IMG/VR virus record: IMGVR_UViG_3300044641_003190
Coordinates: 1 to 64,000 of that record
DNA length: 64,000 nucleotides
Reading direction: 5' to 3' (one strand)
DNA from: a virus
Position numbers and translations under genes: made by a program
The notes under the pieces: generated by a model
Told to the model about the DNA's origin: nothing
The model's database searches: none
What the model saw: the letters and a program-made list of their open reading frames with translations, nothing else
Shown here: positions 1-64,000 of the stretch, piece after piece
How the letters are laid out: the number at the start of each line of letters is the position of its first letter
Position numbering within the stretch: position 1 is the stretch's first letter

Positions 1-68
1 ACGTCTGAGATAGCAGACTTATTTGGAACGTGTGATTTACACACTTGGATTATTACATTTGAGTTCAT
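1..68 (-). CDS. Microprotein, partial (continues off the left edge)
   Basis: Translated by hand: ATG at 68 behind SD AGAAAGGAG, reading MNSNVIIQVCKSHVPNKSAISD... with no stop inside the window. Confidence 0.7.
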   Translation of the reverse strand, partial: MNSNVIIQVCKSHVPNKSAISD

Positions 69-118
69 TAGAACTCCTTTCTAGTTTGAGAACCTTTCTC
101 AACTTTCTTTATACTAGA

Positions 119-140
119 AGTATAACACCTACCACTGACA
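119..140 (-). promoter_or_regulatory. PafBC/RecA-NDp-type promoter 1
   Basis: Minus strand reads TGTCAG-tggtaggtgt-TATACT (N10 spacer), upstream of the ORF at 68. Confidence 0.75.
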
Positions 141-180
141 TTTACTGACCAGTAACCATACCAAAACGGACATTTGGGAT

Positions 181-196
181 TGTGATAAACCTCACA
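181..196. promoter_or_regulatory. CRP/GlxR-type box
   Basis: TGTGA-taaacc-TCACA, perfect consensus. Confidence 0.7.
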
Positions 197-222
197 CGGA
201 TTTTTCACGCTCAAATTTTCCA

Positions 223-238
223 GGTGATTAATCTCACA
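223..238. promoter_or_regulatory. CRP/GlxR-type box
   Basis: GGTGA-ttaatc-TCACA, one mismatch, 42 bp from the previous box. Confidence 0.6.
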
Positions 239-245
239 TCTTAAA

Positions 246-283
246 CGACACGCCCGACAGAGGCGCCTCGCTCGGGCGTGTCG
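246..283. repeat. 38-bp GC-rich palindrome with GACAC motifs
   Basis: CGACACGCCCGA-ca-GAGGCGCCTC-gc-TCGGGCGTGTCG. Confidence 0.85.
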
Positions 284-311
284 CCACGCCGTTGCGAGTT
301 AATTTAATTTA

Positions 312-503
312 TTAAAAATTAAACTCTAAAGAATTTGCGCCAGTTGCTTTTGCAAATCTCTCTGGGTCAAATCTCGGATTATCTTTTTCAAACATTTCAG
401 AAAACTCATCTACCAAATCGTTAAATATTGCGGGATGAATTTCATCCGAATATTGTTTTAAAATGTTAGCAGTTTCCTGATAATCTTTTCTAGTCATTGT
501 CAT
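312..503 (-). CDS. Hypothetical microprotein (MTRKDY...DNPRFDPERF type)
   Basis: ORF track, AGGAG SD, TAATG coupling to the upstream ORF. Confidence 0.8.
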   Translation of the reverse strand: MTMTRKDYQETANILKQYSDEIHPAIFNDLVDEFSEMFEKDNPRFDPERFAKATGANSLEFNF

Positions 504-673
504 TATTTAATTCTCCTTAAAAATCTAGGAGTTTTAATTGGATACTTTTTAAAATATCTAATTGCATAAATTAAAACTGCGGCGGTGATAGCAAAGCCCC
601 AAGTAAAATCAAAGCCTGCCCAAGGTGAGTAAAAACCTAAGCCCCACTCATTTATTTCGATTGTTATTTCCAT
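503..673 (-). CDS. 56-aa membrane microprotein (not in ORF track)
   Basis: MEITIEINEWGLGFYSPWAGFDFTWGFAITAAVLIYAIRYFKKYPIKTPRFLRRIK; SD GAAAGGA; hydrophobic stretch followed by a basic tail; TAATG overlap at 503. Confidence 0.75.
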   Translation of the reverse strand: MEITIEINEWGLGFYSPWAGFDFTWGFAITAAVLIYAIRYFKKYPIKTPRFLRRIK

Positions 674-698
674 TAGTTAGTTTTCCTTTCGTAGTTTA

Positions 699-720
699 AT
701 TCTATCGGTTAGCCCTGACA
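699..720 (-). promoter_or_regulatory. PafBC/RecA-NDp-type promoter 2
   Basis: TGTCAG-ggctaaccga-TAGAAT; a TTGACA also lies 18 nt upstream of the -10. Confidence 0.7.
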
Positions 721-724
721 ATTG

Positions 725-865
725 TCAAGACCTCCAAACATATCCAACAAGGTCACAAGTGCGACCCTCTAGAGTTTGCTTACAGTTTGAGTAAATCGGA
801 TCGGTTAGAATATCAAAGGACACAATACCCGAGCAGATGAGAAGGGAAGCGATTATAGATTTCAT
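725..865 (-). CDS. 46-aa microprotein with hydrophobic N-terminus (not in ORF track)
   Basis: MKSIIASLLICSGIVSFDILTDPIYSNCKQTLEGRTCDLVGYVWRS; TAATG overlap at 865. Confidence 0.65.
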   Translation of the reverse strand: MKSIIASLLICSGIVSFDILTDPIYSNCKQTLEGRTCDLVGYVWRS

Positions 866-1053
866 TATTGCTTTCTCCCCATGATAGAGCCACCAATAGC
901 CAAGACATCACAAGCAAAGCTAACCTTAGTGCCTTTACTTAATCGGTTAGGTAATTCTTCTATGAATAACCTTACAGCGTTTTTATTGGCTAGGCTAATA
1001 TTCATTACCTCACCGCTATAAGTTTCTAATCTAACTTGGTATCCTGATTTCAT
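865..1053 (-). CDS. Hypothetical microprotein
   Basis: ORF track; TAATG-coupled on both sides. Confidence 0.75.
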   Translation of the reverse strand: MKSGYQVRLETYSGEVMNISLANKNAVRLFIEELPNRLSKGTKVSFACDVLAIGGSIMGRKQ

Positions 1054-1214
1054 TATTTATTATCCTGTTCTATCTTATGGACTAAGTATTCAAACTTAAT
1101 AGGTGGATTAACTGAGTTTAACTCGTCTATAGTCTTAACTATATCTTTAATACTATTAGAGGTTAATGTACCTTTTTGCAAAGAGCCTTGCCAAATTGAG
1201 TAAGTTAGTTTCAT
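1053..1214 (-). CDS. 53-aa microprotein (not in ORF track)
   Basis: MKLTYSIWQGSLQKGTLTSNSIKDIVKTIDELNSVNPPIKFEYLVHKIEQDNK; SD GAGGAG; TAATG overlap at 1053. Confidence 0.75.
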   Translation of the reverse strand: MKLTYSIWQGSLQKGTLTSNSIKDIVKTIDELNSVNPPIKFEYLVHKIEQDNK

Positions 1215-1343
1215 TTAGTTATTCTCCTCTACATTAAAGTTATTGGTTAAAGCATTGTTTGCCTTAGTTAGGGCAAGGATAGCGTCCCTTAGACTTTTGG
1301 CTCTTTCAGCCTCTATCATTTCTTTATATTGTTGTATATTCAT
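1215..1343 (-). CDS. 42-aa helical microprotein (not in ORF track)
   Basis: MNIQQYKEMIEAERAKSLRDAILALTKANNALTNNFNVEENN; SD AGAAAGGA; abuts the next ORF. Confidence 0.7.
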   Translation of the reverse strand: MNIQQYKEMIEAERAKSLRDAILALTKANNALTNNFNVEENN

Positions 1344-1385
1344 TTAGTTTATCCTTTCTAGATAACTTTCATTTTGTTGTCTGTA

Positions 1386-1407
1386 AGACTATCAGACTTG
1401 ACCGACA
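1386..1407 (-). promoter_or_regulatory. PafBC/RecA-NDp-type promoter 3
   Basis: TGTCGG-tcaagtctga-TAGTCT. Confidence 0.75.
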
Positions 1408-1435
1408 TTATCAAGCCGACACGCATGGCGTGGGG

Positions 1436-1451
1436 TGTGATTTAGTTCACA
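1436..1451. promoter_or_regulatory. CRP/GlxR-type box
   Basis: TGTGA-tttagt-TCACA, perfect; overlaps the stop of ORF 1442-1642. Confidence 0.7.
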
Positions 1452-1642
1452 CGATTAGCGATAAGCCATTGGCTTTCGCTAGGGCTTAGGTATTTATGAG
1501 ATACGCAACCCTCTTTAGTAGAGAGTAACTCTAGATAAGCCTTACGGCTTATGTAGTTACCTACACTATTGCGAAACACTAGGCTATTGCCTGTGTTACT
1601 AGTAGCCATTGGGTGGCTAGCATCTATAATCATTTGAGACAT
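1442..1642 (-). CDS. Hypothetical microprotein
   Basis: ORF track, SD AGAAAGGAG. Confidence 0.75.
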   Translation of the reverse strand: MSQMIIDASHPMATSNTGNSLVFRNSVGNYISRKAYLELLSTKEGCVSHKYLSPSESQWLIANRVN

Positions 1643-1693
1643 TTTGTCTCCTTTCTAGTTTAAGGACTTTCCTTAACTTTCTTTATACATAGT

Positions 1694-1715
1694 ATTCTAG
1701 CAGAGGGTACTGACA
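1694..1715 (-). promoter_or_regulatory. PafBC/RecA-NDp-type promoter 4
   Basis: TGTCAG-taccctctgc-TAGAAT. Confidence 0.75.
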
Positions 1716-1753
1716 TTTTGGGGTGTTTTTCGGGCGTGTCGGGAAATTATTTT

Positions 1754-1769
1754 TGTGAGTTACATCACA
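1754..1769. promoter_or_regulatory. CRP/GlxR-type box
   Basis: TGTGA-gttaca-TCACA, perfect. Confidence 0.7.
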
Positions 1770-1826
1770 TAGGGGGGTATTACTGAGTAGTATGTCCGAT
1801 TTGTGCCCATTATATGTGCTCGCTAT

Positions 1827-1842
1827 TCGAACATGTGTTCGG
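1827..1842. promoter_or_regulatory. Actinobacterial LexA (SOS) box
   Basis: TCGAAC-ATGT-GTTCGG versus consensus TCGAAC-N4-GTTCGA. Confidence 0.65.
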
Positions 1843-1909
1843 TCTCAAAATAGTGCATCATACAAATTAAAAATTTATTAACATTTTGGGTATTTTAGAT
1901 CGGGAAGGG

Positions 1910-1939
1910 TTGACATAAAATTTACCTTGCTGTTATACT
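1910..1939 (+). promoter_or_regulatory. Sigma70-type promoter
   Basis: TTGACA-18 nt-TATACT with extended TG. Confidence 0.7.
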
Positions 1940-1942
1940 GGA

Positions 1943-2076
1943 GGAAAGGTTTTTGGGGGTTTACACTAAGACTCAATACACCAAGTAATTCTTGGGAGTT
2001 TAGTGAAGCTTCTCTCTTCTCACCATAAGAATTTAATTTATGGGGGGAGGGGGGGTTTTGCTAAAATCTAATTCCC
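1943..2076 (+). ncRNA. Candidate structured ncRNA (multi-stem, rich in G-U pairs)
   Basis: Directly downstream of a promoter, no ORF; three stems fold by hand on the + strand only. Confidence 0.5.
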
Positions 2077-2225
2077 AAGTATAAGTATAGAATACAAGAT
2101 AGAAAAGATAAAGCTTTAATATAATAAATACCTATATATGTTACTCATCAGTAACATAGTACTATATATATAAACAGGGCATATCATAGATAGACATACT
2201 TTGATCCATATGATACTATGGATAT

Positions 2226-2390
2226 ATGGAAGCAATAATCGTATATATATGTATAGCTATAGCTATTACTTTGATAGAGACTTTTGACTCACTTAGGGAT
2301 AAAGGTTATAACCCGTCCGCCATCGATAGAGATCATGATGGATGGATCCAAGAAGGAACTAAATGGGAAAGACGCTCCCGCCGACTTTAA
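2226..2390 (+). CDS. 54-aa membrane-anchored microprotein with a DxDxDG loop (not in ORF track)
   Basis: MEAIIVYICIAIAITLIETFDSLRDKGYNPSAIDRDHDGWIQEGTKWERRSRRL; TG-a-TACTAT lies 6 nt before the ATG. Confidence 0.7.
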   Translation: MEAIIVYICIAIAITLIETFDSLRDKGYNPSAIDRDHDGWIQEGTKWERRSRRL

Positions 2391-2589
2391 AATGTAATTA
2401 TTGCGATAATAACGCATATACTTCAAAATTAAACTCTAGAGGAATAATTATAGGGTACTGTCATCCATGTTTCGAAATTCACTACTGGGTGTCCACATTA
2501 TGAGAAATTTGTTAATAATGGTAGCTTCTCTATATCTAGTCTTCTGCCTGCTATTGCTTATCTAATATCCAGTATGGTATTCTGAATAT

Positions 2590-3216
2590 ATGAAAAAAGA
2601 AGAAGTAGATTTACTTATCCTTACACCAGGCCATGGCGCAAAATCTGGCTACGTGAGATCCCTTGTTAAAACTCTAGATGCCTTGAATGAGGCCAATATT
2701 TCTTATGCTTATTATATGAGAGCTTCCTCCCATGTTTCAGTAGCTAGACAAAAAACACTAGACCACGCAATGGATGACTATATGTTCAGATACAAGAAGA
2801 TGCTTTGGATAGACTCAGATATCGAGTGGGAACCTGAAGATGTATTTAAACTTTATAATTCAAAAGAGAAAATTATATCTGGAGCCTACCTATCATCTGA
2901 TGGGTATGTAGCTGCTTCCGAGACAGAGGTATTTGCTCAAAGATTTCACTACGATGACTTTTTGAAAAAGACTGGCGTAATAGAAGCAAAGAGAATAGGT
3001 TTTGGTTTTGTTATGATATCCAAGGGTGTGTTTGAGTCCATTAAAAGACCTTACTGGGAAAAGCATAAAAGTGAAGATTGGATAACTGGAGAAGACATAG
3101 CTTTTTGCGAGAATGCCTATGAGGCGGATCATAAAATTTATTTAGATACTAGTGTTAAAGTTAATCACTATAAAACAACAGTTCTTACATGGCATGGTTG
3201 GCAAAGTCCAGCATAA
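2590..3216 (+). CDS. Glycosyltransferase, GT-A fold
   Basis: WIDSDI DxD motif, GFGFVMI, GEDIAFC, VNHYK; paralog of 25746-26420. Confidence 0.75.
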   Translation: MKKEEVDLLILTPGHGAKSGYVRSLVKTLDALNEANISYAYYMRASSHVSVARQKTLDHAMDDYMFRYKKMLWIDSDIEWEPEDVFKLYNSKEKIISGAYLSSDGYVAASETEVFAQRFHYDDFLKKTGVIEAKRIGFGFVMISKGVFESIKRPYWEKHKSEDWITGEDIAFCENAYEADHKIYLDTSVKVNHYKTTVLTWHGWQSPA

Positions 3217-3323
3217 ATCTTTGTAGTATCATATATAAATAAACAGGGCATATTACTTAGTTTGTAAAATATGTATATTTATCTTATAATAGATTACTAA
3301 CCTAAAAATTAGGGGAGGTAATC

Positions 3324-3467
3324 ATGTCCAAAAAACAATATCTATCATCTGTAATTCAAAAGATGATCCAATCAGGTCAATATATCACTTCAGAGCAAAA
3401 ATTGAATTTCGACGGGATGTCAGAAGATATCCTTATTGCCTTAGAGAGTTATGATCCTAACTCCTAG
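3324..3467 (+). CDS. 47-aa microprotein (not in ORF track)
   Basis: Strong SD GGGGAGGT; MSKKQYLSSVIQKMIQSGQYITSEQKLNFDGMSEDILIALESYDPNS. Confidence 0.65.
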   Translation: MSKKQYLSSVIQKMIQSGQYITSEQKLNFDGMSEDILIALESYDPNS

Positions 3468-3471
3468 GATA

Positions 3472-3852
3472 CTACTCTAATACTATATCTACAGTAGTTC
3501 TGGCTAATTCAGACTCAGTCCAAAGACCTACCTTTGAATCACCCATATAGCCTTTAGCCATTCCTTTTTCTACCATTTGGTCATTGATCGATTTCTCGGA
3601 GTTAATATAAATTTTTGCTAGGTATCTACCATATTTATCAGGTTTAAATACTTCAAGCTTTACCGTCTTATCAACTAGTAGCTTGGTTAAATACTCTTTA
3701 GTAGCTTTTCCATATGGTGTATTTTTCTCGGCGGTATCAACACCTACTAGACGCATACGTTCTTGACGCCATACCTTAAATCCCAAATCAACAAATACAT
3801 CTACTGTATCTCCATCTACTACATTACTTACCTTAGTGAAATATGTATACAT
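3472..3852 (-). CDS. Thermonuclease (staphylococcal nuclease-like)
   Basis: VVDGDT, RLVGVDTAE and DKYGRYLA motifs. Confidence 0.9.
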   Translation of the reverse strand: MYTYFTKVSNVVDGDTVDVFVDLGFKVWRQERMRLVGVDTAEKNTPYGKATKEYLTKLLVDKTVKLEVFKPDKYGRYLAKIYINSEKSINDQMVEKGMAKGYMGDSKVGLWTESELARTTVDIVLE

Positions 3853-4229
3853 TATCTTATAAAACTCCCATTCCAGAATTTATCCATATCGGACATGTCG
3901 TTATCATTATTATCCATAGAATTAGGTGTGTCCCCATTTTCGGCGTTCACTAATCCATCTGGAATAGCAGCTAATCTGCATAATCCATTCTCTTCTACAT
4001 TAAATGAAACTATTTTACATCCTAGTTCCGTAGTTCCAGAAAGCTCTACATGAAATGAGCAGTTTCCGCATCTTACTCCAATAGAAGCATTATCGTTATT
4101 AGATCCATTTTCATATCCGACCCAAACACTGCCGCTGCCTTTATCAAAAGGTCCAAATTTATCTACTACGCCAAGTAGGGCGTCATGGTAGGCCTTTTCA
4201 ACAGGGGCTAACTGGTCATATAATTCCAT
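3852..4229 (-). CDS. Cys-rich protein with a HiPIP-like motif
   Basis: C-x2-C-x13-C-x10-G-L-C; start moved to Met at 4229 because TATAAT lies 6 nt upstream. Confidence 0.65.
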   Translation of the reverse strand: MELYDQLAPVEKAYHDALLGVVDKFGPFDKGSGSVWVGYENGSNNDNASIGVRCGNCSFHVELSGTTELGCKIVSFNVEENGLCRLAAIPDGLVNAENGDTPNSMDNNDNDMSDMDKFWNGSFIR

Positions 4230-4330
4230 GCTTAAATTATACATGGAAAAGGGTTCTTACCCCTATTTTTCGGCGCACTTCACTTCCGCTTATATGGACA
4301 TAAAAATAAAATATTTGATATAATAATACT

Positions 4331-4381
4331 AGTACCTCGCTTCGGGGGGTGCTAAATTAACTCGCTTAAAAGGAGCAAAAA
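4331..4381 (+). promoter_or_regulatory. ROSE-like RNA thermometer in the hsp20 leader
   Basis: cUUCGg hairpin at 4331-4353, then CUCGCU pairing with the AGGAG SD with a bulged G (4361-4375). Confidence 0.55.
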
Positions 4382-4804
4382 ATGGTTACAACTTATACAT
4401 GGGATCTTTTCAAAGACCCATTTTTCATAGGGTTCGATAGAGCCCTGGATACCTGGAATCACGTCCAGAGTTCATCCACAGTTACAAATTACCCACCATA
4501 TAATCTAATCAAGGTAGATGAGGACAACTTTATTGTTGAACTTGCTTTGGCTGGATTTACCAAGACGGATATTGATATTTCAGTGTCTGAAGGAAAACTC
4601 ATCGTAAAGGGAGAGACAAATACGGAGGATAACGATTCGAAGTTTATCCACCGTGGTATCGCTGCCCGTAAATTTACCCGTGAGTGGGCCCTTGGTGAAT
4701 ATATGGAGGTAAAAGCAGCTGAGCTAAAGGATGGTATGCTAAAAATTGAAATTGAGCGTATTCTTCCAGAAGAAAAGAAGCCTAGACAAATAAAAGTTAA
4801 ATAG
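4382..4804 (+). CDS. Small heat shock protein Hsp20 (IbpA-like)
   Basis: NYPPYNLIK, ELALAGF, HRGIAARKF, AELKDGMLKI. Confidence 0.95.
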   Translation: MVTTYTWDLFKDPFFIGFDRALDTWNHVQSSSTVTNYPPYNLIKVDEDNFIVELALAGFTKTDIDISVSEGKLIVKGETNTEDNDSKFIHRGIAARKFTREWALGEYMEVKAAELKDGMLKIEIERILPEEKKPRQIKVK

Positions 4805-4817
4805 GCTATAATGTAAA

Positions 4818-4899
4818 TGTGCTTTTCTATTCGGACCATGCCTTAAAAGCTACGGTGAAAAGCATAAGGGACCTGAGCATTGTCCATGTAAACGGCTCA
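4818..4899 (+). ncRNA. Candidate small RNA: hairpin plus H-type pseudoknot
   Basis: TATAAT at 4807-4812; stem 4818-4827/4857-4866; GGAC/GTCC and TGAGC/GCTCA crossing helices. Confidence 0.4.
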
Positions 4900-4964
4900 T
4901 TTATTATCTTGATAATTTAATAAATACTAATAGTGTCAATAGGCACTAGAAAAGGAAAACATAT

Positions 4965-5216
4965 ATGTCAGAACAAATTAAAAATGCATTAGCTTCATAC
5001 GGACGTTCAGTAATTGGAGCAGCAACAGCTTTATACATGGCTGGTGTAACAGATCCTGCAGATCTATCTAAGGCTTTACTAGCTGCCCTAATCCCAGTTG
5101 CATTACGTGCAATCAATCCAAATGATAAAGCTTTTGGAAGAATGCCAGCAACATCAGATGTTGAGGAAGCTCTTAAGTCTGTTAAAAAGCCTTCAAAGAA
5201 AAAGGCGGCTAAGTAA
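4965..5216 (+). CDS. Putative holin
   Basis: 83 aa, two hydrophobic segments, basic C-terminus, directly upstream of the endolysin. Confidence 0.6.
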   Translation: MSEQIKNALASYGRSVIGAATALYMAGVTDPADLSKALLAALIPVALRAINPNDKAFGRMPATSDVEEALKSVKKPSKKKAAK

Positions 5217-5218
5217 TA

Positions 5219-6037
5219 GTGTCAGCAAAAGGATCTCTAGAAGCAATTATTGAGGTTGCTAAAAAAGAAATAGGTACCATAGAAGGACCAAAAGATAACG
5301 AAACTAAATATGGAAAATGGAGCGGAGTAAATTTTGCACCATGGTGCCAGTCTTTCGTTTCTTGGTGCGCCTTTACTGCTGGTCTAGATCCTAAGAAGTA
5401 TCCAAAGTCAGCATCTACCGTTGCAGCATCTGATTGGTTTAAGAAAAACAATAGATGGGCAGACGCAAGAAATGATGACCCAACTCCAGGAGACTGGATT
5501 TATTTTGATTTTCCAGAAGATGGAGTAAACAGAATATCTCATGTTGGAATTTGTGTTAAGAATAACGGAGATGGAACCATACAGGTTGTTGAAGGAAATA
5601 CTTCAGGAACAGCAAAGGGTGACCAACGTAATGGTGGTATGTGCGTAGAAAAAACTAGAGCATATGTTAAGAACAATAAAAAGAAACTTCTTAACGCTGT
5701 AGTTGGCTGGGGAAGACCAGTTTATGTAGGAGAAGAAAATTTACCTCTTCTATCTAAAGTTGGATCAACTGATTCGCCATCAGCATCAGCACCAAAACCT
5801 GCTGTAGCAGATAAACCAGTAGTTAAAAAAGAGGCTACAGAGCCATTTAAGCCCATTAAGCTTGGAGATAAGGGTGATCGTGTCAAAAAGCTACAATCAT
5901 TCCTTAAACTAAAGGCTGATGGTGATTTTGGTAATCTAACATTAACATCAGTAAAAGCATTCCAGAAAGCAAATAAGATTGCTGATACTGGTATTGTTGA
6001 TGAAAATACTTGGAAAGCATTAAAAGCTAAAAAGTAA
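5219..6037 (+). CDS. Endolysin: CHAP-type amidase plus C-terminal peptidoglycan-binding domain
   Basis: PWCQSFVSW (Cys), SHVGI (His), EGNTS; C-terminal LGDKGDRVKKLQ...ADGDFG..T..SVKAFQ...GIVD..TW. Confidence 0.9.
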   Translation: MSAKGSLEAIIEVAKKEIGTIEGPKDNETKYGKWSGVNFAPWCQSFVSWCAFTAGLDPKKYPKSASTVAASDWFKKNNRWADARNDDPTPGDWIYFDFPEDGVNRISHVGICVKNNGDGTIQVVEGNTSGTAKGDQRNGGMCVEKTRAYVKNNKKKLLNAVVGWGRPVYVGEENLPLLSKVGSTDSPSASAPKPAVADKPVVKKEATEPFKPIKLGDKGDRVKKLQSFLKLKADGDFGNLTLTSVKAFQKANKIADTGIVDENTWKALKAKK

Positions 6038-6045
6038 AACATTAT

Positions 6046-6087
6046 AAAAAAAATAACCCCTGGGATAATACCTAGGGGTTTTTTATT
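6046..6087. terminator. Bidirectional intrinsic terminator
   Basis: A-run, AACCCCTGGG-ataata-CCTAGGGGTT, T-run, between convergent units. Confidence 0.8.
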
Positions 6088-6088
6088 G

Positions 6089-6159
6089 AGCGAGTGACCA
6101 GAATCGAACTGGCACTATCTGCTTGGAAGGCAGAGACACTACCATTATGTAACACTCGC
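6089..6159 (-). tRNA. tRNA-Gly(TCC)
   Basis: GCGAGTG/CACTCGC acceptor stem, TCTGC-CTTCCAA-GCAGA anticodon arm, GTTCGATTC T-loop; CCA not encoded. Confidence 0.95.
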
Positions 6160-6172
6160 AGTTTAATTTATA

Positions 6173-6358
6173 TTAGTAGTCTTCGTCTAATGAATCAATT
6201 TCGCCATTTTGGTCAACTTCTTCAAATGTGACATCAAGGACTTCTGTGTTTTCAGCAGATCCAATAAGGTCAAAAGAGTCAACAACGGCTTGAATATTAT
6301 CATATTTGTTTATATCAACCTCTAGGCTAATATTTACAAAATATTTACTCATTTTCAT
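6173..6358 (-). CDS. Acidic hypothetical protein
   Basis: ORF track; overlapping operon. Confidence 0.7.
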   Translation of the reverse strand: MKMSKYFVNISLEVDINKYDNIQAVVDSFDLIGSAENTEVLDVTFEEVDQNGEIDSLDEDY

Positions 6359-6530
6359 CCTCCACTAGTGACGGGGCTGGCGTTAGTATCTTTCCTTGCT
6401 CATGAAGATCTCTTATCTCTAAGGCCTCTTCACCTTTTCCTACACCATCCGCTATTATCATAAGCATATCATAAACTCTGGAAAGCTGTATATAAATTCC
6501 TAAAAGTATATTATCGTTTTCTTCAGACAT
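6345..6530 (-). CDS. Hypothetical protein
   Basis: ORF track; overlapping operon. Confidence 0.7.
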   Translation of the reverse strand: MSEENDNILLGIYIQLSRVYDMLMIIADGVGKGEEALEIRDLHEQGKILTPAPSLVEDENE

Positions 6531-6735
6531 TTAGTTCTCTTTTCATTGTTTCGTAGGTATGTAGACCAACGTATGTTTTTTCATTGCACTCTAGGCATAT
6601 TAAATAAACACCGTTATCATCAAATCCAGATATAAGCTTAGTTGTACACTCTGCCCCATGACGAAATCCATCTCTATTATCAAGCCACTGCCTGACAACT
6701 CTAATGTCTATAGTTCCAGTTGTTTCTAAGTCCAT
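6523..6735 (-). CDS. Small putative zinc-ribbon protein
   Basis: HGAEC...CLEC; leaderless promoter TTGACA-17-TACAGT 6 nt before the ATG. Confidence 0.65.
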   Translation of the reverse strand: MDLETTGTIDIRVVRQWLDNRDGFRHGAECTTKLISGFDDNGVYLICLECNEKTYVGLHTYETMKRELNV

Positions 6736-6775
6736 ATATTAACTGTATCATTTTGTCTAAACGGTGTCAAACAAT

Positions 6776-7396
6776 TTATGCAATAATATCGTACTTTTTG
6801 ATATCTACTTTTGGAAACATTTGTATTAGTTCTGCAGTCTTAGGCGTTATACCCTTCCAGGCTGTCCAGTTTTCTCCACCCCTAGACATTTTAAATGCAA
6901 TCTCTGCGTTGGTTACAGGATTTAACAATTCCTTGTTGCTATTTAGTCCAAACTTTTCAAGTCTGGCTGGTCCTAGATTTCCAATCATGTTTATCTGGAA
7001 TATACCATAGGAACTATCTCCTGTTTTTCTATTACCATTATAGGCAAGGGGGCGACCATTGGACTCTTTTTTAGCCACAGCCCAGGCTTCCTTAAGGTCT
7101 TTTCCTTCAAATCCAACCAAATATAATAATATGGCTAGATCCTCGTCGGAGAGACTCTTTGCAACCTTAAACTCCTCAAGCTTAGACTCTCTAAGCTCTC
7201 TAGTTTTAAGAATTTCTTTTAAATGCTGATATTTACTGTTTTCTACTGAAAACGGTGCTACAGCACTTAAGTTACTTACCCTTTTCAAAGGATTTTTAGT
7301 ATAATTGTCATAGTCAATCTCGGAACCAAGAATGTTGCTTCCTAGTATAACTATCGACAAGTAACTAATTACTTTTATAATTAGGTTTTTACTCAT
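6776..7396 (-). CDS. Secreted lytic transglycosylase (SLT/lysozyme-like)
   Basis: N-terminal signal/TM segment; AKKESNG (catalytic Glu), YGIFQIN, LLNPVTNA, W..W. Confidence 0.8.
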   Translation of the reverse strand: MSKNLIIKVISYLSIVILGSNILGSEIDYDNYTKNPLKRVSNLSAVAPFSVENSKYQHLKEILKTRELRESKLEEFKVAKSLSDEDLAILLYLVGFEGKDLKEAWAVAKKESNGRPLAYNGNRKTGDSSYGIFQINMIGNLGPARLEKFGLNSNKELLNPVTNAEIAFKMSRGGENWTAWKGITPKTAELIQMFPKVDIKKYDIIA

Positions 7397-7489
7397 AATA
7401 TTAGTTTATCGGCTAAATAGGACCAAGTCAACTATTTTAAAAAAAATATGCCTGTGGTAGACTTAATATATTCTGAAGCGAAGGGTTAC

Positions 7490-8464
7490 ATGCATATAAG
7501 CTTTTTTACGTCTGAGTCTGGATATAATGCCACTGTTGGCTATGGTCAGGCTGGAAAAGGCGTAATATCATCATTACAGAGCTTGGGACACTTAGTTACA
7601 GCCACAAACCCTAAAGCTGACATTCACCTAAATTTTGTTCAACCAGTATATTATGAGTATATTAGGTCTGATATACATACTATTGGATACACTCCCTGGG
7701 AATCTACTGAGTTGCCAATGTATTGGCTAGAGAATTTTAATAAGTGTGATGAGGTCTGGGCAACTTCCCCAATTGTTGCACAATGGTATTTAGATGCAGG
7801 CGTCAAAAAGCCAGTACGTGTTTATGAGCATGGACTTCACGACATATGGAAGTCTCCCAGGGTTAGAGAAGTAAAAAATAAATTTAGATTTTTGCATATT
7901 GGTGAGCCAGCAGAAAGAAAAGGCGGATCTTTAACAGTAAAGGCATTTATAGAATTATTTGGAGACAATCCAGATGTAGAGTTAACAATTAAGGCACACG
8001 AAGCAAATACAATAAGGCACAAGGACATGTTTGGTAATTTTATTGATATTGCTCAAAGATACCCAAATATAAAAATTGTAAGTAGAGAGATGGAAGACGA
8101 AGAATTACTTCAACTAATGTCCATGCATCATTGTTTAGTATATCCTTCCTGGGGGGAGGGTTTTGGATTTATACCACTACAGGCAATGGCAACAGCAATG
8201 CCAACAATTTGCACAGAGTCTTGGGCTCCGTATAAAGAGTTTATAACTCTAAAGCTTGACTCGACACTAGGAGATTCTCCATGGCCAATGATGCATCCAG
8301 GCAAAATGTACGAGCCAAACATAGAAAATTTAAAGGAATTAATGATGGATGCAATAAACAGTTACAGTAAACACTCTGCAATTGCCCTGAAAAACACAAC
8401 AAAGATTTATGAAAAGTATAATTGGATAGATTTAACTAAAAAAGCTTTTGAACACCTAGTATAA
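7490..8464 (+). CDS. Glycosyltransferase, GT-B/GT4-like
   Basis: RKGG and PSWGEGFGFIPLQAMA (E-x7-Q) motifs; start moved to 7490 (SD GAAGGG, TGGTAGACT promoter upstream). Confidence 0.85.
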   Translation: MHISFFTSESGYNATVGYGQAGKGVISSLQSLGHLVTATNPKADIHLNFVQPVYYEYIRSDIHTIGYTPWESTELPMYWLENFNKCDEVWATSPIVAQWYLDAGVKKPVRVYEHGLHDIWKSPRVREVKNKFRFLHIGEPAERKGGSLTVKAFIELFGDNPDVELTIKAHEANTIRHKDMFGNFIDIAQRYPNIKIVSREMEDEELLQLMSMHHCLVYPSWGEGFGFIPLQAMATAMPTICTESWAPYKEFITLKLDSTLGDSPWPMMHPGKMYEPNIENLKELMMDAINSYSKHSAIALKNTTKIYEKYNWIDLTKKAFEHLV

Positions 8465-8466
8465 AC

Positions 8467-8495
8467 TTGGCACCAAAAAATCTTTGTGATAGACT
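8467..8495 (+). promoter_or_regulatory. nrdJ promoter
   Basis: TTGGCA-17 nt-TAGACT. Confidence 0.55.
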
Positions 8496-8555
8496 TAGTA
8501 ACTCAAATAAAAAAACAAAAATCCCATAAGGGGACAAGGAAGAGGTTTCATAAAA

Positions 8556-10478
8556 ATGTCATTACCATCAGCTTACCAAGAGTTTATCGCTCTATCAAGA
8601 TACGCAAGATACATAGATTCTGAAAATCGTAGAGAAACTTGGGGTGAGACTGTTGATAGATATTTTAATTTTATTATCGAGCACTTGTCAAAAAACTATT
8701 CTTACAAGCCAGAAGATAAATTAGTTAATGAATTAAAAAAAGCAGTTTATGGGTTAGACGTAATGCCATCTATGAGATCTGTTATGACTTCTGGAGCCGC
8801 ACTAGATAGAGACCACGTTGCTGGATACAATTGTGCGTTTATGCCAGTAGATAGCCCTAAGACATTTGATGAAGCGATGTATATTCTTATGTGTGGTACA
8901 GGAGTAGGATTCTCTGTTGAATATAAATATATTAATAAGCTTCCATCTGTTCCAGAGTCGCTAGAAAAATCATCAACTGTTATAACTGTTGAGGACTCTA
9001 AAACTGGATGGGCTAAGGCATACAGGGAATTGCTGGCACTACTTTGGTCTGGACAGATACCAACTATTGATATTAGTAAGTTGAGACCAGCAGGAGCAAG
9101 ACTTAAGACAATGGGCGGAAGATCATCTGGACCACAACCACTTGTAAACCTATTTGATTTTACAATTAAAGTTTTTAAAAATGCTGTAGGAAGAAACTTG
9201 AAGCCAATTGAATGCCATGACATTATGTGCAAAATTGGAGAGATTGTTGTTGTTGGTGGAGTAAGGAGATCTGCAATGATTTCTTTATCAAATATTAATG
9301 ATATTGAAATGGCACAGGCAAAGGTTGGAAACTGGTGGGAAAATAATTCACAAAGAGCTCTTTCAAATAACTCCGTTGCGTATTCAAGAAAACCAGAAAT
9401 GGCACAGTTTATTACAGAGTGGAAAAACCTGTACGACTCAAAGTCTGGGGAGCGTGGTATATATAATGTTGCAGCAGCACAAGCACAGGCAGCCAAGTAT
9501 GGAAGAAGAGATCCAGAGATACATTATGGAACTAATCCATGTTCAGAAATCATTCTAAGACCCTATCAATTTTGTAACCTATCAGAGGTAGTTCTTCGTG
9601 AGAACGATACTGTGGAGCAGGTAGAAAATAAAGTAAGATTGGCCACAATCCTAGGAACATGGCAATCAACACTGACTGACTTTAAGTATTTGCGTAAAAT
9701 CTGGAAAGATAATACAGAAGAAGAAAGACTTCTTGGTGTATCTCTAACTGGACAATTCGGACACAAGTTTTTTTCTGGAAAAGAAGGAATAGAAAAACTA
9801 GAAAAAACACTATCATCTCTTAGAGAATATGCAAGAAAGACAAACTCTGCAGAAGCAGAAAAAATTGGAATTCCAGAGTCAGCAGCAATAACTTGCGTAA
9901 AGCCATCTGGAACAGTTTCTCAACTAGTTGGGGTATCTTCTGGAATGCATCCGTGGCACTCTGAATATTATATTAGAACAGTAAGAGCCGACAATAAAGA
10001 TCCACTTACAGAGCTAATGAAGTCATACAACATTCCAAGCGAGCCAGACGTAATGAAGCCAGACTCAACTACAGTATTTTCTTTTCCAGTAAAAGCTCCA
10101 TCAGGAGCTATACTAAGAAACGAATTAACTGCAATAGAACATTTAAATATTTGGTTAGCATATCAAAGAGCTTGGTGTGAACATAAACCATCAATTACAG
10201 TATCCGTACATGAAAATGAGTGGATGGCAGTAGGAGCATGGGTATGGGAGCACTTTGATGAAGTTTCTGGAATATCATTTTTACCATACTCAGACCACAC
10301 CTACAAACAAGCACCGTATCAAGAAGTTAACGAAACAGAGTACCTAGAGCTATTAGCTAAAATGCCTTCAGTTATTAGATGGGAAGACCTATCCTTTTTT
10401 GAAAAAGAAGACATGACCGTTGGATCACAAACTCTAGCCTGCACATCCGACTATTGTGAAATTGTAGACATATCTTGA
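8556..10478 (+). CDS. nrdJ: Class II (adenosylcobalamin-dependent) ribonucleotide reductase
   Basis: YNCAF, GTGVGFSVE, VVGGVRRSA, TNPCSEI, TCVKPSGT, C-terminal C-x4-C; monomeric RTPR-like size; no NrdB partner nearby. Confidence 0.92.
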   Translation: MSLPSAYQEFIALSRYARYIDSENRRETWGETVDRYFNFIIEHLSKNYSYKPEDKLVNELKKAVYGLDVMPSMRSVMTSGAALDRDHVAGYNCAFMPVDSPKTFDEAMYILMCGTGVGFSVEYKYINKLPSVPESLEKSSTVITVEDSKTGWAKAYRELLALLWSGQIPTIDISKLRPAGARLKTMGGRSSGPQPLVNLFDFTIKVFKNAVGRNLKPIECHDIMCKIGEIVVVGGVRRSAMISLSNINDIEMAQAKVGNWWENNSQRALSNNSVAYSRKPEMAQFITEWKNLYDSKSGERGIYNVAAAQAQAAKYGRRDPEIHYGTNPCSEIILRPYQFCNLSEVVLRENDTVEQVENKVRLATILGTWQSTLTDFKYLRKIWKDNTEEERLLGVSLTGQFGHKFFSGKEGIEKLEKTLSSLREYARKTNSAEAEKIGIPESAAITCVKPSGTVSQLVGVSSGMHPWHSEYYIRTVRADNKDPLTELMKSYNIPSEPDVMKPDSTTVFSFPVKAPSGAILRNELTAIEHLNIWLAYQRAWCEHKPSITVSVHENEWMAVGAWVWEHFDEVSGISFLPYSDHTYKQAPYQEVNETEYLELLAKMPSVIRWEDLSFFEKEDMTVGSQTLACTSDYCEIVDIS

Positions 10479-10519
10479 TCTATTGTGTATAATTAATATA
10501 AATAGAATGGAGAAAAAAA

Positions 10520-10987
10520 ATGAATAAAAAAATAAATAAAAAAATATTAATAGTTTTATCTGTTATTATTATTTCTTTCATTGGGTTTCCAGTGGTAAGT
10601 AAAAATAATTCAAATTGCATAAACCTATATGTTGATTATAGTGTACTGGACAATAAAACAAAACTAACCAAATGCTTAGAGGCCTCAGCCAATACAAATG
10701 CTTTAGATCTATTAAAGGGTGCTAACCTAACAATAGAAGGAACTAAGAAATATGGCGACGCAGTTGTTTGCCGAGTAAACGGATTACCAGATATATCTAT
10801 TGAGTCATGTGAAGATATGCCATCAGGAAAAGCATATTGGGCAATTATAATAAAAGAAAAACAAATTTTACCTTTTCCAACTAAAGAGTGGGGCTGGGGT
10901 CAGCTTGCCATAAATCAACAATATCTAAATCCTGGGGATTCAATAGGTTTAGTGTGGGCTAACAATGGAGAAGTAGTATTCCCATGA
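10520..10987 (+). CDS. Exported DUF4430/transcobalamin-C-like protein (putative B12 binder)
   Basis: N-terminal TM/signal; ALDLL..., YGDAVVCRVNGLP, YWA, W.W...I....LNPGDSIGLVW beta-grasp pattern; sits between nrdJ and pduO. Confidence 0.6.
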   Translation: MNKKINKKILIVLSVIIISFIGFPVVSKNNSNCINLYVDYSVLDNKTKLTKCLEASANTNALDLLKGANLTIEGTKKYGDAVVCRVNGLPDISIESCEDMPSGKAYWAIIIKEKQILPFPTKEWGWGQLAINQQYLNPGDSIGLVWANNGEVVFP

Positions 10988-11118
10988 AACTATTAGATAG
11001 ACATGTGGAACAAAAGTCTACTTACAAAGTAATAGTTCAACTTTCTTTAACTTTGATATGCTTATACATAGCAAACTCTAAAACAGTAGACATCTGGCGT
11101 TCTTTGACTGGACACTAA
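10984..11118 (+). CDS. 44-aa single-TM peptide (not in ORF track)
   Basis: MKLLDRHVEQKSTYKVIVQLSLTLICLYIANSKTVDIWRSLTGH; ATGA overlap upstream and TAATG overlap downstream. Confidence 0.7.
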   Translation: MKLLDRHVEQKSTYKVIVQLSLTLICLYIANSKTVDIWRSLTGH

Positions 11119-11687
11119 TGGTTAACCTAACTCGTATTTATACAAAAACAGGGGACGACGGAACCACTTCACTTGGAGATATGAGTAGAACTTCTAAAAA
11201 CGATCCAAGACTCGAAGCATTTGCAACAGTTGATGAATCTAATTCATACATAGGGGTTAGTATTCTTCATGTAAAAAATGAAGAAATAAGGTTACTGCTT
11301 TTAAAAATTCAAAACGACTTGTTTGATGTGGGGGCAGACCTGTGTACCCCAGTTGTAGATAATCCAGAAATTAAACCACTAAGGGTTACACAAGATCAGA
11401 TAGAATATCTAGAGTATCAAATAGACAAATATAATAAACACCTAAAACCACTCAGATCATTTGTTTTGCCAAGTGGTTCTTCGTCATCCTCACATTTACA
11501 TGTTGCCAGAACTATTGTTAGAAGGTCAGAAAGGTGTGCCTGGTCAGCCATATCCTCATTTGGTTCTGGGGTCAGCGTGTTAACTGCAAAGTATCTAAAT
11601 CGTTTGTCTGACCTGTTGTTTGTTTTAGCTAGATACGAAAATATAGAATTTGGAGATAATTTGTGGGTTCCTGGAGGTCCAAAGTAG
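11118..11687 (+). CDS. pduO: ATP:cob(I)alamin adenosyltransferase, PduO type
   Basis: IYTKTGDDGTT, TVDESNS, IQNDLFDVGADL, LHVARTIVRRSER, YLNRLSDLLFVLAR. Confidence 0.95.
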   Translation: MVNLTRIYTKTGDDGTTSLGDMSRTSKNDPRLEAFATVDESNSYIGVSILHVKNEEIRLLLLKIQNDLFDVGADLCTPVVDNPEIKPLRVTQDQIEYLEYQIDKYNKHLKPLRSFVLPSGSSSSSHLHVARTIVRRSERCAWSAISSFGSGVSVLTAKYLNRLSDLLFVLARYENIEFGDNLWVPGGPK

Positions 11688-11752
11688 GGTTACTATAAAA
11701 TCAGTCTAGAACTGTTTTTATGATAAAATGGAATTATCTTGGAGGTATATAA

Positions 11753-12106
11753 TTGATGGCAGGAATTAAAAATTGGAAGGTTGATCAAGCCGCTAATTTT
11801 CGTTTTAGCATAGTCTACAAAGACCCAGACGGAGACCCAATAGACCTAACACAATACCAAGTTTATATGGATATAAAATCAGCTCCAGGATCTAAAAAGA
11901 TCCTTGCTTCCTGTGCCATAGGAGACGGAATAGTTGTTACTCCACTTCTCGGAAAAATTGACGTAAACGTTAATGCAGATAAAACAAAAGTTATTGCCTA
12001 TCCAAAATCTGCTTATGATTTAATTATTGTAACTGCAAGCGGTGTCGTAACAAGACTGCTTGAAGGATGGCTAGACGTTTCTAGAGCGGTAACAATAAAT
12101 GACTAA
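11753..12106 (+). CDS. Putative virion protein (BppU/LtfC-like Ig fold)
   Basis: DPDGDPIDLT and AYDL..VTRLLEG pattern; first gene of the fibre array. Confidence 0.55.
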   Translation: MMAGIKNWKVDQAANFRFSIVYKDPDGDPIDLTQYQVYMDIKSAPGSKKILASCAIGDGIVVTPLLGKIDVNVNADKTKVIAYPKSAYDLIIVTASGVVTRLLEGWLDVSRAVTIND

Positions 12107-12554
12107 TTACATAGACAACTCTAATATTATAGATATTACTACCACTGAAAATGAGGTAATAATATCCGATACTGGTCAGCCAGGTCCAAGAGGTAATTCA
12201 ATACTTAATGGAACACAAGTTCCAACTGCTAACTTTCCAGCAAATGCCGTAGAGGGTGATTTTTACCTAAAGGTACCAGAGTACTTATTGTATGGCCCAA
12301 GAACATATGCTGGCAACTGGGGAACCCCAATTGATCTCTTTACCCTACCAGAATCTGTATTTACCTTTACCCAAGAGATTTCAAATACCACTTGGAATAT
12401 ACCATTTTCTCTGCATAAACTGCAGTTTAAACCAAACGTAACCGTAGTGGATAATAATGGATATCAGGTAGAGGGTCACGTCCAGTACCAGAATGATAAT
12501 TCTGTTATAATTAGTTTCGCAGCAGGTTTTTCTGGAAAAGCATACCTGTCGTAA
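12099..12554 (+). CDS. Putative virion fibre/decoration protein
   Basis: GQPGPRG and GDFYL motifs; C-terminal FSGKAYLS domain. Confidence 0.6.
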   Translation: MTNYIDNSNIIDITTTENEVIISDTGQPGPRGNSILNGTQVPTANFPANAVEGDFYLKVPEYLLYGPRTYAGNWGTPIDLFTLPESVFTFTQEISNTTWNIPFSLHKLQFKPNVTVVDNNGYQVEGHVQYQNDNSVIISFAAGFSGKAYLS

Positions 12555-12580
12555 TCTTAAATACCTAGGAGTAATAAACA

Positions 12581-13888
12581 GTGGCACGTAAATTTTTAAC
12601 GTCGATAGATATGACGGGTCTGGAAATCCAGAAACTCCGTATAGAGAACGCTACTTCAAATCCAACAGTACCTTCTGGATCAGAAACAGTATTCAAGGGT
12701 AGAGTCTACTTTGACTCAACAACAAACAAATTATTTTATTACAATGGAACAGCATGGGTTTCATCTGGACAAATGTCCATTACTCTTGGCGGAGACCTTT
12801 CTGGAACAGCAACAACAAATGCTGCTGGAGAGATTACGCTTAATGCCACAATCACAGCTAACTCCGTAGAACTTGGTACAGATACAACAGGAAATTATGT
12901 AGCAACACTAGCTTCTTCTGCTGGAACAATTACAATTACAGGTTCTGGTTCAGAAACTGCCGCAGTAAATATTGATCTTCCTACAACTGGTGTAACCGCT
13001 GGTTCATATGGATCAACAACAAAAATTCCTACATTCACAGTAGACTCAAGAGGTCGTTTGACCGCTGCTGGTGAAGTAGATGTAGCAACTAATCTTTCAA
13101 TAGCAGGAGATACTGGAACAGACACAGTAAATCTTCTTACAGATACACTAACAGTATCTGGTGGAGAAGGTATCGATGTAGCTGTAACAAATAATACAAT
13201 TACGGTATCTGCAGAAGATGCAACTACTACCAATAAGGGTGTAGCATCATTCGCAGACGCTGACTTTACAGTATCATCTGGTGCAGTATCAATAAAGAAC
13301 GTAAACCTTGGAACGCAGACAACAGGAAATTATGTTGCTGGAATTACTGGAACGGCAAACGAAGTTACAGTTACTGGTTCTGGATCAGAAAATGCAAGCG
13401 TAACAATTGGACTTCCAGATGACGTAACTATTACCAATAACCTTCTTGTTGGCGGTAACTTAAATGTAACTGGAACAATTAACTCTGTTAATACAACACA
13501 GGTAAACATTGTTGACAATAAGATTAACCTTAATACAGACTTTACTGGAACACCAACAGTAGATGCTGGAATTAGAGTAGAGCGTGGCTCAGAAGCAGAT
13601 GTTGAAATTCTATGGAATGAAACAGACAATGCATGGACACTTACAAATAATGGTACAAACTATAATGCTATAACTAGAAAATATTCTACAACTATAGGAG
13701 ACGGTACCGCAACATCATTTACAGTAACACACAACCTTGGAACGAGAGAAGCAACAGTCCAGATTTTTGATTCTTCTACATTTGAGTCAGTAGAGGCTGG
13801 TGTGGTTAGAACAAGCACATCTGCAGTCACAGTATCTTTTGCAGTAGCACCTGCGTCTGGAGCTTATAAGGTAATAGTAGTAGGGTAG
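12581..13888 (+). CDS. Tail fibre-like protein
   Basis: Thr/Gly-rich; duplicated LGTxTTGNYVA...GSGSE motif; C-terminal VTHNLGT domain. Confidence 0.7.
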   Translation: MARKFLTSIDMTGLEIQKLRIENATSNPTVPSGSETVFKGRVYFDSTTNKLFYYNGTAWVSSGQMSITLGGDLSGTATTNAAGEITLNATITANSVELGTDTTGNYVATLASSAGTITITGSGSETAAVNIDLPTTGVTAGSYGSTTKIPTFTVDSRGRLTAAGEVDVATNLSIAGDTGTDTVNLLTDTLTVSGGEGIDVAVTNNTITVSAEDATTTNKGVASFADADFTVSSGAVSIKNVNLGTQTTGNYVAGITGTANEVTVTGSGSENASVTIGLPDDVTITNNLLVGGNLNVTGTINSVNTTQVNIVDNKINLNTDFTGTPTVDAGIRVERGSEADVEILWNETDNAWTLTNNGTNYNAITRKYSTTIGDGTATSFTVTHNLGTREATVQIFDSSTFESVEAGVVRTSTSAVTVSFAVAPASGAYKVIVVG

Positions 13889-13891
13889 TAA

Positions 13892-15589
13892 ATGTCTATT
13901 AAATTTAAGTTACCTGTAAATTTAGTAGCTTTAGCCCAAGACCCAGTGTCAGCTAACGCTGGGGATATATATTATAATACAGCATTAAATTCTTTTAAAT
14001 ACTATAATGGAACCGCATGGGGTCCAGTATCATCTTCATTAACTTCTGAAGAAATTCAAGATGCAACAGCAACACTATTAAGTCACTCTAATCATACAAA
14101 TATAACAGCAACATATGACGATGCAAACAACCGTGTTGTTTTAACTGCTGAAGATGCAGTAAAAGTTCAATTTACCCCACCAACAACAGCTTCAGTCGGA
14201 GATGTTTGGTTTGATAATCAAACTGGAGAGTTTTATGTATATGATGGATCGTTTTGGGTTCAAGTATCTGGAGTAACAGGACCTACAGGACCCACTGGAC
14301 CTGCAGGTGTAGCTGGCCCTACTGGCCCCGCAGGACCTACTGGAGCCACTGGTACAACTGGTTCACAAGGAATACAAGGTGTGCAGGGTGAGCAGGGAAT
14401 ACAAGGTGTTACTGGTGCCTCTGCTGGAGTAAAGTGGTCATTCATAACTGGAACTACAGATTCAGACCCATCTTCTGGTAATTTTAAATTCAATAGTGCA
14501 GTTCCACTAACCGTAACAAATATTTATGTAAGCAATACAGATAAAATATCTGTATCCCAGTTTGACTGGATAGGAAGTTGGGATGACTCAACATCTTCAA
14601 CAAGAGGACACATAGTAATATCTGGTGAATCGGAATCTAAAAATTATGTTTTTGCAATTAATGGATCAGTAACTTCCGCTTCTGGATATTATAAGGTTCC
14701 AGTAGCATATGTTTCTGGTTCTACATCTATTCCAACAAATAATAGCAATATGTTATTTGTTGTTACTAGAACTGGTAATCAAGGAGCTACTGGCCCTACT
14801 GGTGCACAAGGAGAAACTGGTCCACAAGGAATACAGGGAATACAAGGAGCAACAGGAGCAACTGGCGCTACAGGACCAACTGGACCACAAGGTCCGACGG
14901 GACCACAAGGACAGGCTGGAGCATCAGTCACATTAAAGGGTAGCGTTGCTGCAGTTATTAATTTACCTTCAAGCGGAAATACAATAGGAGATTCATGGAT
15001 TGTAGATGCAGACGGAAATCTTTATGTTTGGAATGGAACTAGTTGGACAGATGCTGGACAAATAGTTGGGCCAACTGGACCAACAGGAGCAACTGGCGCA
15101 ACTGGCGCTACAGGACCAGCTGGTCCACAAGGTGAACAAGGAATACAAGGAGTTCAAGGAGCTACAGGCTCTACAGGCGCCACAGGTGCTACAGGTGCCA
15201 CAGGTGCTACAGGACCAGGTGTTGCAGCGGGAGGATCTACAGGACAGTATCTTGTAAAATCAAGCAATACAGATTATGCAACAGAATGGTCTAGCATTGC
15301 AGGAGGCCTATCACCACAATCAGTATCTACAAACATAACACTATCGGCAAGCACAAGATATTTTGTAGATACCACAGGAGACAGAAGCCTTACTTTGCCA
15401 GCCACACCAGCACTAGGAGCTGAAATAGAAATTTTAGATGCATCTAACAATGCATCAGTTAACGATGTTATTATAAATAGAAACGGTGAAAAAATAAATG
15501 GTGTTGCTGACAATGCATCATTAGATATAAGTGGATTTTCAGTATCATTTATATATACTGGATCTACTTATGGATGGAAGATGAAATAA
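13892..15589 (+). CDS. Collagen-like fibre protein
   Basis: Three Gly-X-Y tracts (about 14270-14420, 14780-14920 and 15070-15220) separated by globular modules. Confidence 0.85.
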
Positions 15590-17397
15590 TGGTAATAAAT
15601 CTATCTAATTCACAACCACAAGGTCCAAAATCTACAGAGACCTTTGAGAGTAAGACTATTATAGGATCACAAAATAAAATGGGATTAAAAAGTGGTAATA
15701 GTGCTAATAGAACACAGTCTCCAGTAGAGGGAGAAAACTATTTAAATACAGAAACAGGAAGCCTAGAAATATTTAAAAACTCTGCATGGACATCCCTAAT
15801 TTTACTACCAGATACTGTAACAAATTTAGTAGCAACAAATCAAGGTAGTAGTAGGCCTTACAATAATGGACAAGTATCATTGTCATTTGAACCAGGTGTA
15901 GTACTTGGAACTTCATATACTTCAACTTCTAATCCAGGGGCTATAACAACAACATCAAGCTCTACTCCTATAATAATAACTGGATTACAATCTAATACGG
16001 CATACACATTTTCAGTTGTTGCATCAAGTCCGCAAGGTGCATCCCAGCCAAGTTTGGCATCAAACTCTATTACAGTTACAACGGTTCCTCAATCTCCAAC
16101 AATTGGAACAGCAACGCCAGGAGATTTATCAGCTTCTGTTTCTTTTACTCCTGGTGCTACTGGAGGGTCAGCAATAACATCTCATACCATAACAGCAAAC
16201 CCTGGTAATATAACTGCCTCTGGTTCTTCATCTCCAATTACAATTTCTGGATTAACAAATGGAGTTACTTATACAATAACAGCTTCATCTACAAATGCTA
16301 ATGGTACATCCTTAAGTAGCGGTTCTACAACAGTTACTCCAATAGCGCCATTTTTAATAAATAAATCTGTTCCAGATTTATTTACCGCAGCAGAGTCGTT
16401 TTCTCATCCAGATCCAGTTGTTGGAATTCCAACTGCTGGAGGAACACTATCAGTAAATAGCGTTTCACTTGGATCTTATGATTATGTTAAAAGAAATGGA
16501 CCGCTCACAGTATTTAATTTTTCATCGGATGACTGGTTTACTGTTACAGAAGATAGCAGATCGGCCTTTGTCTACATTGAAGGAAATTTAACAATAAATA
16601 CTGGACAAATATTCAAGCCATCAAAAAGAAAATTATTTACATGTATTTACGTTAATGGAGACCTTACTCTTAATGGAGAAATTTCTATGACTGCTCGTGG
16701 TGCAAACCATTCTACAAGTGGGTCAAATATAAGCCCTGGAGAAATTTTAATTAAAACTGGTACATATAGTAGTGTTACAAACCCTAGAGTTCCCGCATCT
16801 GGTGGTTCAGGAGGAACTGGCGGAGTAGATCCAGATGGTGCATGGGGTAACAGTGGTGTAGGTACCAACGGCGCCGCAGGAACAGCTGGAGGAACTGGAG
16901 GAGGAGCTGGTGGATCACATTACACTCCAGTACAGCCAACAAATTTTTCACGAGGAGGAAACGGATCTGCTGGAACTTCATTTAGCGGTGGATCTGGTGG
17001 TGGAGATGTATTTTCTGGATACTTTAGTGGAATGAATCCAGATGCACAAACAAACGGTGGTTACGGAGGAGACTCACATAACTATTATTCAAGTTTTCCT
17101 GGGCAAAATGGTGGAGCTGGAAATCCAACTGGAAGATCTTATTACGGAACGGGCAACCCAGGTGCGCTGGGAACTTCTCCAGTAACTGGTACTGGCGGAG
17201 TTTTAATTATTTTTGTTAATGGTACACTTTCAACTGGTGGAACTGGAACTATAACTGCACAAGGTGCATCACATGGTCAAGCATCAGGTGGTGGATCAAT
17301 AACGGTTATGGTAAAAACAGATATGGGTCCAACACCAAATGCTTCTGCAATTAACAGCGGAGGCGCAGGAACAGCAAGGAAACTATTGTGGACATGA
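15589..17397 (+). CDS. Fibronectin type III plus Gly-rich fibre/adhesin
   Basis: Two FN3 repeats (ITGLQSNTAYTFSV, ISGLTNGVTYTIT); Gly-rich C-terminal domain; start moved to the TAATG overlap at 15589. Confidence 0.75.
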   Translation: MVINLSNSQPQGPKSTETFESKTIIGSQNKMGLKSGNSANRTQSPVEGENYLNTETGSLEIFKNSAWTSLILLPDTVTNLVATNQGSSRPYNNGQVSLSFEPGVVLGTSYTSTSNPGAITTTSSSTPIIITGLQSNTAYTFSVVASSPQGASQPSLASNSITVTTVPQSPTIGTATPGDLSASVSFTPGATGGSAITSHTITANPGNITASGSSSPITISGLTNGVTYTITASSTNANGTSLSSGSTTVTPIAPFLINKSVPDLFTAAESFSHPDPVVGIPTAGGTLSVNSVSLGSYDYVKRNGPLTVFNFSSDDWFTVTEDSRSAFVYIEGNLTINTGQIFKPSKRKLFTCIYVNGDLTLNGEISMTARGANHSTSGSNISPGEILIKTGTYSSVTNPRVPASGGSGGTGGVDPDGAWGNSGVGTNGAAGTAGGTGGGAGGSHYTPVQPTNFSRGGNGSAGTSFSGGSGGGDVFSGYFSGMNPDAQTNGGYGGDSHNYYSSFPGQNGGAGNPTGRSYYGTGNPGALGTSPVTGTGGVLIIFVNGTLSTGGTGTITAQGASHGQASGGGSITVMVKTDMGPTPNASAINSGGAGTARKLLWT

Positions 17398-17771
17398 TAG
17401 ATAAAAACAAAATATATTTTTTTCATAATATATATGGAGATGAACAAGAACTTTTAAATACAATTCCAGAAAACGTTGTCGCCGTACCATTTGGCTGGTC
17501 AGAAGAAGCAGAGTCAAATAGAAATGCCATTATGAGAGAATTAAATGTTTCTGTTTCTAGTATACCTTGCGTAGTGGCATACATAGAGGAGCATTATGCA
17601 GATAGCTCATTTTTTCCAAATTTACAATTTTTACCAGAAAATGATCCACGAAGAGAAAAAGCAGAACATTTGGTATATGCAAAGTGGACATTTTTTGATA
17701 TACTAAATATGGAAAAGCCATGGAACTGGCAAGACATATTAAATAAAATTAATAACTATCATAAACTATAG
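17394..17771 (+). CDS. Hypothetical protein
   Basis: ORF track; ATGA overlap at 17394. Confidence 0.7.
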   Translation: MIDKNKIYFFHNIYGDEQELLNTIPENVVAVPFGWSEEAESNRNAIMRELNVSVSSIPCVVAYIEEHYADSSFFPNLQFLPENDPRREKAEHLVYAKWTFFDILNMEKPWNWQDILNKINNYHKL

Positions 17772-17782
17772 AATAGGAAAAA

Positions 17783-18487
17783 ATGTTTAAAAAAATATTT
17801 TTTATACCAAAAAATAAAGAAGTTTCAAATTTATTAAAAACCCCCTATCCTGCAAAAAACATAATACCTGATTGGTATAAAGAATCAGAACTATTTATGG
17901 GTTCAGATCGTTTACAGGTAGATAGATATGCAACAAATGCTGGTTTAAAACATTGTATGTCATACCTAGATGCAATGGTACACGGATACATATACGAACT
18001 TTGGACAGACATACATGTGTCTAATGGAGAAAATGGAATACAAATTAGTTGGACAAACACTCCAGACCCTATAGTTAAAAGAACAAAAGACCTGGGAGCT
18101 AAAATACCAAGACCAACAGAAATGTATGAAGATATGTTTAATTGGGTTTTACAATGGGGTGCTAAAGCGCCCAAGGGGTATAGCCTATTAATGACTCATC
18201 CCCTTAATAGAACGGACCTGCCATTCTATACCCTGAGTGGAATAGTTGATTCTGATAACTATATGGGTGAAGGAAAGGTACCGTTTTTTATTAAAAAAGA
18301 CTTTACTGGAATTATTCCAGCTGGAACCCCAATTGTTCAAATTATTCCAATAAAGACTGATGAAGTCTGGAAATCGGAAAAAGCAGAGCATTTAATGCAG
18401 GAGCGAGATAAGCAGCAATGGCTATTAAGAACAAGCATTACTGGATACTATAAAAAAGTTTTTAGAAGGTCTAAAATATTCAAATGA
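17783..18487 (+). CDS. Conserved phage protein (DUF6065/dUTPase-like C-terminal signature)
   Basis: PDWYK, GYSLLMTHP, GIVDSD, IPAGTPIVQIIP. Confidence 0.55.
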   Translation: MFKKIFFIPKNKEVSNLLKTPYPAKNIIPDWYKESELFMGSDRLQVDRYATNAGLKHCMSYLDAMVHGYIYELWTDIHVSNGENGIQISWTNTPDPIVKRTKDLGAKIPRPTEMYEDMFNWVLQWGAKAPKGYSLLMTHPLNRTDLPFYTLSGIVDSDNYMGEGKVPFFIKKDFTGIIPAGTPIVQIIPIKTDEVWKSEKAEHLMQERDKQQWLLRTSITGYYKKVFRRSKIFK

Positions 18488-18501
18488 GGTATAATTAGAA
18501 T

Positions 18502-19392
18502 ATGGCCACAATTTTTCCTTCCAGCCCCACGCTAAACCAGGTATACCAAGGGTACATTTGGAACGGTGAAGCATGGAAAGTAATAGACAATAGCGTAGAA
18601 AAAGCACAAGATGACGTTGCCTCCTTATTTACACATAATCTACATACAAATGTAAGTGCTACCTACGATGACGCAAACAATAGAATTGTTTTATCAGCTG
18701 CATCAGCTACAGTTACAGCAGCATCTAAAATATCACAAGAGGTTATAAATAATACTGGGGCAACAATTAATAAAGGACAAGCGGTATATGCTTCTGGAGC
18801 AGTTGGAGCGTCTGGGAAAATAAGAGTTTCTCTTGCATCAAATTCAGGAGAAGCGACATCATCTAAAACATTTGGAATTTTAGAAAACACATTAACAAAT
18901 GGATCATCTGGAACGGTAGTTACAGAGGGATTGATAGAGGGCATTGATACATCAACAGCTCAAGAAGGAGATCCCGTATGGTTAGGCCCAACAGCAGGAT
19001 CATTAATATTTGGAACAGCAAATAAACCAGTATCCCCTGCTCACTTAGTATTTATTGGAATAGTTATAAGAGCACAACAAAATACTGGGTCTATATTTGT
19101 CAAAGTTCAAAACGGATTCGAGATAGGCGAACTTCATGATGTTGCTATTACTAGCCCAGTTAATGGAGCCGCAATATTATTTAATTCAACTACTGGACAA
19201 TGGGAAGATGTCGACATTTCAACAATTTATGCCCCAAAGAACAATCCAACATTTACTGGAACAGTGCAGGTAGGATCGGGCGGAATTAGGTTTGCCGATA
19301 ACAGCGTACAAACTAGCTCAGCCGATGTAAGTCAATTTGCCACAAAGGCAGAACTGGAGGATCTAGAAGCCCTAGTACTCGCTGGCTTATAA
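18502..19392 (+). CDS. Putative fibre/decoration protein
   Basis: FPSSPTLNQ..WNGEAW N-terminus, NNTGATINKGQAVY domain, ELHDVAIT repeat. Confidence 0.65.
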   Translation: MATIFPSSPTLNQVYQGYIWNGEAWKVIDNSVEKAQDDVASLFTHNLHTNVSATYDDANNRIVLSAASATVTAASKISQEVINNTGATINKGQAVYASGAVGASGKIRVSLASNSGEATSSKTFGILENTLTNGSSGTVVTEGLIEGIDTSTAQEGDPVWLGPTAGSLIFGTANKPVSPAHLVFIGIVIRAQQNTGSIFVKVQNGFEIGELHDVAITSPVNGAAILFNSTTGQWEDVDISTIYAPKNNPTFTGTVQVGSGGIRFADNSVQTSSADVSQFATKAELEDLEALVLAGL

Positions 19393-19425
19393 TACCAGTA
19401 ATGCTATACTTCTATAGAGGTAAAC

Positions 19426-20334
19426 ATGTCACTTAATTTCACAAATCTTGAAGCAACAATCAATGCTAAGCTCAATTCGCTTACTGCAACAGTAACCGCT
19501 GCATCAGCAGCAGGTGGCACAGTAACTTATACAGCAAACAACGCATTTGCAGTAGGACAAACAGTAACAATTACTGGATTGTCTACAGCAGCATTTAATC
19601 TACAAGGCGTTGCGGTAGCAACAAAATCTCCTACACAGTTTACAGTAACAAATGCAGCTACTGGAACAGCGGTAACAGGAGCATCAGGAGTAGCAACAAT
19701 CATTGTTGACTCAAAAGAACTTTTAATTCAAATGAAGGCCCTGGAAGCGGCCACACAAAATTTATCATTAGGAAAAGTAGTTGCTGAGGGTTTATACCAA
19801 CAGGGTCTCATTCAGACAACAGCCAACTCAGCTCTATCTACATATAATGCAACAACTGCAGCAGCAACAGTACAAATCAATGCATTGATCGCACAACTCG
19901 GAGGAGTTAATACTCAAGCTATCGTAGACCTTGTAACAGCAAAATTAGCAGAAATTAACTCTGCTACAACTACAGCAATTAATAATATTAGCTCGGCAGC
20001 ATCCGCTGCACAAACTACTGCCGTTAACGCAGTTTCAGCCCAACAGACAACATCTGTAAATGCTGTAACTTCAGCCCAAACAACAGCAACTACTGCCATT
20101 ACTTCAGCACAATCAACAGCTGTTTCTGCAGTTGGCACTGCTGGTACAAATGCGACTAATACTGCAACAGCAGCCATAACAACTGCAAAAAATGCAGCGA
20201 TAACAGAAATTAATACAGCTCTAACAGGAACGGGAGCAGCACAGATATCTGTATCTTTGAATGATCTAGATGGTCGATTAGACCTGCTAGAAGCAAACAG
20301 CCCACAGGCACTTATCTACGCCCTGACAGACTAG
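19426..20334 (+). CDS. Ala/Thr-rich coiled-coil virion protein
   Basis: Helical A/T repeats; N-terminus paralogous to 20425-20979. Confidence 0.65.
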   Translation: MSLNFTNLEATINAKLNSLTATVTAASAAGGTVTYTANNAFAVGQTVTITGLSTAAFNLQGVAVATKSPTQFTVTNAATGTAVTGASGVATIIVDSKELLIQMKALEAATQNLSLGKVVAEGLYQQGLIQTTANSALSTYNATTAAATVQINALIAQLGGVNTQAIVDLVTAKLAEINSATTTAINNISSAASAAQTTAVNAVSAQQTTSVNAVTSAQTTATTAITSAQSTAVSAVGTAGTNATNTATAAITTAKNAAITEINTALTGTGAAQISVSLNDLDGRLDLLEANSPQALIYALTD

Positions 20335-20424
20335 TATTATGAAGCAAAAAAATAAAAAAACAGTCTCAAAAAGCCTACAAATAAAGGGTTTGACAGAGCA
20401 GAAAAGGGATGGTAAAATTTAAAC

Positions 20425-20979
20425 ATGACACTAAGCTTCACTAACTATAGCACAGTACTGCAAGCAAAATTAAACGCAGTAACTTCAAGCACAACTCCGC
20501 AGGACTTGTTGCTTATATCAAAGTCTGTACAAACTACCGTTGGAAACATTGTGGTAGCAGATATCCAGTCTACTGGAGCATCTCAGGTAGCGCTAGTTCA
20601 GTCAGCAGGTACATCACAAATTTCAGCTGTAAACTCAGCAGGTAGCACAAAATTAACAGAACTTCAGAATTACTACAACTCAGTAGTTTTGGGGGCTCCA
20701 GCCGCTCTAGATACTTTAGATGAATTGGCAGCAGCTCTCGGAGACGATGCAAATTTCGCCTCCACAGTAACAACCGCCTTAAATGGAAGGATCCAGAAAT
20801 CGACCCTTACAACGAAAGGTGATATAATTGTTGCAAGCGCTTCATCAACACCAGTTAGAGTTGGAGTAGGTCAGAACTCATATGTTTTGACTGCAGATTC
20901 TTCAACAGCAAGTGGAGTTACATGGACTCGTGTAGCAGATAGCTCGACAAAAATTTTAGCCCTAATGGGTGCATACTAA
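20425..20979 (+). CDS. Fibre-like protein
   Basis: LDTLDELAAALGDDANFASTVT and TTKGDIIV..VLTADS..GVTW modules. Confidence 0.7.
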   Translation: MTLSFTNYSTVLQAKLNAVTSSTTPQDLLLISKSVQTTVGNIVVADIQSTGASQVALVQSAGTSQISAVNSAGSTKLTELQNYYNSVVLGAPAALDTLDELAAALGDDANFASTVTTALNGRIQKSTLTTKGDIIVASASSTPVRVGVGQNSYVLTADSSTASGVTWTRVADSSTKILALMGAY

Positions 20980-21014
20980 GCAAAGTAGTATGAGAAAACA
21001 AGGAGAATAAATAA

Positions 21015-23450
21015 ATGCCATTAACAAAGACAGCGGTTCTAACAGGACCTCAAAGAAGTAATTACCTAAATTTCTGGGGACATGGAAACACCCTACAGAT
21101 GAATGACGGTACAGAAATATTTCTGTTCGGAGGAAACGATACTGGTATCGATCAATTTGATTTCCCTCTTGCGTATAAGATCAATTTAGTAGCAAACGGT
21201 CTAGAGAATCAACCACTAGCTGTTTCTGAGATTACGGTGGCTGGTCACGGACAAATGACTCTCCCAGATGACTACTCTACTGGAATGATACCAATAACAA
21301 AAGACAACGAAGATAATATTTACTTTGCAACAATGAGTGGAACAACATCAACCGATTCCACAAGCAGCTGGATTAACATTTATAAGATCCACGCACCAGC
21401 AGTTGGATGGAGAAGATGGACAGATCAAACATCATCTTCACAGAACGTAAATTCATTTTATTCTGAAGATATACAAATAGCAGAAACTGCAGTAGTTACA
21501 AATATTGATAACAACCACGCAAACGTACGTCATGTACCAAATTATGGTGGAGAAGCTAAAGTATTTCAAAATGAAATAATTGTAGAAAAGCTAAATTCAT
21601 GGAGAAACTCTATGACATATACTAGCAATAGATATATACAAAATATCACATGGTTTAGATCAAATCACATAGGTGTTTGGTGCTTCAACGACAGAACAAA
21701 CTCTGCAGGAAACGAGTACTATACAGTACAAATTTTTGCGACAAAGAATCAAATGGCAGTTAAAGCAGATAGAATGTGGACAAAGGGTCAGTGGGTTTCA
21801 TCTACAATCCTTCAGTACTACTCATTTGCTGGATCAGCTACAACAATAGATGACTTCACTCAATTCGGAGCTGGAGAATATCAAGGAGCTTATGTTTGTG
21901 GGCAAACATATCAAAACTCATCTAACTCATATGTTGCTCACGTAGTAAATACATGGAGATTTATTCCAGAAACTGGAGTTCTAACTCCATACGGAACACC
22001 AATTGCTGTTGGAAACTCAAGTAATCAGTCAGGCAACCAACTTAGCAGTAGATTTCACAAAGGTTTCGGACACTTAATAACATACCTTGGAAGATATAAC
22101 TCAAACTTCTATATGGCTATCCTGGGTCCAGATTCAGACAGCGGCTCTGATACAAATATTCGTGCCTATATATTAGGAACAAATGGAACTTCTACACTGT
22201 TCAATCCAAAGGTTTTGGATACAGTTACCTACTTCGTACATGATACGCCAGGTAATAGAGCAGCACAATACAGAATGAGACAATCTAACGATGAGACAAA
22301 CACCAACGGTGGATACAGATGGGAAAGAACACTACAAAACTGGACAGATTCTGGAAAATTAAGATTCTGGCAGTGCGGTAATGACCATTACTGGAACACA
22401 TGGTACTTAGACATCGACTACACATTTGGAGCCACAAACTCAATGACATTTTCTACTAACGGAGTAAGATTTAACGATATTCCTCAGTATGGAACATGGA
22501 ACAGAGGAGTTGTAAGTACAATTAATAAGTATCCAACTAGAAGAGATACAAATATGTACGGTATAGTTAACCACGGAAGAATAGACGTTAATCCAGGATA
22601 TACATCTACAATAAGCACAGTCAACGAAGCTTATGTATTTATACCTTATGCCGCTGGGTCAAGAAATTCATGGTGGAACAAGTTAGTTTGTTACACATTG
22701 ACAGATGATGGAATAACAACAGCAGCAGTAGCAAATGCTTCTGCAGCCTTGATATCACCTACATCAACAGTAACTTCACTTCCAAAGGTTGGCGGAGTAA
22801 CACTAAGATTTACACCAAACATTAGAACTGGTGCAACTGGAGGTAGCGGAACATCCTACTATGGATGGCCAACAAACGTACGTGGATTTAGATTGTCAGC
22901 AAATGACGGTACTACAACCACTTACTATAATGGAACAACATTAGGGTCAACAGAAACTACAATTCCTTTCTACTTTAACGGTATCACTAGAAGGTCACAT
23001 GAAGAAGTTGTTGTAGACCTTCCAGGAACAGCCTTTACAGCAGGACTAACATACACATTTAAAATAGCATTTGTTACAATGGATGGGTCTGTAAGTGCAT
23101 ACTCATCAAGTAACTTAGCTACAATACTATTCACAGCCGCTCCTACAGCAAAAGACACTCCTACAGCAATAAGACTTGCTAGAGTGTTGACAGCTGGCAG
23201 CGCTGAAGCTCACATAGCAAGCGTAGATAACAAAGCTTTAGTTAACAGAATAAGTATTACTAATCCAACATCACAACAGGGTAAATTCTCTGTAAGAATT
23301 GGCGGATTCCCACTACTATCACCAACGGTTGTACCAGCTGGAGGAACTTTACACATTGATTCATCTCACATAGTTGATCAAGGTGACAAGATTCTTGTTT
23401 CTGGCCCAGTCGGTGGAAGCATTTACATCAGCGGAACGGAAGGTATCTAA
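21015..23450 (+). CDS. Large beta-rich putative receptor-binding/virion protein
   Basis: 811 aa, rich in aromatic residues, Asn and Thr; short C-terminal domain ending ISGTEGI. Confidence 0.6.
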   Translation: MPLTKTAVLTGPQRSNYLNFWGHGNTLQMNDGTEIFLFGGNDTGIDQFDFPLAYKINLVANGLENQPLAVSEITVAGHGQMTLPDDYSTGMIPITKDNEDNIYFATMSGTTSTDSTSSWINIYKIHAPAVGWRRWTDQTSSSQNVNSFYSEDIQIAETAVVTNIDNNHANVRHVPNYGGEAKVFQNEIIVEKLNSWRNSMTYTSNRYIQNITWFRSNHIGVWCFNDRTNSAGNEYYTVQIFATKNQMAVKADRMWTKGQWVSSTILQYYSFAGSATTIDDFTQFGAGEYQGAYVCGQTYQNSSNSYVAHVVNTWRFIPETGVLTPYGTPIAVGNSSNQSGNQLSSRFHKGFGHLITYLGRYNSNFYMAILGPDSDSGSDTNIRAYILGTNGTSTLFNPKVLDTVTYFVHDTPGNRAAQYRMRQSNDETNTNGGYRWERTLQNWTDSGKLRFWQCGNDHYWNTWYLDIDYTFGATNSMTFSTNGVRFNDIPQYGTWNRGVVSTINKYPTRRDTNMYGIVNHGRIDVNPGYTSTISTVNEAYVFIPYAAGSRNSWWNKLVCYTLTDDGITTAAVANASAALISPTSTVTSLPKVGGVTLRFTPNIRTGATGGSGTSYYGWPTNVRGFRLSANDGTTTTYYNGTTLGSTETTIPFYFNGITRRSHEEVVVDLPGTAFTAGLTYTFKIAFVTMDGSVSAYSSSNLATILFTAAPTAKDTPTAIRLARVLTAGSAEAHIASVDNKALVNRISITNPTSQQGKFSVRIGGFPLLSPTVVPAGGTLHIDSSHIVDQGDKILVSGPVGGSIYISGTEGI

Positions 23451-23452
23451 TA

Positions 23453-24316
23453 ATGTCACTATCATATAACACAAATCAAGAACACCCACTAATGAGCATC
23501 TTGGGACAAAAACCAAAAGCCATTATTCTATCAAGCTCATCATGGATTGCACCAGCAGGTATCGACAAGGTATTTGTTGCAGTAATCGGTGGCGGTGGCG
23601 GTGGAGCAATGGGATTTACTGGCGCAGGATCAGGTGGCGGTGGTGGAGGAGCAGTTGTTCTCGGATACGTACACGTTGAGGCAGAAGAAACATATTTTGC
23701 TACAATTGGTAAAGGCGGAATGCCTGGTTACCAATCTACCACACAAGCACACGGTAAAGTCGGAGGAATTACTAAATTTAATAACATCATTGCATATGGT
23801 GGATTAGGTGGAAGACAAGGTGCTGGTACATCAACAACAGCTGGAATGGGATCTGGCGGAAACGGCGGTCTCGGACAAGGATGGGTATTTTACGATAAAG
23901 CAACACTAGGAACTATTGAAGCAACTGATGGTCAATTTAACCTAGGAGTCGATCCAGGAACATCATCAATGCTATATCGTGGATCCATGAGAAATGGATA
24001 TCCAGGAATTAGCGGAACAAACTCAGGCGGTGGGGGATCAGGAACTGGTATTTCAGAATTCCAGCAAAATGTTGGACAAAACCCTAGAGGTGGAGCTGGT
24101 ATTACAGGTGGAGGACAAGGCGCACTATTTAACGGAGTATTTTATTCTGCAGGTATGGGTGGAGCTGGATTCCTAGGACAAGGTCAAGAACCACATGGAG
24201 AGTATTTCTACTTCGGAGGTGCAGGTGGACTCGGCGGTGGCGGTGGTGGAGCAGGTGGACCAACAAACTTCCCAGGCGGAGAAGGCGGCGACGGCGCAGT
24301 CGTAATTTGGTACTAA
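23453..24316 (+). CDS. Glycine-rich domain fibre protein
   Basis: VIGGGGGG...GGDGAVVIWY architecture. Confidence 0.7.
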   Translation: MSLSYNTNQEHPLMSILGQKPKAIILSSSSWIAPAGIDKVFVAVIGGGGGGAMGFTGAGSGGGGGGAVVLGYVHVEAEETYFATIGKGGMPGYQSTTQAHGKVGGITKFNNIIAYGGLGGRQGAGTSTTAGMGSGGNGGLGQGWVFYDKATLGTIEATDGQFNLGVDPGTSSMLYRGSMRNGYPGISGTNSGGGGSGTGISEFQQNVGQNPRGGAGITGGGQGALFNGVFYSAGMGGAGFLGQGQEPHGEYFYFGGAGGLGGGGGGAGGPTNFPGGEGGDGAVVIWY

Positions 24317-24327
24317 GGAGAATATAA

Positions 24328-24537
24328 ATGAGCAAATTACTAAAAACAATAATTAATGGAGCAGCAGTTTATACTGTTGCAACAGAGTATGAAGTAGAAA
24401 ACTTTGATTCTATCATAAGTTTAGAAGAGGTAGAACTTGTAGACTCAACCCCAGAATTGGAAGCTCTTGTATCAAGAGTAGAGGATACTGAATTGGGACC
24501 AATAACTTCTGACCCAGGCGCAGAAGAAGAAGCGTAA
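24328..24537 (+). CDS. Small acidic protein (possible fibre chaperone)
   Basis: SD AAGGAG; follows the Gly-rich gene. Confidence 0.65.
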   Translation: MSKLLKTIINGAAVYTVATEYEVENFDSIISLEEVELVDSTPELEALVSRVEDTELGPITSDPGAEEEA

Positions 24538-24555
24538 TAATTAATAAATAAATTT

Positions 24556-24583
24556 AAAGGCCAGTCGAAAGACTGGCTTTTTT
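24556..24583. terminator. Intrinsic terminator between convergent genes
   Basis: AAAGGCCAGTC-GAAA-GACTGGCTTTTTT. Confidence 0.85.
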
Positions 24584-24584
24584 A

Positions 24585-25553
24585 TTATAATTCTTTATCT
24601 AGGGTTAACCAAGATTGTATAAATTTATCTAAAGAATACTTTTCATTCATAAGTTCTGACTGATTTCCTGGGTTATAATTACCAGATCTTATCAGGCTTA
24701 TTGACTTAGATAGATTTTCCGTAAGTATGTCTTGATGCTTTTTATAATCATCTTCATAGTCGTATGATATTCCTATACCAGAGCCTATTTCTTCAAGGGC
24801 ACCTAATTTAGGATATATTGTCACCATATTGGCAGAAATAGCTTCTACAAGAGAGATACAAAAAGTTTCTTTGTAGATTGATGGGTAAGCAAAAATATGT
24901 GACTCCTTTAGAAGAGTTAATACCTCACGCTTAGATACCCTTCCATGATACTTTATGCCAGGATGATTGATATTTGAAGCATTTCCATGTTCATCAAATA
25001 AGCCAGGAACTCCATTACCAAGTATATTAAGTGTTATATTTTTATCACCTAGCTCAACAATTGAGTTCAACAATATTGTTAAACCTCTTTCTCCCCCTGA
25101 AGTCCATAAGAGCTTAACATTGTCTACATCATTAAACTTTTCCAGATCCTTTTCAACTGGGTCAAAAGTGTTGTGTATTACATGGACTAGGTTCTCATCG
25201 ATCCCTATTTCCTTTATTATTTCATTTTTATGCCATTCAGAAACTGCAATTATTTTCTTTACCTTTTTAATAAATTTATGTGACCTCATTAGAGTTAGGG
25301 TCTCGTAGCTAAATTGGGATGGTAGGTTATGTACCCACATGATAATTTCTTTATCCTCATTATCAACATATTCCTGTAAAAGATTATTTCTACAACCAGG
25401 GACTATTACACAGTTATACTTTTTTATATTATTCATTTTATCTAAAACATGGTTATGGAACTTTAAACCCATTCTTTCTGTTCCGCCATTTAATATAGGG
25501 TTATACTCGAATATATCTGGTACCTCATTTATCATCTTTGGCTGACTCCTCAT
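24585..25553 (-). CDS. Glycosyltransferase, GT-B/GT4-like
   Basis: GGTE, AVSEWHK, ERGL and YPSIYKETFCISLVEA (E-x7-E). Confidence 0.85.
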   Translation of the reverse strand: MRSQPKMINEVPDIFEYNPILNGGTERMGLKFHNHVLDKMNNIKKYNCVIVPGCRNNLLQEYVDNEDKEIIMWVHNLPSQFSYETLTLMRSHKFIKKVKKIIAVSEWHKNEIIKEIGIDENLVHVIHNTFDPVEKDLEKFNDVDNVKLLWTSGGERGLTILLNSIVELGDKNITLNILGNGVPGLFDEHGNASNINHPGIKYHGRVSKREVLTLLKESHIFAYPSIYKETFCISLVEAISANMVTIYPKLGALEEIGSGIGISYDYEDDYKKHQDILTENLSKSISLIRSGNYNPGNQSELMNEKYSLDKFIQSWLTLDKEL

Positions 25554-25746
25554 TATTATTGTTATTGTTATCTAGATTCATCTGCTTTACATATTTTTCA
25601 AGCATGTTCGCAGCTCTCTGGGATTGTCTTTTTTTACTAGAAGGCTTGGTAGAAAAATGAGAGTTGCTAGACTTTTTCTTTCTTTTCTTATTTTTATCGC
25701 TTCTTTTAGAAGCCCTAATAGATTTATTTTTATTATTTTTTTTCAT
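25525..25746 (-). CDS. Small highly basic protein
   Basis: Lys/Arg-rich N-terminal half, poly-Asn tract; TAATG-coupled to the upstream GT. Confidence 0.6.
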   Translation of the reverse strand: MKKNNKNKSIRASKRSDKNKKRKKKSSNSHFSTKPSSKKRQSQRAANMLEKYVKQMNLDNNNNNNEESAKDDK

Positions 25747-26420
25747 TATGGTCTCGCAATCTCAAATCCAACTGATTTGTGGTGTTTAACTATTACTGAG
25801 GAATCCATCCATATTTCAAACCCAGCATCATTTATCTTAGAGCAAAATCCTATATCCTCTGAACCATTTCTTCTATCAAAATAGTTGCCATCTTTATCTA
25901 AAAACTTTATGTATGGATTCCAAAACCATGGCTTTTCTAGTTTTTCTACTATTCCAGACTTCAAGCACATAAACCCCATGCCAGATGCCCAGATTTTTTG
26001 CATAGACCCACCACATTCATAAATCTCTTCTGGAGACATCAAGGTATAGTCTACTTCCCTATCCTTAATAATAGCAGCCTTATTCTTAAATACTACTGGG
26101 TATACCCCAGTTGTTACATCTTTTTCGGAGTTTAATATTTTTATAAAATCTTTTACTTCCCAGCTTATATCAGAGTCTATCCAAAATATCTTATCGTAGG
26201 TATATTCACCATTTCCTGGGAATGAAGAATCAACCAAACCATCATTAAGAGTTAGCTCTCTCGCCACAGAAACTATAGAGGAGTAGTTGTTTAAAAACTT
26301 CCACTTTATGTTATTTGAAGACAAGAAAGAAGTAGTCTGTAGTATGCTGTGAATATATTGGACGTCAAAAGACATTCCTGGTGTAGCAATTAAAACATCA
26401 TAATGAGGTTTTGAAGACAT
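25746..26420 (-). CDS. Glycosyltransferase, GT-A fold
   Basis: IATPG, VARE, WIDSDI, GMGFMCL, SEDIGFC, HHK; paralog of 2590-3216. Confidence 0.75.
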   Translation of the reverse strand: MSSKPHYDVLIATPGMSFDVQYIHSILQTTSFLSSNNIKWKFLNNYSSIVSVARELTLNDGLVDSSFPGNGEYTYDKIFWIDSDISWEVKDFIKILNSEKDVTTGVYPVVFKNKAAIIKDREVDYTLMSPEEIYECGGSMQKIWASGMGFMCLKSGIVEKLEKPWFWNPYIKFLDKDGNYFDRRNGSEDIGFCSKINDAGFEIWMDSSVIVKHHKSVGFEIARP

Positions 26421-26531
26421 TATGGCCTTTCGTCTAGTCTATAGGTACCTATATCTTTATATATCTAGTATACCTATGTTGTTATTGCCTGTCAATCTAA
26501 TTTGGGGTATAATTGAGGTTTAGGAGAATAC

Positions 26532-28091
26532 ATGCCAAATACCAGTAAAGGGTTTCCATACCCAGTAGCAATAGATGATCCAAATATCCCAGCAGATATA
26601 CAGGCACTTGCACAGGCAATCGATACCCAGCTAAATAACTATTCACAGACAACACATACCCATACTGGGGTATATGCTACATCAGCACATAATCATGATG
26701 GCACATATTCTTTATCAGCACATGTGCACTCAAACTATTTAACATCTGCAGACCTAACTGGATATTCTCAAACAACGCATAACCATGACTCATCATATGC
26801 CACAACTGGGCACACCCACTCAACATTTATATCAACATCACTAATTAGTTCTACAAAAGGCTCCATGCCCGTTGGGACTGGAACTGGTGTTTCTACAATA
26901 ACTCCAGGAGCAAATGATTACGCTTTGTTATCAGATAGCAGCACCGCCACAGGATTAAAGTGGGCATCTCTTGCAGCCGTTGGAACAGTAATACCTAATA
27001 CATTTTCTAGCATAGCGGTTTCTGGACAGACTACAGTTTCTGCAGATCAACAGGCAGATACCCTGACATTAACTGCTGGCTCTAACATATCATTAACCAC
27101 AAACAATACTACAAATACGGTAACTATTACTGGAAGTAATTCTGGAGTAACAACACACGAAGCGGCAGCAGATCCACACCCACAATATTTAACAACAGCA
27201 GAGGCAAGCTCTGTGTATGAACAAATTGGAGCGGCATCACTAGCACAAACTGCAGCGGCAGCATATACAGATACAGCAATATCAAACTTAGTTAACTCAG
27301 CACCAACAACACTAAATACATTAAAGGAATTATCTGATGCTTTAGGAGGGGACGCTGCTTTTGCAACAACTGTAACAAATTCTATTGCAGCTAAGGCACC
27401 AATAGCATCTCCAACGTTTACTGGAACGGTAGCTGGTATTACCAAATCAATGGTAGGACTTGGAAATGTAGATAATACTACAGACGCCCTTAAACCAATT
27501 TCAACTGCTACCCAGACAGCACTTGATACCAAGCTTTCGTCTTCAACAGCTTCAACAACATATGCTCCAATTGCCTCACCTACTTTTACAGGGACAGTAT
27601 CTGGTATTACAAAATCTATGGTTGGGTTATCAAACGTTGACGATACTACCGATGCCAATAAGCCAATTTCAACCGCAACACAAACAGCATTAGATGCAAA
27701 AGCACCTCTGGCAAGCCCCACATTTACTGGTACGGTATCAGCCTCTACTGTATCTGTTAGTGGAAATTTAATATCACATATAACAATCAATCCACAAACA
27801 GCATCATATATTCTAGACATATCTGATGATGGAAAGATAGTTGAAATGTCTGTTTCAGCAGGAAATACAGTTACTATTCCACCTTCTAGCTCTCAAAATT
27901 TTACAGTTGGATCACAGATTATAATAGTACAATCTGGAACTGGTAAAACAACAATACAGCAGGGCTCTGGAGTAACAATAAATTCAAGAGGTAATGTAGC
28001 AACAGCTCCAGAACTTGCAGGACAATGGGCATCATGCGTTTTAATATACCGTGGTTCCAATAGTTGGCTAGTTACTGGAGACATTGCATGA
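26532..28091 (+). CDS. Tail fibre protein
   Basis: HxH repeats, DPHPQY, LNTLKELSDALG, tandem ITKSMVGL.NVD.T.D..KP repeats. Confidence 0.8.
   Translation: MPNTSKGFPYPVAIDDPNIPADIQALAQAIDTQLNNYSQTTHTHTGVYATSAHNHDGTYSLSAHVHSNYLTSADLTGYSQTTHNHDSSYATTGHTHSTFISTSLISSTKGSMPVGTGTGVSTITPGANDYALLSDSSTATGLKWASLAAVGTVIPNTFSSIAVSGQTTVSADQQADTLTLTAGSNISLTTNNTTNTVTITGSNSGVTTHEAAADPHPQYLTTAEASSVYEQIGAASLAQTAAAAYTDTAISNLVNSAPTTLNTLKELSDALGGDAAFATTVTNSIAAKAPIASPTFTGTVAGITKSMVGLGNVDNTTDALKPISTATQTALDTKLSSSTASTTYAPIASPTFTGTVSGITKSMVGLSNVDDTTDANKPISTATQTALDAKAPLASPTFTGTVSASTVSVSGNLISHITINPQTASYILDISDDGKIVEMSVSAGNTVTIPPSSSQNFTVGSQIIIVQSGTGKTTIQQGSGVTINSRGNVATAPELAGQWASCVLIYRGSNSWLVTGDIA
27396..27740 (+). repeat. 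Intragenic tandem repeat (two full units and one partial)
   Basis: APxASPTFTGTV units start at 27396, 27564 and 27702. Confidence 0.85.
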
Positions 28092-29680
28092 AGCCAGCCT
28101 TACTAGGAGCATTATCTAAAAAACACGGAGTTGCAATTCTAGCAACTGGTGAAAATATATTAACAACATACAATGGTTATGTTTATCACACTTTTACATC
28201 TTCTGGAACACTAGCAGTTGCAGCACCAGTCACAGCAGAAGTTTTAACAATTAGCGGTGGTGGAGCTGGTGGAATGCACCACTCAACACTATACAATACA
28301 TATGGCGGTGGAGCAGGGGGAGTTATTTATACTTCATCTACATCACTTACACCAGGAAACTATATTGTTACTGTTGGTAGCGGAGGCTCAACATCATATA
28401 CAACAGTTGGCGTAAGAGGTGGTAATGGCACTGGATCTACGTTTGGTTCATTGGGTGGCCCAATTGGTGGTGGCGGTGGTGGTTCAAGTAGCGGGTTAAG
28501 CGCATACGGTGGTACTAATTCTCAAGATGGTTCAACTGGACAAAATGGTGGCTCTGGTGGTGGAGGTTCTCCTGCTGGCTCAGCAACAATAGGTGGTCAG
28601 GGTAATAACGGAGGACTTGGTGGTGGAGGTGGAGCAGGATCTTCAGCAACATCAACTTCTCCTGGAAATGGAACAACATTATATGCAGACTGGGCATTAG
28701 CAAGTCAAAGAGGAGTCAATTCATTTTTTGCATCTGGTGGAGGATCATCTGATTACATAACAGTGACTGGCGGAGGTGGTTCTGGTGGTGGACCTGCACC
28801 ATGGGGAGGTGCTGGAGTTGCTGGATCAATTAATACAGGTTCTGGTGGCGGAGGAAGCGGAAAAAACCAAGATCAATACATAGGTGCTGGCCAGGGTGGA
28901 TCTGGAATAGTTATAGTTAGATATCCTGGATCAAATCCAAATGCTACTGTAGTAACTGCACCATCTGGAATTCCTACAAATACTTCTATACCAACAATAA
29001 GTGGAAGCGCATCAAGTGGATCAACTTTATCTAAATCATCTGATGGTTCATGGACTGGATCACCAACTTCGTTTGAATATAAATGGCAATACTCAAATGA
29101 TGGAACATATTGGGGAGACAGAAATTCATGGGGATCATATTCAGATCGTACAATAGCAGCAAATAGCGTACAGTATTACCCTTGGCAATATTTTACAATG
29201 TATCCAAATAGAACATCATCATCTAACTCATTTCCACAATTTATGCAGGGCTCATCAGATCAAGGTTTGTACTACAGACTTGCAGTAAGAGCTATAAATT
29301 CTAACGGAACATCTGAGCCAGCATATTCATCATCGATAGGTCAAATACCATCAATTCCAATTTACACAGGAGGATCTTCTTGGGTAGGATCACTATCCTC
29401 TGGTTCAACAGGCTACGCCTCATTTGCAGGATGGTCAACCAGTTCACCTCAATGGATATTCCAATATTTTTATTCACCAACACCAACAGGATCACAAACC
29501 TTTACTCAAATTGGTGCTACCGATGCAAGTGGTAACACTTTGCCAGGCTGGACAAATGGAAGAAATTATACTATTCCATCAGCAGCTAGATTTAATTATT
29601 TAGGTGTAGTACTATTTCCAATAGGTGGTAGTGTTTCTGGTGGTTCTGGTCCAAGAATAAATTTGGGGTACGTACCATGA
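28088..29680 (+). CDS. Glycine-rich plus Ig-like fibre/adhesin
   Basis: YHTFTSSGT...GGSGIVIVRYP domain, then PTNTSIPTISG...W..SPTSFEYKWQ; start at the ATGA overlap 28088. Confidence 0.75.
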   Translation: MKPALLGALSKKHGVAILATGENILTTYNGYVYHTFTSSGTLAVAAPVTAEVLTISGGGAGGMHHSTLYNTYGGGAGGVIYTSSTSLTPGNYIVTVGSGGSTSYTTVGVRGGNGTGSTFGSLGGPIGGGGGGSSSGLSAYGGTNSQDGSTGQNGGSGGGGSPAGSATIGGQGNNGGLGGGGGAGSSATSTSPGNGTTLYADWALASQRGVNSFFASGGGSSDYITVTGGGGSGGGPAPWGGAGVAGSINTGSGGGGSGKNQDQYIGAGQGGSGIVIVRYPGSNPNATVVTAPSGIPTNTSIPTISGSASSGSTLSKSSDGSWTGSPTSFEYKWQYSNDGTYWGDRNSWGSYSDRTIAANSVQYYPWQYFTMYPNRTSSSNSFPQFMQGSSDQGLYYRLAVRAINSNGTSEPAYSSSIGQIPSIPIYTGGSSWVGSLSSGSTGYASFAGWSTSSPQWIFQYFYSPTPTGSQTFTQIGATDASGNTLPGWTNGRNYTIPSAARFNYLGVVLFPIGGSVSGGSGPRINLGYVP

Positions 29681-29880
29681 TAGACAAAGAAGTAACTGAA
29701 ATTAAATATTCAAGTTTATTGGAGGACAGAGAAAATATGTCCATTTGGGTTTCTGAATCCGAAGGAAGACTATGGGTTGAAATTATTGATGGTCAACTTT
29801 CTGCTATAAGATATAATGAAAACGGATCTATATTAATAAAAAATAACGATGAGGATGACTGGAGGGTAGAAAATGTCTAG
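29677..29880 (+). CDS. Hypothetical protein
   Basis: ORF track, ATGA overlap. Confidence 0.65.
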   Translation: MIDKEVTEIKYSSLLEDRENMSIWVSESEGRLWVEIIDGQLSAIRYNENGSILIKNNDEDDWRVENV

Positions 29881-30262
29881 TTGGGCAGAGATTGATAATA
29901 ACAATGTTGTTCTTAGAGTGCTTGTAGGAAATGACAATCTACCAAATGAAGGTTACGACTGGTTTGTAGAAAACCTAGGAGGTACATGGATTAAGGCTTC
30001 ATATAATACATTTAGAGGAGAACATAGACTGGGTGGAGTACCACTTAGAAAAAACTTTCCATCACCAGGGTATTTGTATATTGAAAATATAGATGCATTT
30101 GTTTTGCCAAAGCCTTATAACTCATGGAGTTTAAATGAAGATACTGGCTCATGGGAATCACCAGTTCCACTTCCTGATGATGGTGGGGCATACATGTGGA
30201 ATGAAGAATTACAAAATTGGGAATTAGAAGATATACAGTATGGAGAAGAAGATGGGCTATAG
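29873..30262 (+). CDS. Conserved phage protein that commonly follows Gly-rich fibres
   Basis: WAEID.NN.VLRV, TWIKASYN, RKNF, PKPYNSW.LNE..WE.PVP. Confidence 0.7.
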   Translation: MSSWAEIDNNNVVLRVLVGNDNLPNEGYDWFVENLGGTWIKASYNTFRGEHRLGGVPLRKNFPSPGYLYIENIDAFVLPKPYNSWSLNEDTGSWESPVPLPDDGGAYMWNEELQNWELEDIQYGEEDGL

Positions 30263-32699
30263 AGAAGTAATATTAGGACAAGACCCTGTATCTTTTTGGC
30301 CATTAGATGACCAGGTTTCTTCTGGGATTGCTAAAGAGGCATCTGGTGTTGGAAATGATGGGGCCTACGTAGGTTTAATCTTTGATAAAGCTATGCCACT
30401 AGTATCAAATGGATTGTATGGAACTAGATTGTTAGACTCTACTGCAGAAATATATTATCCATGCCCAGGCGCTACTGGATCAGGAACTTCATGGTCTAAT
30501 GGAAGCATGTGGTCTGCGGGTAAAGAGTCACAAACATTCTCCGTAGAGCTATATTTTAAACTTAATGAAAATGCCTCATACCTTAATAACGAGATAGTGC
30601 TGTTTGGAAATAGAACAATTGTGCAGTCATCCTCAATGTCACAGTATCAAACATACACAGACATCATAGAAGACTTTGCAACATATACTGCCGTTCTTAA
30701 TGCTTTTCAGACATATGATCAAATATTAAATGCTAGTATATTTGCCCCATATGGAATTTACTTATACAAAAATAAAATATACTTTAGACCAGACCCAGAG
30801 GTTAACTATTATGTTTCTTATCAGGTTCCAGACTGGAACAGAAGATATCACGTTATCGCCAACTACTCACAGGGCGGAATTTCATTGATAGTTAATGGAG
30901 AGAATGTTGTTTCAAATACCACAGATGTGCTTGATACAGACTTTTCCTTTTCTTTAACAAATTCAATATTTAAGACAATAGGTAGTGATGATTATAAGCT
31001 TACGGTAGATGCCGTTGCCTTGTATAAATATAACATTAGTCAAACACGGGCCCAGGATCACCTAGACCTTTCAAGAAGAACTGTAGTAAAAAGAAATTAC
31101 TTTAACTCCAATAACCAGCTTTTTTACTCACCAAATAATTCTGAATGTATGAAGGCGTATAGCTTTACAAACAACTGGACTAACTTTAGTTTTACAAATG
31201 CGATAGTAAATGAAAAAAATAACGTAACCCTAAAGTACATATCAGACCATACGATATCTGGAACAGGATCAGCCGTATACTCTACAAACTCTAGTAGGAC
31301 TGGGCTATCACTTGGCTCAGATCAATATTTAGACATATCTCAAATAGTGGCACTCATAGAGCGTGGAACTGCTATATCAATGAGCTTTTTCCACTCCACG
31401 GTATCTCCTCAAAAAGGCCTCCTATCTCTAGAAAATTCAGAATCTTCCCAGTCCCTATTTGCCTGGATTAATTCTTCTAATCAGTTAACAATAAATTATA
31501 ACGGGTCTGCTACAGTATCTGGCACAGCACCAGTTTCTGGGTGGAACGAACTTTTAGTAGAAAACAAAACGGGGGACCTAAAGGTATACCTTAATGGAAC
31601 ATCAATATTTTCATCAATAACCAGTTTCAATAACATAACCCTTGCACATATAGGAAGAACAAACACCTTATATGCTCAATGCCCAATAACTTGGGTAGCA
31701 ATAAAGTCTGATATTAACTATAATGGAATAGTTAGTCATGTTTTATACAATCAGCCATCGGACTACATATTAAAATTACAAAACAATTTATCATGGTCTC
31801 AGCATGCATCTGTAAATGGGTCCATATACGTCCCTGCAGCCCTGTATGAGGGTTCTTTAGCTTTCTACACAGGAAGTTCCCAAAACCTTTCCGTAACCTA
31901 TAATAACGGCCTTGTATGGCCTAAGATGGGCATTCTGCCACAGATCACAAGCTCCGCTATCAATACCGTAACAGATTATGAAATCACTATTAGTTTATCT
32001 ACTGATAATTCAGAAACAGATCTACCAATCTTAACAAATATTGGACTTTATGCTTATTCAGATTCGATGAAGCGGGTCATTCCAGAAAATGGAGAAGACC
32101 TAGCGCAGATTATGAATATAGATCAATCTGTTATTTTTGACGACGACGTAGAGGTATTAGACAGAATTGATCAAGCGGGTATATGGCTTAATGGAACTTC
32201 ATATTTAAAGATACCGTCTCAATCAAAACACTCAGACTTAAATGGTTTTGACGGAACAAAGTCTATAACAATGATTTTAAAAATTAATGAAGCTCTAACT
32301 TCTGGAAAGTATATTTTAGAATCTGGTTCTAAATCCCTTTATTGGGACGGAACGGCATGGCAGTACCCAGGATTTTCAGCTATGTATGTAAATGGACAGA
32401 GCACATTTGACAATAAGGCAATAATAGATGATTGGGTACACATATCTTTAACATCAACATCAAAAATAAACGCTGGAGAATATATTTATGTAGGGTCTGA
32501 TGATGCTGGAGCAAATCAATTAAACATAACACTAGGAGCATTTTCAATGGCTGCCTATGTTTTAGACTCCGCAGATATTGAAAACGAGTACGAGATGTTT
32601 GTCGGATATCCACAAGAAGAGCTATTTACTGACACTGTAAGCCTAAATTCAATAGATATTGGCCTTATCCCATACCAAGTAGCCTGGCAAACAGCCTAA
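30252..32699 (+). CDS. LamG/concanavalin-like virion protein
   Basis: Y.EVIL..DPVSFWPLDD..A.E.SG.GN.G, FSVELYF, DAVALY; start moved to 30252 (GGAG SD). Confidence 0.7.
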   Translation: MGYREVILGQDPVSFWPLDDQVSSGIAKEASGVGNDGAYVGLIFDKAMPLVSNGLYGTRLLDSTAEIYYPCPGATGSGTSWSNGSMWSAGKESQTFSVELYFKLNENASYLNNEIVLFGNRTIVQSSSMSQYQTYTDIIEDFATYTAVLNAFQTYDQILNASIFAPYGIYLYKNKIYFRPDPEVNYYVSYQVPDWNRRYHVIANYSQGGISLIVNGENVVSNTTDVLDTDFSFSLTNSIFKTIGSDDYKLTVDAVALYKYNISQTRAQDHLDLSRRTVVKRNYFNSNNQLFYSPNNSECMKAYSFTNNWTNFSFTNAIVNEKNNVTLKYISDHTISGTGSAVYSTNSSRTGLSLGSDQYLDISQIVALIERGTAISMSFFHSTVSPQKGLLSLENSESSQSLFAWINSSNQLTINYNGSATVSGTAPVSGWNELLVENKTGDLKVYLNGTSIFSSITSFNNITLAHIGRTNTLYAQCPITWVAIKSDINYNGIVSHVLYNQPSDYILKLQNNLSWSQHASVNGSIYVPAALYEGSLAFYTGSSQNLSVTYNNGLVWPKMGILPQITSSAINTVTDYEITISLSTDNSETDLPILTNIGLYAYSDSMKRVIPENGEDLAQIMNIDQSVIFDDDVEVLDRIDQAGIWLNGTSYLKIPSQSKHSDLNGFDGTKSITMILKINEALTSGKYILESGSKSLYWDGTAWQYPGFSAMYVNGQSTFDNKAIIDDWVHISLTSTSKINAGEYIYVGSDDAGANQLNITLGAFSMAAYVLDSADIENEYEMFVGYPQEELFTDTVSLNSIDIGLIPYQVAWQTA

Positions 32700-32759
32700 A
32701 ACTACACAGTATGGTGTCATTTACTGGCACTTAATAGAAAAAGATGGTATTATAGGTTA

Positions 32760-33089
32760 ATGAAGAATTTAAAAACATCGGTAGTAGAAGAAACAACCCT
32801 AGGAGTTTTTGTCTGGGAAATGCCAGACGGTAGATGGGTGGGAGACGACAACGGTAACTATTTATCAATACAAGGATTCAAGGGAGATAGAACAAGAGTT
32901 AATGTTTTGACAGAGGTTGTTAAAGGGTATGGAATACATACTGGTAGCGCAAAGTTTTTATCTGGTCAAAGAAAAATTAATGATGAAGAATATCAGGAGC
33001 AAATACAAAGATTAAACTGGGGGCTTACTCCAGATCCACTAGATATTGGTGAGTATAAAGATAGCTTAAAGAATTTGAGGAATGACTAA
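32760..33089 (+). CDS. Conserved protein upstream of portal
   Basis: GVFVWEMPDGRWVGDD..N.LSI, GLTPDP; TAATG-coupled to the portal gene. Confidence 0.75.
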   Translation: MKNLKTSVVEETTLGVFVWEMPDGRWVGDDNGNYLSIQGFKGDRTRVNVLTEVVKGYGIHTGSAKFLSGQRKINDEEYQEQIQRLNWGLTPDPLDIGEYKDSLKNLRND

Positions 33090-34657
33090 TGTCTGATGTA
33101 GTTGACGATTCAAAAGAAATCAATGCCGTAATCTCTGGAGATTTTTTCCAAGAGAGACCTTCAGAAACTACCACCGATCCCTTTGAGGCAAAAGCAGATG
33201 ACATCTCAAAGTATAGAGGATTCTCTCCAAACTTTAAACGCAAGAACACAAGACTTTTACAAAAGTTTCAACGTGGCCAAGAGGGTGTTTCATCTAAAAG
33301 AAATGAAACAGAGCTTCTTATGGGGTACGACGTATTAGACGTTGTAACACCTCCATATAACCAAGATTATTTAGCACAGATATATGAAATATCATCCCCA
33401 CACTTTGCAGCAATAAATGCCAAGGCTTCTAACATAGTTGGATTAGGTTACGAGTTTGTTGAAACCCGTGCAACCAAGGATAGAATTTCTGAACTTTCAG
33501 AAACACAAGAAAGCCTTTCAAGATTTAGAAAAAAATTAGAAAGATTAAAAGAAGACCTAGCAGTTCAGTTAGAGTCTATGAACGAAGAAGATACCTTTAC
33601 AGAAATTCTAAGCAGAGTGTATATTGACTATGAGGCTACTGGAAATGGGTATATTGAAATTGGTAGAAAAGTAAACGGAGAGATCGGATACATTGGTCAT
33701 ATTCCAGCAAGAACAATGCGTGTTCGTAAGCAGAGAGATGGCTTTGTTCAGATAGTATCCAACCTAGTTGTATTCTTTAGAAATTTTGGGGACTCAGAAA
33801 CAGAGAATCCAATTGGAGATGACACAAGACCAAATGAAGTTATACACATTAAAAAATACACGCCAAACAACTCATTTTATGGGGTTCCAGACGTAATCCC
33901 AGCAAAAACAGCATTAGCTGGAGACGAGTTTGCTTCAAGATTCAACCTAGACTACTTTGAAAATAAAGCAGTGCCTAGATATATTATTACAGTCAAGGGC
34001 GCAACCTTAAGTAGGGATGCAGAAAGAAAACTATTAGAGTTTTTCCAAACAAACTTAAAGGGAAAGAATCATAGATCTTTATACATACCACTACCAGCGG
34101 ATGACGAAGGTAATAAAGTAGAGTTTAAAATGGAAGCCGTAGAGTCTGGTGTACAGGATTCATCATTTAATAATTATAGAAAAATGAACAGAGATGAAAT
34201 TCTAATTGCACACAGAGTTCCAGTATCAAAGATAGGACTGCCAGAAGGCGTGTCACTTGCCGCTGCTAAGGATGCAGATAAAACATTTAAAGAGCAGGTT
34301 GCAAGACCAGCACAAAGAAATCTAGAGAAAAAAATAAATAGATTAATCGGCGAGCTTACCGACGCTTTTGTTTTAAAGTTTAATGAACTAACTTTAACTG
34401 ATGAGGATACCCAATCAAAGATTGATGAAAGGTACCTGAGAATGAAGGTCATTGTTCCAAATGAAGTTCGTGCTAGACTTGGTATGGCTGGAAGATCTGG
34501 TGGCGATGACCCAGTTCAGTTAACTGGACAACAGGCTGCTGATCAAACAGCGAGGGCTACTGCTAATCGTAATAGAGATCAACAGAGAACAGCAAATGCA
34601 ACTGATTCAAACGATGGTGCAAGAAATCCTCAAGGTGAAGGGCGTAATACGCCCTGA
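33089..34657 (+). CDS. Portal protein
   Basis: TGNGYIEI, HIPA.TMR, NEVIHIK, FYGVPD, FEN.A.P, I..AHRVP, PNEVRARLG. Confidence 0.9.
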   Translation: MSDVVDDSKEINAVISGDFFQERPSETTTDPFEAKADDISKYRGFSPNFKRKNTRLLQKFQRGQEGVSSKRNETELLMGYDVLDVVTPPYNQDYLAQIYEISSPHFAAINAKASNIVGLGYEFVETRATKDRISELSETQESLSRFRKKLERLKEDLAVQLESMNEEDTFTEILSRVYIDYEATGNGYIEIGRKVNGEIGYIGHIPARTMRVRKQRDGFVQIVSNLVVFFRNFGDSETENPIGDDTRPNEVIHIKKYTPNNSFYGVPDVIPAKTALAGDEFASRFNLDYFENKAVPRYIITVKGATLSRDAERKLLEFFQTNLKGKNHRSLYIPLPADDEGNKVEFKMEAVESGVQDSSFNNYRKMNRDEILIAHRVPVSKIGLPEGVSLAAAKDADKTFKEQVARPAQRNLEKKINRLIGELTDAFVLKFNELTLTDEDTQSKIDERYLRMKVIVPNEVRARLGMAGRSGGDDPVQLTGQQAADQTARATANRNRDQQRTANATDSNDGARNPQGEGRNTP

Positions 34658-34697
34658 TTTTGTATTTTCATAAAAACGTTGCTAAAATAGGTACACC

Positions 34698-36008
34698 ATG
34701 GAAATAAAAAAAGCTAATTGGTATTCAGACGGAGACTCATTAAAACTCTCCATGCCTATCGCAAAGGTAGACAAAGAACGCAGAATCGTATCTGGATTCG
34801 CCACCCTTGATAATATAGATCAACACGGGGACATAGTTTCATCAGAGGCATCAACAAAAGCATTTGAAAGATTTCGTGGAAATATTCGTGAGATGCACCA
34901 ACCACTCGCTGTTGGTAAAATGGTCTCATTTAGAAAAGAAACAGTATTCGATAAGCAAAGCGGAAAAGAGCATAACGGAGTATTCGTAAACGTTTATGTA
35001 TCTAAGGGCGCACAAGACACATGGGAAAAAGTATTAGACGGAACACTATCTGGATTTTCAATTGGTGGAAACGTTAAAGAGGCAAAAAATGAATTTGTTG
35101 CAGAGCTAGAAAAAACAGTCCGCATTATTAAGGACTACGATCTAACAGAGTTATCACTTGTAGACAACCCAGCAAACCAATTATCAAATGTATTATCAAT
35201 TCAAAAAACATCAGACGGAAACGTTTATAAAGGAATTGCAACAGACGTAAAGGTAGAGAATGTTTTTTATGATAAAGAAAACGACTCAATATTCCTATCG
35301 ACAGAATCAGAATTTAAATCACCAACATCAGAAAACAACTTAGAACTAATAGGTTGGGTAGAAACAAATGACGCTAATAAATCTTTAGAGATAACAAGAA
35401 TTCTTGAGGCCTATAAAACTTCAAGAGCAGTTTTGCCTGAGAGCATTGTTGAAAAACAATCTGGGCAAAATAATGAAACTACCGAAGGAGGTGTTACTGT
35501 GGCAGAAACTACAACAGTAGAAGATACCAATATAGAAGCAGTAGCCGAAGTTGAAGAAGTAACAGAAGCGGAGCTTGCTAAATCAGCTGATGCAGAGGAA
35601 GCACCAGCAGTAGAAGCAGCAGAAGCTCCAGCAGTAGAAGAGCCTGCAGCAGTAGAAGAGGCCGCTAACATTTCTGAAGTTGAAGTTGAAGAAACTGATT
35701 TTGCAAAAATGTTGGACAATATGAAAGCATTCTTCTCAGCAGAGATAACAAAAACAGCAACCGCACAGGCAGTGTCAAACTTGTCTACAAAGGTTGATGA
35801 AAAAATTGCTGAAATTACAAATAAGTATAATGAGCTTGAACAAGCAGTTAGCAATATAAAATCACACATCTCTAGCGTTGAAAAACGTATTGATGGAGTT
35901 GAAAGTGATACAGCAATAAAAAAGTCTTCTGATCTGGACGGGTCAGATGTTAAAATAACAAAAAGTACGTGGGGCGGGCATTTCCTCAGCGTCCGTAACA
36001 TTGACTAA
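34698..36008 (+). CDS. Prohead protease fused to an acidic scaffold region
   Basis: RIVSGFA, REMH, GFSIGG, ELSLVDNPAN; Glu/Ala-rich coiled-coil C-terminus. Confidence 0.88.
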   Translation: MEIKKANWYSDGDSLKLSMPIAKVDKERRIVSGFATLDNIDQHGDIVSSEASTKAFERFRGNIREMHQPLAVGKMVSFRKETVFDKQSGKEHNGVFVNVYVSKGAQDTWEKVLDGTLSGFSIGGNVKEAKNEFVAELEKTVRIIKDYDLTELSLVDNPANQLSNVLSIQKTSDGNVYKGIATDVKVENVFYDKENDSIFLSTESEFKSPTSENNLELIGWVETNDANKSLEITRILEAYKTSRAVLPESIVEKQSGQNNETTEGGVTVAETTTVEDTNIEAVAEVEEVTEAELAKSADAEEAPAVEAAEAPAVEEPAAVEEAANISEVEVEETDFAKMLDNMKAFFSAEITKTATAQAVSNLSTKVDEKIAEITNKYNELEQAVSNIKSHISSVEKRIDGVESDTAIKKSSDLDGSDVKITKSTWGGHFLSVRNID

Positions 36009-36044
36009 TAAAATCTATAAAAAAGATGGAGGTGAAATAAAATA

Positions 36045-37031
36045 ATGAGCGATATCCTACAAAAAGTAGTAGATACAACAGACGTTGGAGCAGGTGGCGG
36101 AGGTTTGCTAACAAAAGAGCAATCTAACCGTTTCATCGACTACATGTTTGATGCAACAATACTTGCCCGTGCAGCCAGAACTATTCGTATGAGTTCAAAC
36201 ACCGCTGATATTGACAAGGTCGGTGTTGGTACAAGATTGATGACAGTTGCAACTGAGTCTACAGACACAGCTACAAATGCAGCAGTTACATTCACAAAGA
36301 TTTCTTTAACAACAAAGAAACTACGTCTTGACTGGGAACTTTCAAGCGAAGCACTAGAAGATAATATCGAAGGTGCTGATCTTGAAGATCACATTGCACG
36401 TCTGATGGCAACACAGGCTGGAAACGACATCGAAGATCTTTTGATCAACGGTCTCGGAACTGGTTCTGGTTTGATGTCAGCATTCGCAGGTTTCCGTTCG
36501 CTAGCACTTTCAAGTGCTAACGTCGTAAACGCTGGTGGTGCAGTAATCAGCAAGGCAGTATTCAATAGCGCAATCAAGGCATTACCACGTAAGTACAAGC
36601 AACGTCGTAATGAGTTAAGATTCTTCACAGGTTCAAACCTAGTGCAAGATTATCTATACAACCTAACAACAATTGGCGCAGGAGGAACTCCAGAAGACAT
36701 TGCATCGTCAATTCTTCGTGGAAATCCTAACGGTCCAGCTGGTGCTCCAGGTGGCGTAGTTCCATTCGCATTTGGTATACCAGTAGTTGAGGTACCACTA
36801 ATCGATGAAACTCGTGCTGGTGATTACTCAGGTGCAACAGGAATACACGGAGACATTCACTTGTCTTTCGCTAACAACTTTGTTGTTGGTGTAAAGCGTG
36901 AAATTCAGGTTTACCGTGAATTCAAGCCAAAGAAGGACACAATTGAATATACCATGTTCATCAGAACAGGTTGTGCAATTGAGAATCCAGAGGCTTTTGT
37001 TGTGGTTAAGAACGTAAAAGTTTCTTCATAA
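36045..37031 (+). CDS. Major capsid protein (HK97 fold)
   Basis: GGLL..EQ..RFID, L..KKL, S.E.LEDNIEG, DIEDLLING; strong SD; terminator follows. Confidence 0.9.
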   Translation: MSDILQKVVDTTDVGAGGGGLLTKEQSNRFIDYMFDATILARAARTIRMSSNTADIDKVGVGTRLMTVATESTDTATNAAVTFTKISLTTKKLRLDWELSSEALEDNIEGADLEDHIARLMATQAGNDIEDLLINGLGTGSGLMSAFAGFRSLALSSANVVNAGGAVISKAVFNSAIKALPRKYKQRRNELRFFTGSNLVQDYLYNLTTIGAGGTPEDIASSILRGNPNGPAGAPGGVVPFAFGIPVVEVPLIDETRAGDYSGATGIHGDIHLSFANNFVVGVKREIQVYREFKPKKDTIEYTMFIRTGCAIENPEAFVVVKNVKVSS

Positions 37032-37058
37032 CAACCCTTAAAAACTAAATAGTCTACT

Positions 37059-37083
37059 GGGGGGCCCGAAAGGGCTCCCCTTT
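37059..37083 (+). terminator. Terminator after the capsid gene
   Basis: GGGGGGCCC-GAAA-GGGCTCCCC-TTT. Confidence 0.75.
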
Positions 37084-37132
37084 AGTCATTTTTGGTGCTA
37101 TAATTAGTAAAGAAAAGACGAGAGGAGAATTA

Positions 37133-37525
37133 ATGTCTTTCAATAATCTGAGGCTCGAGGAGCTTCAAAAGGTAGCAGAAACCTTCGCCGTAGATCACCA
37201 AACTGCAAATAATAAAGCCGACCTAATTGCACTTCTTACTGAAGAGGGCATAAGCTTTGAAATGTATGAAAAGTTTTCAAATGCTGATAAGGTTGATCCA
37301 GAGCTTTCGCCTGGAGTAGTAAAGACTGCCCCAGAAGCCCCAACGGATGGTCAAGTTTTAGTAAAAATGGAGCGAATGAATCCTAGATACGATGTTAATG
37401 AGTTTACCTTTACAAAGGAAAATCCATTTATTGTTATGTCTGAACCAAAAGCCCAAGAAATTTTTGATAGCCAAGAAGGATTCAGACTGGCTACACCCAA
37501 GGAGGTTCAGGAGTTTTATTCCTGA
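37133..37525 (+). CDS. Conserved head-region protein
   Basis: N-terminal HeH-like EL..AE.F...KADLI; C-terminal FRLATPKEVQEFYS. Confidence 0.7.
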   Translation: MSFNNLRLEELQKVAETFAVDHQTANNKADLIALLTEEGISFEMYEKFSNADKVDPELSPGVVKTAPEAPTDGQVLVKMERMNPRYDVNEFTFTKENPFIVMSEPKAQEIFDSQEGFRLATPKEVQEFYS

Positions 37526-37530
37526 TTTAA

Positions 37531-38460
37531 ATGGAGTTATACACAGGTCTGACCCAAAAAATATACTTAGACGTATATGAAGATGGTGAGTTAAGCGCAA
37601 CAGATTCAAACCCGATAGTAACGATATATGACGGGGTCACTGATGTACAGATATTTAACGCATTTGCACTACCAGAGCTAGATGATGACGGTCACTATGG
37701 ATTCTCTATTCTGGATAACCACCTGCTAGTAGATAAAACAATCAAGGCAGTTTGGTCATATGCTGTTGGTGGCAATACAATGCAAACTATTGATTACTAC
37801 AATGTGGTAACTCCATATATTTCAATTTCAGAAGCCTACACAAAGCTACATATTGGTCGTGAAGTAGGAGACTCTAACTATAAGCCATTCCATGAAATGG
37901 CAGAGGCAGAGAGATTTGCCAGATTTATGATAGAGAATTACACAGGTAATAAGTTTGGAAAGTATAGCGGATCTATTACAGCATACGGACAAGATTCAGA
38001 CGTACTGTATCTGGGAGAAAGAATAACATCATTTAGCCAATTAAAAGAAAATAATAAAGTTGTAGTAAATACGGCAAGTAATATAAACGTATTTGGATAT
38101 CCAATAGAAATTACAGAAACAAATCACTCTATACGAATATATTCAACAAACGATATTTCAGAGGGTGGACAAAAAGACCTAGTATACCCATCAAAAGGTA
38201 GCTTTTTAAATGGATATAAGTACGATATTACTGGCGTATTTGGCTGGAAGTCTGTTCCAGAAAAAGTCCAATTAGCAGCGCTAATGCTAATGAAAGATTA
38301 CTTTGGTAAAGATAATATCTGGAGGGCTAGATATGTTCAAAATATATCTTTCGGAGATACCGATATTCAGTTATCAAAACTAGCATTTAGAGGAACAGGC
38401 AATTTTTACGTGGACAAACTACTTGACGAGTACAAGTCTACAAGCATGGCGGTAATATAA
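37531..38460 (+). CDS. Head-to-tail adaptor
   Basis: Position; IENYTG..F, G.FGW.SVPE.V..AA..L, TGN.YVD.LL. Confidence 0.7.
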   Translation: MELYTGLTQKIYLDVYEDGELSATDSNPIVTIYDGVTDVQIFNAFALPELDDDGHYGFSILDNHLLVDKTIKAVWSYAVGGNTMQTIDYYNVVTPYISISEAYTKLHIGREVGDSNYKPFHEMAEAERFARFMIENYTGNKFGKYSGSITAYGQDSDVLYLGERITSFSQLKENNKVVVNTASNINVFGYPIEITETNHSIRIYSTNDISEGGQKDLVYPSKGSFLNGYKYDITGVFGWKSVPEKVQLAALMLMKDYFGKDNIWRARYVQNISFGDTDIQLSKLAFRGTGNFYVDKLLDEYKSTSMAVI

Positions 38461-38891
38461 TGATAGGATATTTTGCTGTAGAGGCTAAATATGCTATGAA
38501 GTTAGATGTCTATCGTGTACAGATTTCGCAAGACCCAAATAGCGGAGAGATAAGAAGGCAATGGGCTTACACAGAAACACTACCATGCCTAGCAAAATCT
38601 ATAATTTCTACTGGAGTTAGAAGTCCATCAAACGACAGGACTATAGATTCTAGATATATGGTTGAAGAAATAATAAAGGTTAATACTTTATCTAAGCTAC
38701 CAAGAAATGCAAAAATAAGTAATGTAAGAGATTTAGACGATAATGTTATTTGGGAAGAGGCAGAGATATCTGGAAGTCCTGCAACCATATTTGAGATAGT
38801 TGGATCAACTCCGATTATAGATGGATTTGGTCAGACGCTAGAGTATGAAAGTACTTTACAGAGGAGTGATATTCAGAATGCCCTCACTTAG
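38460..38891 (+). CDS. Head-to-tail stopper
   Basis: Position, size and beta-rich pattern. Confidence 0.6.
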   Translation: MIGYFAVEAKYAMKLDVYRVQISQDPNSGEIRRQWAYTETLPCLAKSIISTGVRSPSNDRTIDSRYMVEEIIKVNTLSKLPRNAKISNVRDLDDNVIWEEAEISGSPATIFEIVGSTPIIDGFGQTLEYESTLQRSDIQNALT

Positions 38892-39627
38892 TATAAAATC
38901 AGATGCCGCAAATATAATAGAGAATGCTACTGCATATATGCAAGGCATTGCACAGGCACCAAATAAACTAGCAGTAAATAATGAGATCGGCATTGCTATT
39001 ACAGCAATAGCCCACAGATCTTTGTCTAGATTTATAGACACAGAGGCAAGACTTAGTCCAGTATCTATGCACCACGTATACGAATGGAATCAGGTAGGCA
39101 AGCCTCTAGGAAGACTATGGAAATTAAACTCAACATATAAAACAGGGACAATATCTCTATCAGCAAATTTCAAGCAATCCAGAACATTTGTTCCAATTAA
39201 AAATGGAACATCTCGTAGAAGTAAGTTTATATTTAAGGCAGAGGTTATGGAAAAAGGAAAAACTGTAAGAATAACTGCCAAAAAAGCAAACGCATTATTT
39301 TTTTATTCTTCTAGCGGAGATCCAGTTTTTATTCCAAGAGGTAGGTTTGTTGTTGTAAGATCTCCTGGAGGAAAGCAAGTAAGAGGAGCCTTTGGTAAAA
39401 CTATGGATAGGTTTAAGTTTTCTAATAATTTAAATATTGATATTCAGGCTTCGGGAATTATAAAAAGGCTAGAGTCTGCTCAAAGATTAGCAGCCTCACA
39501 AACAATTTTAGGACTTTCTGGATCATCAAGATCTTCCATGTCTGCAGCTGCAGTTTCAAATACAGCAAGACACATCAGACAAGTAACGAAAGCCTACTCT
39601 TTGGCGGATGGTGATTTAATTGGCTGA
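38878..39627 (+). CDS. Neck/tail completion protein
   Basis: HHVYEW motif; position; start moved to 38878. Confidence 0.55.
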   Translation: MPSLSIKSDAANIIENATAYMQGIAQAPNKLAVNNEIGIAITAIAHRSLSRFIDTEARLSPVSMHHVYEWNQVGKPLGRLWKLNSTYKTGTISLSANFKQSRTFVPIKNGTSRRSKFIFKAEVMEKGKTVRITAKKANALFFYSSSGDPVFIPRGRFVVVRSPGGKQVRGAFGKTMDRFKFSNNLNIDIQASGIIKRLESAQRLAASQTILGLSGSSRSSMSAAAVSNTARHIRQVTKAYSLADGDLIG

Positions 39628-40147
39628 CTATTCTAAAGGCGCTGTGTGGGAAGTTAGAAAACTGCTTTGGGCAGAACTACAGTCTACTGGAATTTTGACA
39701 GCTTCAGATTACAGAGAAAATAATATTAGTTATATACCAATTATACCTGTTCAAGAGCAGGACACCTTTAAAAATAAATTTGTTGTTAATAGAGAAAACC
39801 CACTACCGTATATTGTATATGATTTAGATGTTGTCGGATATGATACAGACTGGTTTATATGTAATGAAAGATTAACATTTAAAATTTATGCAAATTCATA
39901 TAATACGGTTATAACAATAACCAACCTGATGATAGACCTATTTAGAAGGTTTGATGATAGTGCCAAGACCATGAACTCTTATGCCAAAAATCTGGACCCG
40001 ACCACACCATTCAATTACCACTACTTTACCCTTGCAGAAGCAAATTCCCCTAACCCAGCAGAAGAATTAGCTGGTCGTTTAGAGGCGGATATAGCAATAA
40101 CCTACGCATATTCAAGAGATTTAAACCAGAGCGGAAGATTTGCCTAA
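39620..40147 (+). CDS. Tail terminator
   Basis: PYIVYD motif; immediately before the major tail gene. Confidence 0.6.
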   Translation: MADYSKGAVWEVRKLLWAELQSTGILTASDYRENNISYIPIIPVQEQDTFKNKFVVNRENPLPYIVYDLDVVGYDTDWFICNERLTFKIYANSYNTVITITNLMIDLFRRFDDSAKTMNSYAKNLDPTTPFNYHYFTLAEANSPNPAEELAGRLEADIAITYAYSRDLNQSGRFA

Positions 40148-40228
40148 TAAGGGCTATTCGGCTATGATTAGATATGAGGAAATGCCGCAATCCACATTCC
40201 AGAAAAAGGAGGAGGTGAAATAAAATAA

Positions 40229-40903
40229 ATGGCAACTAATGTTCGTAATATTATTATCGGTGCAGCTAGAATTTATATATCAAAAAAGGATTCAACAACA
40301 GCTGATTGGACAGATGTATACCAAGATGGATTAGATCCATTCGCAGTATCACCACAACCAACAGGATCATACGTAGCTTCAACAGGCACTGGAGGAGCTC
40401 TAGATTCAGCAAAATGGTCAGAGGTAGGATTTACATCTGACGGTTTACGTGTTATGTATGAGCCAACATTCGGTGAGGTAGAAGTTGATCAACAGCTCGA
40501 CGTTGCAAAACTTTTCAAGTCTTCACAGCGTGTTATGCTTTCAACAACACTTACAGAAGGTACACTTCGTAACCTTTTGGTTGTTTTCGGTGCATCCGAA
40601 AGCGATCTAAAGACATACGATGCAGTCCCAGACGCACGTCTTGACTTATCAATTGGTGCTCTAAACGCAGAGCCAACAGAACGTCAATTCGTAGCAGTCG
40701 GAAACGCACCATCTGCAACCGTCTCTAACGTATCAAAGGACCGTGAGCGTGTTTACTATGCTCGTCGTGTTCTCTCAGTAGAATCATCTGAGCATGCTTT
40801 AACCCGTAACGAGGCAACTAGATTCCCAGTGACATTCCGTCTCTTGGGTGATCCACGTTACTCAGATACATATGGTAGAATCGTTGATCGCATTGTAGCG
40901 TAA
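40229..40903 (+). CDS. Major tail (tube) protein
   Basis: NIIIGAA, VGFTSDG, EVEVDQ, L.E.TL.NL, FPVTFRLL; strong SD; terminator follows. Confidence 0.85.
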   Translation: MATNVRNIIIGAARIYISKKDSTTADWTDVYQDGLDPFAVSPQPTGSYVASTGTGGALDSAKWSEVGFTSDGLRVMYEPTFGEVEVDQQLDVAKLFKSSQRVMLSTTLTEGTLRNLLVVFGASESDLKTYDAVPDARLDLSIGALNAEPTERQFVAVGNAPSATVSNVSKDRERVYYARRVLSVESSEHALTRNEATRFPVTFRLLGDPRYSDTYGRIVDRIVA

Positions 40904-40924
40904 TTCGATTTTAGAATTAGGCAC

Positions 40925-40955
40925 AGGCCCTTCGAAAGGAGGGCCTTGTCTTTTT
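40925..40955 (+). terminator. Terminator after the major tail gene
   Basis: AGGCCCTTC-GAAA-GGAGGGCCT then a T-rich tail. Confidence 0.75.
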
Positions 40956-41002
40956 AACCTGTTTTTTGGTATAATTATATTGACTATTTAGGAGGTCAAA
41001 TT

Positions 41003-41338
41003 TTGGCTACTCAGTTATATGACACTGTAGAGATTGAACTGCAAGATGGAAGGCAAGTTAAGTTAAAGCCGCTTCCAATTAAATACCTTCGTGATTTTAT
41101 GGAGGTCGTCACAAAACTTGATGACGTAAAAAACGAAAAAGAAGCAATCGACATTTTTATCGATGCTTGTGCAATAGCTCTTAAGAGATCATTGCCAGAC
41201 CTAGCAGGGAATAGAGAAGCCCTAGAAGAGGCCCTAGACGTACCTACAATATGGAAAATTATTGAGGTGTGCGGCGGTATTAAACTTGGTGATCCAAATT
41301 TAATAGCGGCAGCGAACAAGATGGTTGGGGAGAACTAA
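41003..41338 (+). CDS. Tail assembly chaperone (gpG-like)
   Basis: Between major tail and tape measure; TTG start with GGAGG SD. Confidence 0.8.
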   Translation: MATQLYDTVEIELQDGRQVKLKPLPIKYLRDFMEVVTKLDDVKNEKEAIDIFIDACAIALKRSLPDLAGNREALEEALDVPTIWKIIEVCGGIKLGDPNLIAAANKMVGEN

Positions 41339-41703
41339 CCGAAAAAACTAAGTCTTCAACGACTTGGAAAGAACTTGATCTCGCTGCCTTAGAAAAGCAA
41401 ATTTTTCTTTTAGGATCATGGGAAAACTATGAAGAACTAGAAGAGAAGATGTCATTAAAAGAACTTATTGACACACTAGAAGAGATGAATAAGAAGGACT
41501 TAGAAGATAAGAAATTCTTAGCAGCCCTACAAGGGGTTGATCTCGAGGGTGGATCAGAAAGCTCTAAATCATTTGATGATGTCAGGAGGGAAGCACTGGG
41601 AGACGATCCAAGAACAAACGATATAGCAAACCTTAAAGGCAATCTTGCCAAAGAAGAAGGTTTCGGTATCGGTAATGGTTTAGGATACGAAGTCTGGGAT
41701 TAA
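41293..41703 (+). CDS. Tail assembly chaperone frameshift extension (gpT-like)
   Basis: Open frame ...WKELDLAALEKQIFLLGSWENYEELEEKMSLKEL... extends well upstream of the ATG at 41449. Confidence 0.75.
   Translation, partial: SKFNSGSEQDGWGELTEKTKSSTTWKELDLAALEKQIFLLGSWENYEELEEKMSLKELIDTLEEMNKKDLEDKKFLAALQGVDLEGGSESSKSFDDVRREALGDDPRTNDIANLKGNLAKEEGFGIGNGLGYEVWD
41296..41302 (+). other. -1 programmed frameshift slippery site
   Basis: A-AAT-TTA in X XXY YYZ phase; the -1 frame is open from 41293 to 41703. Confidence 0.75.
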
Positions 41704-41707
41704 TTAA

Positions 41708-44700
41708 ATGGCACAAGCAGTAGTAATTAATTTTAACGCTAACGCTAATTTCTCTGATTTAATATCAGAGATTAGAAAAGCCAACGCTGAAATTGGTACA
41801 CTACAAGCCCAACTTAATGGTTTGGGCTCAGGAGCCTTTGTCTCCATAGATAACTTAAATAAACAATTCATACAGGGTATGCGAAACAGCAGACTCTGGT
41901 CATCTTCTTTCGTAGATGTAACAAACCAAACCAGAGAATTTGGAAAACATCTAGATCAAGGAAGACTTAAATTAAGAGACTACTATCGTGAATTCACAAC
42001 ACAGGCTAGAGGTCAACGTGGCCTAATTAGAAGGCTTGCAGAAGATCAAGTAAAATTACAAAAATCAGTATTAACAACTTCAATTGGTCCAAGCGGTGAT
42101 ACTAGAAGCATACTTTCTACACCTACTGGATTAGATAAATTTGATCCAGCGGTTATGAAGTCTTTAAGATCAGAGCAATTTAAAATTATAGGAAAGTCCA
42201 TTCAGGGCGCCTCAACAGAATTAATTAACTTAGGTAAAAATACACAATGGGCTGGAAGACAGCTTACTGTTGGTTTAACCGTACCGCTGACAATGTTTGC
42301 GGGATCAGCAGCAAATGCCTTTAAAGAGGTGGATAAGCAGCTAACAAGATTAGCTAAGGTATATGGAGATGTTGGTGGTGCAACAGCATCAGAAATACAA
42401 AACATAAAGAATCAAACAACAGATTTAGCAAAAACATTAGCTAGAGACCTAGGTGCCTCCGTGCAGGAAACTATTGGACTAGCTGCGGATATTGCAGCAA
42501 CTGGAGCTACAGGAGAAGATTTAATAAAGTCTGTTGCAGAAACAACCAGGCTTGCTGTTTTAGGTGAAGTAGATAGACAAGAAGCAATGGCAGCAACACT
42601 GTCACTTCAGAATGCATTTAATTTAAATACAAAAGAACTAGCGGAATCAATCAACTTCCTTAACGCAGTTGAAAACCAAACGTCAACATCTTTGAATGAC
42701 TTGGTTATAGCAATTCCTAAAGCTGGACCAGTTGTAAGACAGCTGGGTGGAGATGTAAAAGATTTAGCTTTATTCCTTACCGCTATGCGTGAAGGTGGTA
42801 TCAATGCTTCAGAATCAGCTAACGCACTTAAGTCTGGTCTAGCATCTATAATTAACCCAGCACAAAAAACAACAGAGGTATTAAATTCATTCGGAGTAAA
42901 TATTGAAGGAATCGTTAATGCAAACGCTGGAGATTTAGTTAAAACAGTTGTTGCATTAAAAGATGAATTAAATAACCTGGATCCCTTAGCAAGAGCAAGA
43001 GCAATCGAACAACTTTTCGGAAAGTTCCAGTTTGCACGTATGTCCGCATTGTTCGATAACTTAGGAAAGGCTGGAAGCCAAACACTACAAGTTATAGAAC
43101 TTATGGGATCATCAACTGCCGAGTTAGCACAAATAGCTGACCGAGAGTTATCAATCTTAACAGAATCAGCATCTGGTAGATTCCAGAGACAGATAGAAAC
43201 TTTCAAGGCTAACCTAGCTGGCGTGGGAGAAGGATTCTTGCAAGTATTCTCTACAGTGCTAGGAGCTGTAAATAAATTATTAGATGGATTTAATAATCTT
43301 CCAGATGGAGTTAAAAATGTTCTAACAATAGTCGGAGCATTAGTTGGATTAGTTGGACCGCTTATCATGTTGTCTGGTGTATTCCTAAACTTCTTTGGAT
43401 TCTTGCTAAAATCAGTGGGAGTGCTAGGCAGACTATTTACTGGAACTCCTAAATTCCAGCTACTCACAGAAGAGATTATGGCAACAAGCCTTTCTTCAGA
43501 AAAAATGTCAAACTCTTTTTATGACCAAGCACTTGCCGCTGAAACAGCTAGAAAAAATATTGATAACCTAATAAACTCATTAAAGAATCTCAATGCTGCA
43601 CAAGGAACAGCAATGTCAGGAGCTGCACAAAGAGCAGCTGGGGCATTTATACCAAAACCAATGTTCCAATCAGGTGCTGGAGTTATGCCAGCTGGAATAG
43701 AATACTCTCACGGAGTTTCAAAGTCCGCTAGAGCACAACTAGCATCACAGTTAGGATTAACGGCACAAGAAACACAGCTTCTTGGTGGCTCTGGATTATC
43801 TGGACTATCATCTTTAACAAGACCTATGTCCGCTGGCTCTCCAGAAGCACAACTACAACAAAATTTTGCAGAAAGAATGCCAAACTTTATTGTTCCTGTT
43901 GGAACTACGGCAGAACAGATGAGGGCAAGACTGGAACCACTTGCTACAACTGAAAGAAGTAAAGAGTCTTTGATGCGAATAGGTCCAGATATAACAAAAG
44001 CATTTCAGACATCAGAAGATTATGCACAAACACAAGCGATACACGTTGCAAACTTAAAAGCAATATCACAGGCATACTCTAAGAGTGCTAAAGATGGAGC
44101 AGCTCTAGCAAACTCAATGAAGACAGCGTGGCAACAAACATTCTCAGACACTGGTGATGAAGTAGCAGCAGCCAGAGCAGCAGCTGAAGTAGCAAAAGCA
44201 GAGCTAGGATCTGGATACAGCGCACTTGTAAGAAAAACATCTAGAGAAATATCTGCCGCATTCTCATCAGGCGGAGCAGACGCAGCAATTATAGCTGGTG
44301 CCAAAGCCGAACTTGCAGCAATGCGTGGTGGATTATTATCGGGCGGGGCGGCAAAGACAACGGTTGAAAGAATTTCAAGAATGTCATTAGCAATTGCACA
44401 AGGTGGCGTAATGAATGAGATAGCTGTTTATCAAAAGAGAGTTACAGCCTCAACAAAAGAATTTGGAAGAGTAGCAGTTCAGTTACTTGGTGACACAGCA
44501 ATAGCATTTACTGCAGCTGGTAGAGAATTAACTGCACAAGAAATGTCAGATGATGCAAAAGTTTCTGCAGCGATAGCACAATTAAAAGCTGCAAAGATTA
44601 AAGCAGATAGAGCAGTTGTTCAAGATATCCAGGAGAAGGCTACTGCACTTCAGGTGGTAGCAAATACTGCAGCAACTGGAGGAGCAAGCGAGATAACAAT

Positions 44701-47026
44701 GGCTGGGTCAGCTGCTGGAGGAAGATTCGGAAGATTCCGTGGAATGGGAATGTCTATGGGAATGATGGGTCTTGGAATTGCGTCTACAGCTATACCACAA
44801 ACTGGAACTGCTGGAAATATTGCAGGTGGAGCATTAATGGGAGCATCAATGGGCATGATGTTCGGACCACAAGGTGCGGCAATTGGAGCAGCTCTAGGAG
44901 CGATAGTACCAGCAGCAAAAGCCTTGTATACACAATTTGATAGATTAAGAGATATTGTTGCACTTAATGTAAGACAATATCAAATAGATCAAGAGTTTGC
45001 AAAAGCAGCTGGACTAAACCTAAAAACAATTGGTGACATTCAATTACAACAAATAGTTGGAAAATCTGCAGAAGCAGCAAGCCAACTAGAGGTACTTGCA
45101 CAAGCAGCACTAAGCGCTTCAACAAACTTATCTACTGGCGCACTTAGAGAAAAAACAAGAGGGGCACAAGATTTTGCAGAAGTTTCTGCAGAGTTCCAGA
45201 GCCAGTACCTAACCTACCTCGCTGCTGGTGCAGCACCAGAAGTAGCGAAAACAATGATGGCTGCTATATTAAAAGCTGCTGGTAAAGAAGGATTTGCTAC
45301 AGACTTAAATATGATGCTAAATAATCTTCAAACTGCTACACAGCAGTCTGCTCCAGGATTAATGCTTTCTAGATTACCACAACCAGCTCCAGTACCAACA
45401 GTTGTACCAAACACTGGCAGATATAATACTTCAGCAGCAGCGGCTAATCTTCAAAGACAAAATGATTTAATATTTAGACAACAGGCAGAAATAGTAAATA
45501 ATATTTTGGCTAACTCAGACTTAGCCACATTTGCACAACAAATGGCGGAACTAGGAAGAAGCGGAAAGCTTGCATCACAGTCATTAGGACTAGTCGCAGA
45601 TTCTATATCTGGTCTTAGTACTCCAGAAAGAACTGTTTATGACGGACTTATAAGAAATGGCGTAAACGCAGCAGACGTGGCACTTGCACTAAAGATGAGA
45701 ATAGAAGGACTCATACCAAGCCTACAGTCTGTAAAAGACTTTGATGGAATGAAAATAAGAGCAACATTTGAATTGCTTACAGCTCAAAAACAACTAGAGG
45801 ATGCTAAAAAGAACCTAGAGTCTTCATTACAAGGTATGTTCTCTGGAGGTAATGCTTCAGGAAATAATGATGCGGCAAAGAAAGCTCTACAGGCCCAGAT
45901 AGACGCACTTGATGAGATTGAGCGTAAAGAAAAAAATATAAATAAGATAAAAGAACTTAGAATAAAGTATGAGGAAAAGTTAAGAAATCTTTCAGTAGAC
46001 TACTTATCAGCATTAAGCTCTGGAGATTTAGAAGGAGCATTAAGAGCTCAGTTATCAGTACAACAACAACAAGCTGAATATGCTTCTGAAAACGCACAAC
46101 TACAAAAAGAAATAGCTCGTGAAGATAAAAAGAAAGCTCTTCAAGATAGGCTAAAATCTTTAGATAATGCGCCTGCTGGAGTAAATAATACAAACGCTAA
46201 GTTTAAACAAATGCAGTCTAATATAGATGAAGCAATTAAAAAAATTGTTGCTGGATTTAAAAATGGTGGAGAAATAGGAAAGACCCTAGAAGGATTTACT
46301 ACTAGTGACTCATTTAAGAATTTTGAAAAACAATTTAAGGGTGTACTAAGTCCCAAAGCTTTTGAAGATGCAGTATCAGTATTAAAGGGAGCACTTGGCG
46401 AGGCAAAGGGATTGCTAGATCTTTCAGCATCTGGCCTAAGTGGACAAACTGGGGCTACTAGGTCAACAGCTAGAGATGTTTCAAATATTTTAGGTTTCCA
46501 AAAGAATCCAAACGAGGTAAGAAAATTAACTAACGCAGAAGAACAAGAAATTATATCTAAAGGCGGATTAGTTTCTAATGAAATGATAAAGGCATTTGGT
46601 TATATATATAGATATGACTTAGAGAAAAAAGATCTTATTAATACTGGCGCAATTCAAAAGAAATTTTCTGGAGGAAAAATTCGTGGTTATGCTGGAGGTG
46701 GTTACATTACTGGATTTGGAAGCTCAGTAGCAGACAACATACCGCTATTTGCATCTAATAAAGAATTTATGATGAGTGCTAAGGCTGTTAGTAATTATGG
46801 AGTTCCATTTATGGAAAGCATTAACAGATTGCAATATAACCCAGGGGCTCCTAAGAGAAACGACATGTCCCAGTCTAATTTTGGATCATCATCAGTTAGC
46901 GTTTATGTAAATAAAATTGATATCATAGAGCCAGGTGCGGATGCTGATACAATTATTGCTACAATGGAAAAGAAGCTATTTGCATCTGTTGGCAGATCAA
47001 AGGAACCGAGGTATCTTTCAATATGA
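41708..47026 (+). CDS. Tape measure protein
   Basis: 1772 aa, Ala-rich helical, TP901-type core, hydrophobic segments, C-terminal YAGGG...EF motif. Confidence 0.92.
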   Translation: MAQAVVINFNANANFSDLISEIRKANAEIGTLQAQLNGLGSGAFVSIDNLNKQFIQGMRNSRLWSSSFVDVTNQTREFGKHLDQGRLKLRDYYREFTTQARGQRGLIRRLAEDQVKLQKSVLTTSIGPSGDTRSILSTPTGLDKFDPAVMKSLRSEQFKIIGKSIQGASTELINLGKNTQWAGRQLTVGLTVPLTMFAGSAANAFKEVDKQLTRLAKVYGDVGGATASEIQNIKNQTTDLAKTLARDLGASVQETIGLAADIAATGATGEDLIKSVAETTRLAVLGEVDRQEAMAATLSLQNAFNLNTKELAESINFLNAVENQTSTSLNDLVIAIPKAGPVVRQLGGDVKDLALFLTAMREGGINASESANALKSGLASIINPAQKTTEVLNSFGVNIEGIVNANAGDLVKTVVALKDELNNLDPLARARAIEQLFGKFQFARMSALFDNLGKAGSQTLQVIELMGSSTAELAQIADRELSILTESASGRFQRQIETFKANLAGVGEGFLQVFSTVLGAVNKLLDGFNNLPDGVKNVLTIVGALVGLVGPLIMLSGVFLNFFGFLLKSVGVLGRLFTGTPKFQLLTEEIMATSLSSEKMSNSFYDQALAAETARKNIDNLINSLKNLNAAQGTAMSGAAQRAAGAFIPKPMFQSGAGVMPAGIEYSHGVSKSARAQLASQLGLTAQETQLLGGSGLSGLSSLTRPMSAGSPEAQLQQNFAERMPNFIVPVGTTAEQMRARLEPLATTERSKESLMRIGPDITKAFQTSEDYAQTQAIHVANLKAISQAYSKSAKDGAALANSMKTAWQQTFSDTGDEVAAARAAAEVAKAELGSGYSALVRKTSREISAAFSSGGADAAIIAGAKAELAAMRGGLLSGGAAKTTVERISRMSLAIAQGGVMNEIAVYQKRVTASTKEFGRVAVQLLGDTAIAFTAAGRELTAQEMSDDAKVSAAIAQLKAAKIKADRAVVQDIQEKATALQVVANTAATGGASEITMAGSAAGGRFGRFRGMGMSMGMMGLGIASTAIPQTGTAGNIAGGALMGASMGMMFGPQGAAIGAALGAIVPAAKALYTQFDRLRDIVALNVRQYQIDQEFAKAAGLNLKTIGDIQLQQIVGKSAEAASQLEVLAQAALSASTNLSTGALREKTRGAQDFAEVSAEFQSQYLTYLAAGAAPEVAKTMMAAILKAAGKEGFATDLNMMLNNLQTATQQSAPGLMLSRLPQPAPVPTVVPNTGRYNTSAAAANLQRQNDLIFRQQAEIVNNILANSDLATFAQQMAELGRSGKLASQSLGLVADSISGLSTPERTVYDGLIRNGVNAADVALALKMRIEGLIPSLQSVKDFDGMKIRATFELLTAQKQLEDAKKNLESSLQGMFSGGNASGNNDAAKKALQAQIDALDEIERKEKNINKIKELRIKYEEKLRNLSVDYLSALSSGDLEGALRAQLSVQQQQAEYASENAQLQKEIAREDKKKALQDRLKSLDNAPAGVNNTNAKFKQMQSNIDEAIKKIVAGFKNGGEIGKTLEGFTTSDSFKNFEKQFKGVLSPKAFEDAVSVLKGALGEAKGLLDLSASGLSGQTGATRSTARDVSNILGFQKNPNEVRKLTNAEEQEIISKGGLVSNEMIKAFGYIYRYDLEKKDLINTGAIQKKFSGGKIRGYAGGGYITGFGSSVADNIPLFASNKEFMMSAKAVSNYGVPFMESINRLQYNPGAPKRNDMSQSNFGSSSVSVYVNKIDIIEPGADADTIIATMEKKLFASVGRSKEPRYLSI

Positions 47027-47481
47027 CATGGTTAGTCAGCGGTCTTAAAGACTCATTAATTTATTTTAAATCTTCTGCATCTGGTGCAACATACCAAAAA
47101 ATCACAGATCACAACAGAAGACCTTTAGGTATAGATATTGAAAAAATAGAAAACTCATTAAGAACAGCAAATGGAACAATGAGAAGATCGACCATAGCCG
47201 AAAAGCACAGATTCGACATATCTTGGCAAGATGTTCCTAATATTTCGCAATACACCGTAGATGGTGGATTTGGCGGAGGAGAAATATATGATTTCTATAT
47301 GGATAATCAACAGCCATTCTACATGAAGATAACACAAAAAATTGACTCAGATGCCTCATTATCATATCAGGAGTTCCTAGTAAACTTTTCATCCTGCTCG
47401 TTTGAAATTGTAAAACGTAATCCATCTGGGACATATCCATATATAAGGATGAATGTAAACATATCTTTAGAGGAGGTTTAA
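47023..47481 (+). CDS. Distal tail-like protein
   Basis: After TMP; RTANGTMRR, ends ISLEEV. Confidence 0.65.
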   Translation: MTWLVSGLKDSLIYFKSSASGATYQKITDHNRRPLGIDIEKIENSLRTANGTMRRSTIAEKHRFDISWQDVPNISQYTVDGGFGGGEIYDFYMDNQQPFYMKITQKIDSDASLSYQEFLVNFSSCSFEIVKRNPSGTYPYIRMNVNISLEEV

Positions 47482-50400
47482 TGTTAAGCTTTCCTTCAGT
47501 CAAAACAGCAGTAGACTCTCAATATACATTAAGGCCAAGTCAAAAAATATGGCTAGAGTGGAACTATAACATCCATGCTGGAATTAATGAGATGGGTATA
47601 GACGATATTGCACTTTATCAGTATGACAATACAATATCAGATCTTAAGTTAATTGAAACCTCAACAGTATATAACAAGTACTACGAGTCATTGTACCCAC
47701 TTACATCAGTGTCTAATTTTATTAGGCCAGGAGAGTATGCTCTTCATAACAACCAAAAGGTAGGCGGTATAGTAAAGTCTATATTTGGAAACTCTGTAAG
47801 CGGACTATCTAATTATGACCTAACCTCAGCTACAAGAAATTATTTTGTGTCTAAAGATGATGGATATAAGTACTGGGCGTTTATAAGAAAAAATCAATCT
47901 AGCACAGCAGTAAATAAGTCTATTTATTTAAACTATGATAGAACTGTAAAGGTAAATAAACTTGTTGTTAAATTTGAAACATCTCATACGGTACCAAACA
48001 GCTACACTGTATTTGTAAGACGGTCTGGAGCCTGGGTTCAGGCATACACATCATCTACCCCATTAACAAATGGTGGGCTAGTTTTATATTACAATGGTAG
48101 TGCATGGAATACTACAAGGCATACGTCGCCATCAGTTACAACAAATACACAAGAAATATCTGGAATCAAGGTGCTTGTATCTACTGTAAATGTTGGTTAT
48201 TCACCTTTAGAAATAATCGAAGTTTCTGGAAGGCTAGAGGCAGACGTTAGCGCAGAAACAGTATCTTGGACAATCGATAAGACGTACTTTGAAGACCATG
48301 AAGTTCTTCCAGTTGGAGAGATAAGCTCTAATAGCGCAAGTATTAATTTTGACAATACCTCAAATATATATAGTTATGAAAACACATCAGCCAAGTATGC
48401 TGGACTTGTAGATAAAAGAATAGGCGTAAAGATATTTACGATTATTGATTCAAATGAGGTGCCTCAGTTTACGGGATTTACTGATGCCTGGAGTTTATCT
48501 GCAAATGATACGGCAACAGTAAGTTGCTATGACATGGCAAAAATATTACAACAGACTCAGGCTCCAGATATGGTAATAGGAAGCAACCTGCCAATATCTC
48601 GTGTTATAAGAACAATATTCGATTCTGCTGGATTAAATGAAGTACAAATAGATACAATTGGATCCTCATCACAGGTTGTAGATATATTCTGGATGTCAAA
48701 GGAGCAAACTATATGGCAAGCTCTTCAGCAACTTTGTATGTCTAACCAATGTTCAATTTTTGTAGACGAGTACGGTAAATTTATTTTCAAGTCAAGGTCT
48801 ACTGTTTTAGACTCTTCTACAGTAGAACAGATTTTAACTTATAACAATAGCGGAAGCACCCTGTCAAATATAGTAAGCATAGACCAATCATCAAAACCAA
48901 GAATCGGAAACTTAGTCGTAAAGTACTCACGAAGATCGTATGAAACTCAAAGCGACGTTCTTACAACTTACCAAAGTATTGCAAATAATCCAAAAGAACA
49001 GTTGGTTAGCTTTAGAGGCTCCTCATATGCAACATCTATTTGGGATCCAGGAGAAGCATGGGTACTTGGAGCGGCACCACTTGTATATCCAATTACACAA
49101 TCTGAAGTAACATCTATACAAACACAGGCTCCAGAAATGCAACAAGTTGTTCAAAAAAATGGGGAGGTTGTCTGGAAGGTAGTTTCTGGACTTACAGCAT
49201 TCTCTGGGTATTTTTATTTAAATGGAGAGATTATCTATTATGATGCTATAAGGCACAGAGTACTTTATAAAGATGGAAGGGCTCCAGAAAATATAGAGAT
49301 ATCTTCAAGACAGCAGTTTGAGTCATTAATTCAATCTGACCCAGGAGTCAAAACCATAACTAATACTGGAATTCTTACTGGAATAAAAAGAGCACAGTTT
49401 TCAACAACACAAATAGCGCACACACCAGTCTCTACAGATAATGGTCTATGGTCTAGAAAGCAATTTAAAATTGGTACAACCACGCAAAGTAACCTTACGG
49501 CACCTGCATTTAGTCTTCAACAAAGAGCATTAAAACTATCAACAGATAACGATTCTGGTGCGAGCAAGATTTCTTCTTTATCGAATTCAGAAAGAAGAAA
49601 GTATATTCAGCTTGGCTTAGTAGATTTAAAAAAGTCAAACTATAAAAGATTTGAGTGCACCATGAGGATAGTAAATAAGCAGCCTGGCGAAGAAGTCGGA
49701 GACGTAGATAGCCTAGGTGGAATATTCTTTGACTATAATCCAGCAAATAATTCTGGATACTTTATAGAGCTTGGACTAGACTACACAACAGCAACATATA
49801 AAACAGCCAATGCCAATAAGTCTGTTAATATATATAAGATTAATTCTAGTGGAAATATTTCTGAAATAAAAAGCGTAGGAAGCCTTACTGGTAGAGCAAA
49901 AACAGACAGCCCAGAAACTGTTTTTAAAGATACTGTTTCATTTGAAACGGTACAAGATTACGACATACAAGTATTGCGTGTAGATAGAAATGGTAAAAGA
50001 TGTATCGATGTATATATAATGGGTCAATTAATTGTTCAGGTAGAAGACTCTACACCACTATCTCCAACAAATAAATCTGGTGTATTTGTACGTGGAGACT
50101 CAACAGCATTCTTTACAAAGTTTGCTGCATGGGGAGCAAACAATGAATCAACCCTACAAGACGGAAGCTTCTTTGCAGATTCAATTAGAGGGTTTATGAC
50201 GGAAGTTGTTGCAGCGGGAAATCTAGGAGTAGCAAGTAAGCTTAGCCTTGAAAAAGATTATGACTATTATGAGTTTTATCCACACATGAGGGAAATACGT
50301 GTTGCTGAATTTGACTACACAAAGTTCCCAGCATCTCCACTAAAGATATCTGCAGGACCAGCAATAACATTATATGGAGCAACAATTTTAGAATCTAATT

Positions 50401-50861
50401 CATTTAGAGCAAAAATTGCTGTGGTCAATGAAACTAACTCTCCAGTAGATTTATCTAGTACATTCCCTGGAACAACAACAGCAGTATATCCAAAACTATT
50501 AGGGTATGCATTAAAAAAGTTTGAGCCTAGAGAATATAAAACAACAATATCTAAGGCAAAATCAGATGACGCAAAATTTGAAATAGACAGCGAATGGATT
50601 CAATCTGAGGGCCAAGCCAAGGATATAGCAGAATTTATTAAGTTAAACTCCGTAACCTTGAAAAATGGCAAATTAAATGATATCATAATACTAGACGTTG
50701 AAATTTTTGCTAACCCATTAATTCAACTAGGTGATACGGTAGACGTCATACACCCAGACCTGGGGCTATCCGCAACAACCCATACCTTTGTTGTTACGAG
50801 AATAAGTCAAGAGTTCAATGGTGGTATTTCAACTAGTGTCAGATTACAGGAGATACCATGA
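47481..50861 (+). CDS. Large minor tail/hub protein
   Basis: 1126 aa; WQALQQL, FVDEYG.F, IDSEWIQ, NPLIQLGD.V. Confidence 0.75.
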   Translation: MLSFPSVKTAVDSQYTLRPSQKIWLEWNYNIHAGINEMGIDDIALYQYDNTISDLKLIETSTVYNKYYESLYPLTSVSNFIRPGEYALHNNQKVGGIVKSIFGNSVSGLSNYDLTSATRNYFVSKDDGYKYWAFIRKNQSSTAVNKSIYLNYDRTVKVNKLVVKFETSHTVPNSYTVFVRRSGAWVQAYTSSTPLTNGGLVLYYNGSAWNTTRHTSPSVTTNTQEISGIKVLVSTVNVGYSPLEIIEVSGRLEADVSAETVSWTIDKTYFEDHEVLPVGEISSNSASINFDNTSNIYSYENTSAKYAGLVDKRIGVKIFTIIDSNEVPQFTGFTDAWSLSANDTATVSCYDMAKILQQTQAPDMVIGSNLPISRVIRTIFDSAGLNEVQIDTIGSSSQVVDIFWMSKEQTIWQALQQLCMSNQCSIFVDEYGKFIFKSRSTVLDSSTVEQILTYNNSGSTLSNIVSIDQSSKPRIGNLVVKYSRRSYETQSDVLTTYQSIANNPKEQLVSFRGSSYATSIWDPGEAWVLGAAPLVYPITQSEVTSIQTQAPEMQQVVQKNGEVVWKVVSGLTAFSGYFYLNGEIIYYDAIRHRVLYKDGRAPENIEISSRQQFESLIQSDPGVKTITNTGILTGIKRAQFSTTQIAHTPVSTDNGLWSRKQFKIGTTTQSNLTAPAFSLQQRALKLSTDNDSGASKISSLSNSERRKYIQLGLVDLKKSNYKRFECTMRIVNKQPGEEVGDVDSLGGIFFDYNPANNSGYFIELGLDYTTATYKTANANKSVNIYKINSSGNISEIKSVGSLTGRAKTDSPETVFKDTVSFETVQDYDIQVLRVDRNGKRCIDVYIMGQLIVQVEDSTPLSPTNKSGVFVRGDSTAFFTKFAAWGANNESTLQDGSFFADSIRGFMTEVVAAGNLGVASKLSLEKDYDYYEFYPHMREIRVAEFDYTKFPASPLKISAGPAITLYGATILESNSFRAKIAVVNETNSPVDLSSTFPGTTTAVYPKLLGYALKKFEPREYKTTISKAKSDDAKFEIDSEWIQSEGQAKDIAEFIKLNSVTLKNGKLNDIIILDVEIFANPLIQLGDTVDVIHPDLGLSATTHTFVVTRISQEFNGGISTSVRLQEIP

Positions 50862-51238
50862 TAAATAAAAAAGTAAACTATTCAAATAGGCAGGTGAAGG
50901 GCGAGGAAGACGTATTCTCACCGTTTGACACAGATGCAGAATTAGTTGGCGGAGTTAACCAGTCTGATCCGTACGGGTATTCTGTTGCATATTCAAAAAA
51001 ACAGCCTATAGATTTAGATGATGGGGTTGGCGACGGAAGCACGGACATATTATCAACAGACGTAAGTACTGATAATGAATTAGGCGAAGAAGAAAAGCTA
51101 GGTACTGTGTCTTCAGTCTCATTTGAACAAACTGGTTCTTTTACTGGGGATGGTACATTTTTGGCAAACGTTACAGTTACATTATCTGGAATTAAGGGGG
51201 CAACAAATTATGAAGTTGAATTTACCAAAATATCTTAG
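50858..51238 (+). CDS. Acidic minor tail-region protein
   Basis: ORF track, ATGA overlap. Confidence 0.65.
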   Translation: MINKKVNYSNRQVKGEEDVFSPFDTDAELVGGVNQSDPYGYSVAYSKKQPIDLDDGVGDGSTDILSTDVSTDNELGEEEKLGTVSSVSFEQTGSFTGDGTFLANVTVTLSGIKGATNYEVEFTKIS

Positions 51239-52166
51239 TGGTGAATACATATTCTATAAAAATGGAATAGAAGTATTTAGGTCAAAAAATATAGTAACCA
51301 CATTGGGCAAAGAGGCAATATTAAAATATTTATCTAGAGAGTCCTATGAATATGCTTCTAGGCTAGTTATTGGATGCGGATCTACTGCAGCATCAGCAAC
51401 AGATGAGTTCCTATCACTAGAGATGTTTGCTACCTCAATCAATTTTAAAACATTAGATTATACAAAAACACCCACTCAGTTAGTTTTTAGATCTACACTG
51501 CCATCAACATTTAATGGTGTTATATATGAATCTGGAATTACAACTGGCGGTGGATCAATATTGTCAGATTTAAATAGCGTGAACGATTACCAAGAGTTAG
51601 TAGCCACATTCGATCCAGATTTTGAAAACTGGTCTATTTCAAGTGGGGTAGCTTTTCATACAAATGATTTAGAGGGCACTCCAAGGCTTAGAGTAGGAAA
51701 ATATGGACTTCAGATAACAGCACCATCATCATCGACAAGACAATCTACACTAGACTCTGTAGTTCCAGTTCTTCCATATATTAGTTCGGATAAGATTAAA
51801 GTTGCACTGCATATATCTGGATCAGTACCAAGCTCTGTTATTGTAAAGCTATCTAACGATGGACTAAACTACTATTCATTAACAATACCATCCACCAACC
51901 TATCCCTTGGCTATAACATTGTTAATTACAATGTTGGTCAACTAATAGCAACTGGATCTCCAGAAATTAGCCAAACACAATCAATATCAGTTATTGTAAA
52001 CTCAAGTGCCTCACAATCAGTTGTTACTATGGATGCAATTAAATTTGATAGCATGTCCGATTTAGAAAAACCAATATTGGTTAGCAGGTCTGTTTTATCA
52101 ACACCTTTAGTTGTTGAAGGCGGATACCCGTTTGATATAGAATATAGGTTGGCGTTTAACATATAA
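51210..52166 (+). CDS. Minor tail/baseplate protein
   Basis: KNIVTTLGK..I..YL, IGCG.TA, IYESG, DIEYRL; start moved to 51210. Confidence 0.65.
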   Translation: MKLNLPKYLSGEYIFYKNGIEVFRSKNIVTTLGKEAILKYLSRESYEYASRLVIGCGSTAASATDEFLSLEMFATSINFKTLDYTKTPTQLVFRSTLPSTFNGVIYESGITTGGGSILSDLNSVNDYQELVATFDPDFENWSISSGVAFHTNDLEGTPRLRVGKYGLQITAPSSSTRQSTLDSVVPVLPYISSDKIKVALHISGSVPSSVIVKLSNDGLNYYSLTIPSTNLSLGYNIVNYNVGQLIATGSPEISQTQSISVIVNSSASQSVVTMDAIKFDSMSDLEKPILVSRSVLSTPLVVEGGYPFDIEYRLAFNI

Positions 52167-54943
52167 TGGAATTTAAAAAAACAATTGCTGGTCTAACCCC
52201 AGGAACATGGGGATTTAGATTTAAATCAATAAATGATAGTGGTTTATCTGGCGATTGGTCTGCGGTATTTACATATACTGTTACTGGAGATTTAACTGCC
52301 CCTCCAGTTCCCTCAAAGCCAAACGTTACATCTGTCATAGGTGGAGTTTCTGTTAAATGGGTAGAAACAGGGTATCAAACACCAATTGATTTTAACAGGG
52401 TTGATGTTTATGTTTCTAGCGGAGGAACTTACACTAAGTTTGGATCAATTGCTTCAATAAATAGCGTAGTTACATACGTTCCACCAGAAGGTATTACTGG
52501 ACCATTTACATTTAAATTTACTGGTGTTGACAGAAGCGGTAACGTATCAGAATTATCAGAAGCTTCAGATAGCGTGTCTTCTGGAACAATAGGAATAGAT
52601 ACGACACCACCATCAGCTCCAAGCGGACTGTCTGTCCTTGCATATAATGATTCATCAGATACATCTGGAGCCACAGGTTATGTAGATGTATCCTGGACTG
52701 GATCAACATCTACAGATTTACTAGGACACTACATTAGATATGGAAGAACATCATCTGTGTGGGACGAGTACTTGTTTATTCAAGCAGGTCAAAATACTAA
52801 AAGAATATTTAATTTAAAATCTGGCACAACATACTATTTTCAGGTTAACGCTACCGACGGAAGTAATCCAAGTTCTTACGTTCCATCTACTCCTATATCA
52901 GTTTTAATTCCTGGAGATACAACAGCCCCATCCGCACCACAAAATTTATCTGCAGTTTCTGGACTAGACTATGTTATTGCTTATTGGGATAGAAATACAG
53001 AAAATGACGTAGATCTTGCAAGGGGTCAATATCAAGTACAGATTTCAACATCAAGTAGCTTTTCATCTGTAGTAGAAGACAGCGTAATAACTGGAACCGT
53101 AGCCACATTCAATGGGCTAACAACTGGAACTTTGTATTATGTTAGAGTTAGGGCTACGGACTCTTCTGGTAATTCTGGCCCATGGTCATCTATAGCATCT
53201 ACAACACCATCAACAATAAATGCTCAGACAGCAATTACATCTGGAACAATTGTAGGAAACTTAATAGCAGCAAACACTATTATCGGAGATAAAATACAAG
53301 CCAACACAGTTGATGTAGATAGATTTAAAACAAATACTGGAATTGCAGGTATCATATATGTTGGTGCAGACGACTCACCAACTGGAACAAACAGAATAGT
53401 ATTAGATGGATCAAGTACACTACCAAAAATATATTATGGAAGCGGAGTGTATAACAATTCTAATACACCATTTTATATAGACGCTGCTGGAAAGTTTAGC
53501 TTAAAGGACCAGCTTACTTGGGATGGATCAGCATTAACAGTAAGAGGATCACTAAATGTAACACAAGCTTCTACAATAACAGCAAATTTAAATATAAACT
53601 CTGGCGGAAGCTTGATAGTAAATGGTGGTGCCATAAGGGTTACTGGAACGGCTGGCCGTGTAGAGATGAGTTCTTTGGGTATAGTTGGATATAATGCTTC
53701 AACTGGAGGATCACCACTTGTAACAATACAAGCAAATACTGGACAGATAGTTGCTACTGGTGGACAAATTGGTGGATTTACACTAGGCCCTACATCTTTA
53801 ACAACAACAAACTCTTCTGGGCAGGCCGTAGGCCTATACAGTACTGGACAGTTTAGTCTTGGATCAAACTTTAATGTTAGTGCTGCGGGAGACCTTACAG
53901 CAACTGGAACATTTACTATTGCTGGAACAGGTCAGGCAGCTATTGCAGCAAATCAAGTTAACTCTAATGTTACATCTATTTCTGGTGGTGTGATATCTAC
54001 TGGAACAATTAATCTTAATAACGTATTGGTTAATAGCGGTACTGGAAATAACACCATTAGATTAAGTAGCTCTGGGTTAGAAATTTGGAACTCTAGTGGA
54101 ACTAGAACAGTAAACTTAACACCTTCAGGTACTGCAACATTTAGTGGAGCTATTAGTGGAGCAACACTTAATGTTACTGGTGAAAATTTTGCAATTAACT
54201 ATAACAACGATGCTGATGGATTAGCCCCACCAGTAAGTACAATTTCAAATGCTTTTGCAAGCACATACATTAGACAAAGTATAAATTGTGTTGGATTTAA
54301 TGCTATAGCATTTACTTCAATAAACACTGCTGGAGTACTAAGTTCTTGGTACCCATATTATGATGCTGACGTAGACTTGGGTGTAAAGTTTAGTCCAACA
54401 GCTGGTGCTGGTCCATTTAGGTGGAGAAACGGAAGATTTACTGGAAGCATAATGATTGGTGGAGACGGCAGTACAGATACACCAAGTACAAGTGGCGTTG
54501 GCCCATATACAAGACTTTATGATAATGGAAGAATATACGCAAACTCTTTAGGCACATCAACTAGAACTCCAGGATCTGGCGTAACAATTGTTCAGGATAC
54601 TAATGGGTTTTTAAGAGTATTCACATCCGCATCTAGCCAAAAATATAAAGAGAATATTGTGACATTTGGTGGTAGTGAAACATACAATATAATTAAAGGA
54701 ATGAGGCCAGTAAAATTTAATTATAAGCCTGAATTTTCTGATTATCCAGAACAGGAGCACCTAGGTCTTATTGCTGAAGAGGTCAATGATTTAGAAGAAG
54801 GTCAAGATTTAGTTTTATATAAGGACGGGGTACCAGATTCTGTAGTTTATGAAAAAATACCCATGTACCTAGTTTCCGCATTTAAAGAAATGGCTAACAA
54901 AATAGATAGCCTCCAGACTAGGCTTGACGCTCTTGAGTCATAA
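52166..54943 (+). CDS. Central tail fibre/spike: FN3 repeats plus C-terminal intramolecular chaperone (peptidase S74)
   Basis: DTTPPSAP and DTTAPSAP FN3 starts; SSQKYKENI, RPVKFNYK, GLIAEEV, terminal coiled coil. Confidence 0.85.
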   Translation: MEFKKTIAGLTPGTWGFRFKSINDSGLSGDWSAVFTYTVTGDLTAPPVPSKPNVTSVIGGVSVKWVETGYQTPIDFNRVDVYVSSGGTYTKFGSIASINSVVTYVPPEGITGPFTFKFTGVDRSGNVSELSEASDSVSSGTIGIDTTPPSAPSGLSVLAYNDSSDTSGATGYVDVSWTGSTSTDLLGHYIRYGRTSSVWDEYLFIQAGQNTKRIFNLKSGTTYYFQVNATDGSNPSSYVPSTPISVLIPGDTTAPSAPQNLSAVSGLDYVIAYWDRNTENDVDLARGQYQVQISTSSSFSSVVEDSVITGTVATFNGLTTGTLYYVRVRATDSSGNSGPWSSIASTTPSTINAQTAITSGTIVGNLIAANTIIGDKIQANTVDVDRFKTNTGIAGIIYVGADDSPTGTNRIVLDGSSTLPKIYYGSGVYNNSNTPFYIDAAGKFSLKDQLTWDGSALTVRGSLNVTQASTITANLNINSGGSLIVNGGAIRVTGTAGRVEMSSLGIVGYNASTGGSPLVTIQANTGQIVATGGQIGGFTLGPTSLTTTNSSGQAVGLYSTGQFSLGSNFNVSAAGDLTATGTFTIAGTGQAAIAANQVNSNVTSISGGVISTGTINLNNVLVNSGTGNNTIRLSSSGLEIWNSSGTRTVNLTPSGTATFSGAISGATLNVTGENFAINYNNDADGLAPPVSTISNAFASTYIRQSINCVGFNAIAFTSINTAGVLSSWYPYYDADVDLGVKFSPTAGAGPFRWRNGRFTGSIMIGGDGSTDTPSTSGVGPYTRLYDNGRIYANSLGTSTRTPGSGVTIVQDTNGFLRVFTSASSQKYKENIVTFGGSETYNIIKGMRPVKFNYKPEFSDYPEQEHLGLIAEEVNDLEEGQDLVLYKDGVPDSVVYEKIPMYLVSAFKEMANKIDSLQTRLDALES

Positions 54944-54980
54944 TGGTAGACTTATTAGAAGTATATACTGAGAGGTAAAA

Positions 54981-55145
54981 ATGGAAAACAACGAACAACA
55001 AAATAAGGCTGAACTAGTAGTATTGGCACTACAACAAAGAATCGGTGAGCTGGTATCAAATTATGAGACTCAAATTGCTATCCTTCGTGCAGAAATTACT
55101 CGAATGGTCAACAAGAGTAATTCTGAAGACAAACCAACAGAATAA
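54981..55145 (+). CDS. 54-aa coiled-coil protein (not in ORF track)
   Basis: MENNEQQNKAELVVLALQQRIGELVSNYETQIAILRAEITRMVNKSNSEDKPTE; GAGGT SD; promoter TTGACG-17-TAGACT at 54924-54952. Confidence 0.75.
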   Translation: MENNEQQNKAELVVLALQQRIGELVSNYETQIAILRAEITRMVNKSNSEDKPTE

Positions 55146-55524
55146 TTTAATAGATCCACCAGTAGTACCAACGGTGTACCCAAGCGGTGTTGCCGTATCT
55201 GATGGAATCAATACTTATTTTATTAAGAATGGTAAAAAATATAGAGTAATCTCTGACAGGGCTTTAGAGAGCTGGGGATTCTCTGTTTGGTATGGAAGTC
55301 CAGAATCTCTTTCTAAGACGGTCCTAGGGGGTATTCTAGGCTTTAGAGACGGTACTGTGATTAAGGACATATCAAATGGTAAAATATATCTAGTGGTAAA
55401 TAGCAAAAAACAGCATATTACAAGTCCAGATGTGTTTACTAAGTTTGGTATTGATATAGAGTCAATATTATTAGTAAGCCATAAAGAGGCTGAATTGCAC
55501 AAGGATGGGGAGCCAATAAATTGA
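55063..55524 (+). CDS. Hypothetical protein with a two-fold internal repeat
   Basis: YFIKNGKKYRVIS..AL.SWGF and YLVVNSKKQHITSP.VF.KFG repeats; start uncertain. Confidence 0.65.
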   Translation: MRLKLLSFVQKLLEWSTRVILKTNQQNNLIDPPVVPTVYPSGVAVSDGINTYFIKNGKKYRVISDRALESWGFSVWYGSPESLSKTVLGGILGFRDGTVIKDISNGKIYLVVNSKKQHITSPDVFTKFGIDIESILLVSHKEAELHKDGEPIN

Positions 55525-56132
55525 CTATAAATTATCTGAAGCCGTTTGAGCCAGGAGACCCAATAGACATAAATGTATTAAATAAACTTATACAGAATGT
55601 TAACTATTTGTCTTCTCAGATTGCACAAATTTATAAACTTCCTGCTGTAGAGGCACCAGTATTAGTATCTGGTCCAGTTGGAGTAACTGGAGGATCAACA
55701 AGCTCTGGAACAAGCACATCTACAACAAATAATCCTGGAACGTCCTATGTTGATTATCCATTAAAGTGGATTGATAGCAATATTAATTTTAGTAGTGTTA
55801 ATAATAGAGTTGTCAGGTCAGTAACTTCATCAATATTGTCAACATACCTACCTGGTATAAAGTACACCAGTTTTGAAATTTTATCAGCATCTACATCTAG
55901 TTTATTTTTTCACCCAGGAGGAAATCAAAACTCTAGGTCTCAGGCCAATGGTGTAAGGTTAGACTATTATAAAGTAGACCCAGGTAAGCAGTCTTTTAGC
56001 TTTATGCCTAAGAAAAATGGAGTCGATGGAACGGTCTACAGGTCTGGTATCAATGGCCCACTAACAAATGGTGGAACGCTCAGCAATAGGCTATTGGCAA
56101 CATTCGATATTACTGTTAGACTATATAAGTAG
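55521..56132 (+). CDS. Hypothetical (possible virion) protein
   Basis: ORF track; PGDPIDINVLN.L..N N-terminus. Confidence 0.6.
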   Translation: MTINYLKPFEPGDPIDINVLNKLIQNVNYLSSQIAQIYKLPAVEAPVLVSGPVGVTGGSTSSGTSTSTTNNPGTSYVDYPLKWIDSNINFSSVNNRVVRSVTSSILSTYLPGIKYTSFEILSASTSSLFFHPGGNQNSRSQANGVRLDYYKVDPGKQSFSFMPKKNGVDGTVYRSGINGPLTNGGTLSNRLLATFDITVRLYK

Positions 56133-56395
56133 TGTACAAGCCAATCACTGATTGGTCTAAAAGAAAAAAAGAAAAACTAAATAAGTATATAGTTGTATGG
56201 GTACCAGAACACCCTAAGTCATTTAGCGGTGGATGGTATTACGAACATAGACTAGTTTTAGAAAAACAATTAAATAGGATCCTTAAAGCTTGGGAGACAA
56301 TCCATCACCTAGATGGAAATAAAGAAAACAACTCAATAGACAATCTCTTTCCGTGTACGGAAAGGGAACATAGATATGCTCACGAAATAGCTTGA
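56132..56395 (+). CDS. HNH endonuclease
   Basis: EHRLV.E..L.R.L...E.IHHLDGNKENN.IDNL. Confidence 0.85.
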   Translation: MYKPITDWSKRKKEKLNKYIVVWVPEHPKSFSGGWYYEHRLVLEKQLNRILKAWETIHHLDGNKENNSIDNLFPCTEREHRYAHEIA

Positions 56396-56447
56396 CTTTA
56401 TAGTCAGGGCAAGAGTAGAATAGATATAGGACACAGAAGGGTTCTTA

Positions 56448-57263
56448 ATGAGTAACGATTTAAAGTGGATGCTATCATCCGACCAGCAGTTCCCATACCA
56501 GGATGATAAGGCTATCGCTTTATGGTTTAAGGTTATGAAATGGTTTAAACCAGACGTAGTAGATTACCTTGGCGATACAGACGATCAGGCATGCTACAGT
56601 AAATATACCGAAGGCAAGCCAACTGAGTTTATTAAAGCTTATAAGAACGACAATGTAACAAATGATCTAGAGCTAATGATAAAAGATATGCGTATCGAAG
56701 CAAGTGGCGCTAGAGAGTTTTATGCCAAGACTAGAAAAATGTTGCCTAAAGCACAACTGTTCTCTGCTCTTGGAAATCACGATATTAGAATTTTTGATTA
56801 TCTAGATAAGAAAATACCAGAGTACGCAAAGCATGTAACACCAGAAGCTTTATGGGGACTAGACTCTATGGGGTATGACTATATCTATTACAATGAACTA
56901 CCGAAAAAAAGATTTGGTGATATCCATGTTCATCATGGAATGTCAATTAGCGCAACTGGCGCAGTAAGAAAAGATATGGAAGATATGCAAATATCTTTAA
57001 TCCGTGGTCACTCACATAGAATTGCATCACACCTACAAACCTATGAATTAAGAAATGGTGGTAAGGGTGAGACTATTAGAGGATATGAGATTGGACACAT
57101 GTGTGATGAAAAAGGTCCAGGTATGAAATATACTCAGCACCATGACTGGCAAAAAGGATTTGCAGTTGCACACATTGAAAACGGAAAATATCCACATATA
57201 AACATGATTCATATTTCTCCAAATTATACATGCGTTGTAGATGGGAAAATGTTTTCTCTATGA
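56448..57263 (+). CDS. Calcineurin-like metallophosphoesterase
   Basis: SDQQ, LGD.DD, GNHD, HHG, GHSHR, WQKGF. Confidence 0.85.
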   Translation: MSNDLKWMLSSDQQFPYQDDKAIALWFKVMKWFKPDVVDYLGDTDDQACYSKYTEGKPTEFIKAYKNDNVTNDLELMIKDMRIEASGAREFYAKTRKMLPKAQLFSALGNHDIRIFDYLDKKIPEYAKHVTPEALWGLDSMGYDYIYYNELPKKRFGDIHVHHGMSISATGAVRKDMEDMQISLIRGHSHRIASHLQTYELRNGGKGETIRGYEIGHMCDEKGPGMKYTQHHDWQKGFAVAHIENGKYPHINMIHISPNYTCVVDGKMFSL

Positions 57264-57451
57264 TGTTTTGTAAAAGGTGTAGAACTGGCAGGGTGTTCAT
57301 AGACAGGGTTTATTCCCAGTACGATCACCTTGAGCTATACTGTATTAAATGCGCTAAAAGATGGGTCTTTCATAAACAAGGGAGCAGATTTGCATCATGG
57401 CTAATGAAAAAAGAAGCCGAAAGAGCAAAGACTTACGGTACTTTTTCTTAA
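57260..57451 (+). CDS. Zinc-ribbon protein
   Basis: CKRC...CIKC; start moved to the ATGA overlap at 57260. Confidence 0.7.
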   Translation: MMFCKRCRTGRVFIDRVYSQYDHLELYCIKCAKRWVFHKQGSRFASWLMKKEAERAKTYGTFS

Positions 57452-57912
57452 ACGGAGAACTCCATAAGAAGTTGCACGTAAACAAGTCCTCGGACGTTAT
57501 AACTGCTTGGAATTATACTCAAGCAAAACGTATCGGATACTCTCTTAGCGATGCAAAAAAGAATTTGCAGCAGGCATACACCATTAATGAGGCAGCACTT
57601 TTATTGAATAGACATAGAAACAGAATCCTTGAGTATATTGAAAAAGGATTTATATCTAAACCTAGAATGAGTTATACGCTAGATTCTAAAAAGAAGCCAG
57701 TAAAGTATTTAATGTCAGAAGATGATGTTATGGCTGTAAGAGAATTTTTATCTACATTGCATAGAGGTAGACCAAGAAAAGATGGTCTTATTACTTCAAA
57801 GAATGTACCTACTAAACAGGAGCTACGTGCAAAAATTAAAAATGAAGTTGTACTATATCAGCAAACAGAAGACGGTGAGTTTATACCTGTCTGGAAACAA
57901 CCAGAGTGGTAA
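57397..57912 (+). CDS. HTH DNA-binding protein with an AT-hook-like motif
   Basis: YTINEAALLLNRHRNRILEYIEKG (excisionase/MerR-like HTH), RGRPRK. Confidence 0.7.
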   Translation: MANEKRSRKSKDLRYFFLNGELHKKLHVNKSSDVITAWNYTQAKRIGYSLSDAKKNLQQAYTINEAALLLNRHRNRILEYIEKGFISKPRMSYTLDSKKKPVKYLMSEDDVMAVREFLSTLHRGRPRKDGLITSKNVPTKQELRAKIKNEVVLYQQTEDGEFIPVWKQPEW

Positions 57913-58226
57913 GAATGACTAAGCAAACAAAAAAGGCTGTTAAAAAGACAACAAAGAAAGCTGTAAAAAAGAAAGTTGTTAAAAGACCAAGAATGCAATC
58001 TGAGCCTGATCACAAGGTAGATATTAATCAGGAGCTAGCATATACTAGGTCTGCAGTTTATTTAGAAGAAGCTGGAAGTAGAGCAGCAACATCTAAAAAC
58101 ATAGAAGGACTATTGTTGGTTGCAAAAGGATGGATGGAATTAGCTGATATGTTAGACACTGGACAGCACTCTAAGAAACGTGCTAAACTGGGATTCAGAC
58201 CACATGGAGAGGAAGATCATGAGTGA
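57906..58226 (+). CDS. Hypothetical protein with a Lys-rich N-terminus
   Basis: ORF track; KKAVKKTTKKAVKKK. Confidence 0.65.
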   Translation: MVRMTKQTKKAVKKTTKKAVKKKVVKRPRMQSEPDHKVDINQELAYTRSAVYLEEAGSRAATSKNIEGLLLVAKGWMELADMLDTGQHSKKRAKLGFRPHGEEDHE

Positions 58227-58437
58227 AATTGATAGCACAAGAGTAACCGTAACCCTGGGGTTTACCAAGAACCTAGGTAACTTTGAAAGCCTAAGAGTAG
58301 ATATTGGAATACAAGATCATTTAAGATCTGGTGAAAATATTAGTGATGCAACTGATCGTGTCTATAAGTTTGTTGAAAAAAAGTTAGAAGAAAAAGCAAC
58401 AGAGATAGCGGAAGAACTAAGTGTCGGCAAAAAGTGA
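58219..58437 (+). CDS. Conserved phage protein
   Basis: VTLGFTKNLGNFESLRVDIG; start moved to 58219 (GGAGAGG SD). Confidence 0.7.
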   Translation: MSEIDSTRVTVTLGFTKNLGNFESLRVDIGIQDHLRSGENISDATDRVYKFVEKKLEEKATEIAEELSVGKK

Positions 58438-58774
58438 TCCAAAACTATCCTATGCATTAATATCATTATATGAAAATTTATATTTAGATAGGTATGGGAA
58501 GAGGCCAGTGGTTAACAGGTACAGAGAAAAGTGGGGCATGCAGGACGTCATAGAGTCTGTCGGCTTTGATCGTGCTAAAGAGCTTATGGAATATTATTTT
58601 AAAACTGGTAAGCCTGGACACCCAGTAAACTGGTTTTTTATGAATTTTGATAATATAGATAAAATGTTATACCAGAAGGCCGAAGATGAAATTAATAGAA
58701 AAAAGCTTAAAGAATTAACTAGACAAATGGTAGAAGAGATGGAGAAGGATGAACACCGAAGCAGCAGTAATTAG
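58421..58774 (+). CDS. Hypothetical protein upstream of helicase (possible loader)
   Basis: Position; overlaps the dnaB start. Confidence 0.6.
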   Translation: MSAKSDPKLSYALISLYENLYLDRYGKRPVVNRYREKWGMQDVIESVGFDRAKELMEYYFKTGKPGHPVNWFFMNFDNIDKMLYQKAEDEINRKKLKELTRQMVEEMEKDEHRSSSN

Positions 58775-59963
58775 TGCGGTATGCAAAAACAAAGATATTA
58801 GCGTTCTTCTTGCAGACAACGTAGATGAAGTATTTCAGTCCCACAAAGACGTTTGGGATGGTTTAAAGTCATACTATTATAAGTTTAGGGCTGTTCCAGA
58901 TATTGGTGTGCTGCAAGACAAGTACAGAGATTTTGATGCCGTAGATGTAAATGCAGAAACTGGATTTTATTTAGAGCAAATGAAGTCAGAGTTTCTTGGA
59001 AACAAAATTAAAACAATTATTTTAAACTCTGGATCCTCTTTAAAAGAAAATGCTCCATCAAGAGTTTTACAACAAATGCAAATGCAGTTAGCTGGACTTA
59101 GCAAGTTTACCAACAATGTTAGAGACTTGGATATTACTGACATTCAGTCTGCCACAGATCACTATTTATCGGTAAGAGATAGATCATTGGCCATGGGCGG
59201 TTCACCAGGAATACCAACTGGATTTAAAGCAATAGACGCTGCGTATCCAACTGGTCTAGCCCCAGGACACCTTGCGGTGGTTATTGGTTGGCCAGGAAAA
59301 GGAAAGACTTGGTTTACATCCTACTTAGCTTGTAAGGCGTGGGAGCAGGGATTTAAGCCTATGATTATATCTCTTGAAATGTCTCCAGAGAATATGCGTG
59401 ACCGTATATATACAATGCTGGGTTCTGGATTGTTTAGGGCAAGCCAATTTCAAAGAGGAGATATTAACCTAGACGATTTTGGAACATGGGCAAACAAAAG
59501 CTTTAAAGACAAGCGTGGCTTTATCTTGGTGTCCAATGAAGGAACTAATGAAGTAACGCCAGCTACTGTTCAGGGTAAGATAGAGCAGCACAGACCAGAC
59601 CTTGTAATTTTAGATTATCACCAATTGTTTAATGACAATAAAAGATCTAATTCTGAAGTTGAAAGAAATAGAAATATTTCTAGAGAGTTCAAGTTGCTTG
59701 CGGTAACAAATAACATACCTGTTATTGATATTACTGCTGCTACTGCGGATGATATATCTGACCACGATACTCCACCTATGATGAGCCAGGTGGCTTGGTC
59801 AAAGGCTATCGAGTATGATGCAGATATAGCTATGGCTGTCCATAGACATCCAGATACAAATATGATTGAGATTGTGTCTAGAAAAAATAGACACGGAAGA
59901 GATTTTAGCTTCTTTTTGGACTGGGATATTGATAGGGGTATAATTAAAGAACTGTACGAGTAG
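58749..59963 (+). CDS. dnaB: Replicative DnaB-like helicase
   Basis: IPTGF..ID, GWPGKGKT (Walker A), SLEM, ILDY, IEYDAD, KNRHG. Confidence 0.92.
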   Translation: MNTEAAVISAVCKNKDISVLLADNVDEVFQSHKDVWDGLKSYYYKFRAVPDIGVLQDKYRDFDAVDVNAETGFYLEQMKSEFLGNKIKTIILNSGSSLKENAPSRVLQQMQMQLAGLSKFTNNVRDLDITDIQSATDHYLSVRDRSLAMGGSPGIPTGFKAIDAAYPTGLAPGHLAVVIGWPGKGKTWFTSYLACKAWEQGFKPMIISLEMSPENMRDRIYTMLGSGLFRASQFQRGDINLDDFGTWANKSFKDKRGFILVSNEGTNEVTPATVQGKIEQHRPDLVILDYHQLFNDNKRSNSEVERNRNISREFKLLAVTNNIPVIDITAATADDISDHDTPPMMSQVAWSKAIEYDADIAMAVHRHPDTNMIEIVSRKNRHGRDFSFFLDWDIDRGIIKELYE

Positions 59964-59977
59964 AAAGATGCGACAGT

Positions 59978-60295
59978 TTGACCCACAAAAGAATAAAGCG
60001 TTTTAAAGTAAATGGTACATTTAGGGACGATTCGGACATGATCCGAATACGTGCCCAGTTTGAGTCCACTTTAATTCAATCTATGCGTGGGGATGGTTAT
60101 ATACCAGTGCTTGACATAGACCCAGCCTTTTCAGTATCATATAATGTAGAAGATAAAAAATGGTCGTTTGTATTAACGATTCAAGGTATTTATATAGGAA
60201 AGGTTAAGGCGTGGCAAATAGAGGGATTCTCAAGCGGCAAGATGCTTCCACGCAGTATACCGAAAAGCAAGTCAAAAAAGTCCTTAAGTCGATAG
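59978..60295 (+). CDS. Conserved hypothetical protein
   Basis: ORF track; GYIPVLDIDP. Confidence 0.65.
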   Translation: MTHKRIKRFKVNGTFRDDSDMIRIRAQFESTLIQSMRGDGYIPVLDIDPAFSVSYNVEDKKWSFVLTIQGIYIGKVKAWQIEGFSSGKMLPRSIPKSKSKKSLSR

Positions 60296-61236
60296 AGATT
60301 AAGTTAGTTTCTGAAACAGGAAATGACTTTTTATGTCTATGCCCAATTCATGGAAACAGAAACACGCCAAGCTTATCAGTATCAAAACAAACTGGACTGT
60401 TCCTTTGCTTTAATCCATCATGCGGTGCAAGTGGATCTTTGCAAGAGTTAGTTAAAACAGTTACTAAAAGAAATGAATTTGAATCCTTAAGATTAATATC
60501 TAAATGTGTTACTGATTCGCTAGAAGATTTTGATGAACAGGTTATAGAGGTTTTAGAAGAGAAGCCAGATTTTGTACAGTTTGATCCACTTATACTAGAC
60601 AAGCTTTGGTCAGAGATGAGCTCGTATCCAGATGGTAGAGAGTATATGCATGGTCGTGGATTTAATGATGAAACTCTAAACTATTTTCAGGTTGGGTATT
60701 CTCATAATCAAGAAATGGTTACAGTTCCAGTTCACTCTCCAGATGGACTACCAATAGGAATTGTTGGTCGGGGCATAAAAGATAAAAAGTTTAAAAACTC
60801 TACTGGGTTACCAAAAACCAAAACATTATTCAATGTACATAGGGCCAAGAGATTGTCATCAACAGTAGTAGTTACAGAAGCATCGTTTGATGCAATGAGA
60901 GTACACCAAGCTGGATATCCAAATGTTGTTGCAACACTGGGAGGACACCTAAGCCCACATAATTACGACCTTCTTAATAGATATTTTACAAAGATCATAA
61001 TAGCAACAGACTTTGACGACAAGTCTAGCCATAATGGAAAAAATCCAGGAAGAGACTTAGGAAATTCAATATCTAATAAACTAAAGAATAAAGATGTTTA
61101 CTGGGCTAGTTATGAATATAATGTTGTATACCCACACGGAGCTAAAGATATGGGTGATATGACTGATGAAGAAATAAAGCAGTGTATAGAAAACTCTGTA
61201 CCAAATTACGAGTACCACTCTTGGGAAATCTACTAG
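60211..61236 (+). CDS. dnaG: DNA primase (CHC2 zinc finger plus TOPRIM)
   Basis: CPIH..TPS..CF..C, VVTEASFDAM, VATLG, TDFD, KD. Confidence 0.9.
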   Translation: MANRGILKRQDASTQYTEKQVKKVLKSIEIKLVSETGNDFLCLCPIHGNRNTPSLSVSKQTGLFLCFNPSCGASGSLQELVKTVTKRNEFESLRLISKCVTDSLEDFDEQVIEVLEEKPDFVQFDPLILDKLWSEMSSYPDGREYMHGRGFNDETLNYFQVGYSHNQEMVTVPVHSPDGLPIGIVGRGIKDKKFKNSTGLPKTKTLFNVHRAKRLSSTVVVTEASFDAMRVHQAGYPNVVATLGGHLSPHNYDLLNRYFTKIIIATDFDDKSSHNGKNPGRDLGNSISNKLKNKDVYWASYEYNVVYPHGAKDMGDMTDEEIKQCIENSVPNYEYHSWEIY

Positions 61237-61302
61237 AATGGTGTATACTAGAATGACAGAGACATTTATAGTCTCAAATATCAGAAAAGGAAAACATATA
61301 AT

Positions 61303-61974
61303 ATGATGGCAATAGTAAAAGGGCTTAAGAACATTAACAATGCTCTAGACAAGCCAAGCGATTCAGAAGGTAGCAAAGCTCGTTGGGTAAAACTAGCGGA
61401 CGGCGAAAGCGTAAAGATCAGATTTTTACAAGAATTGGATCCAGACTCACCAAATTATTTAGAAAAAAATGGGTTAGGCTTTATAGCAGCAGAACATACA
61501 AACCCAAAAAACTACAAATCAAAAGCGTTATGCACATCAGATGACCAAGGTCGTTGCTGGGCATGCGAACAACACCGCAAAGATTACAAGGCTGGCTGGA
61601 AAGCACGTAGCCGACTATACATAAACGTATTAGTTGATGATGGTAAAGAAGATCCATACGTAGCAATTCTTTCACAAGGCACAAGCGGTAAGTCAATCAC
61701 CCCAACATTAATTGAATATGCTGGAGAGATGGGCAGTGTATCAAATCTCACATGGAGACTAAAGAGAAGTGGTACTGGCACATCAACAGAGTACGTAGGT
61801 ATTTCATTAGGTCAGGACAAAGAAGCCCTTGATATATCCAAGTACGAACTATTCCAACTTGAAAAGGTTGCAGTTAAGGAAATCCCATATGAGGAACAAG
61901 AAAAGTTCTACATGGTAGGAGAATCCGAAGAGCAATCATCAACCGATAACTCATCTAGTAACGTAGAGTGGTAA
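61303..61974 (+). CDS. Single-stranded DNA-binding protein (gp32-like)
   Basis: L.DGESVKIRFL, H...C..C..C zinc ligands, acidic tail; replication context. Confidence 0.75.
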   Translation: MMAIVKGLKNINNALDKPSDSEGSKARWVKLADGESVKIRFLQELDPDSPNYLEKNGLGFIAAEHTNPKNYKSKALCTSDDQGRCWACEQHRKDYKAGWKARSRLYINVLVDDGKEDPYVAILSQGTSGKSITPTLIEYAGEMGSVSNLTWRLKRSGTGTSTEYVGISLGQDKEALDISKYELFQLEKVAVKEIPYEEQEKFYMVGESEEQSSTDNSSSNVEW

Positions 61975-61976
61975 AT

Positions 61977-62002
61977 TGTAGGGGCGGGAAACCGCCCCTA
62001 CA
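61977..62002 (+). terminator. Strong hairpin between SSB and dnaE (terminator/attenuator or RNA stabiliser)
   Basis: TGTAGGGGCGG-GAAA-CCGCCCCTACA, 11 bp perfect, no U tract. Confidence 0.6.
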
Positions 62003-62022
62003 AATATTCAAGAAAGGTATAA

Positions 62023-64000
62023 ATGTCAAACTTCACACACTTACATGTGCATTCACAATATAGCGTAATGGATGGCTTAAATAGCCCCATGGAAATATTA
62101 ACTGCTGCACAAAAACTAGGACACACGTCCATTGCCATTACAGACCATGGAACTTTATCCAGCCATAGAGAGATGCAAAAGGCATCGGAAGAGCTTGGGA
62201 TGAAGCCTATACTTGGCGTAGAGGCATATATTTCTGCAACAGATAGATTTGATAAGCGTGATACAAGCAAGCGTGACGATAATACATCTATATTCAACCA
62301 CATAATTATCTTGGCTAAAAATGAAGCAGGTCTCCGTAATTTAAACAAGCTTTCAGAGATTGCTTGGACAGAGGGATATTATCATAAGCCAAGAATTGAT
62401 AGAGAGATTTTGGCTGAGTATAAAGAAGGTCTAATAGTTTTATCTGGTTGCATGAACGGACTTATATCAAAAGCAATTGAACGTGGCGAAGAAGACGAAG
62501 CACGTATGCTTGCAAAGTGGTTTAAAAATACATTTGAAGATGACTTTTATATGGAGATTCAGCCACACAACCCAGTAGAATTAAACAATAAACTTTTAGA
62601 AATTGCAGACGAGACTGGAATTAAACCAGTTGTTACAGCAGATTGTCATTTTTCATGTGAAGAAGAAAGAGCTCTTGAAGAGGCAATGCTCATCTTATCA
62701 ACATCACCTAAGCCAAACAAAGATGTAGATTTTGAAAAATCTAGACAGATAGATAATGTGTTTGAAAGATTCAATTATCTTTATCCAGAAAGAAAGATAA
62801 GCTTTGAGAATTTAGACGTTTATATTATGGACCGTAAAGAAATTGAAAAACGAATGATTGATCAGGGGATTACTAGATCAGATATATACGACAATACGGT
62901 TTTAATTGCAGACTCAGTAGGCAAATATAAATTTCATCAGAACCTTAATATTCTACCAAGACCAAAAGAGGATCCAGATGAGACTGTAAGAAAGTTTTGC
63001 TGGGAGGCAATGGAAAGACTAAAACTTACTTCTCCATGGCTAGGCAATGATGTATACGAGCTAAGACTAGAAGAAGAACTTCATGTAATTAAAGAGAAAG
63101 ATTTTGCCCCATATTTTTTGGTTATTTCAGATATGATTAACTGGGCAAAGTCTCAGAATATTTTAGTTGGACCAGGTCGTGGTTCCGCAGCAGGCTCCCT
63201 AGTTTGCTACCTATTAGGAATTACAAATGTCGACCCGATAGAATATAATTTATTGTTTTTTAGATTTATTAACGAGGAAAGAAATGACTTCCCAGATATT
63301 GATACCGACTTTGAAGACCGTAGACGTGGAGAGGTTAAGGATTATATCCGTAAAAAGTTTAAAAACGTAGCATCTATTTCTACATTTACATATTTTAAAG
63401 ATAAAGGTGTTGTGCGTGATGCTGCTCGTGTATACATGGTGCCACTTGGTGAAGTAAATAAAGCTTTAAAGTTGGTAGATACGTTCGAAGAGTTTGAAGA
63501 ATCTGAAAATCTAAAATGGTTTAGATTAAAATATCCAGAGGTTGTTAAGTTGGCAAGGCAACTTCGTGGAAGAATAAGATCTGTTGGAATGCATGCTGCA
63601 GGAGTAGTTGTTGCTAACAAACCACTTAATGCATATGCCCCAATTGAAACAAGAACTGACCCAAGCGATAAGGTTTCTGGGCGTGTACCAGTAGTTGCAT
63701 ATGACATGGACCAGGTTGCGGACATTGGATTGATTAAGCTTGACGTATTAGGGTTAAAAACGCTATCTGTAGTTTCAGATACCGTATCTATGATTGAGGA
63801 AAGAACTAAAACTAAAGTTGACCTATCTCAAATATCTCTAAAGGATGAAAAAGTATTTCAGTCATTATCTGCTGGATTTACAAAAGGCGTGTTTCAGGCA
63901 GAAGCTGTTCCATACACAAACCTACTAATTAAAATGGGAGTAAGCGAGTTTGAAGACTTGGCTGCTTCAAACGCATTGGTTAGACCAGGAGCAATGAATA
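62023..64000 (+). CDS. dnaE: DNA polymerase III alpha subunit, partial (not in ORF track; runs off the window)
   Basis: MSNFTHLHVHSQYSVMDG, AITDHG, GRGSAAGSLV, FPDIDTD, GMHAAGVV, KLDVLGLK, GVFQ. Confidence 0.95.
   Translation, partial: MSNFTHLHVHSQYSVMDGLNSPMEILTAAQKLGHTSIAITDHGTLSSHREMQKASEELGMKPILGVEAYISATDRFDKRDTSKRDDNTSIFNHIIILAKNEAGLRNLNKLSEIAWTEGYYHKPRIDREILAEYKEGLIVLSGCMNGLISKAIERGEEDEARMLAKWFKNTFEDDFYMEIQPHNPVELNNKLLEIADETGIKPVVTADCHFSCEEERALEEAMLILSTSPKPNKDVDFEKSRQIDNVFERFNYLYPERKISFENLDVYIMDRKEIEKRMIDQGITRSDIYDNTVLIADSVGKYKFHQNLNILPRPKEDPDETVRKFCWEAMERLKLTSPWLGNDVYELRLEEELHVIKEKDFAPYFLVISDMINWAKSQNILVGPGRGSAAGSLVCYLLGITNVDPIEYNLLFFRFINEERNDFPDIDTDFEDRRRGEVKDYIRKKFKNVASISTFTYFKDKGVVRDAARVYMVPLGEVNKALKLVDTFEEFEESENLKWFRLKYPEVVKLARQLRGRIRSVGMHAAGVVVANKPLNAYAPIETRTDPSDKVSGRVPVVAYDMDQVADIGLIKLDVLGLKTLSVVSDTVSMIEERTKTKVDLSQISLKDEKVFQSLSAGFTKGVFQAEAVPYTNLLIKMGVSEFEDLAASNALVRPGAMN

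Follow-up and report, generated by a model that had tools for sequence, protein, structure and literature searches.

A leftward array of tiny genes in a lake phage lies behind promoters that resemble PafBC-dependent promoters

Results

Tiny genes at the left end of the contig

The DNA analysed here (the window) is a stretch of 64,000 nucleotides that begins at base 1 of the 74.5-kb contig of an uncultured lake phage. Positions 1–2160 contain seven complete small genes and one truncated gene, all of which are oriented leftward under four promoters; an earlier note had likewise listed eight tiny ORFs of 42–66 aa, the first of them truncated. The rightmost gene encodes 66 aa (1642–1442; homologues in 27 loci) and precedes a four-gene group (725–1343) that encodes products of 42 aa (1343–1215), 53 aa (1214–1053), 62 aa (1053–865) and 46 aa (865–725). 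Next are the genes for a hydrophobic product of 56 aa (673–503) and for a 63-aa protein with homologues in 52 loci (503–312). The last gene encodes a CxxH...CxxC protein of 58–60 aa in relatives and is cut by the contig end, which leaves its 5´ part of 22 codons (1–67, minus strand). Full-length protein homologues occur in related contigs for all seven complete ORFs. Neither Pfam nor PHROGs assigned a family or function to the microproteins, and an AlphaFold model of the CxxH...CxxC protein, built with 23 homologues, was unusable (pLDDT 45).

The sequence shows that every cassette begins with a promoter, continues with a conserved leader of two hairpins, and ends with at least one and up to several tiny genes. 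The cassette ahead of the leftmost promoter, PA, is closed by a strong G+C-rich hairpin (245–283, minus strand; arms CGACACGCCCGA / TCGGGCGTGTCG), which lies about 30 nt past the stop codon of the 63-aa gene and resembles a terminator at a cassette boundary. To the right of the array, a strong sigma-70-type promoter faces rightward (1910–1939; TTGACA, 18 nt, TGtTATACT), and is followed by a candidate non-coding RNA (1946–2085, plus strand), whose long hairpin is rich in G-U pairs and which is near-invariant in close relatives. No Rfam family was matched in a search of positions 1–3000.

Four promoters share a PafBC-type core

Each of the four leftward promoters contains a GTC element at −28 to −23, which is TGTCAG in PA, PB and PD and TGTCGG in PC. 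PA (119–140) consists of TGTCAG (140–135), N10 and TATACT (124–119), and PB (1694–1715) of TGTCAG (1715–1710), N10 and TAGAAT (1699–1694); both are devoid of a −35 hexamer. The other two are hybrids: PC (1386–1415) combines TTGATA (1415–1410) at 17 nt with TGTCGG (1407–1402), N10 and TAGTCT (1391–1386), and PD (699–728) combines TTGACA (728–723) at 18 nt with TGTCAG (720–715), N10 and TAGAAT (704–699). All four match the actinobacterial PafBC/RecA-NDp consensus TGTCRG-N10-TAnnnT. The published PafBC-promoter motif is tGTCgg(N10)tA(N3)T, with the element at −23 to −28, an invariant GTC and no −35; a second published form is tTGTCRgtg-8nt-TAnnnT, with which PA can be compared as ATGTCAGTG, 8 nt, TATACT. 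At its fifth base the element has A except in PC, whereas mycobacterial sites prefer G, although A is still within the R of the older consensus.

The motif TGTCNG-N10-TANNNT occurs ten times in the whole contig against 3.4 expected, and five of these matches are on the minus strand within 119–1715. The fifth match in this interval (259–238) is attributed to chance, because it overlaps an arm of the terminator hairpin and is unconserved. This leaves four credible matches in the same direction within 1.6 kb, compared with about 3.4 chance matches per whole contig.

Besides the A at the fifth base, other features of these promoters count against a PafBC reading: all of them carry a TGn extended −10, which may suffice alone, and the good −35 hexamers of PC and PD could permit function without an activator. 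The promoters could then be ordinary extended −10 housekeeping promoters, with TGTCAG and the nearby palindromes serving as operators for a phage or host repressor that shuts the early block off. A joint palindrome formed by TTGACA and TGTCAG in several relatives, and a TTACT-N4-AGTAA palindrome that covers the −35 zone, a typical repressor position, are in keeping with such operators. However, the element is asymmetric in most promoters, and its single orientation and constant N10 distance to the −10 fit a reader linked to RNA polymerase better. We regard the operator explanation as distinctly unlikely.

CRP-type, LexA-type and other boxes accompany the promoters

GTGA-N6-TCAC occurs four times in the whole 74.5-kb contig, and all four boxes fall within 181–1769. 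Three of them are perfect 16-bp TGTGA-N6-TCACA palindromes located about 64–76 bp upstream of three of the promoters: 181–196 (centre about −76 to −76.5 from the predicted PA start), 1436–1451 (about −64.5 from the PC start) and 1754–1769 (about −74.5 from the PB start). The fourth, a second CRP-like box with a single mismatch, lies at 223–238 (centre about −118). These centres are measured from predicted starts and are uncertain by 1–3 bp; positions compatible with activation are about −61.5, −71.5 and so on. A single perfect LexA-type box, CGAAC-N4-GTTCG, is present at 1828–1841 (context TTCGAACATGTGTTCGG at 1826–1842) and agrees with the TCGAAC-N4-GTTCGA type of the actinobacterial SOS box. 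It covers the −35 zone of a leftward TATAAT (1815–1810) that is absent or shifted in relatives. No conserved promoter lies under the box, a point against the explanation preferred below.

Relatives of 87–91% identity keep the palindrome arms of both the CRP-type and the LexA-type boxes unchanged and differ in the spacers, as seen for the CRP-type box at 1436–1451 and, in four relatives, for the LexA-type box. Invariant arms with free spacers are a signature of binding sites.

TTACT-N4-AGTAA occurs at two exact sites (142–155 and 2141–2154) and at two sites with one mismatch (1515–1528, inside the 66-aa ORF, and 1780–1793); outside the region, the sole site within one mismatch is at 67862. The palindrome at 142–155 abuts the −26 element of PA (−43 to −30) and recurs there in 7 of 54 related promoters. 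The copy on the right is contained in a longer, invariant palindrome with 8-bp arms (2137–2156). ATGTCCG, found upstream of PA at −61 (167–173, minus strand), is the most enriched 7-mer in the upstream regions of 54 non-redundant related promoters (27/54 against 0.2 expected). The idea that it forms another −26 element paired to a separate −10 was rejected, because no TAnnnT follows at N10. GACAC belongs to a longer box, CGGGCGTGTCG, whose three copies are all in this region; the CGGGCGTGTCGGG box of this class (1731–1743) lies upstream of PB, with the CRP box on one side and the −26 element on the other. The boxes follow a fixed grammar, with a preferred position for each of the CRP-type, ATGTCCG, TTACT-N4-AGTAA and GCGTGTC classes.

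The stacking of motif classes within about 2 kb, as described in the earlier note, is real and beyond chance. The bare words GACAC and ATGTCCG are hardly enriched in the window. The note's remark that no comparable stacks occur elsewhere also holds for these motif classes in contig-wide counts. The note had imagined a logic board that integrates DNA-damage, cAMP and cell-cycle signals. DNA-damage inputs through PafBC-type and LexA-type sites and a CRP-type input are plausible; the cell-cycle part finds no counterpart, since positions 1–2400 contain no DnaA box (TTATCCACA / TTGTCCACA, allowing one mismatch; present in relatives only) and no pair or triplet of MraZ-type GTG(G/T) boxes 6 nt apart.

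A two-hairpin leader is supported by compensatory changes

Leader A (61–114, minus strand) is composed of an invariant 5´ block (114–103), hairpin 1 (102–86), an exposed purine-rich Shine-Dalgarno sequence, and hairpin 2 (76–61), which encloses the start codon at 67–65. Leader B (1636–1688, minus strand) has the same design with compensated stem changes, its hairpins being located at 1676–1660 and 1650–1636. Six stem variants of hairpin 1 are found among the leaders; 100% of the cells are paired, with double changes in five of the seven pairs. For hairpin 2, the mean stem is 4.86 bp, compared with 2.91 ± 0.19 bp for permuted partners. Both predicted hairpins are supported by these compensatory changes.

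The promoter and leader recur as a unit in related phages

A total of 96 copies of the promoter and leader were counted in 82 viral contigs, in front of genes from different families. In 87 of the 96 the promoter is TGTCNG-N10-TAnnnT, and the spacing between the element and TAnnnT is exactly 10 bp in all 87, as in the four promoters of the window; the remaining nine have TTGACT-17-TATACT instead. The cassette precedes at least ten different gene starts, and the hairpin variants, the promoter types and the gene families downstream occur in reassorted combinations. The motifs are thus organised regulatory DNA: each class keeps a fixed distance from a −10 hexamer, faces a ribosome-binding site and a gene, and is conserved among related phages. 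In three near-complete relatives, a block of about 10 kb contains 9–11 co-oriented PafBC-type promoters, with nearly all GTGA-N6-TCAC boxes in or beside it, and in L051, the closest relative, 11 sites fall within 7.5 kb. Positions 1–2160 would correspond to the proximal end of such a longer array of regulated early-gene cassettes, interrupted here by the contig edge.

The nine exceptional cassettes bear on another explanation, in which a phage-encoded adaptor resembling T4 MotA/AsiA reads the −26 element and the block is turned on, as a middle class, by a product that the phage makes earlier. In these nine the −35 is a canonical TTGACT, the −10 and leader being unchanged, and most of them stand before genes of a single family of small Cys-rich proteins, a possible immediate-early factor. 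Most ORFs of the block also have no known family, and the MotA/AsiA parallel is drawn in the PafBC paper itself. Nevertheless, the host consensus is matched in its invariant triplet and exact spacing, no WYL-domain protein was found in the three near-complete relatives, and no candidate adaptor was found. We consider the adaptor unlikely; a phage-encoded reader of the −26 element may still exist, given that many phage ORFs have no known fold.

The earlier note had also offered a decoy or sponge that titrates host regulators as the genome replicates. The regulators would be host PafBC, CRP and LexA, with transcription being secondary. About ten PafBC-type sites and 4–10 CRP-type boxes per genome would, by extrapolation, outnumber host sites once replicated. 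This number of sites per genome is nonetheless modest, and every site has the orientation of a working promoter and is accompanied by a −10 partner, leader, ribosome-binding site and start codon. A sponge needs neither the N10 spacing nor covarying leader hairpins. Strict orientation, spacing, leader and start codon are traits of promoters and not of bare binding sites, which leaves the decoy idea unsupported and, in our estimate, highly improbable.

Relatives of the contig suggest an actinobacterial host

The contig is related to the Streptomyces phages of the Stanwilliamsviridae; its capsid protein is 63% identical to that of Streptomyces phages. Relatives encode WhiB, and DUF932 and GP88 genes sit inside the promoter-array block. 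We count these features together as support for Actinobacteria as the host phylum. When the phage WhiB was used to scan a genome collection, only small phage contigs were recovered, and these had been wrongly binned into one Saccharibacteria and one Flavobacterium MAG. A search of cultured-phage DNA with positions 1–2300 returned no similarity. No WYL-domain protein was found in the phage genomes, including the three near-complete relatives, and no CRP-family gene was found in them either, so that the CRP-type boxes would need a host protein. The failure to find a phage-encoded WYL or CRP-family reader favours elements that are read by the host.

The array is unevenly distributed in the family. 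TunaTartare, the closest cultured relative by core genes, has no such array (two matches against four expected), and the left 30 kb of StarPlatinum contains one match, its syntenic array using ordinary −35/−10 promoters. The PafBC-type array is thus neither ancestral to the family nor a trait of all its members, which counts against the preferred explanation.

Discussion

Our preferred explanation, which we rate as somewhat better than an even chance from the sequence evidence, is that the early promoter cassettes of this region are regulated through host PafBC and receive further inputs of the CRP and LexA types. The phage would in this way probably tie its early programme to host stress sensors. 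At these promoters, host RNA polymerase with the housekeeping sigma factor would need host PafBC activated by single-stranded DNA, and infection or DNA damage would therefore turn the block on. Farther upstream by a helical turn or two (about −64 and −75), a CRP/GlxR-type protein of the host would bind and modulate these promoters, and an SOS input through LexA could act upstream of cassette B. In the leader, the Shine-Dalgarno sequence would be held exposed between the two hairpins. The cassette probably doubles as a recombination point for shuffling, a role proposed because a shared promoter and leader stand before unrelated genes.

The array shares features with several known systems. PafBC-dependent promoters of Mycobacterium and other Actinobacteria (RecA-NDp, recA P1-type) have the GTC element at −28 to −23 and 10 bp to TAnnnT, and PA and PB also share the missing −35. 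Mycobacterial recA has a distal LexA-dependent and a proximal PafBC-dependent promoter, and the LexA box upstream of PB is placed in the same order. Unlike these bacterial promoters, the phage promoters form a tandem array before tiny genes and not DNA-repair genes, prefer A over G at the fifth base, have a −35 in two cases, and are joined with CRP-type boxes and a conserved leader; their dependence on PafBC is a prediction. Like class I CRP/GlxR-activated promoters, the phage promoters carry a perfect TGTGA-N6-TCACA palindrome with conserved arms and free spacers; here its centre is near −64 or, roughly one helical turn away, near −75. Unlike in those promoters, the box is paired with a PafBC-type core, and its left arm in relatives is in many cases a degenerate CATGA that is joined to a DnaA box. 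To our knowledge, the combination of a PafBC-type core with a CRP-type box has no earlier description.

The PeSL (promoter-early stem-loop) cassettes of T4-like phages are likewise short conserved composites of promoter and stem-loop between small variable ORFs. By analogy, the repeated composite ahead of unrelated genes suggests modular shuffling, although sequence, phage group, host phylum and promoter type all differ, and the stem-loops described here lie in the 5´ leader with compensatory changes. In StarPlatinum, a Streptomyces phage, many small genes with individual promoters likewise form a leftward array, and in both phages the array lies beside a rightward block of glycosyltransferase, ribonucleotide reductase, portal and capsid genes. 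The syntenic array of StarPlatinum fills its direct terminal repeat of 12.2 kb, but the promoters of its cassettes have the form TTGC(A)-17-TAGACT and are preceded by a box of another kind. Among large phages, the host-takeover module of SPO1 and the pre-early region of T5 are further examples of early-gene arrays in terminal repeats.

PafBC controls most of the actinobacterial DNA-damage response and is poised in the cell awaiting single-stranded DNA. We tentatively propose, at somewhat less than even confidence, that a whole clade of abundant actinophages from fresh water has remodelled its early (host-takeover) promoters on the PafBC 'sigma adaptation' promoters of the host, in combination with CRP-type and LexA-type sites. 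The host alarm for single-stranded DNA would be the ignition switch, gated by cAMP and SOS state, within a mobile promoter-leader cassette. The cassette is short and highly conserved and suits existing PafBC reporter and in vitro systems, including an in vitro transcription system (PMC11804915), and the covarying two-hairpin leader would offer a compact natural expression element for actinobacteria. If the proposal is true, these would be the first class of phage promoters built on sigma adaptation, and the mobile cassette would spread between phages that share only about 40% identity in their capsid proteins. Infection would be timed at about ten early promoters by a borrowed host alarm and not by the phage's own sigma factor or polymerase, and the lysis of abundant lake actinobacteria would be linked to DNA damage, for example by sunlight, and to nutrient state.

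A leftward small-gene array at the contig end

The source contig is a linear IMG/VR viral sequence of 74,534 bases, with an estimated completeness of about 60% and a G+C content of 37%. Its capsid protein shares 63% identity with those of Streptomyces phages in the family Stanwilliamsviridae; for the portal and the ribonucleotide reductase, identity to phage TunaTartare is about 60%. The contig also has the gene order of these phages, in which small genes directed leftward are followed by a rightward series for glycosyltransferase, reductase, portal, protease, capsid and tail. A sole tRNA gene, tRNA-Gly(TCC), is located at 6088–6159 (-), compared with about 30 tRNAs in the cultured relatives.

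The window covers contig bases 1–64,000, so region 1–2160 sits at the contig end. All of its genes are directed leftward (-). From right to left, the region contains a divergent control region (1643–2225), a 66-aa gene, a short promoter-bearing gap, a group of four genes (42, 53, 62 and 46 aa), a promoter (-) that spans the start of the 46-aa gene, two further genes (56 and 63 aa), a strong hairpin (245–283; -31.6 kcal/mol, z = -4.3), a second control region (68–240), and a leftmost gene that continues past the contig end. Each of the seven complete ORFs has homologous proteins over its full length in related contigs, with identities as low as 31–50%, and the seven are therefore genuine genes; family searches matched none of the small ORFs to a family of known function. 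The second rightward ORF past the divergent region (46 aa; 2363–2503 (+)) has two CxxC pairs and a weak, sub-threshold match to DUF6757.

PafBC-type promoters and putative binding boxes

The motif published for PafBC, an actinobacterial DNA-damage activator, is tGTCgg(N10)tA(N3)T, with the upstream element at -23 to -28, no -35 and an invariant GTC triplet (PMC8635444); an older version reads tTGTCRgtg-8nt-TAnnnT (PMC5656591). TGTCNG-N10-TANNNT occurs 10 times in the contig against 3.4 expected, and five of these matches lie on the minus strand within 119–1715. Four were accepted as promoters (PA, PD, PC and PB, at 140–119, 720–699, 1407–1386 and 1715–1694 (-), respectively). PA consists of ATGTCAGTG, 8 nt and TATACT, PB and PD both read TGTCAG-N10-TAGAAT, and PC reads TGTCGG-N10-TAGTCT. 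TGn precedes the -10 in all four; PA and PB have no -35-like hexamer, while PC and PD have an extra one, TTGATA at 17 nt and TTGACA at 18 nt, respectively. The fifth minus-strand match, which overlaps a hairpin arm and is not conserved, was rejected.

The CRP-type core GTGA-N6-TCAC has four copies in the entire contig, all within 181–1769 and three of them perfect (TGTGA-N6-TCACA), and a perfect LexA-type palindrome, CGAAC-N4-GTTCG, lies at 1828–1841. When aligned with relatives of 87–91% identity, the CRP-type and LexA-type palindromes have invariant arms and variable spacers, a signature that points to protein-binding sites. The stacking of motif classes reported in the earlier note is real. 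Counted as plain words, GACAC and ATGTCCG show no enrichment in the region; they take their meaning from the promoter upstreams of relatives.

Across 54 non-redundant upstreams of related promoters, ATGTCCG is the top enriched 7-mer (27 of 54, versus 0.2 expected) and is positioned at -61 or -52. CRP-like boxes begin at -84, -82, -77 or -72, and where there is a second copy it lies near -126; TTACT-N4-AGTA is found at -43, and GCGTGTC at -45 in sense and at -53 and -43 in antisense. In relatives, CRP-like boxes occur whose left arm is fused to a DnaA box. Perfect copies (TTATCCACA) occupy this position in three related phages (G001, 94330–94967; G002, 10924; G003, 90458–90499; loci L075, L077 and L087), as duplicated units spaced ~41 bp from each other ahead of the first cassette. 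Region 1–2160 has no such fusion; the DnaA boxes are lost and perfect TGTGA arms stand in their place. Sites for the proposed cell-cycle input were likewise not found in 1–2400.

A conserved two-hairpin leader

Each cassette combines a promoter, a conserved leader and one to several tiny genes. The leader comprises, 5´ to 3´, an invariant 12-nt block, hairpin 1, ACUAGAAAGG (Shine-Dalgarno region) and hairpin 2. Hairpin 1 occurs as six stem variants, each a perfect 7-bp Watson-Crick stem with an A(A/G)G loop; 210 of 210 cells are paired, five of the seven pairs show double changes, and none of 500 shuffles did as well. In hairpin 2, the bases directly 3´ of the Shine-Dalgarno sequence pair with the G of AUG and codons 2–3, irrespective of the gene. 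Its stems reach at least 4 bp in 26 of 28 distinct sites, with a mean of 4.86 bp versus 2.91 ± 0.19 bp for permuted partners. Pairing persists through these sequence changes, so what selection maintains is the structure. It most likely acts as an RNA hairpin, although the lack of G-U pairs and the presence of only six haplotypes leave some room for a role at the DNA level. In the close relative L034, a ~100-bp deletion at about 6357–6560 (window 1494–1594) cuts the 66-aa gene to 18 codons and leaves promoter and leader whole.

Spread of the cassette

A search of IMG/VR with the 38-nt leader returned 45 contigs, and a looser pattern gave 96 instances in 82 contigs, with at least 10 different gene starts downstream. 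TGTCNG-N10-TAnnnT is kept in 87 of the 96 instances; the remaining nine carry TTGACT-17-TATACT with the -10 and leader unchanged. In the closest relative (87% DNA identity) the array continues, with 11 promoters over 7.5 kb; the array here is therefore truncated by the contig edge. Three near-complete relatives (116.6, 112.4 and 104.5 kb) each have 9–11 co-oriented sites in one ~10-kb small-gene block, which also contains or adjoins nearly all their GTGA-N6-TCAC boxes. Their capsid and portal proteins are only 38–52% identical to those of the present phage, yet the leader is almost identical, and the promoter array is absent from TunaTartare, the closer cultured relative. The cassette tracks habitat or host rather than phage phylogeny.

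In the Streptomyces phage StarPlatinum, about 25 small genes form a syntenic leftward array (L132, 1–12200, and L133) that fills a 12.2-kb direct terminal repeat, in which genes 1–26 equal genes 271–296. Ahead of each array gene lie a G+C-rich hairpin, the conserved box GCCGCCCCGG...AAAAGATC and a promoter of the form TTGC(A)-17-TAGACT. The architecture is common to both phages, but the promoter type differs. We know of no description of this repeated StarPlatinum cassette.

A rightward promoter and a candidate RNA

A strong near-consensus rightward promoter (1910–1939 (+)) is followed by about 140–200 nt that are free of ORFs and nearly invariant in close relatives. Within this stretch, 1946–2085 (+) is a candidate non-coding RNA whose fold is a long G-U-rich hairpin with one compensatory pair (-48.2 kcal/mol, z = -5.6). 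It matches no Rfam family and turned up in only six other, closely related contigs. An invariant palindrome at 2137–2156 holds the third TTACT-N4-AGTAA.

Readers of the sites

Neither a WYL-domain nor a CRP-family protein is encoded in the present contig or the three near-complete relatives. The relatives encode WhiB, which is used as an actinobacterial marker (PMC10914622), and among the block genes are DUF932 and GP88, which are widespread in actinophages. The simplest readers of the sites would therefore be host proteins. Two WhiB-encoding phage contigs of the same group (L089 and L090) are binned in a Saccharibacteria MAG and a Lake Mendota Flavobacterium MAG, probably by misbinning, and are unfit for host assignment.

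The alternative that the region is a DNA sponge titrating host regulators is needed for no observed feature. The best reading of region 1–2160 is a set of early cassettes with regulated PafBC-type promoters that take inputs of the CRP and LexA types. Our literature search found no published description of phage promoters built in this way.

Follow-up and report, generated by a model that had tools for sequence, protein, structure and literature searches.

Why would each short transcription unit in a block of very small phage genes begin at a promoter built like those that actinobacteria switch on through PafBC, the activator of their DNA-damage response? The question arises at the left end of a 64-kb window of DNA, which is the first 64 kb of a 74.5-kb linear IMG/VR virus contig (IMGVR_UViG_3300044641_003190), about 60% complete and 37% G+C, from an uncultured freshwater phage of actinobacteria. 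Its portal protein is 60–62% identical to that of Streptomyces BE-cluster phages (Stanwilliamsviridae), and the gene order around the ribonucleotide reductase is similar, although a megablast search of the first 8 kb against GenBank phages found no match. The leftmost 1.7 kb holds eight small minus-strand ORFs, from 22 aa (cut by the contig end) to 66 aa, arranged in four units. The initial annotation of this region proposed that every unit is preceded by TGTC(A/G)G-N10-TAnnnT with an exact 10-nt spacer, that these are PafBC (RecA-NDp)-type promoters, and that the phage uses the host damage regulator to switch on early or host-takeover genes, possibly in response to its own injected or replicating DNA.

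The motif and its conservation

The motif is present as described, and the observation is confirmed. TGTCRG-N10-TAnnnT occurs six times in the window, all on the minus strand, whereas 100 dinucleotide shuffles gave a mean of 1.15 and none reached 6; the whole contig likewise has six hits on the reverse strand, none on the forward strand and none for the backwards control. Four of the sites lie 26–51 nt before the ATG of a leftward unit (starts at 1642, 1343, 673 and 68), each ATG being preceded by a GAAAGG-type ribosome site. The first, P1 (1694–1715, minus strand), reads TGTCAG-N10-TAGAAT, carries a TGn extended -10 and no -35, and is found as the same site in the related contigs G004 and L027. 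It precedes a 66-aa ORF of no known family (1442–1642, minus strand), the only gene of its unit. P2 (1386–1407, minus strand) reads TGTCGG-N10-TAGTCT with TGn, also has TTGATA at 17 nt, and precedes four coupled small ORFs of 42, 53, 62 and 46 aa (725–1343, minus strand; 1215–1343, 1053–1214, 865–1053 and 725–865) without Pfam or PHROG match. P3 (699–720, minus strand) reads TGTCAG-N10-TAGAAT and is overlapped by a perfect TTGACA -35 at 18 nt (723–728), both elements being kept in G003, a relative about 90% identical to this contig. Its unit contains two coupled small ORFs (312–673, minus strand), one of 56 aa with a hydrophobic stretch (503–673) and one of 63 aa (312–503) with weak PHROG hits of unknown function; overall, Pfam and PHROG searches of seven small ORFs gave nothing usable. 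P4 (119–140, minus strand) reads TGTCAG-N10-TATACT, or TGTCAGTG-N8-TATACT, with TGn and no -35, and the identical site is present in G003 and in the further relatives G014 and G019. The ORF that follows it (1–68, minus strand, ATG at 68) is cut by the contig end, but G003 runs past this end and there the block continues for about 10 kb with six more such promoters, so that the window shows only one edge of the block.

The remaining two hits look like chance. The hit at 238–259 lies in the 3' arm of a very stable GC-rich hairpin (244–285, minus strand, -39.4 kcal/mol, z -5.6), likely the terminator of the P3 unit, and is absent from G003, and it was therefore rejected as a promoter; the hit at 15491–15512 lies inside a gene. 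It could be argued that the whole pattern is chance, given that the motif is short and degenerate and that two of the six hits are probably fortuitous, or that it reflects simple inheritance of one duplicated promoter. This explanation is refuted by the shuffles, by the differing spacers, by the restriction of the sites to one strand, and by conservation well beyond the window.

Related lake-phage contigs carry 6–18 same-strand copies in a block of about 12 kb. Searching with the 66-aa ORF retrieved 15 viral contigs with copies 58–94% identical, each locus with 2–12 motif hits, and in 12 of the 15 all hits lie on the strand of the gene; by contrast, the loci found through the neighbouring 208-aa gene (L009–L023) mostly lack the motif. 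Among whole records, the relative G001 has 18 sites in 11.4 kb and G003 has 10 in about 11.5 kb, with controls of 0–2 across the records examined, while the complete genomes G011 (104 kb) and G015 (108 kb) have 13–14 sites in one block of about 12 kb, with controls of 0–1. Across five related contigs there are 49 sites at N10 against 0–14 at every other spacing from 4 to 16, and TGTCAG and TGTCGG are the only hexamers strongly enriched 10 nt before TAnnAT, at 38-fold and 25-fold. From about 55 distinct instances the consensus is aaaTGTCAG-T-S-S-N4-TGn-TAnAAT, with shared preferences outside the search pattern, namely T at +6 (73%), G/C at +7 and +8 and AAA just upstream, and with no general -35 consensus. 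The trait is clade-specific and not family-wide: the Streptomyces phage Muntaha (portal about 62% identical) has one hit in 127 kb, and two more distant relatives, the Streptomyces relative G017 and G016, whose host is not known, have two each, without enrichment.

The likely host and its PafBC genes

The class to which the sites were assigned is correct as a description. The published in vivo consensus of PafBC-dependent promoters is tGTCgg(N10)tA(N3)T, with the box at -28 to -23, with residues R46 and R50 of PafB reading the GTC triplet, and without a -35 element (PMC8635444). The phage sites match it in sequence, with the GTC invariant, and in their exact 10-nt spacing. A host lineage lacking PafBC had been named beforehand as a finding that would count against the proposal, and this condition did not apply to the inferred host family. 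The phage carries a class II ribonucleotide reductase followed by a PduO-type cobalamin adenosyltransferase (8556–11687; PduO at 11118–11687), and the PduO gene, which looks like a host-derived auxiliary gene, is 70–78% identical to genes of Nanopelagicaceae (acI) genomes, for example Ca. Planktophila versatilis, but only 54–61% identical to those of other actinobacteria; the host is thus inferred from a single host-like gene. Five complete acI genomes each have two adjacent WYL genes. In one of them, G006, these encode a WYL+WCX protein and an HTH_PafC+WYL+WCX protein next to tatC, the pafB-pafC-tat arrangement. The PafB candidate aligns over its full length with M. smegmatis PafB from the RNA polymerase complex structure (7p5x, E 8e-34) and keeps the RMFERDK stretch that holds R46 and R50.

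The same family uses the box at its damage genes. Each acI genome has only 12–15 motif hits per 1.3–1.5 Mb, little above control, yet one precedes recA on the correct strand in all five genomes, directly followed by a LexA box. In G006 other hits precede carD, a DUF6504-dnaE2 operon and a LysM gene flanked by LexA boxes. In three of the acI genomes the hits are clustered, with 10 sites at 439–471 kb of G010, 10 at 915–961 kb of G008 and 6 at 822.7–825.3 kb of G009; in the clusters of G010 and G009 they are mostly intergenic and before operons, and such clusters, whose genes were not annotated, may be damage-inducible or defence islands.

Which factor reads the promoters

The initial interpretation is partly supported. 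The four sites are real promoters of a class shared by a clade of freshwater phages related to Stanwilliamsviridae, each with a -10 element (TAnAAT, mostly with an upstream TGn) and a TGTCRG(T)(S)(S) box exactly 10 nt upstream, at about -28 to -23. The likeliest reading, to which a probability of about 0.6 can be given, is that host RNA polymerase with its housekeeping sigma factor starts here, and that the box is bound by host PafBC, the WYL-domain activator switched on by single-stranded DNA, which slots between sigma region 4 and the DNA ('sigma adaptation'; PMC8635444, PMC11804915). The one-strand block of small genes would then be switched on or boosted when single-stranded DNA appears in the infected acI cell, whether from phage DNA ends, phage replication or host damage. 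The sequence analysis establishes the motif, its spacing, its position before genes, its conservation, the presence of pafBC in the likely host family and the use of the same motif at host damage genes, whereas PafBC binding, dependence of transcription on PafBC and single-stranded DNA, the early or host-takeover nature of the genes and phage DNA as the trigger are inferred, in the absence of binding, transcript or infection data.

The phage promoters differ from textbook PafBC promoters in one respect. Of the roughly 55 family members, 73% have a TGn extended -10 and 27% have at least five of six matches to TTGACA at 17–19 nt, against 2.9% at random TAnnnT sites; in the window, three of the four sites have TGn, P3 is also a perfect TTGACA-18-TAGAAT promoter, P2 has TTGATA, and P1 and P4 have no -35. 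Many of them could therefore be read by sigma A alone, and PafBC probably boosts rather than strictly gates them. An alternative, considered unlikely although it is the strongest of the rivals, is that host sigma A reads the promoters on its own through the extended -10 or the -35, and that the box is the site of a phage-encoded factor of unrecognised fold, an activator or a timing repressor comparable to MotA at T4 middle promoters, the likeness to the PafBC box being convergence or mimicry. The block itself encodes dozens of small proteins of unknown function, and such proteins could bind the box. However, the box, its spacing and its flanking preferences match those of host damage promoters, and no WYL, HTH_PafC or Sigma70_r2 domain was found in this contig or in six relatives, two of them complete. 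Profile searches for HTH_Crp_2 in phage records were equally negative, as was an HMM and phmmer search with host PafB and PafC against six-frame translations of the phage DNA analysed; a weak WhiB-like hit in the contig (E 0.0014) fell below the cut-off and was not used. These searches do not exclude unknown folds.

A further, improbable reading is that the main role of the sites is titration, whereby 13–18 strong PafBC sites per genome, multiplied by replication, would soak up PafBC (and CRP) and blunt the host damage and defence response, transcription of the small genes being secondary. The phage carries as many sites as a whole host genome, and its -10 elements are closer to consensus than those of the host. 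Nevertheless, almost every site sits at a fixed distance before a ribosome site and an ATG, on the coding strand only, an arrangement that a pure decoy would not need.

Compared with the PafBC-dependent (RecA-NDp, recA P1-type) promoters of Mycobacterium and other actinobacteria, the phage sites have the same 22-nt bipartite layout and the same preference for T, G/C, G/C after the box, but they lie in a phage, in arrays of 13–18 driving small unknown genes, with a near-consensus -10 and, in about a quarter, a -35. The T4 middle promoters, with a MotA box at -30 plus a -10 (MotA/AsiA 'sigma appropriation'), are likewise hybrid promoters of a phage gene class in which an activator box replaces the -35 while the host -10 is kept; however, T4 encodes its own activator and co-activator, whereas no candidate was recognised here and the box equals the site of a host activator. 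The host-takeover or pre-early modules of large lytic phages, such as the SPO1 terminal-repeat genes and the T5 pre-early genes, are also one-strand blocks of many very small genes of unknown function in which each short unit has its own strong promoter, but they use plain strong housekeeping promoters rather than the promoter class of a host stress activator, and early timing is only inferred for the present block. Temperate phages with LexA boxes also read the DNA-damage state of the host through a host regulator, but by relief of a repressor, whereas the presumed regulator here is an activator sensing single-stranded DNA; no integrase or repressor was seen in the phage, without a systematic search for lysogeny genes.

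No published description of such promoters in a phage was found, although one cited study links PafBC to mycobacteriophage resistance, and WYL-domain regulators also control phage-defence islands. PafBC is known as the master activator of the actinobacterial DNA-damage response, and a phage that places a dozen or more PafBC-type promoters before its small genes would be the first case of a virus borrowing this single-stranded-DNA sensor, an activator-based counterpart to LexA-wired phages and a host-factor counterpart to T4 MotA/AsiA. As acI bacteria are among the most abundant in freshwater, this wiring could shape when infections proceed in lakes, and the conservation of the box and of the PafB residues that read it between acI and M. 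smegmatis makes the idea directly testable. More tentatively, a widespread clade of lytic-looking lake phages might run its whole small-gene programme, probably early or counter-defence, on host sensors instead of its own factors: PafBC would report single-stranded DNA made by the infection itself, helically phased CRP boxes and a LexA box would add nutrient and SOS input, and the phage would turn on in step with, or ahead of, the damage-induced and defence responses of the host.

Other host-type sites around the block

CRP/GlxR-like TGTGA-N6-TCACA boxes lie upstream of P1, P2 and P4 (1754–1769, 1436–1451, 223–238 and 181–196). In relatives such boxes are almost confined to the small-gene block, and their centres lie at about -64, -74/-76 and -84/-86 from the estimated start, a class-I-like helical phasing, before half of 66 promoters. 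The hosts have a 230-aa CRP-family protein, while none was found in the phages. A LexA-like box, TCGAACATGTGTTCGG, lies at 1827–1842 in the divergent region about 110 nt upstream of P1, and one box per related contig sits at the syntenic spot with a different central 4-mer (G003 21426, G004 7699, L027 4234, G001 25502, and 13221 in the relative G005); the recA gene of the acI hosts carries TCGAACAGATGTTCGG abutting its -10. On the minus strand the phage box ends 12 nt before a TATAAT (about 1808–1813), so it might gate a leftward read-through promoter. That the LexA-like and CRP-like boxes also lack a phage-encoded reader points to general use of host factors, and weighs against a dedicated phage activator.

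The long 5' leaders after P1 and P4 each contain a stem-loop (1657–1678 and 83–104, minus strand), in which the stem sequences differ but still pair (TTAAGGA/TCCTTAA against TTGAGAA/TTCTCAA), with further variants in relatives and with conserved leader flanks (ATAAAGAAAGTT ... AAACTAGAAAGGAG). Their folding energy is weak and not better than that of shuffles, and only the compensatory changes suggest that they are real. A GC-rich element, CGACACGCCCGA, lies about 25 nt upstream of the TGTCRG box in P1 (1725–1740) and in several relatives, and the same words form the arms of the terminator hairpin (247–283); host recA promoters also have GACAC just upstream of their box, and a TGTCCGNNTTG word lies 23–32 nt upstream of some boxes, including that of P4. 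Finally, a near-perfect housekeeping promoter, TTGACA-18-TATACT with TGn (1910–1939, plus strand), points rightwards away from the block, so the phage also uses ordinary promoters.

What the first reader, a model, noticed from the sequence alone, without database searches (positions are those of the whole stretch)
8556..11687. Phage-encoded cobalamin capture-activate-use module (nrdJ, DUF4430-like binder, TM peptide, pduO)
Seen: a class II RNR is followed directly by three translationally coupled genes (ATGA and TAATG overlaps): an exported beta-grasp-like protein, a 44-aa TM peptide and a full-motif PduO adenosyltransferase. Known: NrdJ requires adenosylcobalamin, PduO makes it from cob(I)alamin and ATP, and DUF4430/transcobalamin C-terminal-like domains are linked to B12 binding and uptake loci. 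Inference: the phage scavenges B12 at the cell surface and activates it to fuel its own dNTP supply in a host that probably depends on external B12. Phage nrdJ is common, but a linked cofactor supply chain is unusual.
Basis: partly seen in the sequence, partly recalled or inferred. Interest (0 to 1): 0.85.

Follow-up and report, generated by a model that had tools for sequence, protein, structure and literature searches.

The report
Phage vitamin B12 capture-and-activation cassette
An uncultured tailed phage carries, inserted at the end of its B12-dependent ribonucleotide reductase gene, a mobile three-gene cassette (an exported protein folded like the B12-binding half of human transcobalamin, a tiny conserved peptide, and the enzyme that makes coenzyme B12) that most likely secures the cofactor for phage DNA-precursor synthesis.

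Summary
The window holds nrdJ (8556-10478), a 155-aa exported protein (10520-10987), a 44-aa peptide (10984-11118) and pduO (11118-11687), joined by ATGA and TAATG overlaps in a tailed phage. NrdJ is RTPR-like (closest solved structure 1l1l). PduO is a full-length PduO-type adenosyltransferase. The 155-aa protein matches no Pfam model, DUF4430 included. A confident model (pLDDT 88.8) matches only the beta domains of transcobalamin, intrinsic factor and haptocorrin, plus 3u7z (Z 10.2-11.0; next fold 6.2). Its actinobacterial relatives are fused to alpha/alpha toroids, as in transcobalamin.

The cassette recurs in at least 80 IMG/VR contigs: peptide 79/80, pduO 75/80, nrdJ adjacent wherever the contig allows except two. 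There it sits beside an NrdJ only 26% identical to this one. In this phage's own lineage, 62 of 62 relatives lack it at this site, and junction remnants show it was inserted into the last nrdJ codons.

B12 binding, surface capture and host B12 auxotrophy are inferred, not shown. The phage record has no transporter gene. The closest known system is the Lactobacillus nrdJ-cbrS-cbrT-pduO cluster. This scan has already noted the cassette on at least 10 other genomes. I found no paper describing it.

The parts
8556..10478 (+). nrdJ: class II (adenosylcobalamin-dependent) ribonucleotide reductase of the monomeric RTPR type, 640 aa
   Evidence: TIGR02505 RTPR 299 bits (equivalog cut-off 340) and PF02867 49.6 bits. 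Best solved relative is 1l1l RTPR, E 5e-42, with the TNPC(S/G)EI and CNL cysteine motifs aligned. 78-84% identical to NrdJ of at least 600 IMG/VR contigs.
10465..10493 (+). sigma-70-like promoter candidate (TAGACA-17-TATAAT) at the left end of the inserted cassette
   Evidence: 11/12 consensus match. The number of such sites in the region equals the shuffled expectation, so this is only a hint.
10520..10987 (+). X155: exported or membrane-anchored protein, 155 aa. N-terminal Lys-rich stretch and hydrophobic segment (residues 9-27), then a transcobalamin-beta-like SLBB beta-grasp domain (residues ~31-150) with four invariant Cys (33, 52, 84, 97)
   Evidence: No Pfam or NCBIfam hit. AF2 model pLDDT 88.8. 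VIA-align wide: 2bb6 Z 11.0, 3u7z 10.5, 5no0 10.5, 2pmv 10.2, 4kkj 10.2, next 6.2. Hydropathy 2.77 over residues 9-27 with four Lys before. Invariant Cys in phage and cellular relatives.
10984..11118 (+). TM44: 44-aa peptide with a basic N-terminus, one hydrophobic helix (residues ~12-30) and a near-invariant C-terminal tail (T/S)(V/I)D(I/V/L)WRS(L/M/V)TGH
   Evidence: Present in 79/80 cassette loci. Alignment with invariant Q19, N31, D36, W38, R39, S40, T42, G43, H44. Synonymous codon variation at invariant residues. 169 relatives, none in a known family. Hydropathy 1.49 is borderline for a membrane helix.
11118..11687 (+). pduO: PduO-type ATP:cob(I)alamin adenosyltransferase, 189 aa
   Evidence: PF01923 200.6 bits covering 1-170/171; TIGR00636 172.6 bits (cut-off 108). 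Best solved relatives 2g2d/6wgs, E 7e-63 over residues 2-188.
11688..11755 (+). right insertion junction: remnant of the ancestral nrdJ 3' end, then the ancestral nrdJ-o117 intergenic region and the ribosome-binding site of the next (fibre-module) gene
   Evidence: Aligns with the nrdJ terminus and intergenic region of L086, the closest relative without a cassette at this site.

Best explanation
The region is a virus-borne vitamin B12 supply cassette serving the phage's own class II ribonucleotide reductase.

Shown: NrdJ belongs to the adenosylcobalamin-dependent RTPR-type reductases, and PduO belongs to the enzymes that make adenosylcobalamin from cob(I)alamin and ATP.

Inferred: X155 is exported through its N-terminal signal or anchor. 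It displays a disulfide-stabilised transcobalamin-beta-like domain on the outer face of the membrane of a Gram-positive (probably freshwater actinobacterial) host, where it binds corrinoids. The co-translated small peptide inserts next to it with its conserved His-ending tail outside, and helps to hold the ligand or to dock on the host importer. A host transporter (probably an ECF-type B12 importer) brings the corrinoid in. PduO adenosylates it, and may hand it directly to NrdJ, sustaining dNTP synthesis during infection of a host that cannot make B12.

The three genes move as one unit between phage lineages. In this genome they were inserted into the last codons of nrdJ.
For: Enzyme identities.

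Fold of X155: a confident model, and two searches in which only transcobalamin, intrinsic factor and haptocorrin beta domains and 3u7z stand out. Z is 8.9-9.9 against 5.7 and 10.2-11.0 against 6.2 across 48,161 chains. Foldseek top ranks agree. The model has the two-strand hairpin (72-75/79-86) directly after the helix (61-67). PMC1796856 gives this as the hallmark of the transcobalamin-like SLBB clade.

Relatives: a phage-only profile reaches actinobacterial surface proteins, some fused to alpha/alpha toroid domains. That is the transcobalamin architecture.

Export: Lys-rich N-terminus, strongly hydrophobic segment and four invariant Cys.

Linkage: peptide 79/80, pduO 75/80, nrdJ adjacent in 67/80. 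Of the other 13, 11 are cut by contig ends. L079 has nrdJ 21 kb away. The same cassette sits beside two NrdJ lineages only 26% identical.

Insertion at the nrdJ 3' end in this lineage.

Precedents: the nrdJ-cbrS-cbrT-pduO cluster in B12-auxotrophic L. delbrueckii (PMC5997447); a DUF4430 gene next to rtpR in L. rhamnosus (PMC9963975); bacterial transcobalamin-like SLBB proteins predicted to scavenge B12 in non-producers (PMC1796856). The isolated transcobalamin beta domain has been crystallised with cyanocobalamin (5np4 title).

Host ecology: acI freshwater Actinobacteria lack B12 synthesis and have ECF modules behind cobalamin riboswitches (PMC5301498).
Against: No binding or transport has been measured, and a shared fold does not show function.

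The DUF4430 sequence model does not match. Profiles find no solved relative by sequence.

A related transcobalamin-like pair in L. sakei has been proposed to handle heme instead (bioRxiv 10.1101/864751).

X155 lacks the alpha domain that supplies most B12 contacts in transcobalamin.

The phage record (about 60% complete) has no transporter gene.

The only cellular relative whose context I could fetch lies next to a DUF998 membrane protein, with no riboswitch or B12 gene in about 2 kb.

Most phages with this same NrdJ do without the cassette, so it is not required for NrdJ function.

The host is inferred, not identified.
Confidence: 0.6

Rival explanations
1. Only PduO serves NrdJ, by cofactor synthesis, repair or chaperoning inside the cell. 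X155 and the peptide are a surface module with another ligand or role, such as heme or another tetrapyrrole, a cell-wall glycan, superinfection exclusion, or sequestering B12 away from competitors. They travel with pduO only because they were captured together from a host operon.
For: SLBB domains bind diverse ligands, including polysaccharides in Wza and ComEA (PMC1796856). A transcobalamin-like pair in L. sakei was proposed to bind heme. The PF14478 sequence model does not match. Loci L071, L073 and L074 keep nrdJ-X-peptide without pduO, and L127 keeps nrdJ-peptide without X or pduO, so the parts can be uncoupled.
Against: The fold match is specific to B12-carrier beta domains and stands well above Wza/MoaD-type beta-grasps (Z 10-11 against at most 6.2). 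X is retained between nrdJ and pduO in 75 of 80 loci and beside two unrelated NrdJ lineages. The same order occurs in the B12-salvage cluster of Lactobacillus.
Confidence: 0.2
2. The cassette is a host-derived 'moron' that boosts host B12 metabolism in general (for example methionine synthase or mutases) or is nearly neutral. Its position beside nrdJ reflects a recombination hotspot, not a functional link.
For: The cassette is accessory: absent at this site in 62/62 relatives and from 4 of 5 long relatives. It lies about 21 kb from nrdJ in L079 and at a contig end far from nrdJ in G009. A possible own promoter sits at 10465-10493.
Against: Every cassette contig with enough sequence also has a class II RNR. 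Adjacency arose beside two NrdJ lineages 26% identical. All four proteins are under purifying selection across dozens of divergent phages.
Confidence: 0.12
3. The small peptide is not a membrane protein. It is a soluble or peripherally bound adaptor acting on NrdJ or PduO, for example in cofactor hand-off through its His tail. X155 acts independently of it.
For: Its helix is only moderately hydrophobic (mean 1.49). It is the component most faithfully kept with nrdJ (L127: peptide alone overlapping the nrdJ stop). It has no known family.
Against: It is translationally coupled to X in essentially all loci. The basic N-flank and uncharged 19-residue core fit a single-pass helix.
Confidence: 0.08

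Closest known systems
[quoted passage not shown] 2018, PMC5997447; predicted by Rodionov et al. 2009 as cited there)
   Same: Same logic and gene order: an AdoCbl-dependent RNR first, a PduO adenosyltransferase last, and two uptake-related genes between them, in an organism that cannot make B12. In L. rhamnosus a DUF4430 protein gene lies next to rtpR (PMC9963975).
   Different: Here the cluster is in a phage and moves as a cassette. The gene in the cbrT position encodes a 41-54-aa single-helix peptide, not a six-helix S-component. No ECF module is on the phage record. X155 does not match DUF4430 by sequence. I did not verify what CbrS is.
Transcobalamin-like clade of the SLBB beta-grasp superfamily (Burroughs et al. 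2007, PMC1796856): beta domains of transcobalamin, intrinsic factor and haptocorrin (2bb6, 5no0/5np4, 2pmv, 4kkj) and bacterial 3u7z
   Same: Same fold, including the hairpin insert after the helix. Z 10.2-11.0, rmsd 2.6-2.9 A over 94-98 residues. Secreted or surface-anchored. Relatives fused to alpha/alpha toroids. The clade is predicted to scavenge B12.
   Different: 10-18% sequence identity, and no HMM-level link to PF14478 or to any PDB chain. A stand-alone beta domain with four conserved Cys. Partnered with a small peptide instead of an alpha domain. Phage-encoded.
Pfam PF28005 'SCO2322' family of Actinomycetota
   Same: The broad X profile hits P0416 (1,295 aa) at E 1e-21, and P0416 carries precomputed PF13243 + PF28005. 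An ESM Atlas neighbour cluster has PF28005 on 27% of members. A phage-only profile reaches actinobacterial relatives at E 1e-21 to 1e-6.
   Different: PF28005 is not in the local Pfam copy, so membership could not be scored. I found no paper on SCO2322, so the family adds no functional knowledge.
PduO-type ATP:cob(I)alamin adenosyltransferases (PDB 2g2d/6wgs, which from my own knowledge are the Mycobacterium tuberculosis enzyme; also L. reuteri PduO 3ci1 and human MMAB 2idx)
   Same: Full-length match, E 7e-63 to 2g2d/6wgs and 1e-27 to 3ci1/2idx.
   Different: Encoded by a phage. PduO is nearly absent from sequenced phage isolates: 15 of 50,697 records, mostly short unannotated contigs.

Membership tests
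PduO-type corrinoid adenosyltransferase (PF01923 / TIGR00636) | Full-length match above the curated cut-offs | tested here: met
   PF01923 200.6 bits (cut-off 24), profile 1-170/171. TIGR00636 172.6 bits (cut-off 108.45). 2g2d E 7e-63.
PduO-type corrinoid adenosyltransferase (PF01923 / TIGR00636) | ATP:cob(I)alamin adenosyltransferase activity | not testable with these tools
   Needs an enzyme assay or complementation.
Class II RNR, monomeric RTPR type (TIGR02505) | Score above the equivalog cut-off | tested here: not met
   299 bits against a cut-off of 340.05, although the match spans 19-723/724 of the model. The NrdJ of the other cassette lineage (L001) passes at 355.9 bits.
Class II RNR, monomeric RTPR type (TIGR02505) | Closest solved relative is RTPR, with the thiyl-radical Cys motif and partner Cys conserved | tested here: met
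   1l1l E 5e-42. TNPCSEI aligns with TNPCGEI and FCNLSEV with PCNLFEV.
Class II RNR, monomeric RTPR type (TIGR02505) | Dependence on adenosylcobalamin | not testable with these tools
   Inferred from family membership only.
Pfam DUF4430 (PF14478) | Match to the family HMM | tested here: not met
   No hit for X155 or 16 homologues at E<=10, none in 20 distant relatives, and none in a six-frame scan of the whole record at E<=10, while control genomes ring.
Transcobalamin-like clade of the SLBB beta-grasp superfamily (PMC1796856) | Beta-grasp core with a beta-hairpin insert after the helix; structural similarity to transcobalamin-type beta domains | tested here: met
   DSSP of the pLDDT 88.8 model: helix 61-67, then strands 72-75 and 79-86. 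Z 10.2-11.0 to 2bb6, 5no0, 2pmv, 4kkj and 3u7z; next fold 6.2.
Transcobalamin-like clade of the SLBB beta-grasp superfamily (PMC1796856) | Signal peptide or surface location | tested here: met
   Four Lys, then a 19-residue segment with hydropathy 2.77. Cellular relatives have lipoboxes or C-terminal anchors. This is prediction only.
Transcobalamin-like clade of the SLBB beta-grasp superfamily (PMC1796856) | Association with an alpha/alpha toroid domain (fused or adjacent) | tested here: inconclusive
   Absent from the phage protein and cassette. Present in the actinobacterial relatives P0177, P0216, P0237 and P0416.
Transcobalamin-like clade of the SLBB beta-grasp superfamily (PMC1796856) | Operon with CbiO/CbiQ-type (ECF) transporter genes | tested here: not met
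   No CbiQ or ABC ATPase in the 74.5-kb record, which is about 60% complete. The host side could not be examined.
Transcobalamin-like clade of the SLBB beta-grasp superfamily (PMC1796856) | Binds cobalamin or another corrinoid | not testable with these tools
   Cobalamin is not an available ligand in the complex predictor. Needs ITC or spectroscopy.
Pfam PF28005 (SCO2322) | Match to the family HMM | not testable with these tools
   The family is not in the local library. Only indirect links exist.
nrdJ-cbrS-cbrT-pduO type B12 salvage cluster | nrdJ and pduO flank the uptake genes in one cluster | tested here: met
   Conserved in 67 or more loci. The cluster is described in PMC5997447.
nrdJ-cbrS-cbrT-pduO type B12 salvage cluster | A CbrT-like ECF S-component (about 190 aa, six helices) | tested here: not met
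   The gene in that position encodes 41-54 aa with one hydrophobic helix and no family match.

The most novel reading that the evidence does not exclude
The stand-alone transcobalamin-beta-like protein and the His-tailed micro-peptide form a minimal two-piece corrinoid receptor. The peptide's invariant extracellular tail (…DIWRSLTGH) replaces the transcobalamin alpha domain, perhaps giving the cobalt an axial His ligand. The peptide also docks the loaded receptor onto the host ECF module, so a virus re-wires a host vitamin importer with only about 200 residues of its own. This would be the first virus-encoded vitamin receptor and a new class of accessory subunit for ECF-type uptake.
Probability: 0.15. 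Interest if true: 0.85.

Novelty: new variant of a known kind. Interest (0 to 1): 0.6.

Why it matters
Phage class II RNRs are common, but they are assumed to live off the host's coenzyme B12 pool. A widespread, mobile cassette that adds a surface B12-binder-like protein and the adenosylating enzyme would mean that some viruses manage a scarce, community-traded vitamin for themselves. That would make B12 availability a direct control on viral replication in lakes dominated by B12-auxotrophic bacteria.

It also offers two compact, experimentally tractable unknowns: a stand-alone transcobalamin-beta-like domain and a strictly conserved 44-residue peptide. Both could reveal how Gram-positive bacteria hand corrinoids to ECF importers.

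The insertion scars and the lineage-to-lineage transfer give a clean natural experiment on the value of the cassette.

Tried and rejected
- Both genome-contig scans found no relative of X155 or of the actinobacterial relative P0138. An alignment of cellular relatives was too divergent for pattern search. The genome search cannot draw relatives for a virus record.
- The first metagenome scan (P0129) found nothing. The second (P0274) gave two contigs of about 1.9 kb with an SDR gene, the X-like lipoprotein gene and a DUF998 membrane protein gene. They have no riboswitch, so they are uninformative.
- Sequence profiles A1 and A2 against PDB chains gave only chance-level hits.
- hmmscan at E<=10 gave no DUF4430 match. 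PF28005 is not in the library.
- Complex prediction of X155 with the peptide returned 'no answer' (score 0.00 against a mark of 0.32). This is evidence neither for nor against binding.
- ESM Atlas found no informative neighbour for the peptide.
- The first AF2 model, from 17 close sequences, was mediocre (pLDDT 67) and was replaced by the 53-sequence model.
- Literature searches for phage-encoded pduO or B12 cassettes found no report. The one 'viral + pduO' paper refers to bacterial MAGs. There were no papers on SCO2322.
- The PF02867 six-frame search proved too insensitive for these RNRs. I replaced it with tblastn and protein searches.
- There is no cobalamin riboswitch in the window region or in nine cassette loci.
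- I considered whether tail conservation of the peptide merely reflects the pduO ribosome-binding site, and rejected it. The tail is kept in loci without pduO (L071, L073, L074, L127), and its codons vary synonymously.
Full report
**1. What is there**

The + strand carries four ORFs: 8556-10478 (640 aa), 10520-10987 (155 aa), 10984-11118 (44 aa) and 11118-11687 (189 aa). The sequence shows ATGA at the 155-aa/44-aa junction and TAATG at the 44-aa/189-aa junction. A 41-nt gap with a GGAG ribosome-binding site follows the first gene.

The window is a tailed phage. It has a portal, head protease, major head protein, tail proteins, endolysin, Hsp20, DnaB, primase and Pol III alpha. It lies in an IMG/VR virus record of 74,534 bp that is estimated to be about 60% complete. 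GC content is 0.32-0.39 across the region, with no sharp break.

**2. The two enzymes**

The 640-aa protein is a class II RNR of the monomeric RTPR type.
- TIGR02505 scores 299 bits across nearly the whole model, below the 340-bit equivalog cut-off. The Pfam RNR barrel and the class II insertion domain also match.
- The best solved relative is 1l1l (RTPR), E 5e-42. The TNPC(S/G)EI thiyl-radical motif and the following CNL cysteine are aligned.

The 189-aa protein is a full-length PduO-type adenosyltransferase.
- PF01923 scores 200.6 bits and TIGR00636 scores 172.6 bits, both above cut-off.
- It matches 2g2d/6wgs at E 7e-63. From my own knowledge these are the Mycobacterium tuberculosis enzyme.

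**3. The 155-aa protein (X155)**

*Sequence searches.* X155 has no Pfam or NCBIfam match.
- PF14478 hits none of 17 family members at E<=10.
- It hits none of 20 distant relatives.
- It hits nothing in a six-frame scan of the whole record at E<=10, although control genomes ring.
- Profiles of the family find no PDB chain.

*Fold.* The fold assignment holds.
- A first model (pLDDT 67) gave Z 8.9-9.9 to transcobalamin, intrinsic factor, haptocorrin and 3u7z, against 5.7 for the next fold.
- A second model, built from 53 diverse sequences, is confident: pLDDT 88.8, and at least 95 over residues 31-155.
- In a Foldseek-independent comparison with 48,161 chains, only five reach Z>=8: 2bb6 (11.0), 3u7z (10.5), 5no0 (10.5), 2pmv (10.2) and 4kkj (10.2). 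Their rmsd is 2.6-2.9 A over 94-98 residues. The next chain scores 6.2. Foldseek ranks the same entries first.
- The model has a two-strand hairpin (72-75 and 79-86) directly after the helix (61-67). [quoted passage not shown]

*Export.* Four lysines precede a 19-residue segment of hydropathy 2.77. Four cysteines are invariant in phage and cellular relatives. Both features fit an exported, disulfide-bonded domain. Whether the N-terminal segment is cleaved or acts as an anchor is not known.

**4. Relatives of X155**

The large protein database holds 201 close relatives, none named. No sequenced phage isolate encodes one. IMG/VR holds about 99.

A phage-only profile against 1.84 billion representatives finds 280 proteins. 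The distant ones are actinobacterial surface proteins with lipoboxes or C-terminal anchors.

Several are fused to squalene-cyclase/prenyltransferase-type alpha/alpha toroids. They include a Nocardioidaceae MAG protein that NCBI calls 'terpene cyclase/mutase family'. A toroid plus this domain is the transcobalamin architecture, and PMC1796856 describes the same fusion in bacterial members.

A 1,295-aa relative carries precomputed PF13243 + PF28005 'SCO2322', and an ESM Atlas neighbour cluster carries PF28005. PF28005 is therefore the likely named family, but it is not in the local library and I found no literature on it.

**5. The 44-aa peptide**

It is a real, conserved gene.
- It follows X in 79 of 80 loci, and its start overlaps the X stop in essentially all of them.
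- It comes in 41-46-aa and 54-aa forms. Both share a basic N-terminus, one hydrophobic helix and a near-invariant tail, (T/S)(V/I)D(I/V/L)WRS(L/M/V)TGH.
- The invariant R, S, T, G and H are encoded by two to four synonymous codons across 47 distinct sequences, so selection acts on the protein.
- The tail is kept where pduO is absent (L071, L073, L074). In L127 the peptide alone overlaps the nrdJ stop.
- Hydropathy of the helix is 1.49, which is borderline. Membrane insertion is likely but not certain.
- It has 169 relatives and no known family.

**6. Linkage and mobility**

*Other cassette loci.* In 80 IMG/VR loci found through X, pduO follows in 75 and a class II RNR lies immediately upstream in 67. 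Of the 13 loci without an adjacent RNR, 11 are cut by the contig end. The other two are L079 and L080.
- L079's contig has the window-type nrdJ about 21 kb away.
- L080's 67%-complete contig would, by synteny with L079, end before that position.

I therefore found no cassette in a genome shown to lack a class II RNR.

*Two NrdJ lineages.* The NrdJ next to the cassette in most loci is a different lineage from the window's. It passes TIGR02505 at 355.9 bits and is 26% identical to the window's NrdJ.

*The window's own lineage.* The window's NrdJ type occurs in at least 600 IMG/VR contigs at 78-84% identity. In 62 of 62 with enough downstream sequence, nrdJ is followed directly by homologues of the window's fibre-module genes (11753 onward), with no cassette. 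Four of five long relatives lack X and pduO entirely. One has X at a contig end far from nrdJ.

*Insertion scar.* After the pduO stop, the window resumes with sequence homologous to the last ~20 nt of the ancestral nrdJ, the old intergenic region and the next gene's ribosome-binding site. The ~1.2-kb cassette was therefore inserted into the final codons of nrdJ.

A promoter-like site lies at its left edge (10465-10493), but such sites are no more frequent here than in shuffled sequence. PduO and the peptide each fall into two sequence classes that do not co-vary, which suggests recombination within the cassette.

**7. Mechanism**

*Established from the families.* NrdJ needs adenosylcobalamin, and PduO makes it from cob(I)alamin and ATP.

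*Inferred.* X155 is displayed outside the membrane and binds corrinoids. The peptide sits beside it with its His-ending tail outside. A host importer takes the ligand in. PduO then adenosylates it for NrdJ.

*Support.*
- The fold specificity of X155.
- The conserved gene order.
- Independent association of the cassette with two NrdJ lineages.
- Cellular precedents: the nrdJ-cbrS-cbrT-pduO cluster in B12-auxotrophic L. delbrueckii (PMC5997447), a DUF4430 gene beside rtpR in L. rhamnosus (PMC9963975), and secreted transcobalamin-like SLBB proteins with CbiO/CbiQ genes in B12 non-producers (PMC1796856).

*Host.* The host is probably a low-GC freshwater actinobacterium.
- The cellular relatives of X155 are actinobacterial.
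- PduO is closest to the entry I know as the mycobacterial enzyme.
- The RNR resembles those of Streptomyces phages.
- acI bacteria lack B12 synthesis and have ECF modules behind cobalamin riboswitches (PMC5301498).

This is inference only.

*Weak points.*
- No binding data exist.
- X155 has no alpha domain.
- The phage has no transporter gene.
- A heme role has been proposed for a related pair.
- Many phages with the same NrdJ do without the cassette.

**8. Relation to earlier notes of this scan**

The same cassette has been noted on at least 10 other genomes, with similar readings. I used those notes as leads only.
- The Lactobacillus cluster I verified in the paper.
- The claim that the acI host pair sits behind a B12 riboswitch I could not test, because the tools that reach cellular context were closed or exhausted.

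This window adds three things. It shows the cassette caught as an insertion into nrdJ in a lineage that normally lacks it. It shows association with two NrdJ lineages. It shows a minimal nrdJ-peptide form (L127).

**9. Verdict**

I file this as a new variant of a known kind: a phage-borne, mobile version of the bacterial nrdJ/B12-salvage/pduO cluster. It has a sequence-divergent transcobalamin-beta-like binder and a novel micro-peptide in place of an S-component. I found no publication describing it.

Noticed in passing
L127:6923-7081 (+): In a relative with the window-type nrdJ but no X or pduO, a 52-aa ORF overlaps the nrdJ stop by 4 nt and ends in ...GWRSLTGH, the cassette peptide's tail. 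It is either a remnant of a decayed cassette or a minimal nrdJ-peptide unit. It was the only such case among 80 loci.
   Followed up: partly
L071:5355-11528, also L073 and L074: Variant cassette nrdJ-X-peptide without pduO, followed directly by a 1,154-aa protein that has no NCBIfam match and also follows pduO in L001.
   Followed up: partly
L079:6663-9102 and L079:623-919: In the phage where the cassette lies ~21 kb from nrdJ, it is preceded by small ORFs and a weak S-adenosylmethionine decarboxylase-like gene (TIGR03330, 43.8 bits, below cut-off). The locus also has an array of four tRNA genes.
   Followed up: no
window 6089-6159 (-): tRNA gene (Rfam RF00005, 60.8 bits) between the endolysin-like gene and the SLT lysozyme-like gene.
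   Followed up: no
window 7448-8464 (+) and 24585-25553 (-): Two family-4 glycosyltransferase genes. The first lies just upstream of nrdJ, is conserved in the lineage, and best matches PF20706 'GT4 in conflict systems' (36.6 bits).
   Followed up: no
window 13892-15589 (+): Collagen triple-helix repeat protein (PF01391, 82 bits) within a run of fibre-like genes (11753-30262) that starts directly after the cassette.
   Followed up: no
L084:853-1344 and L085:130-744: A cellular (lipobox-bearing) relative of X155 is followed after 23 nt by a DUF998 multi-pass membrane protein (PF06197, 83.6 bits). It is preceded divergently by a short-chain dehydrogenase gene, and no riboswitch is present. A possible X-DUF998 functional pair.
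   Followed up: partly
L089:4812-5039 and L127:7151-7399: Relatives without the cassette carry a conserved 75-82-aa ORF with a hydrophobic core between nrdJ and the first fibre-module gene. The window has no room for it at that position.
   Followed up: no
window 4382-4804 (+): Phage-encoded Hsp20 small heat-shock protein (phrog_432, 143 bits).
   Followed up: no
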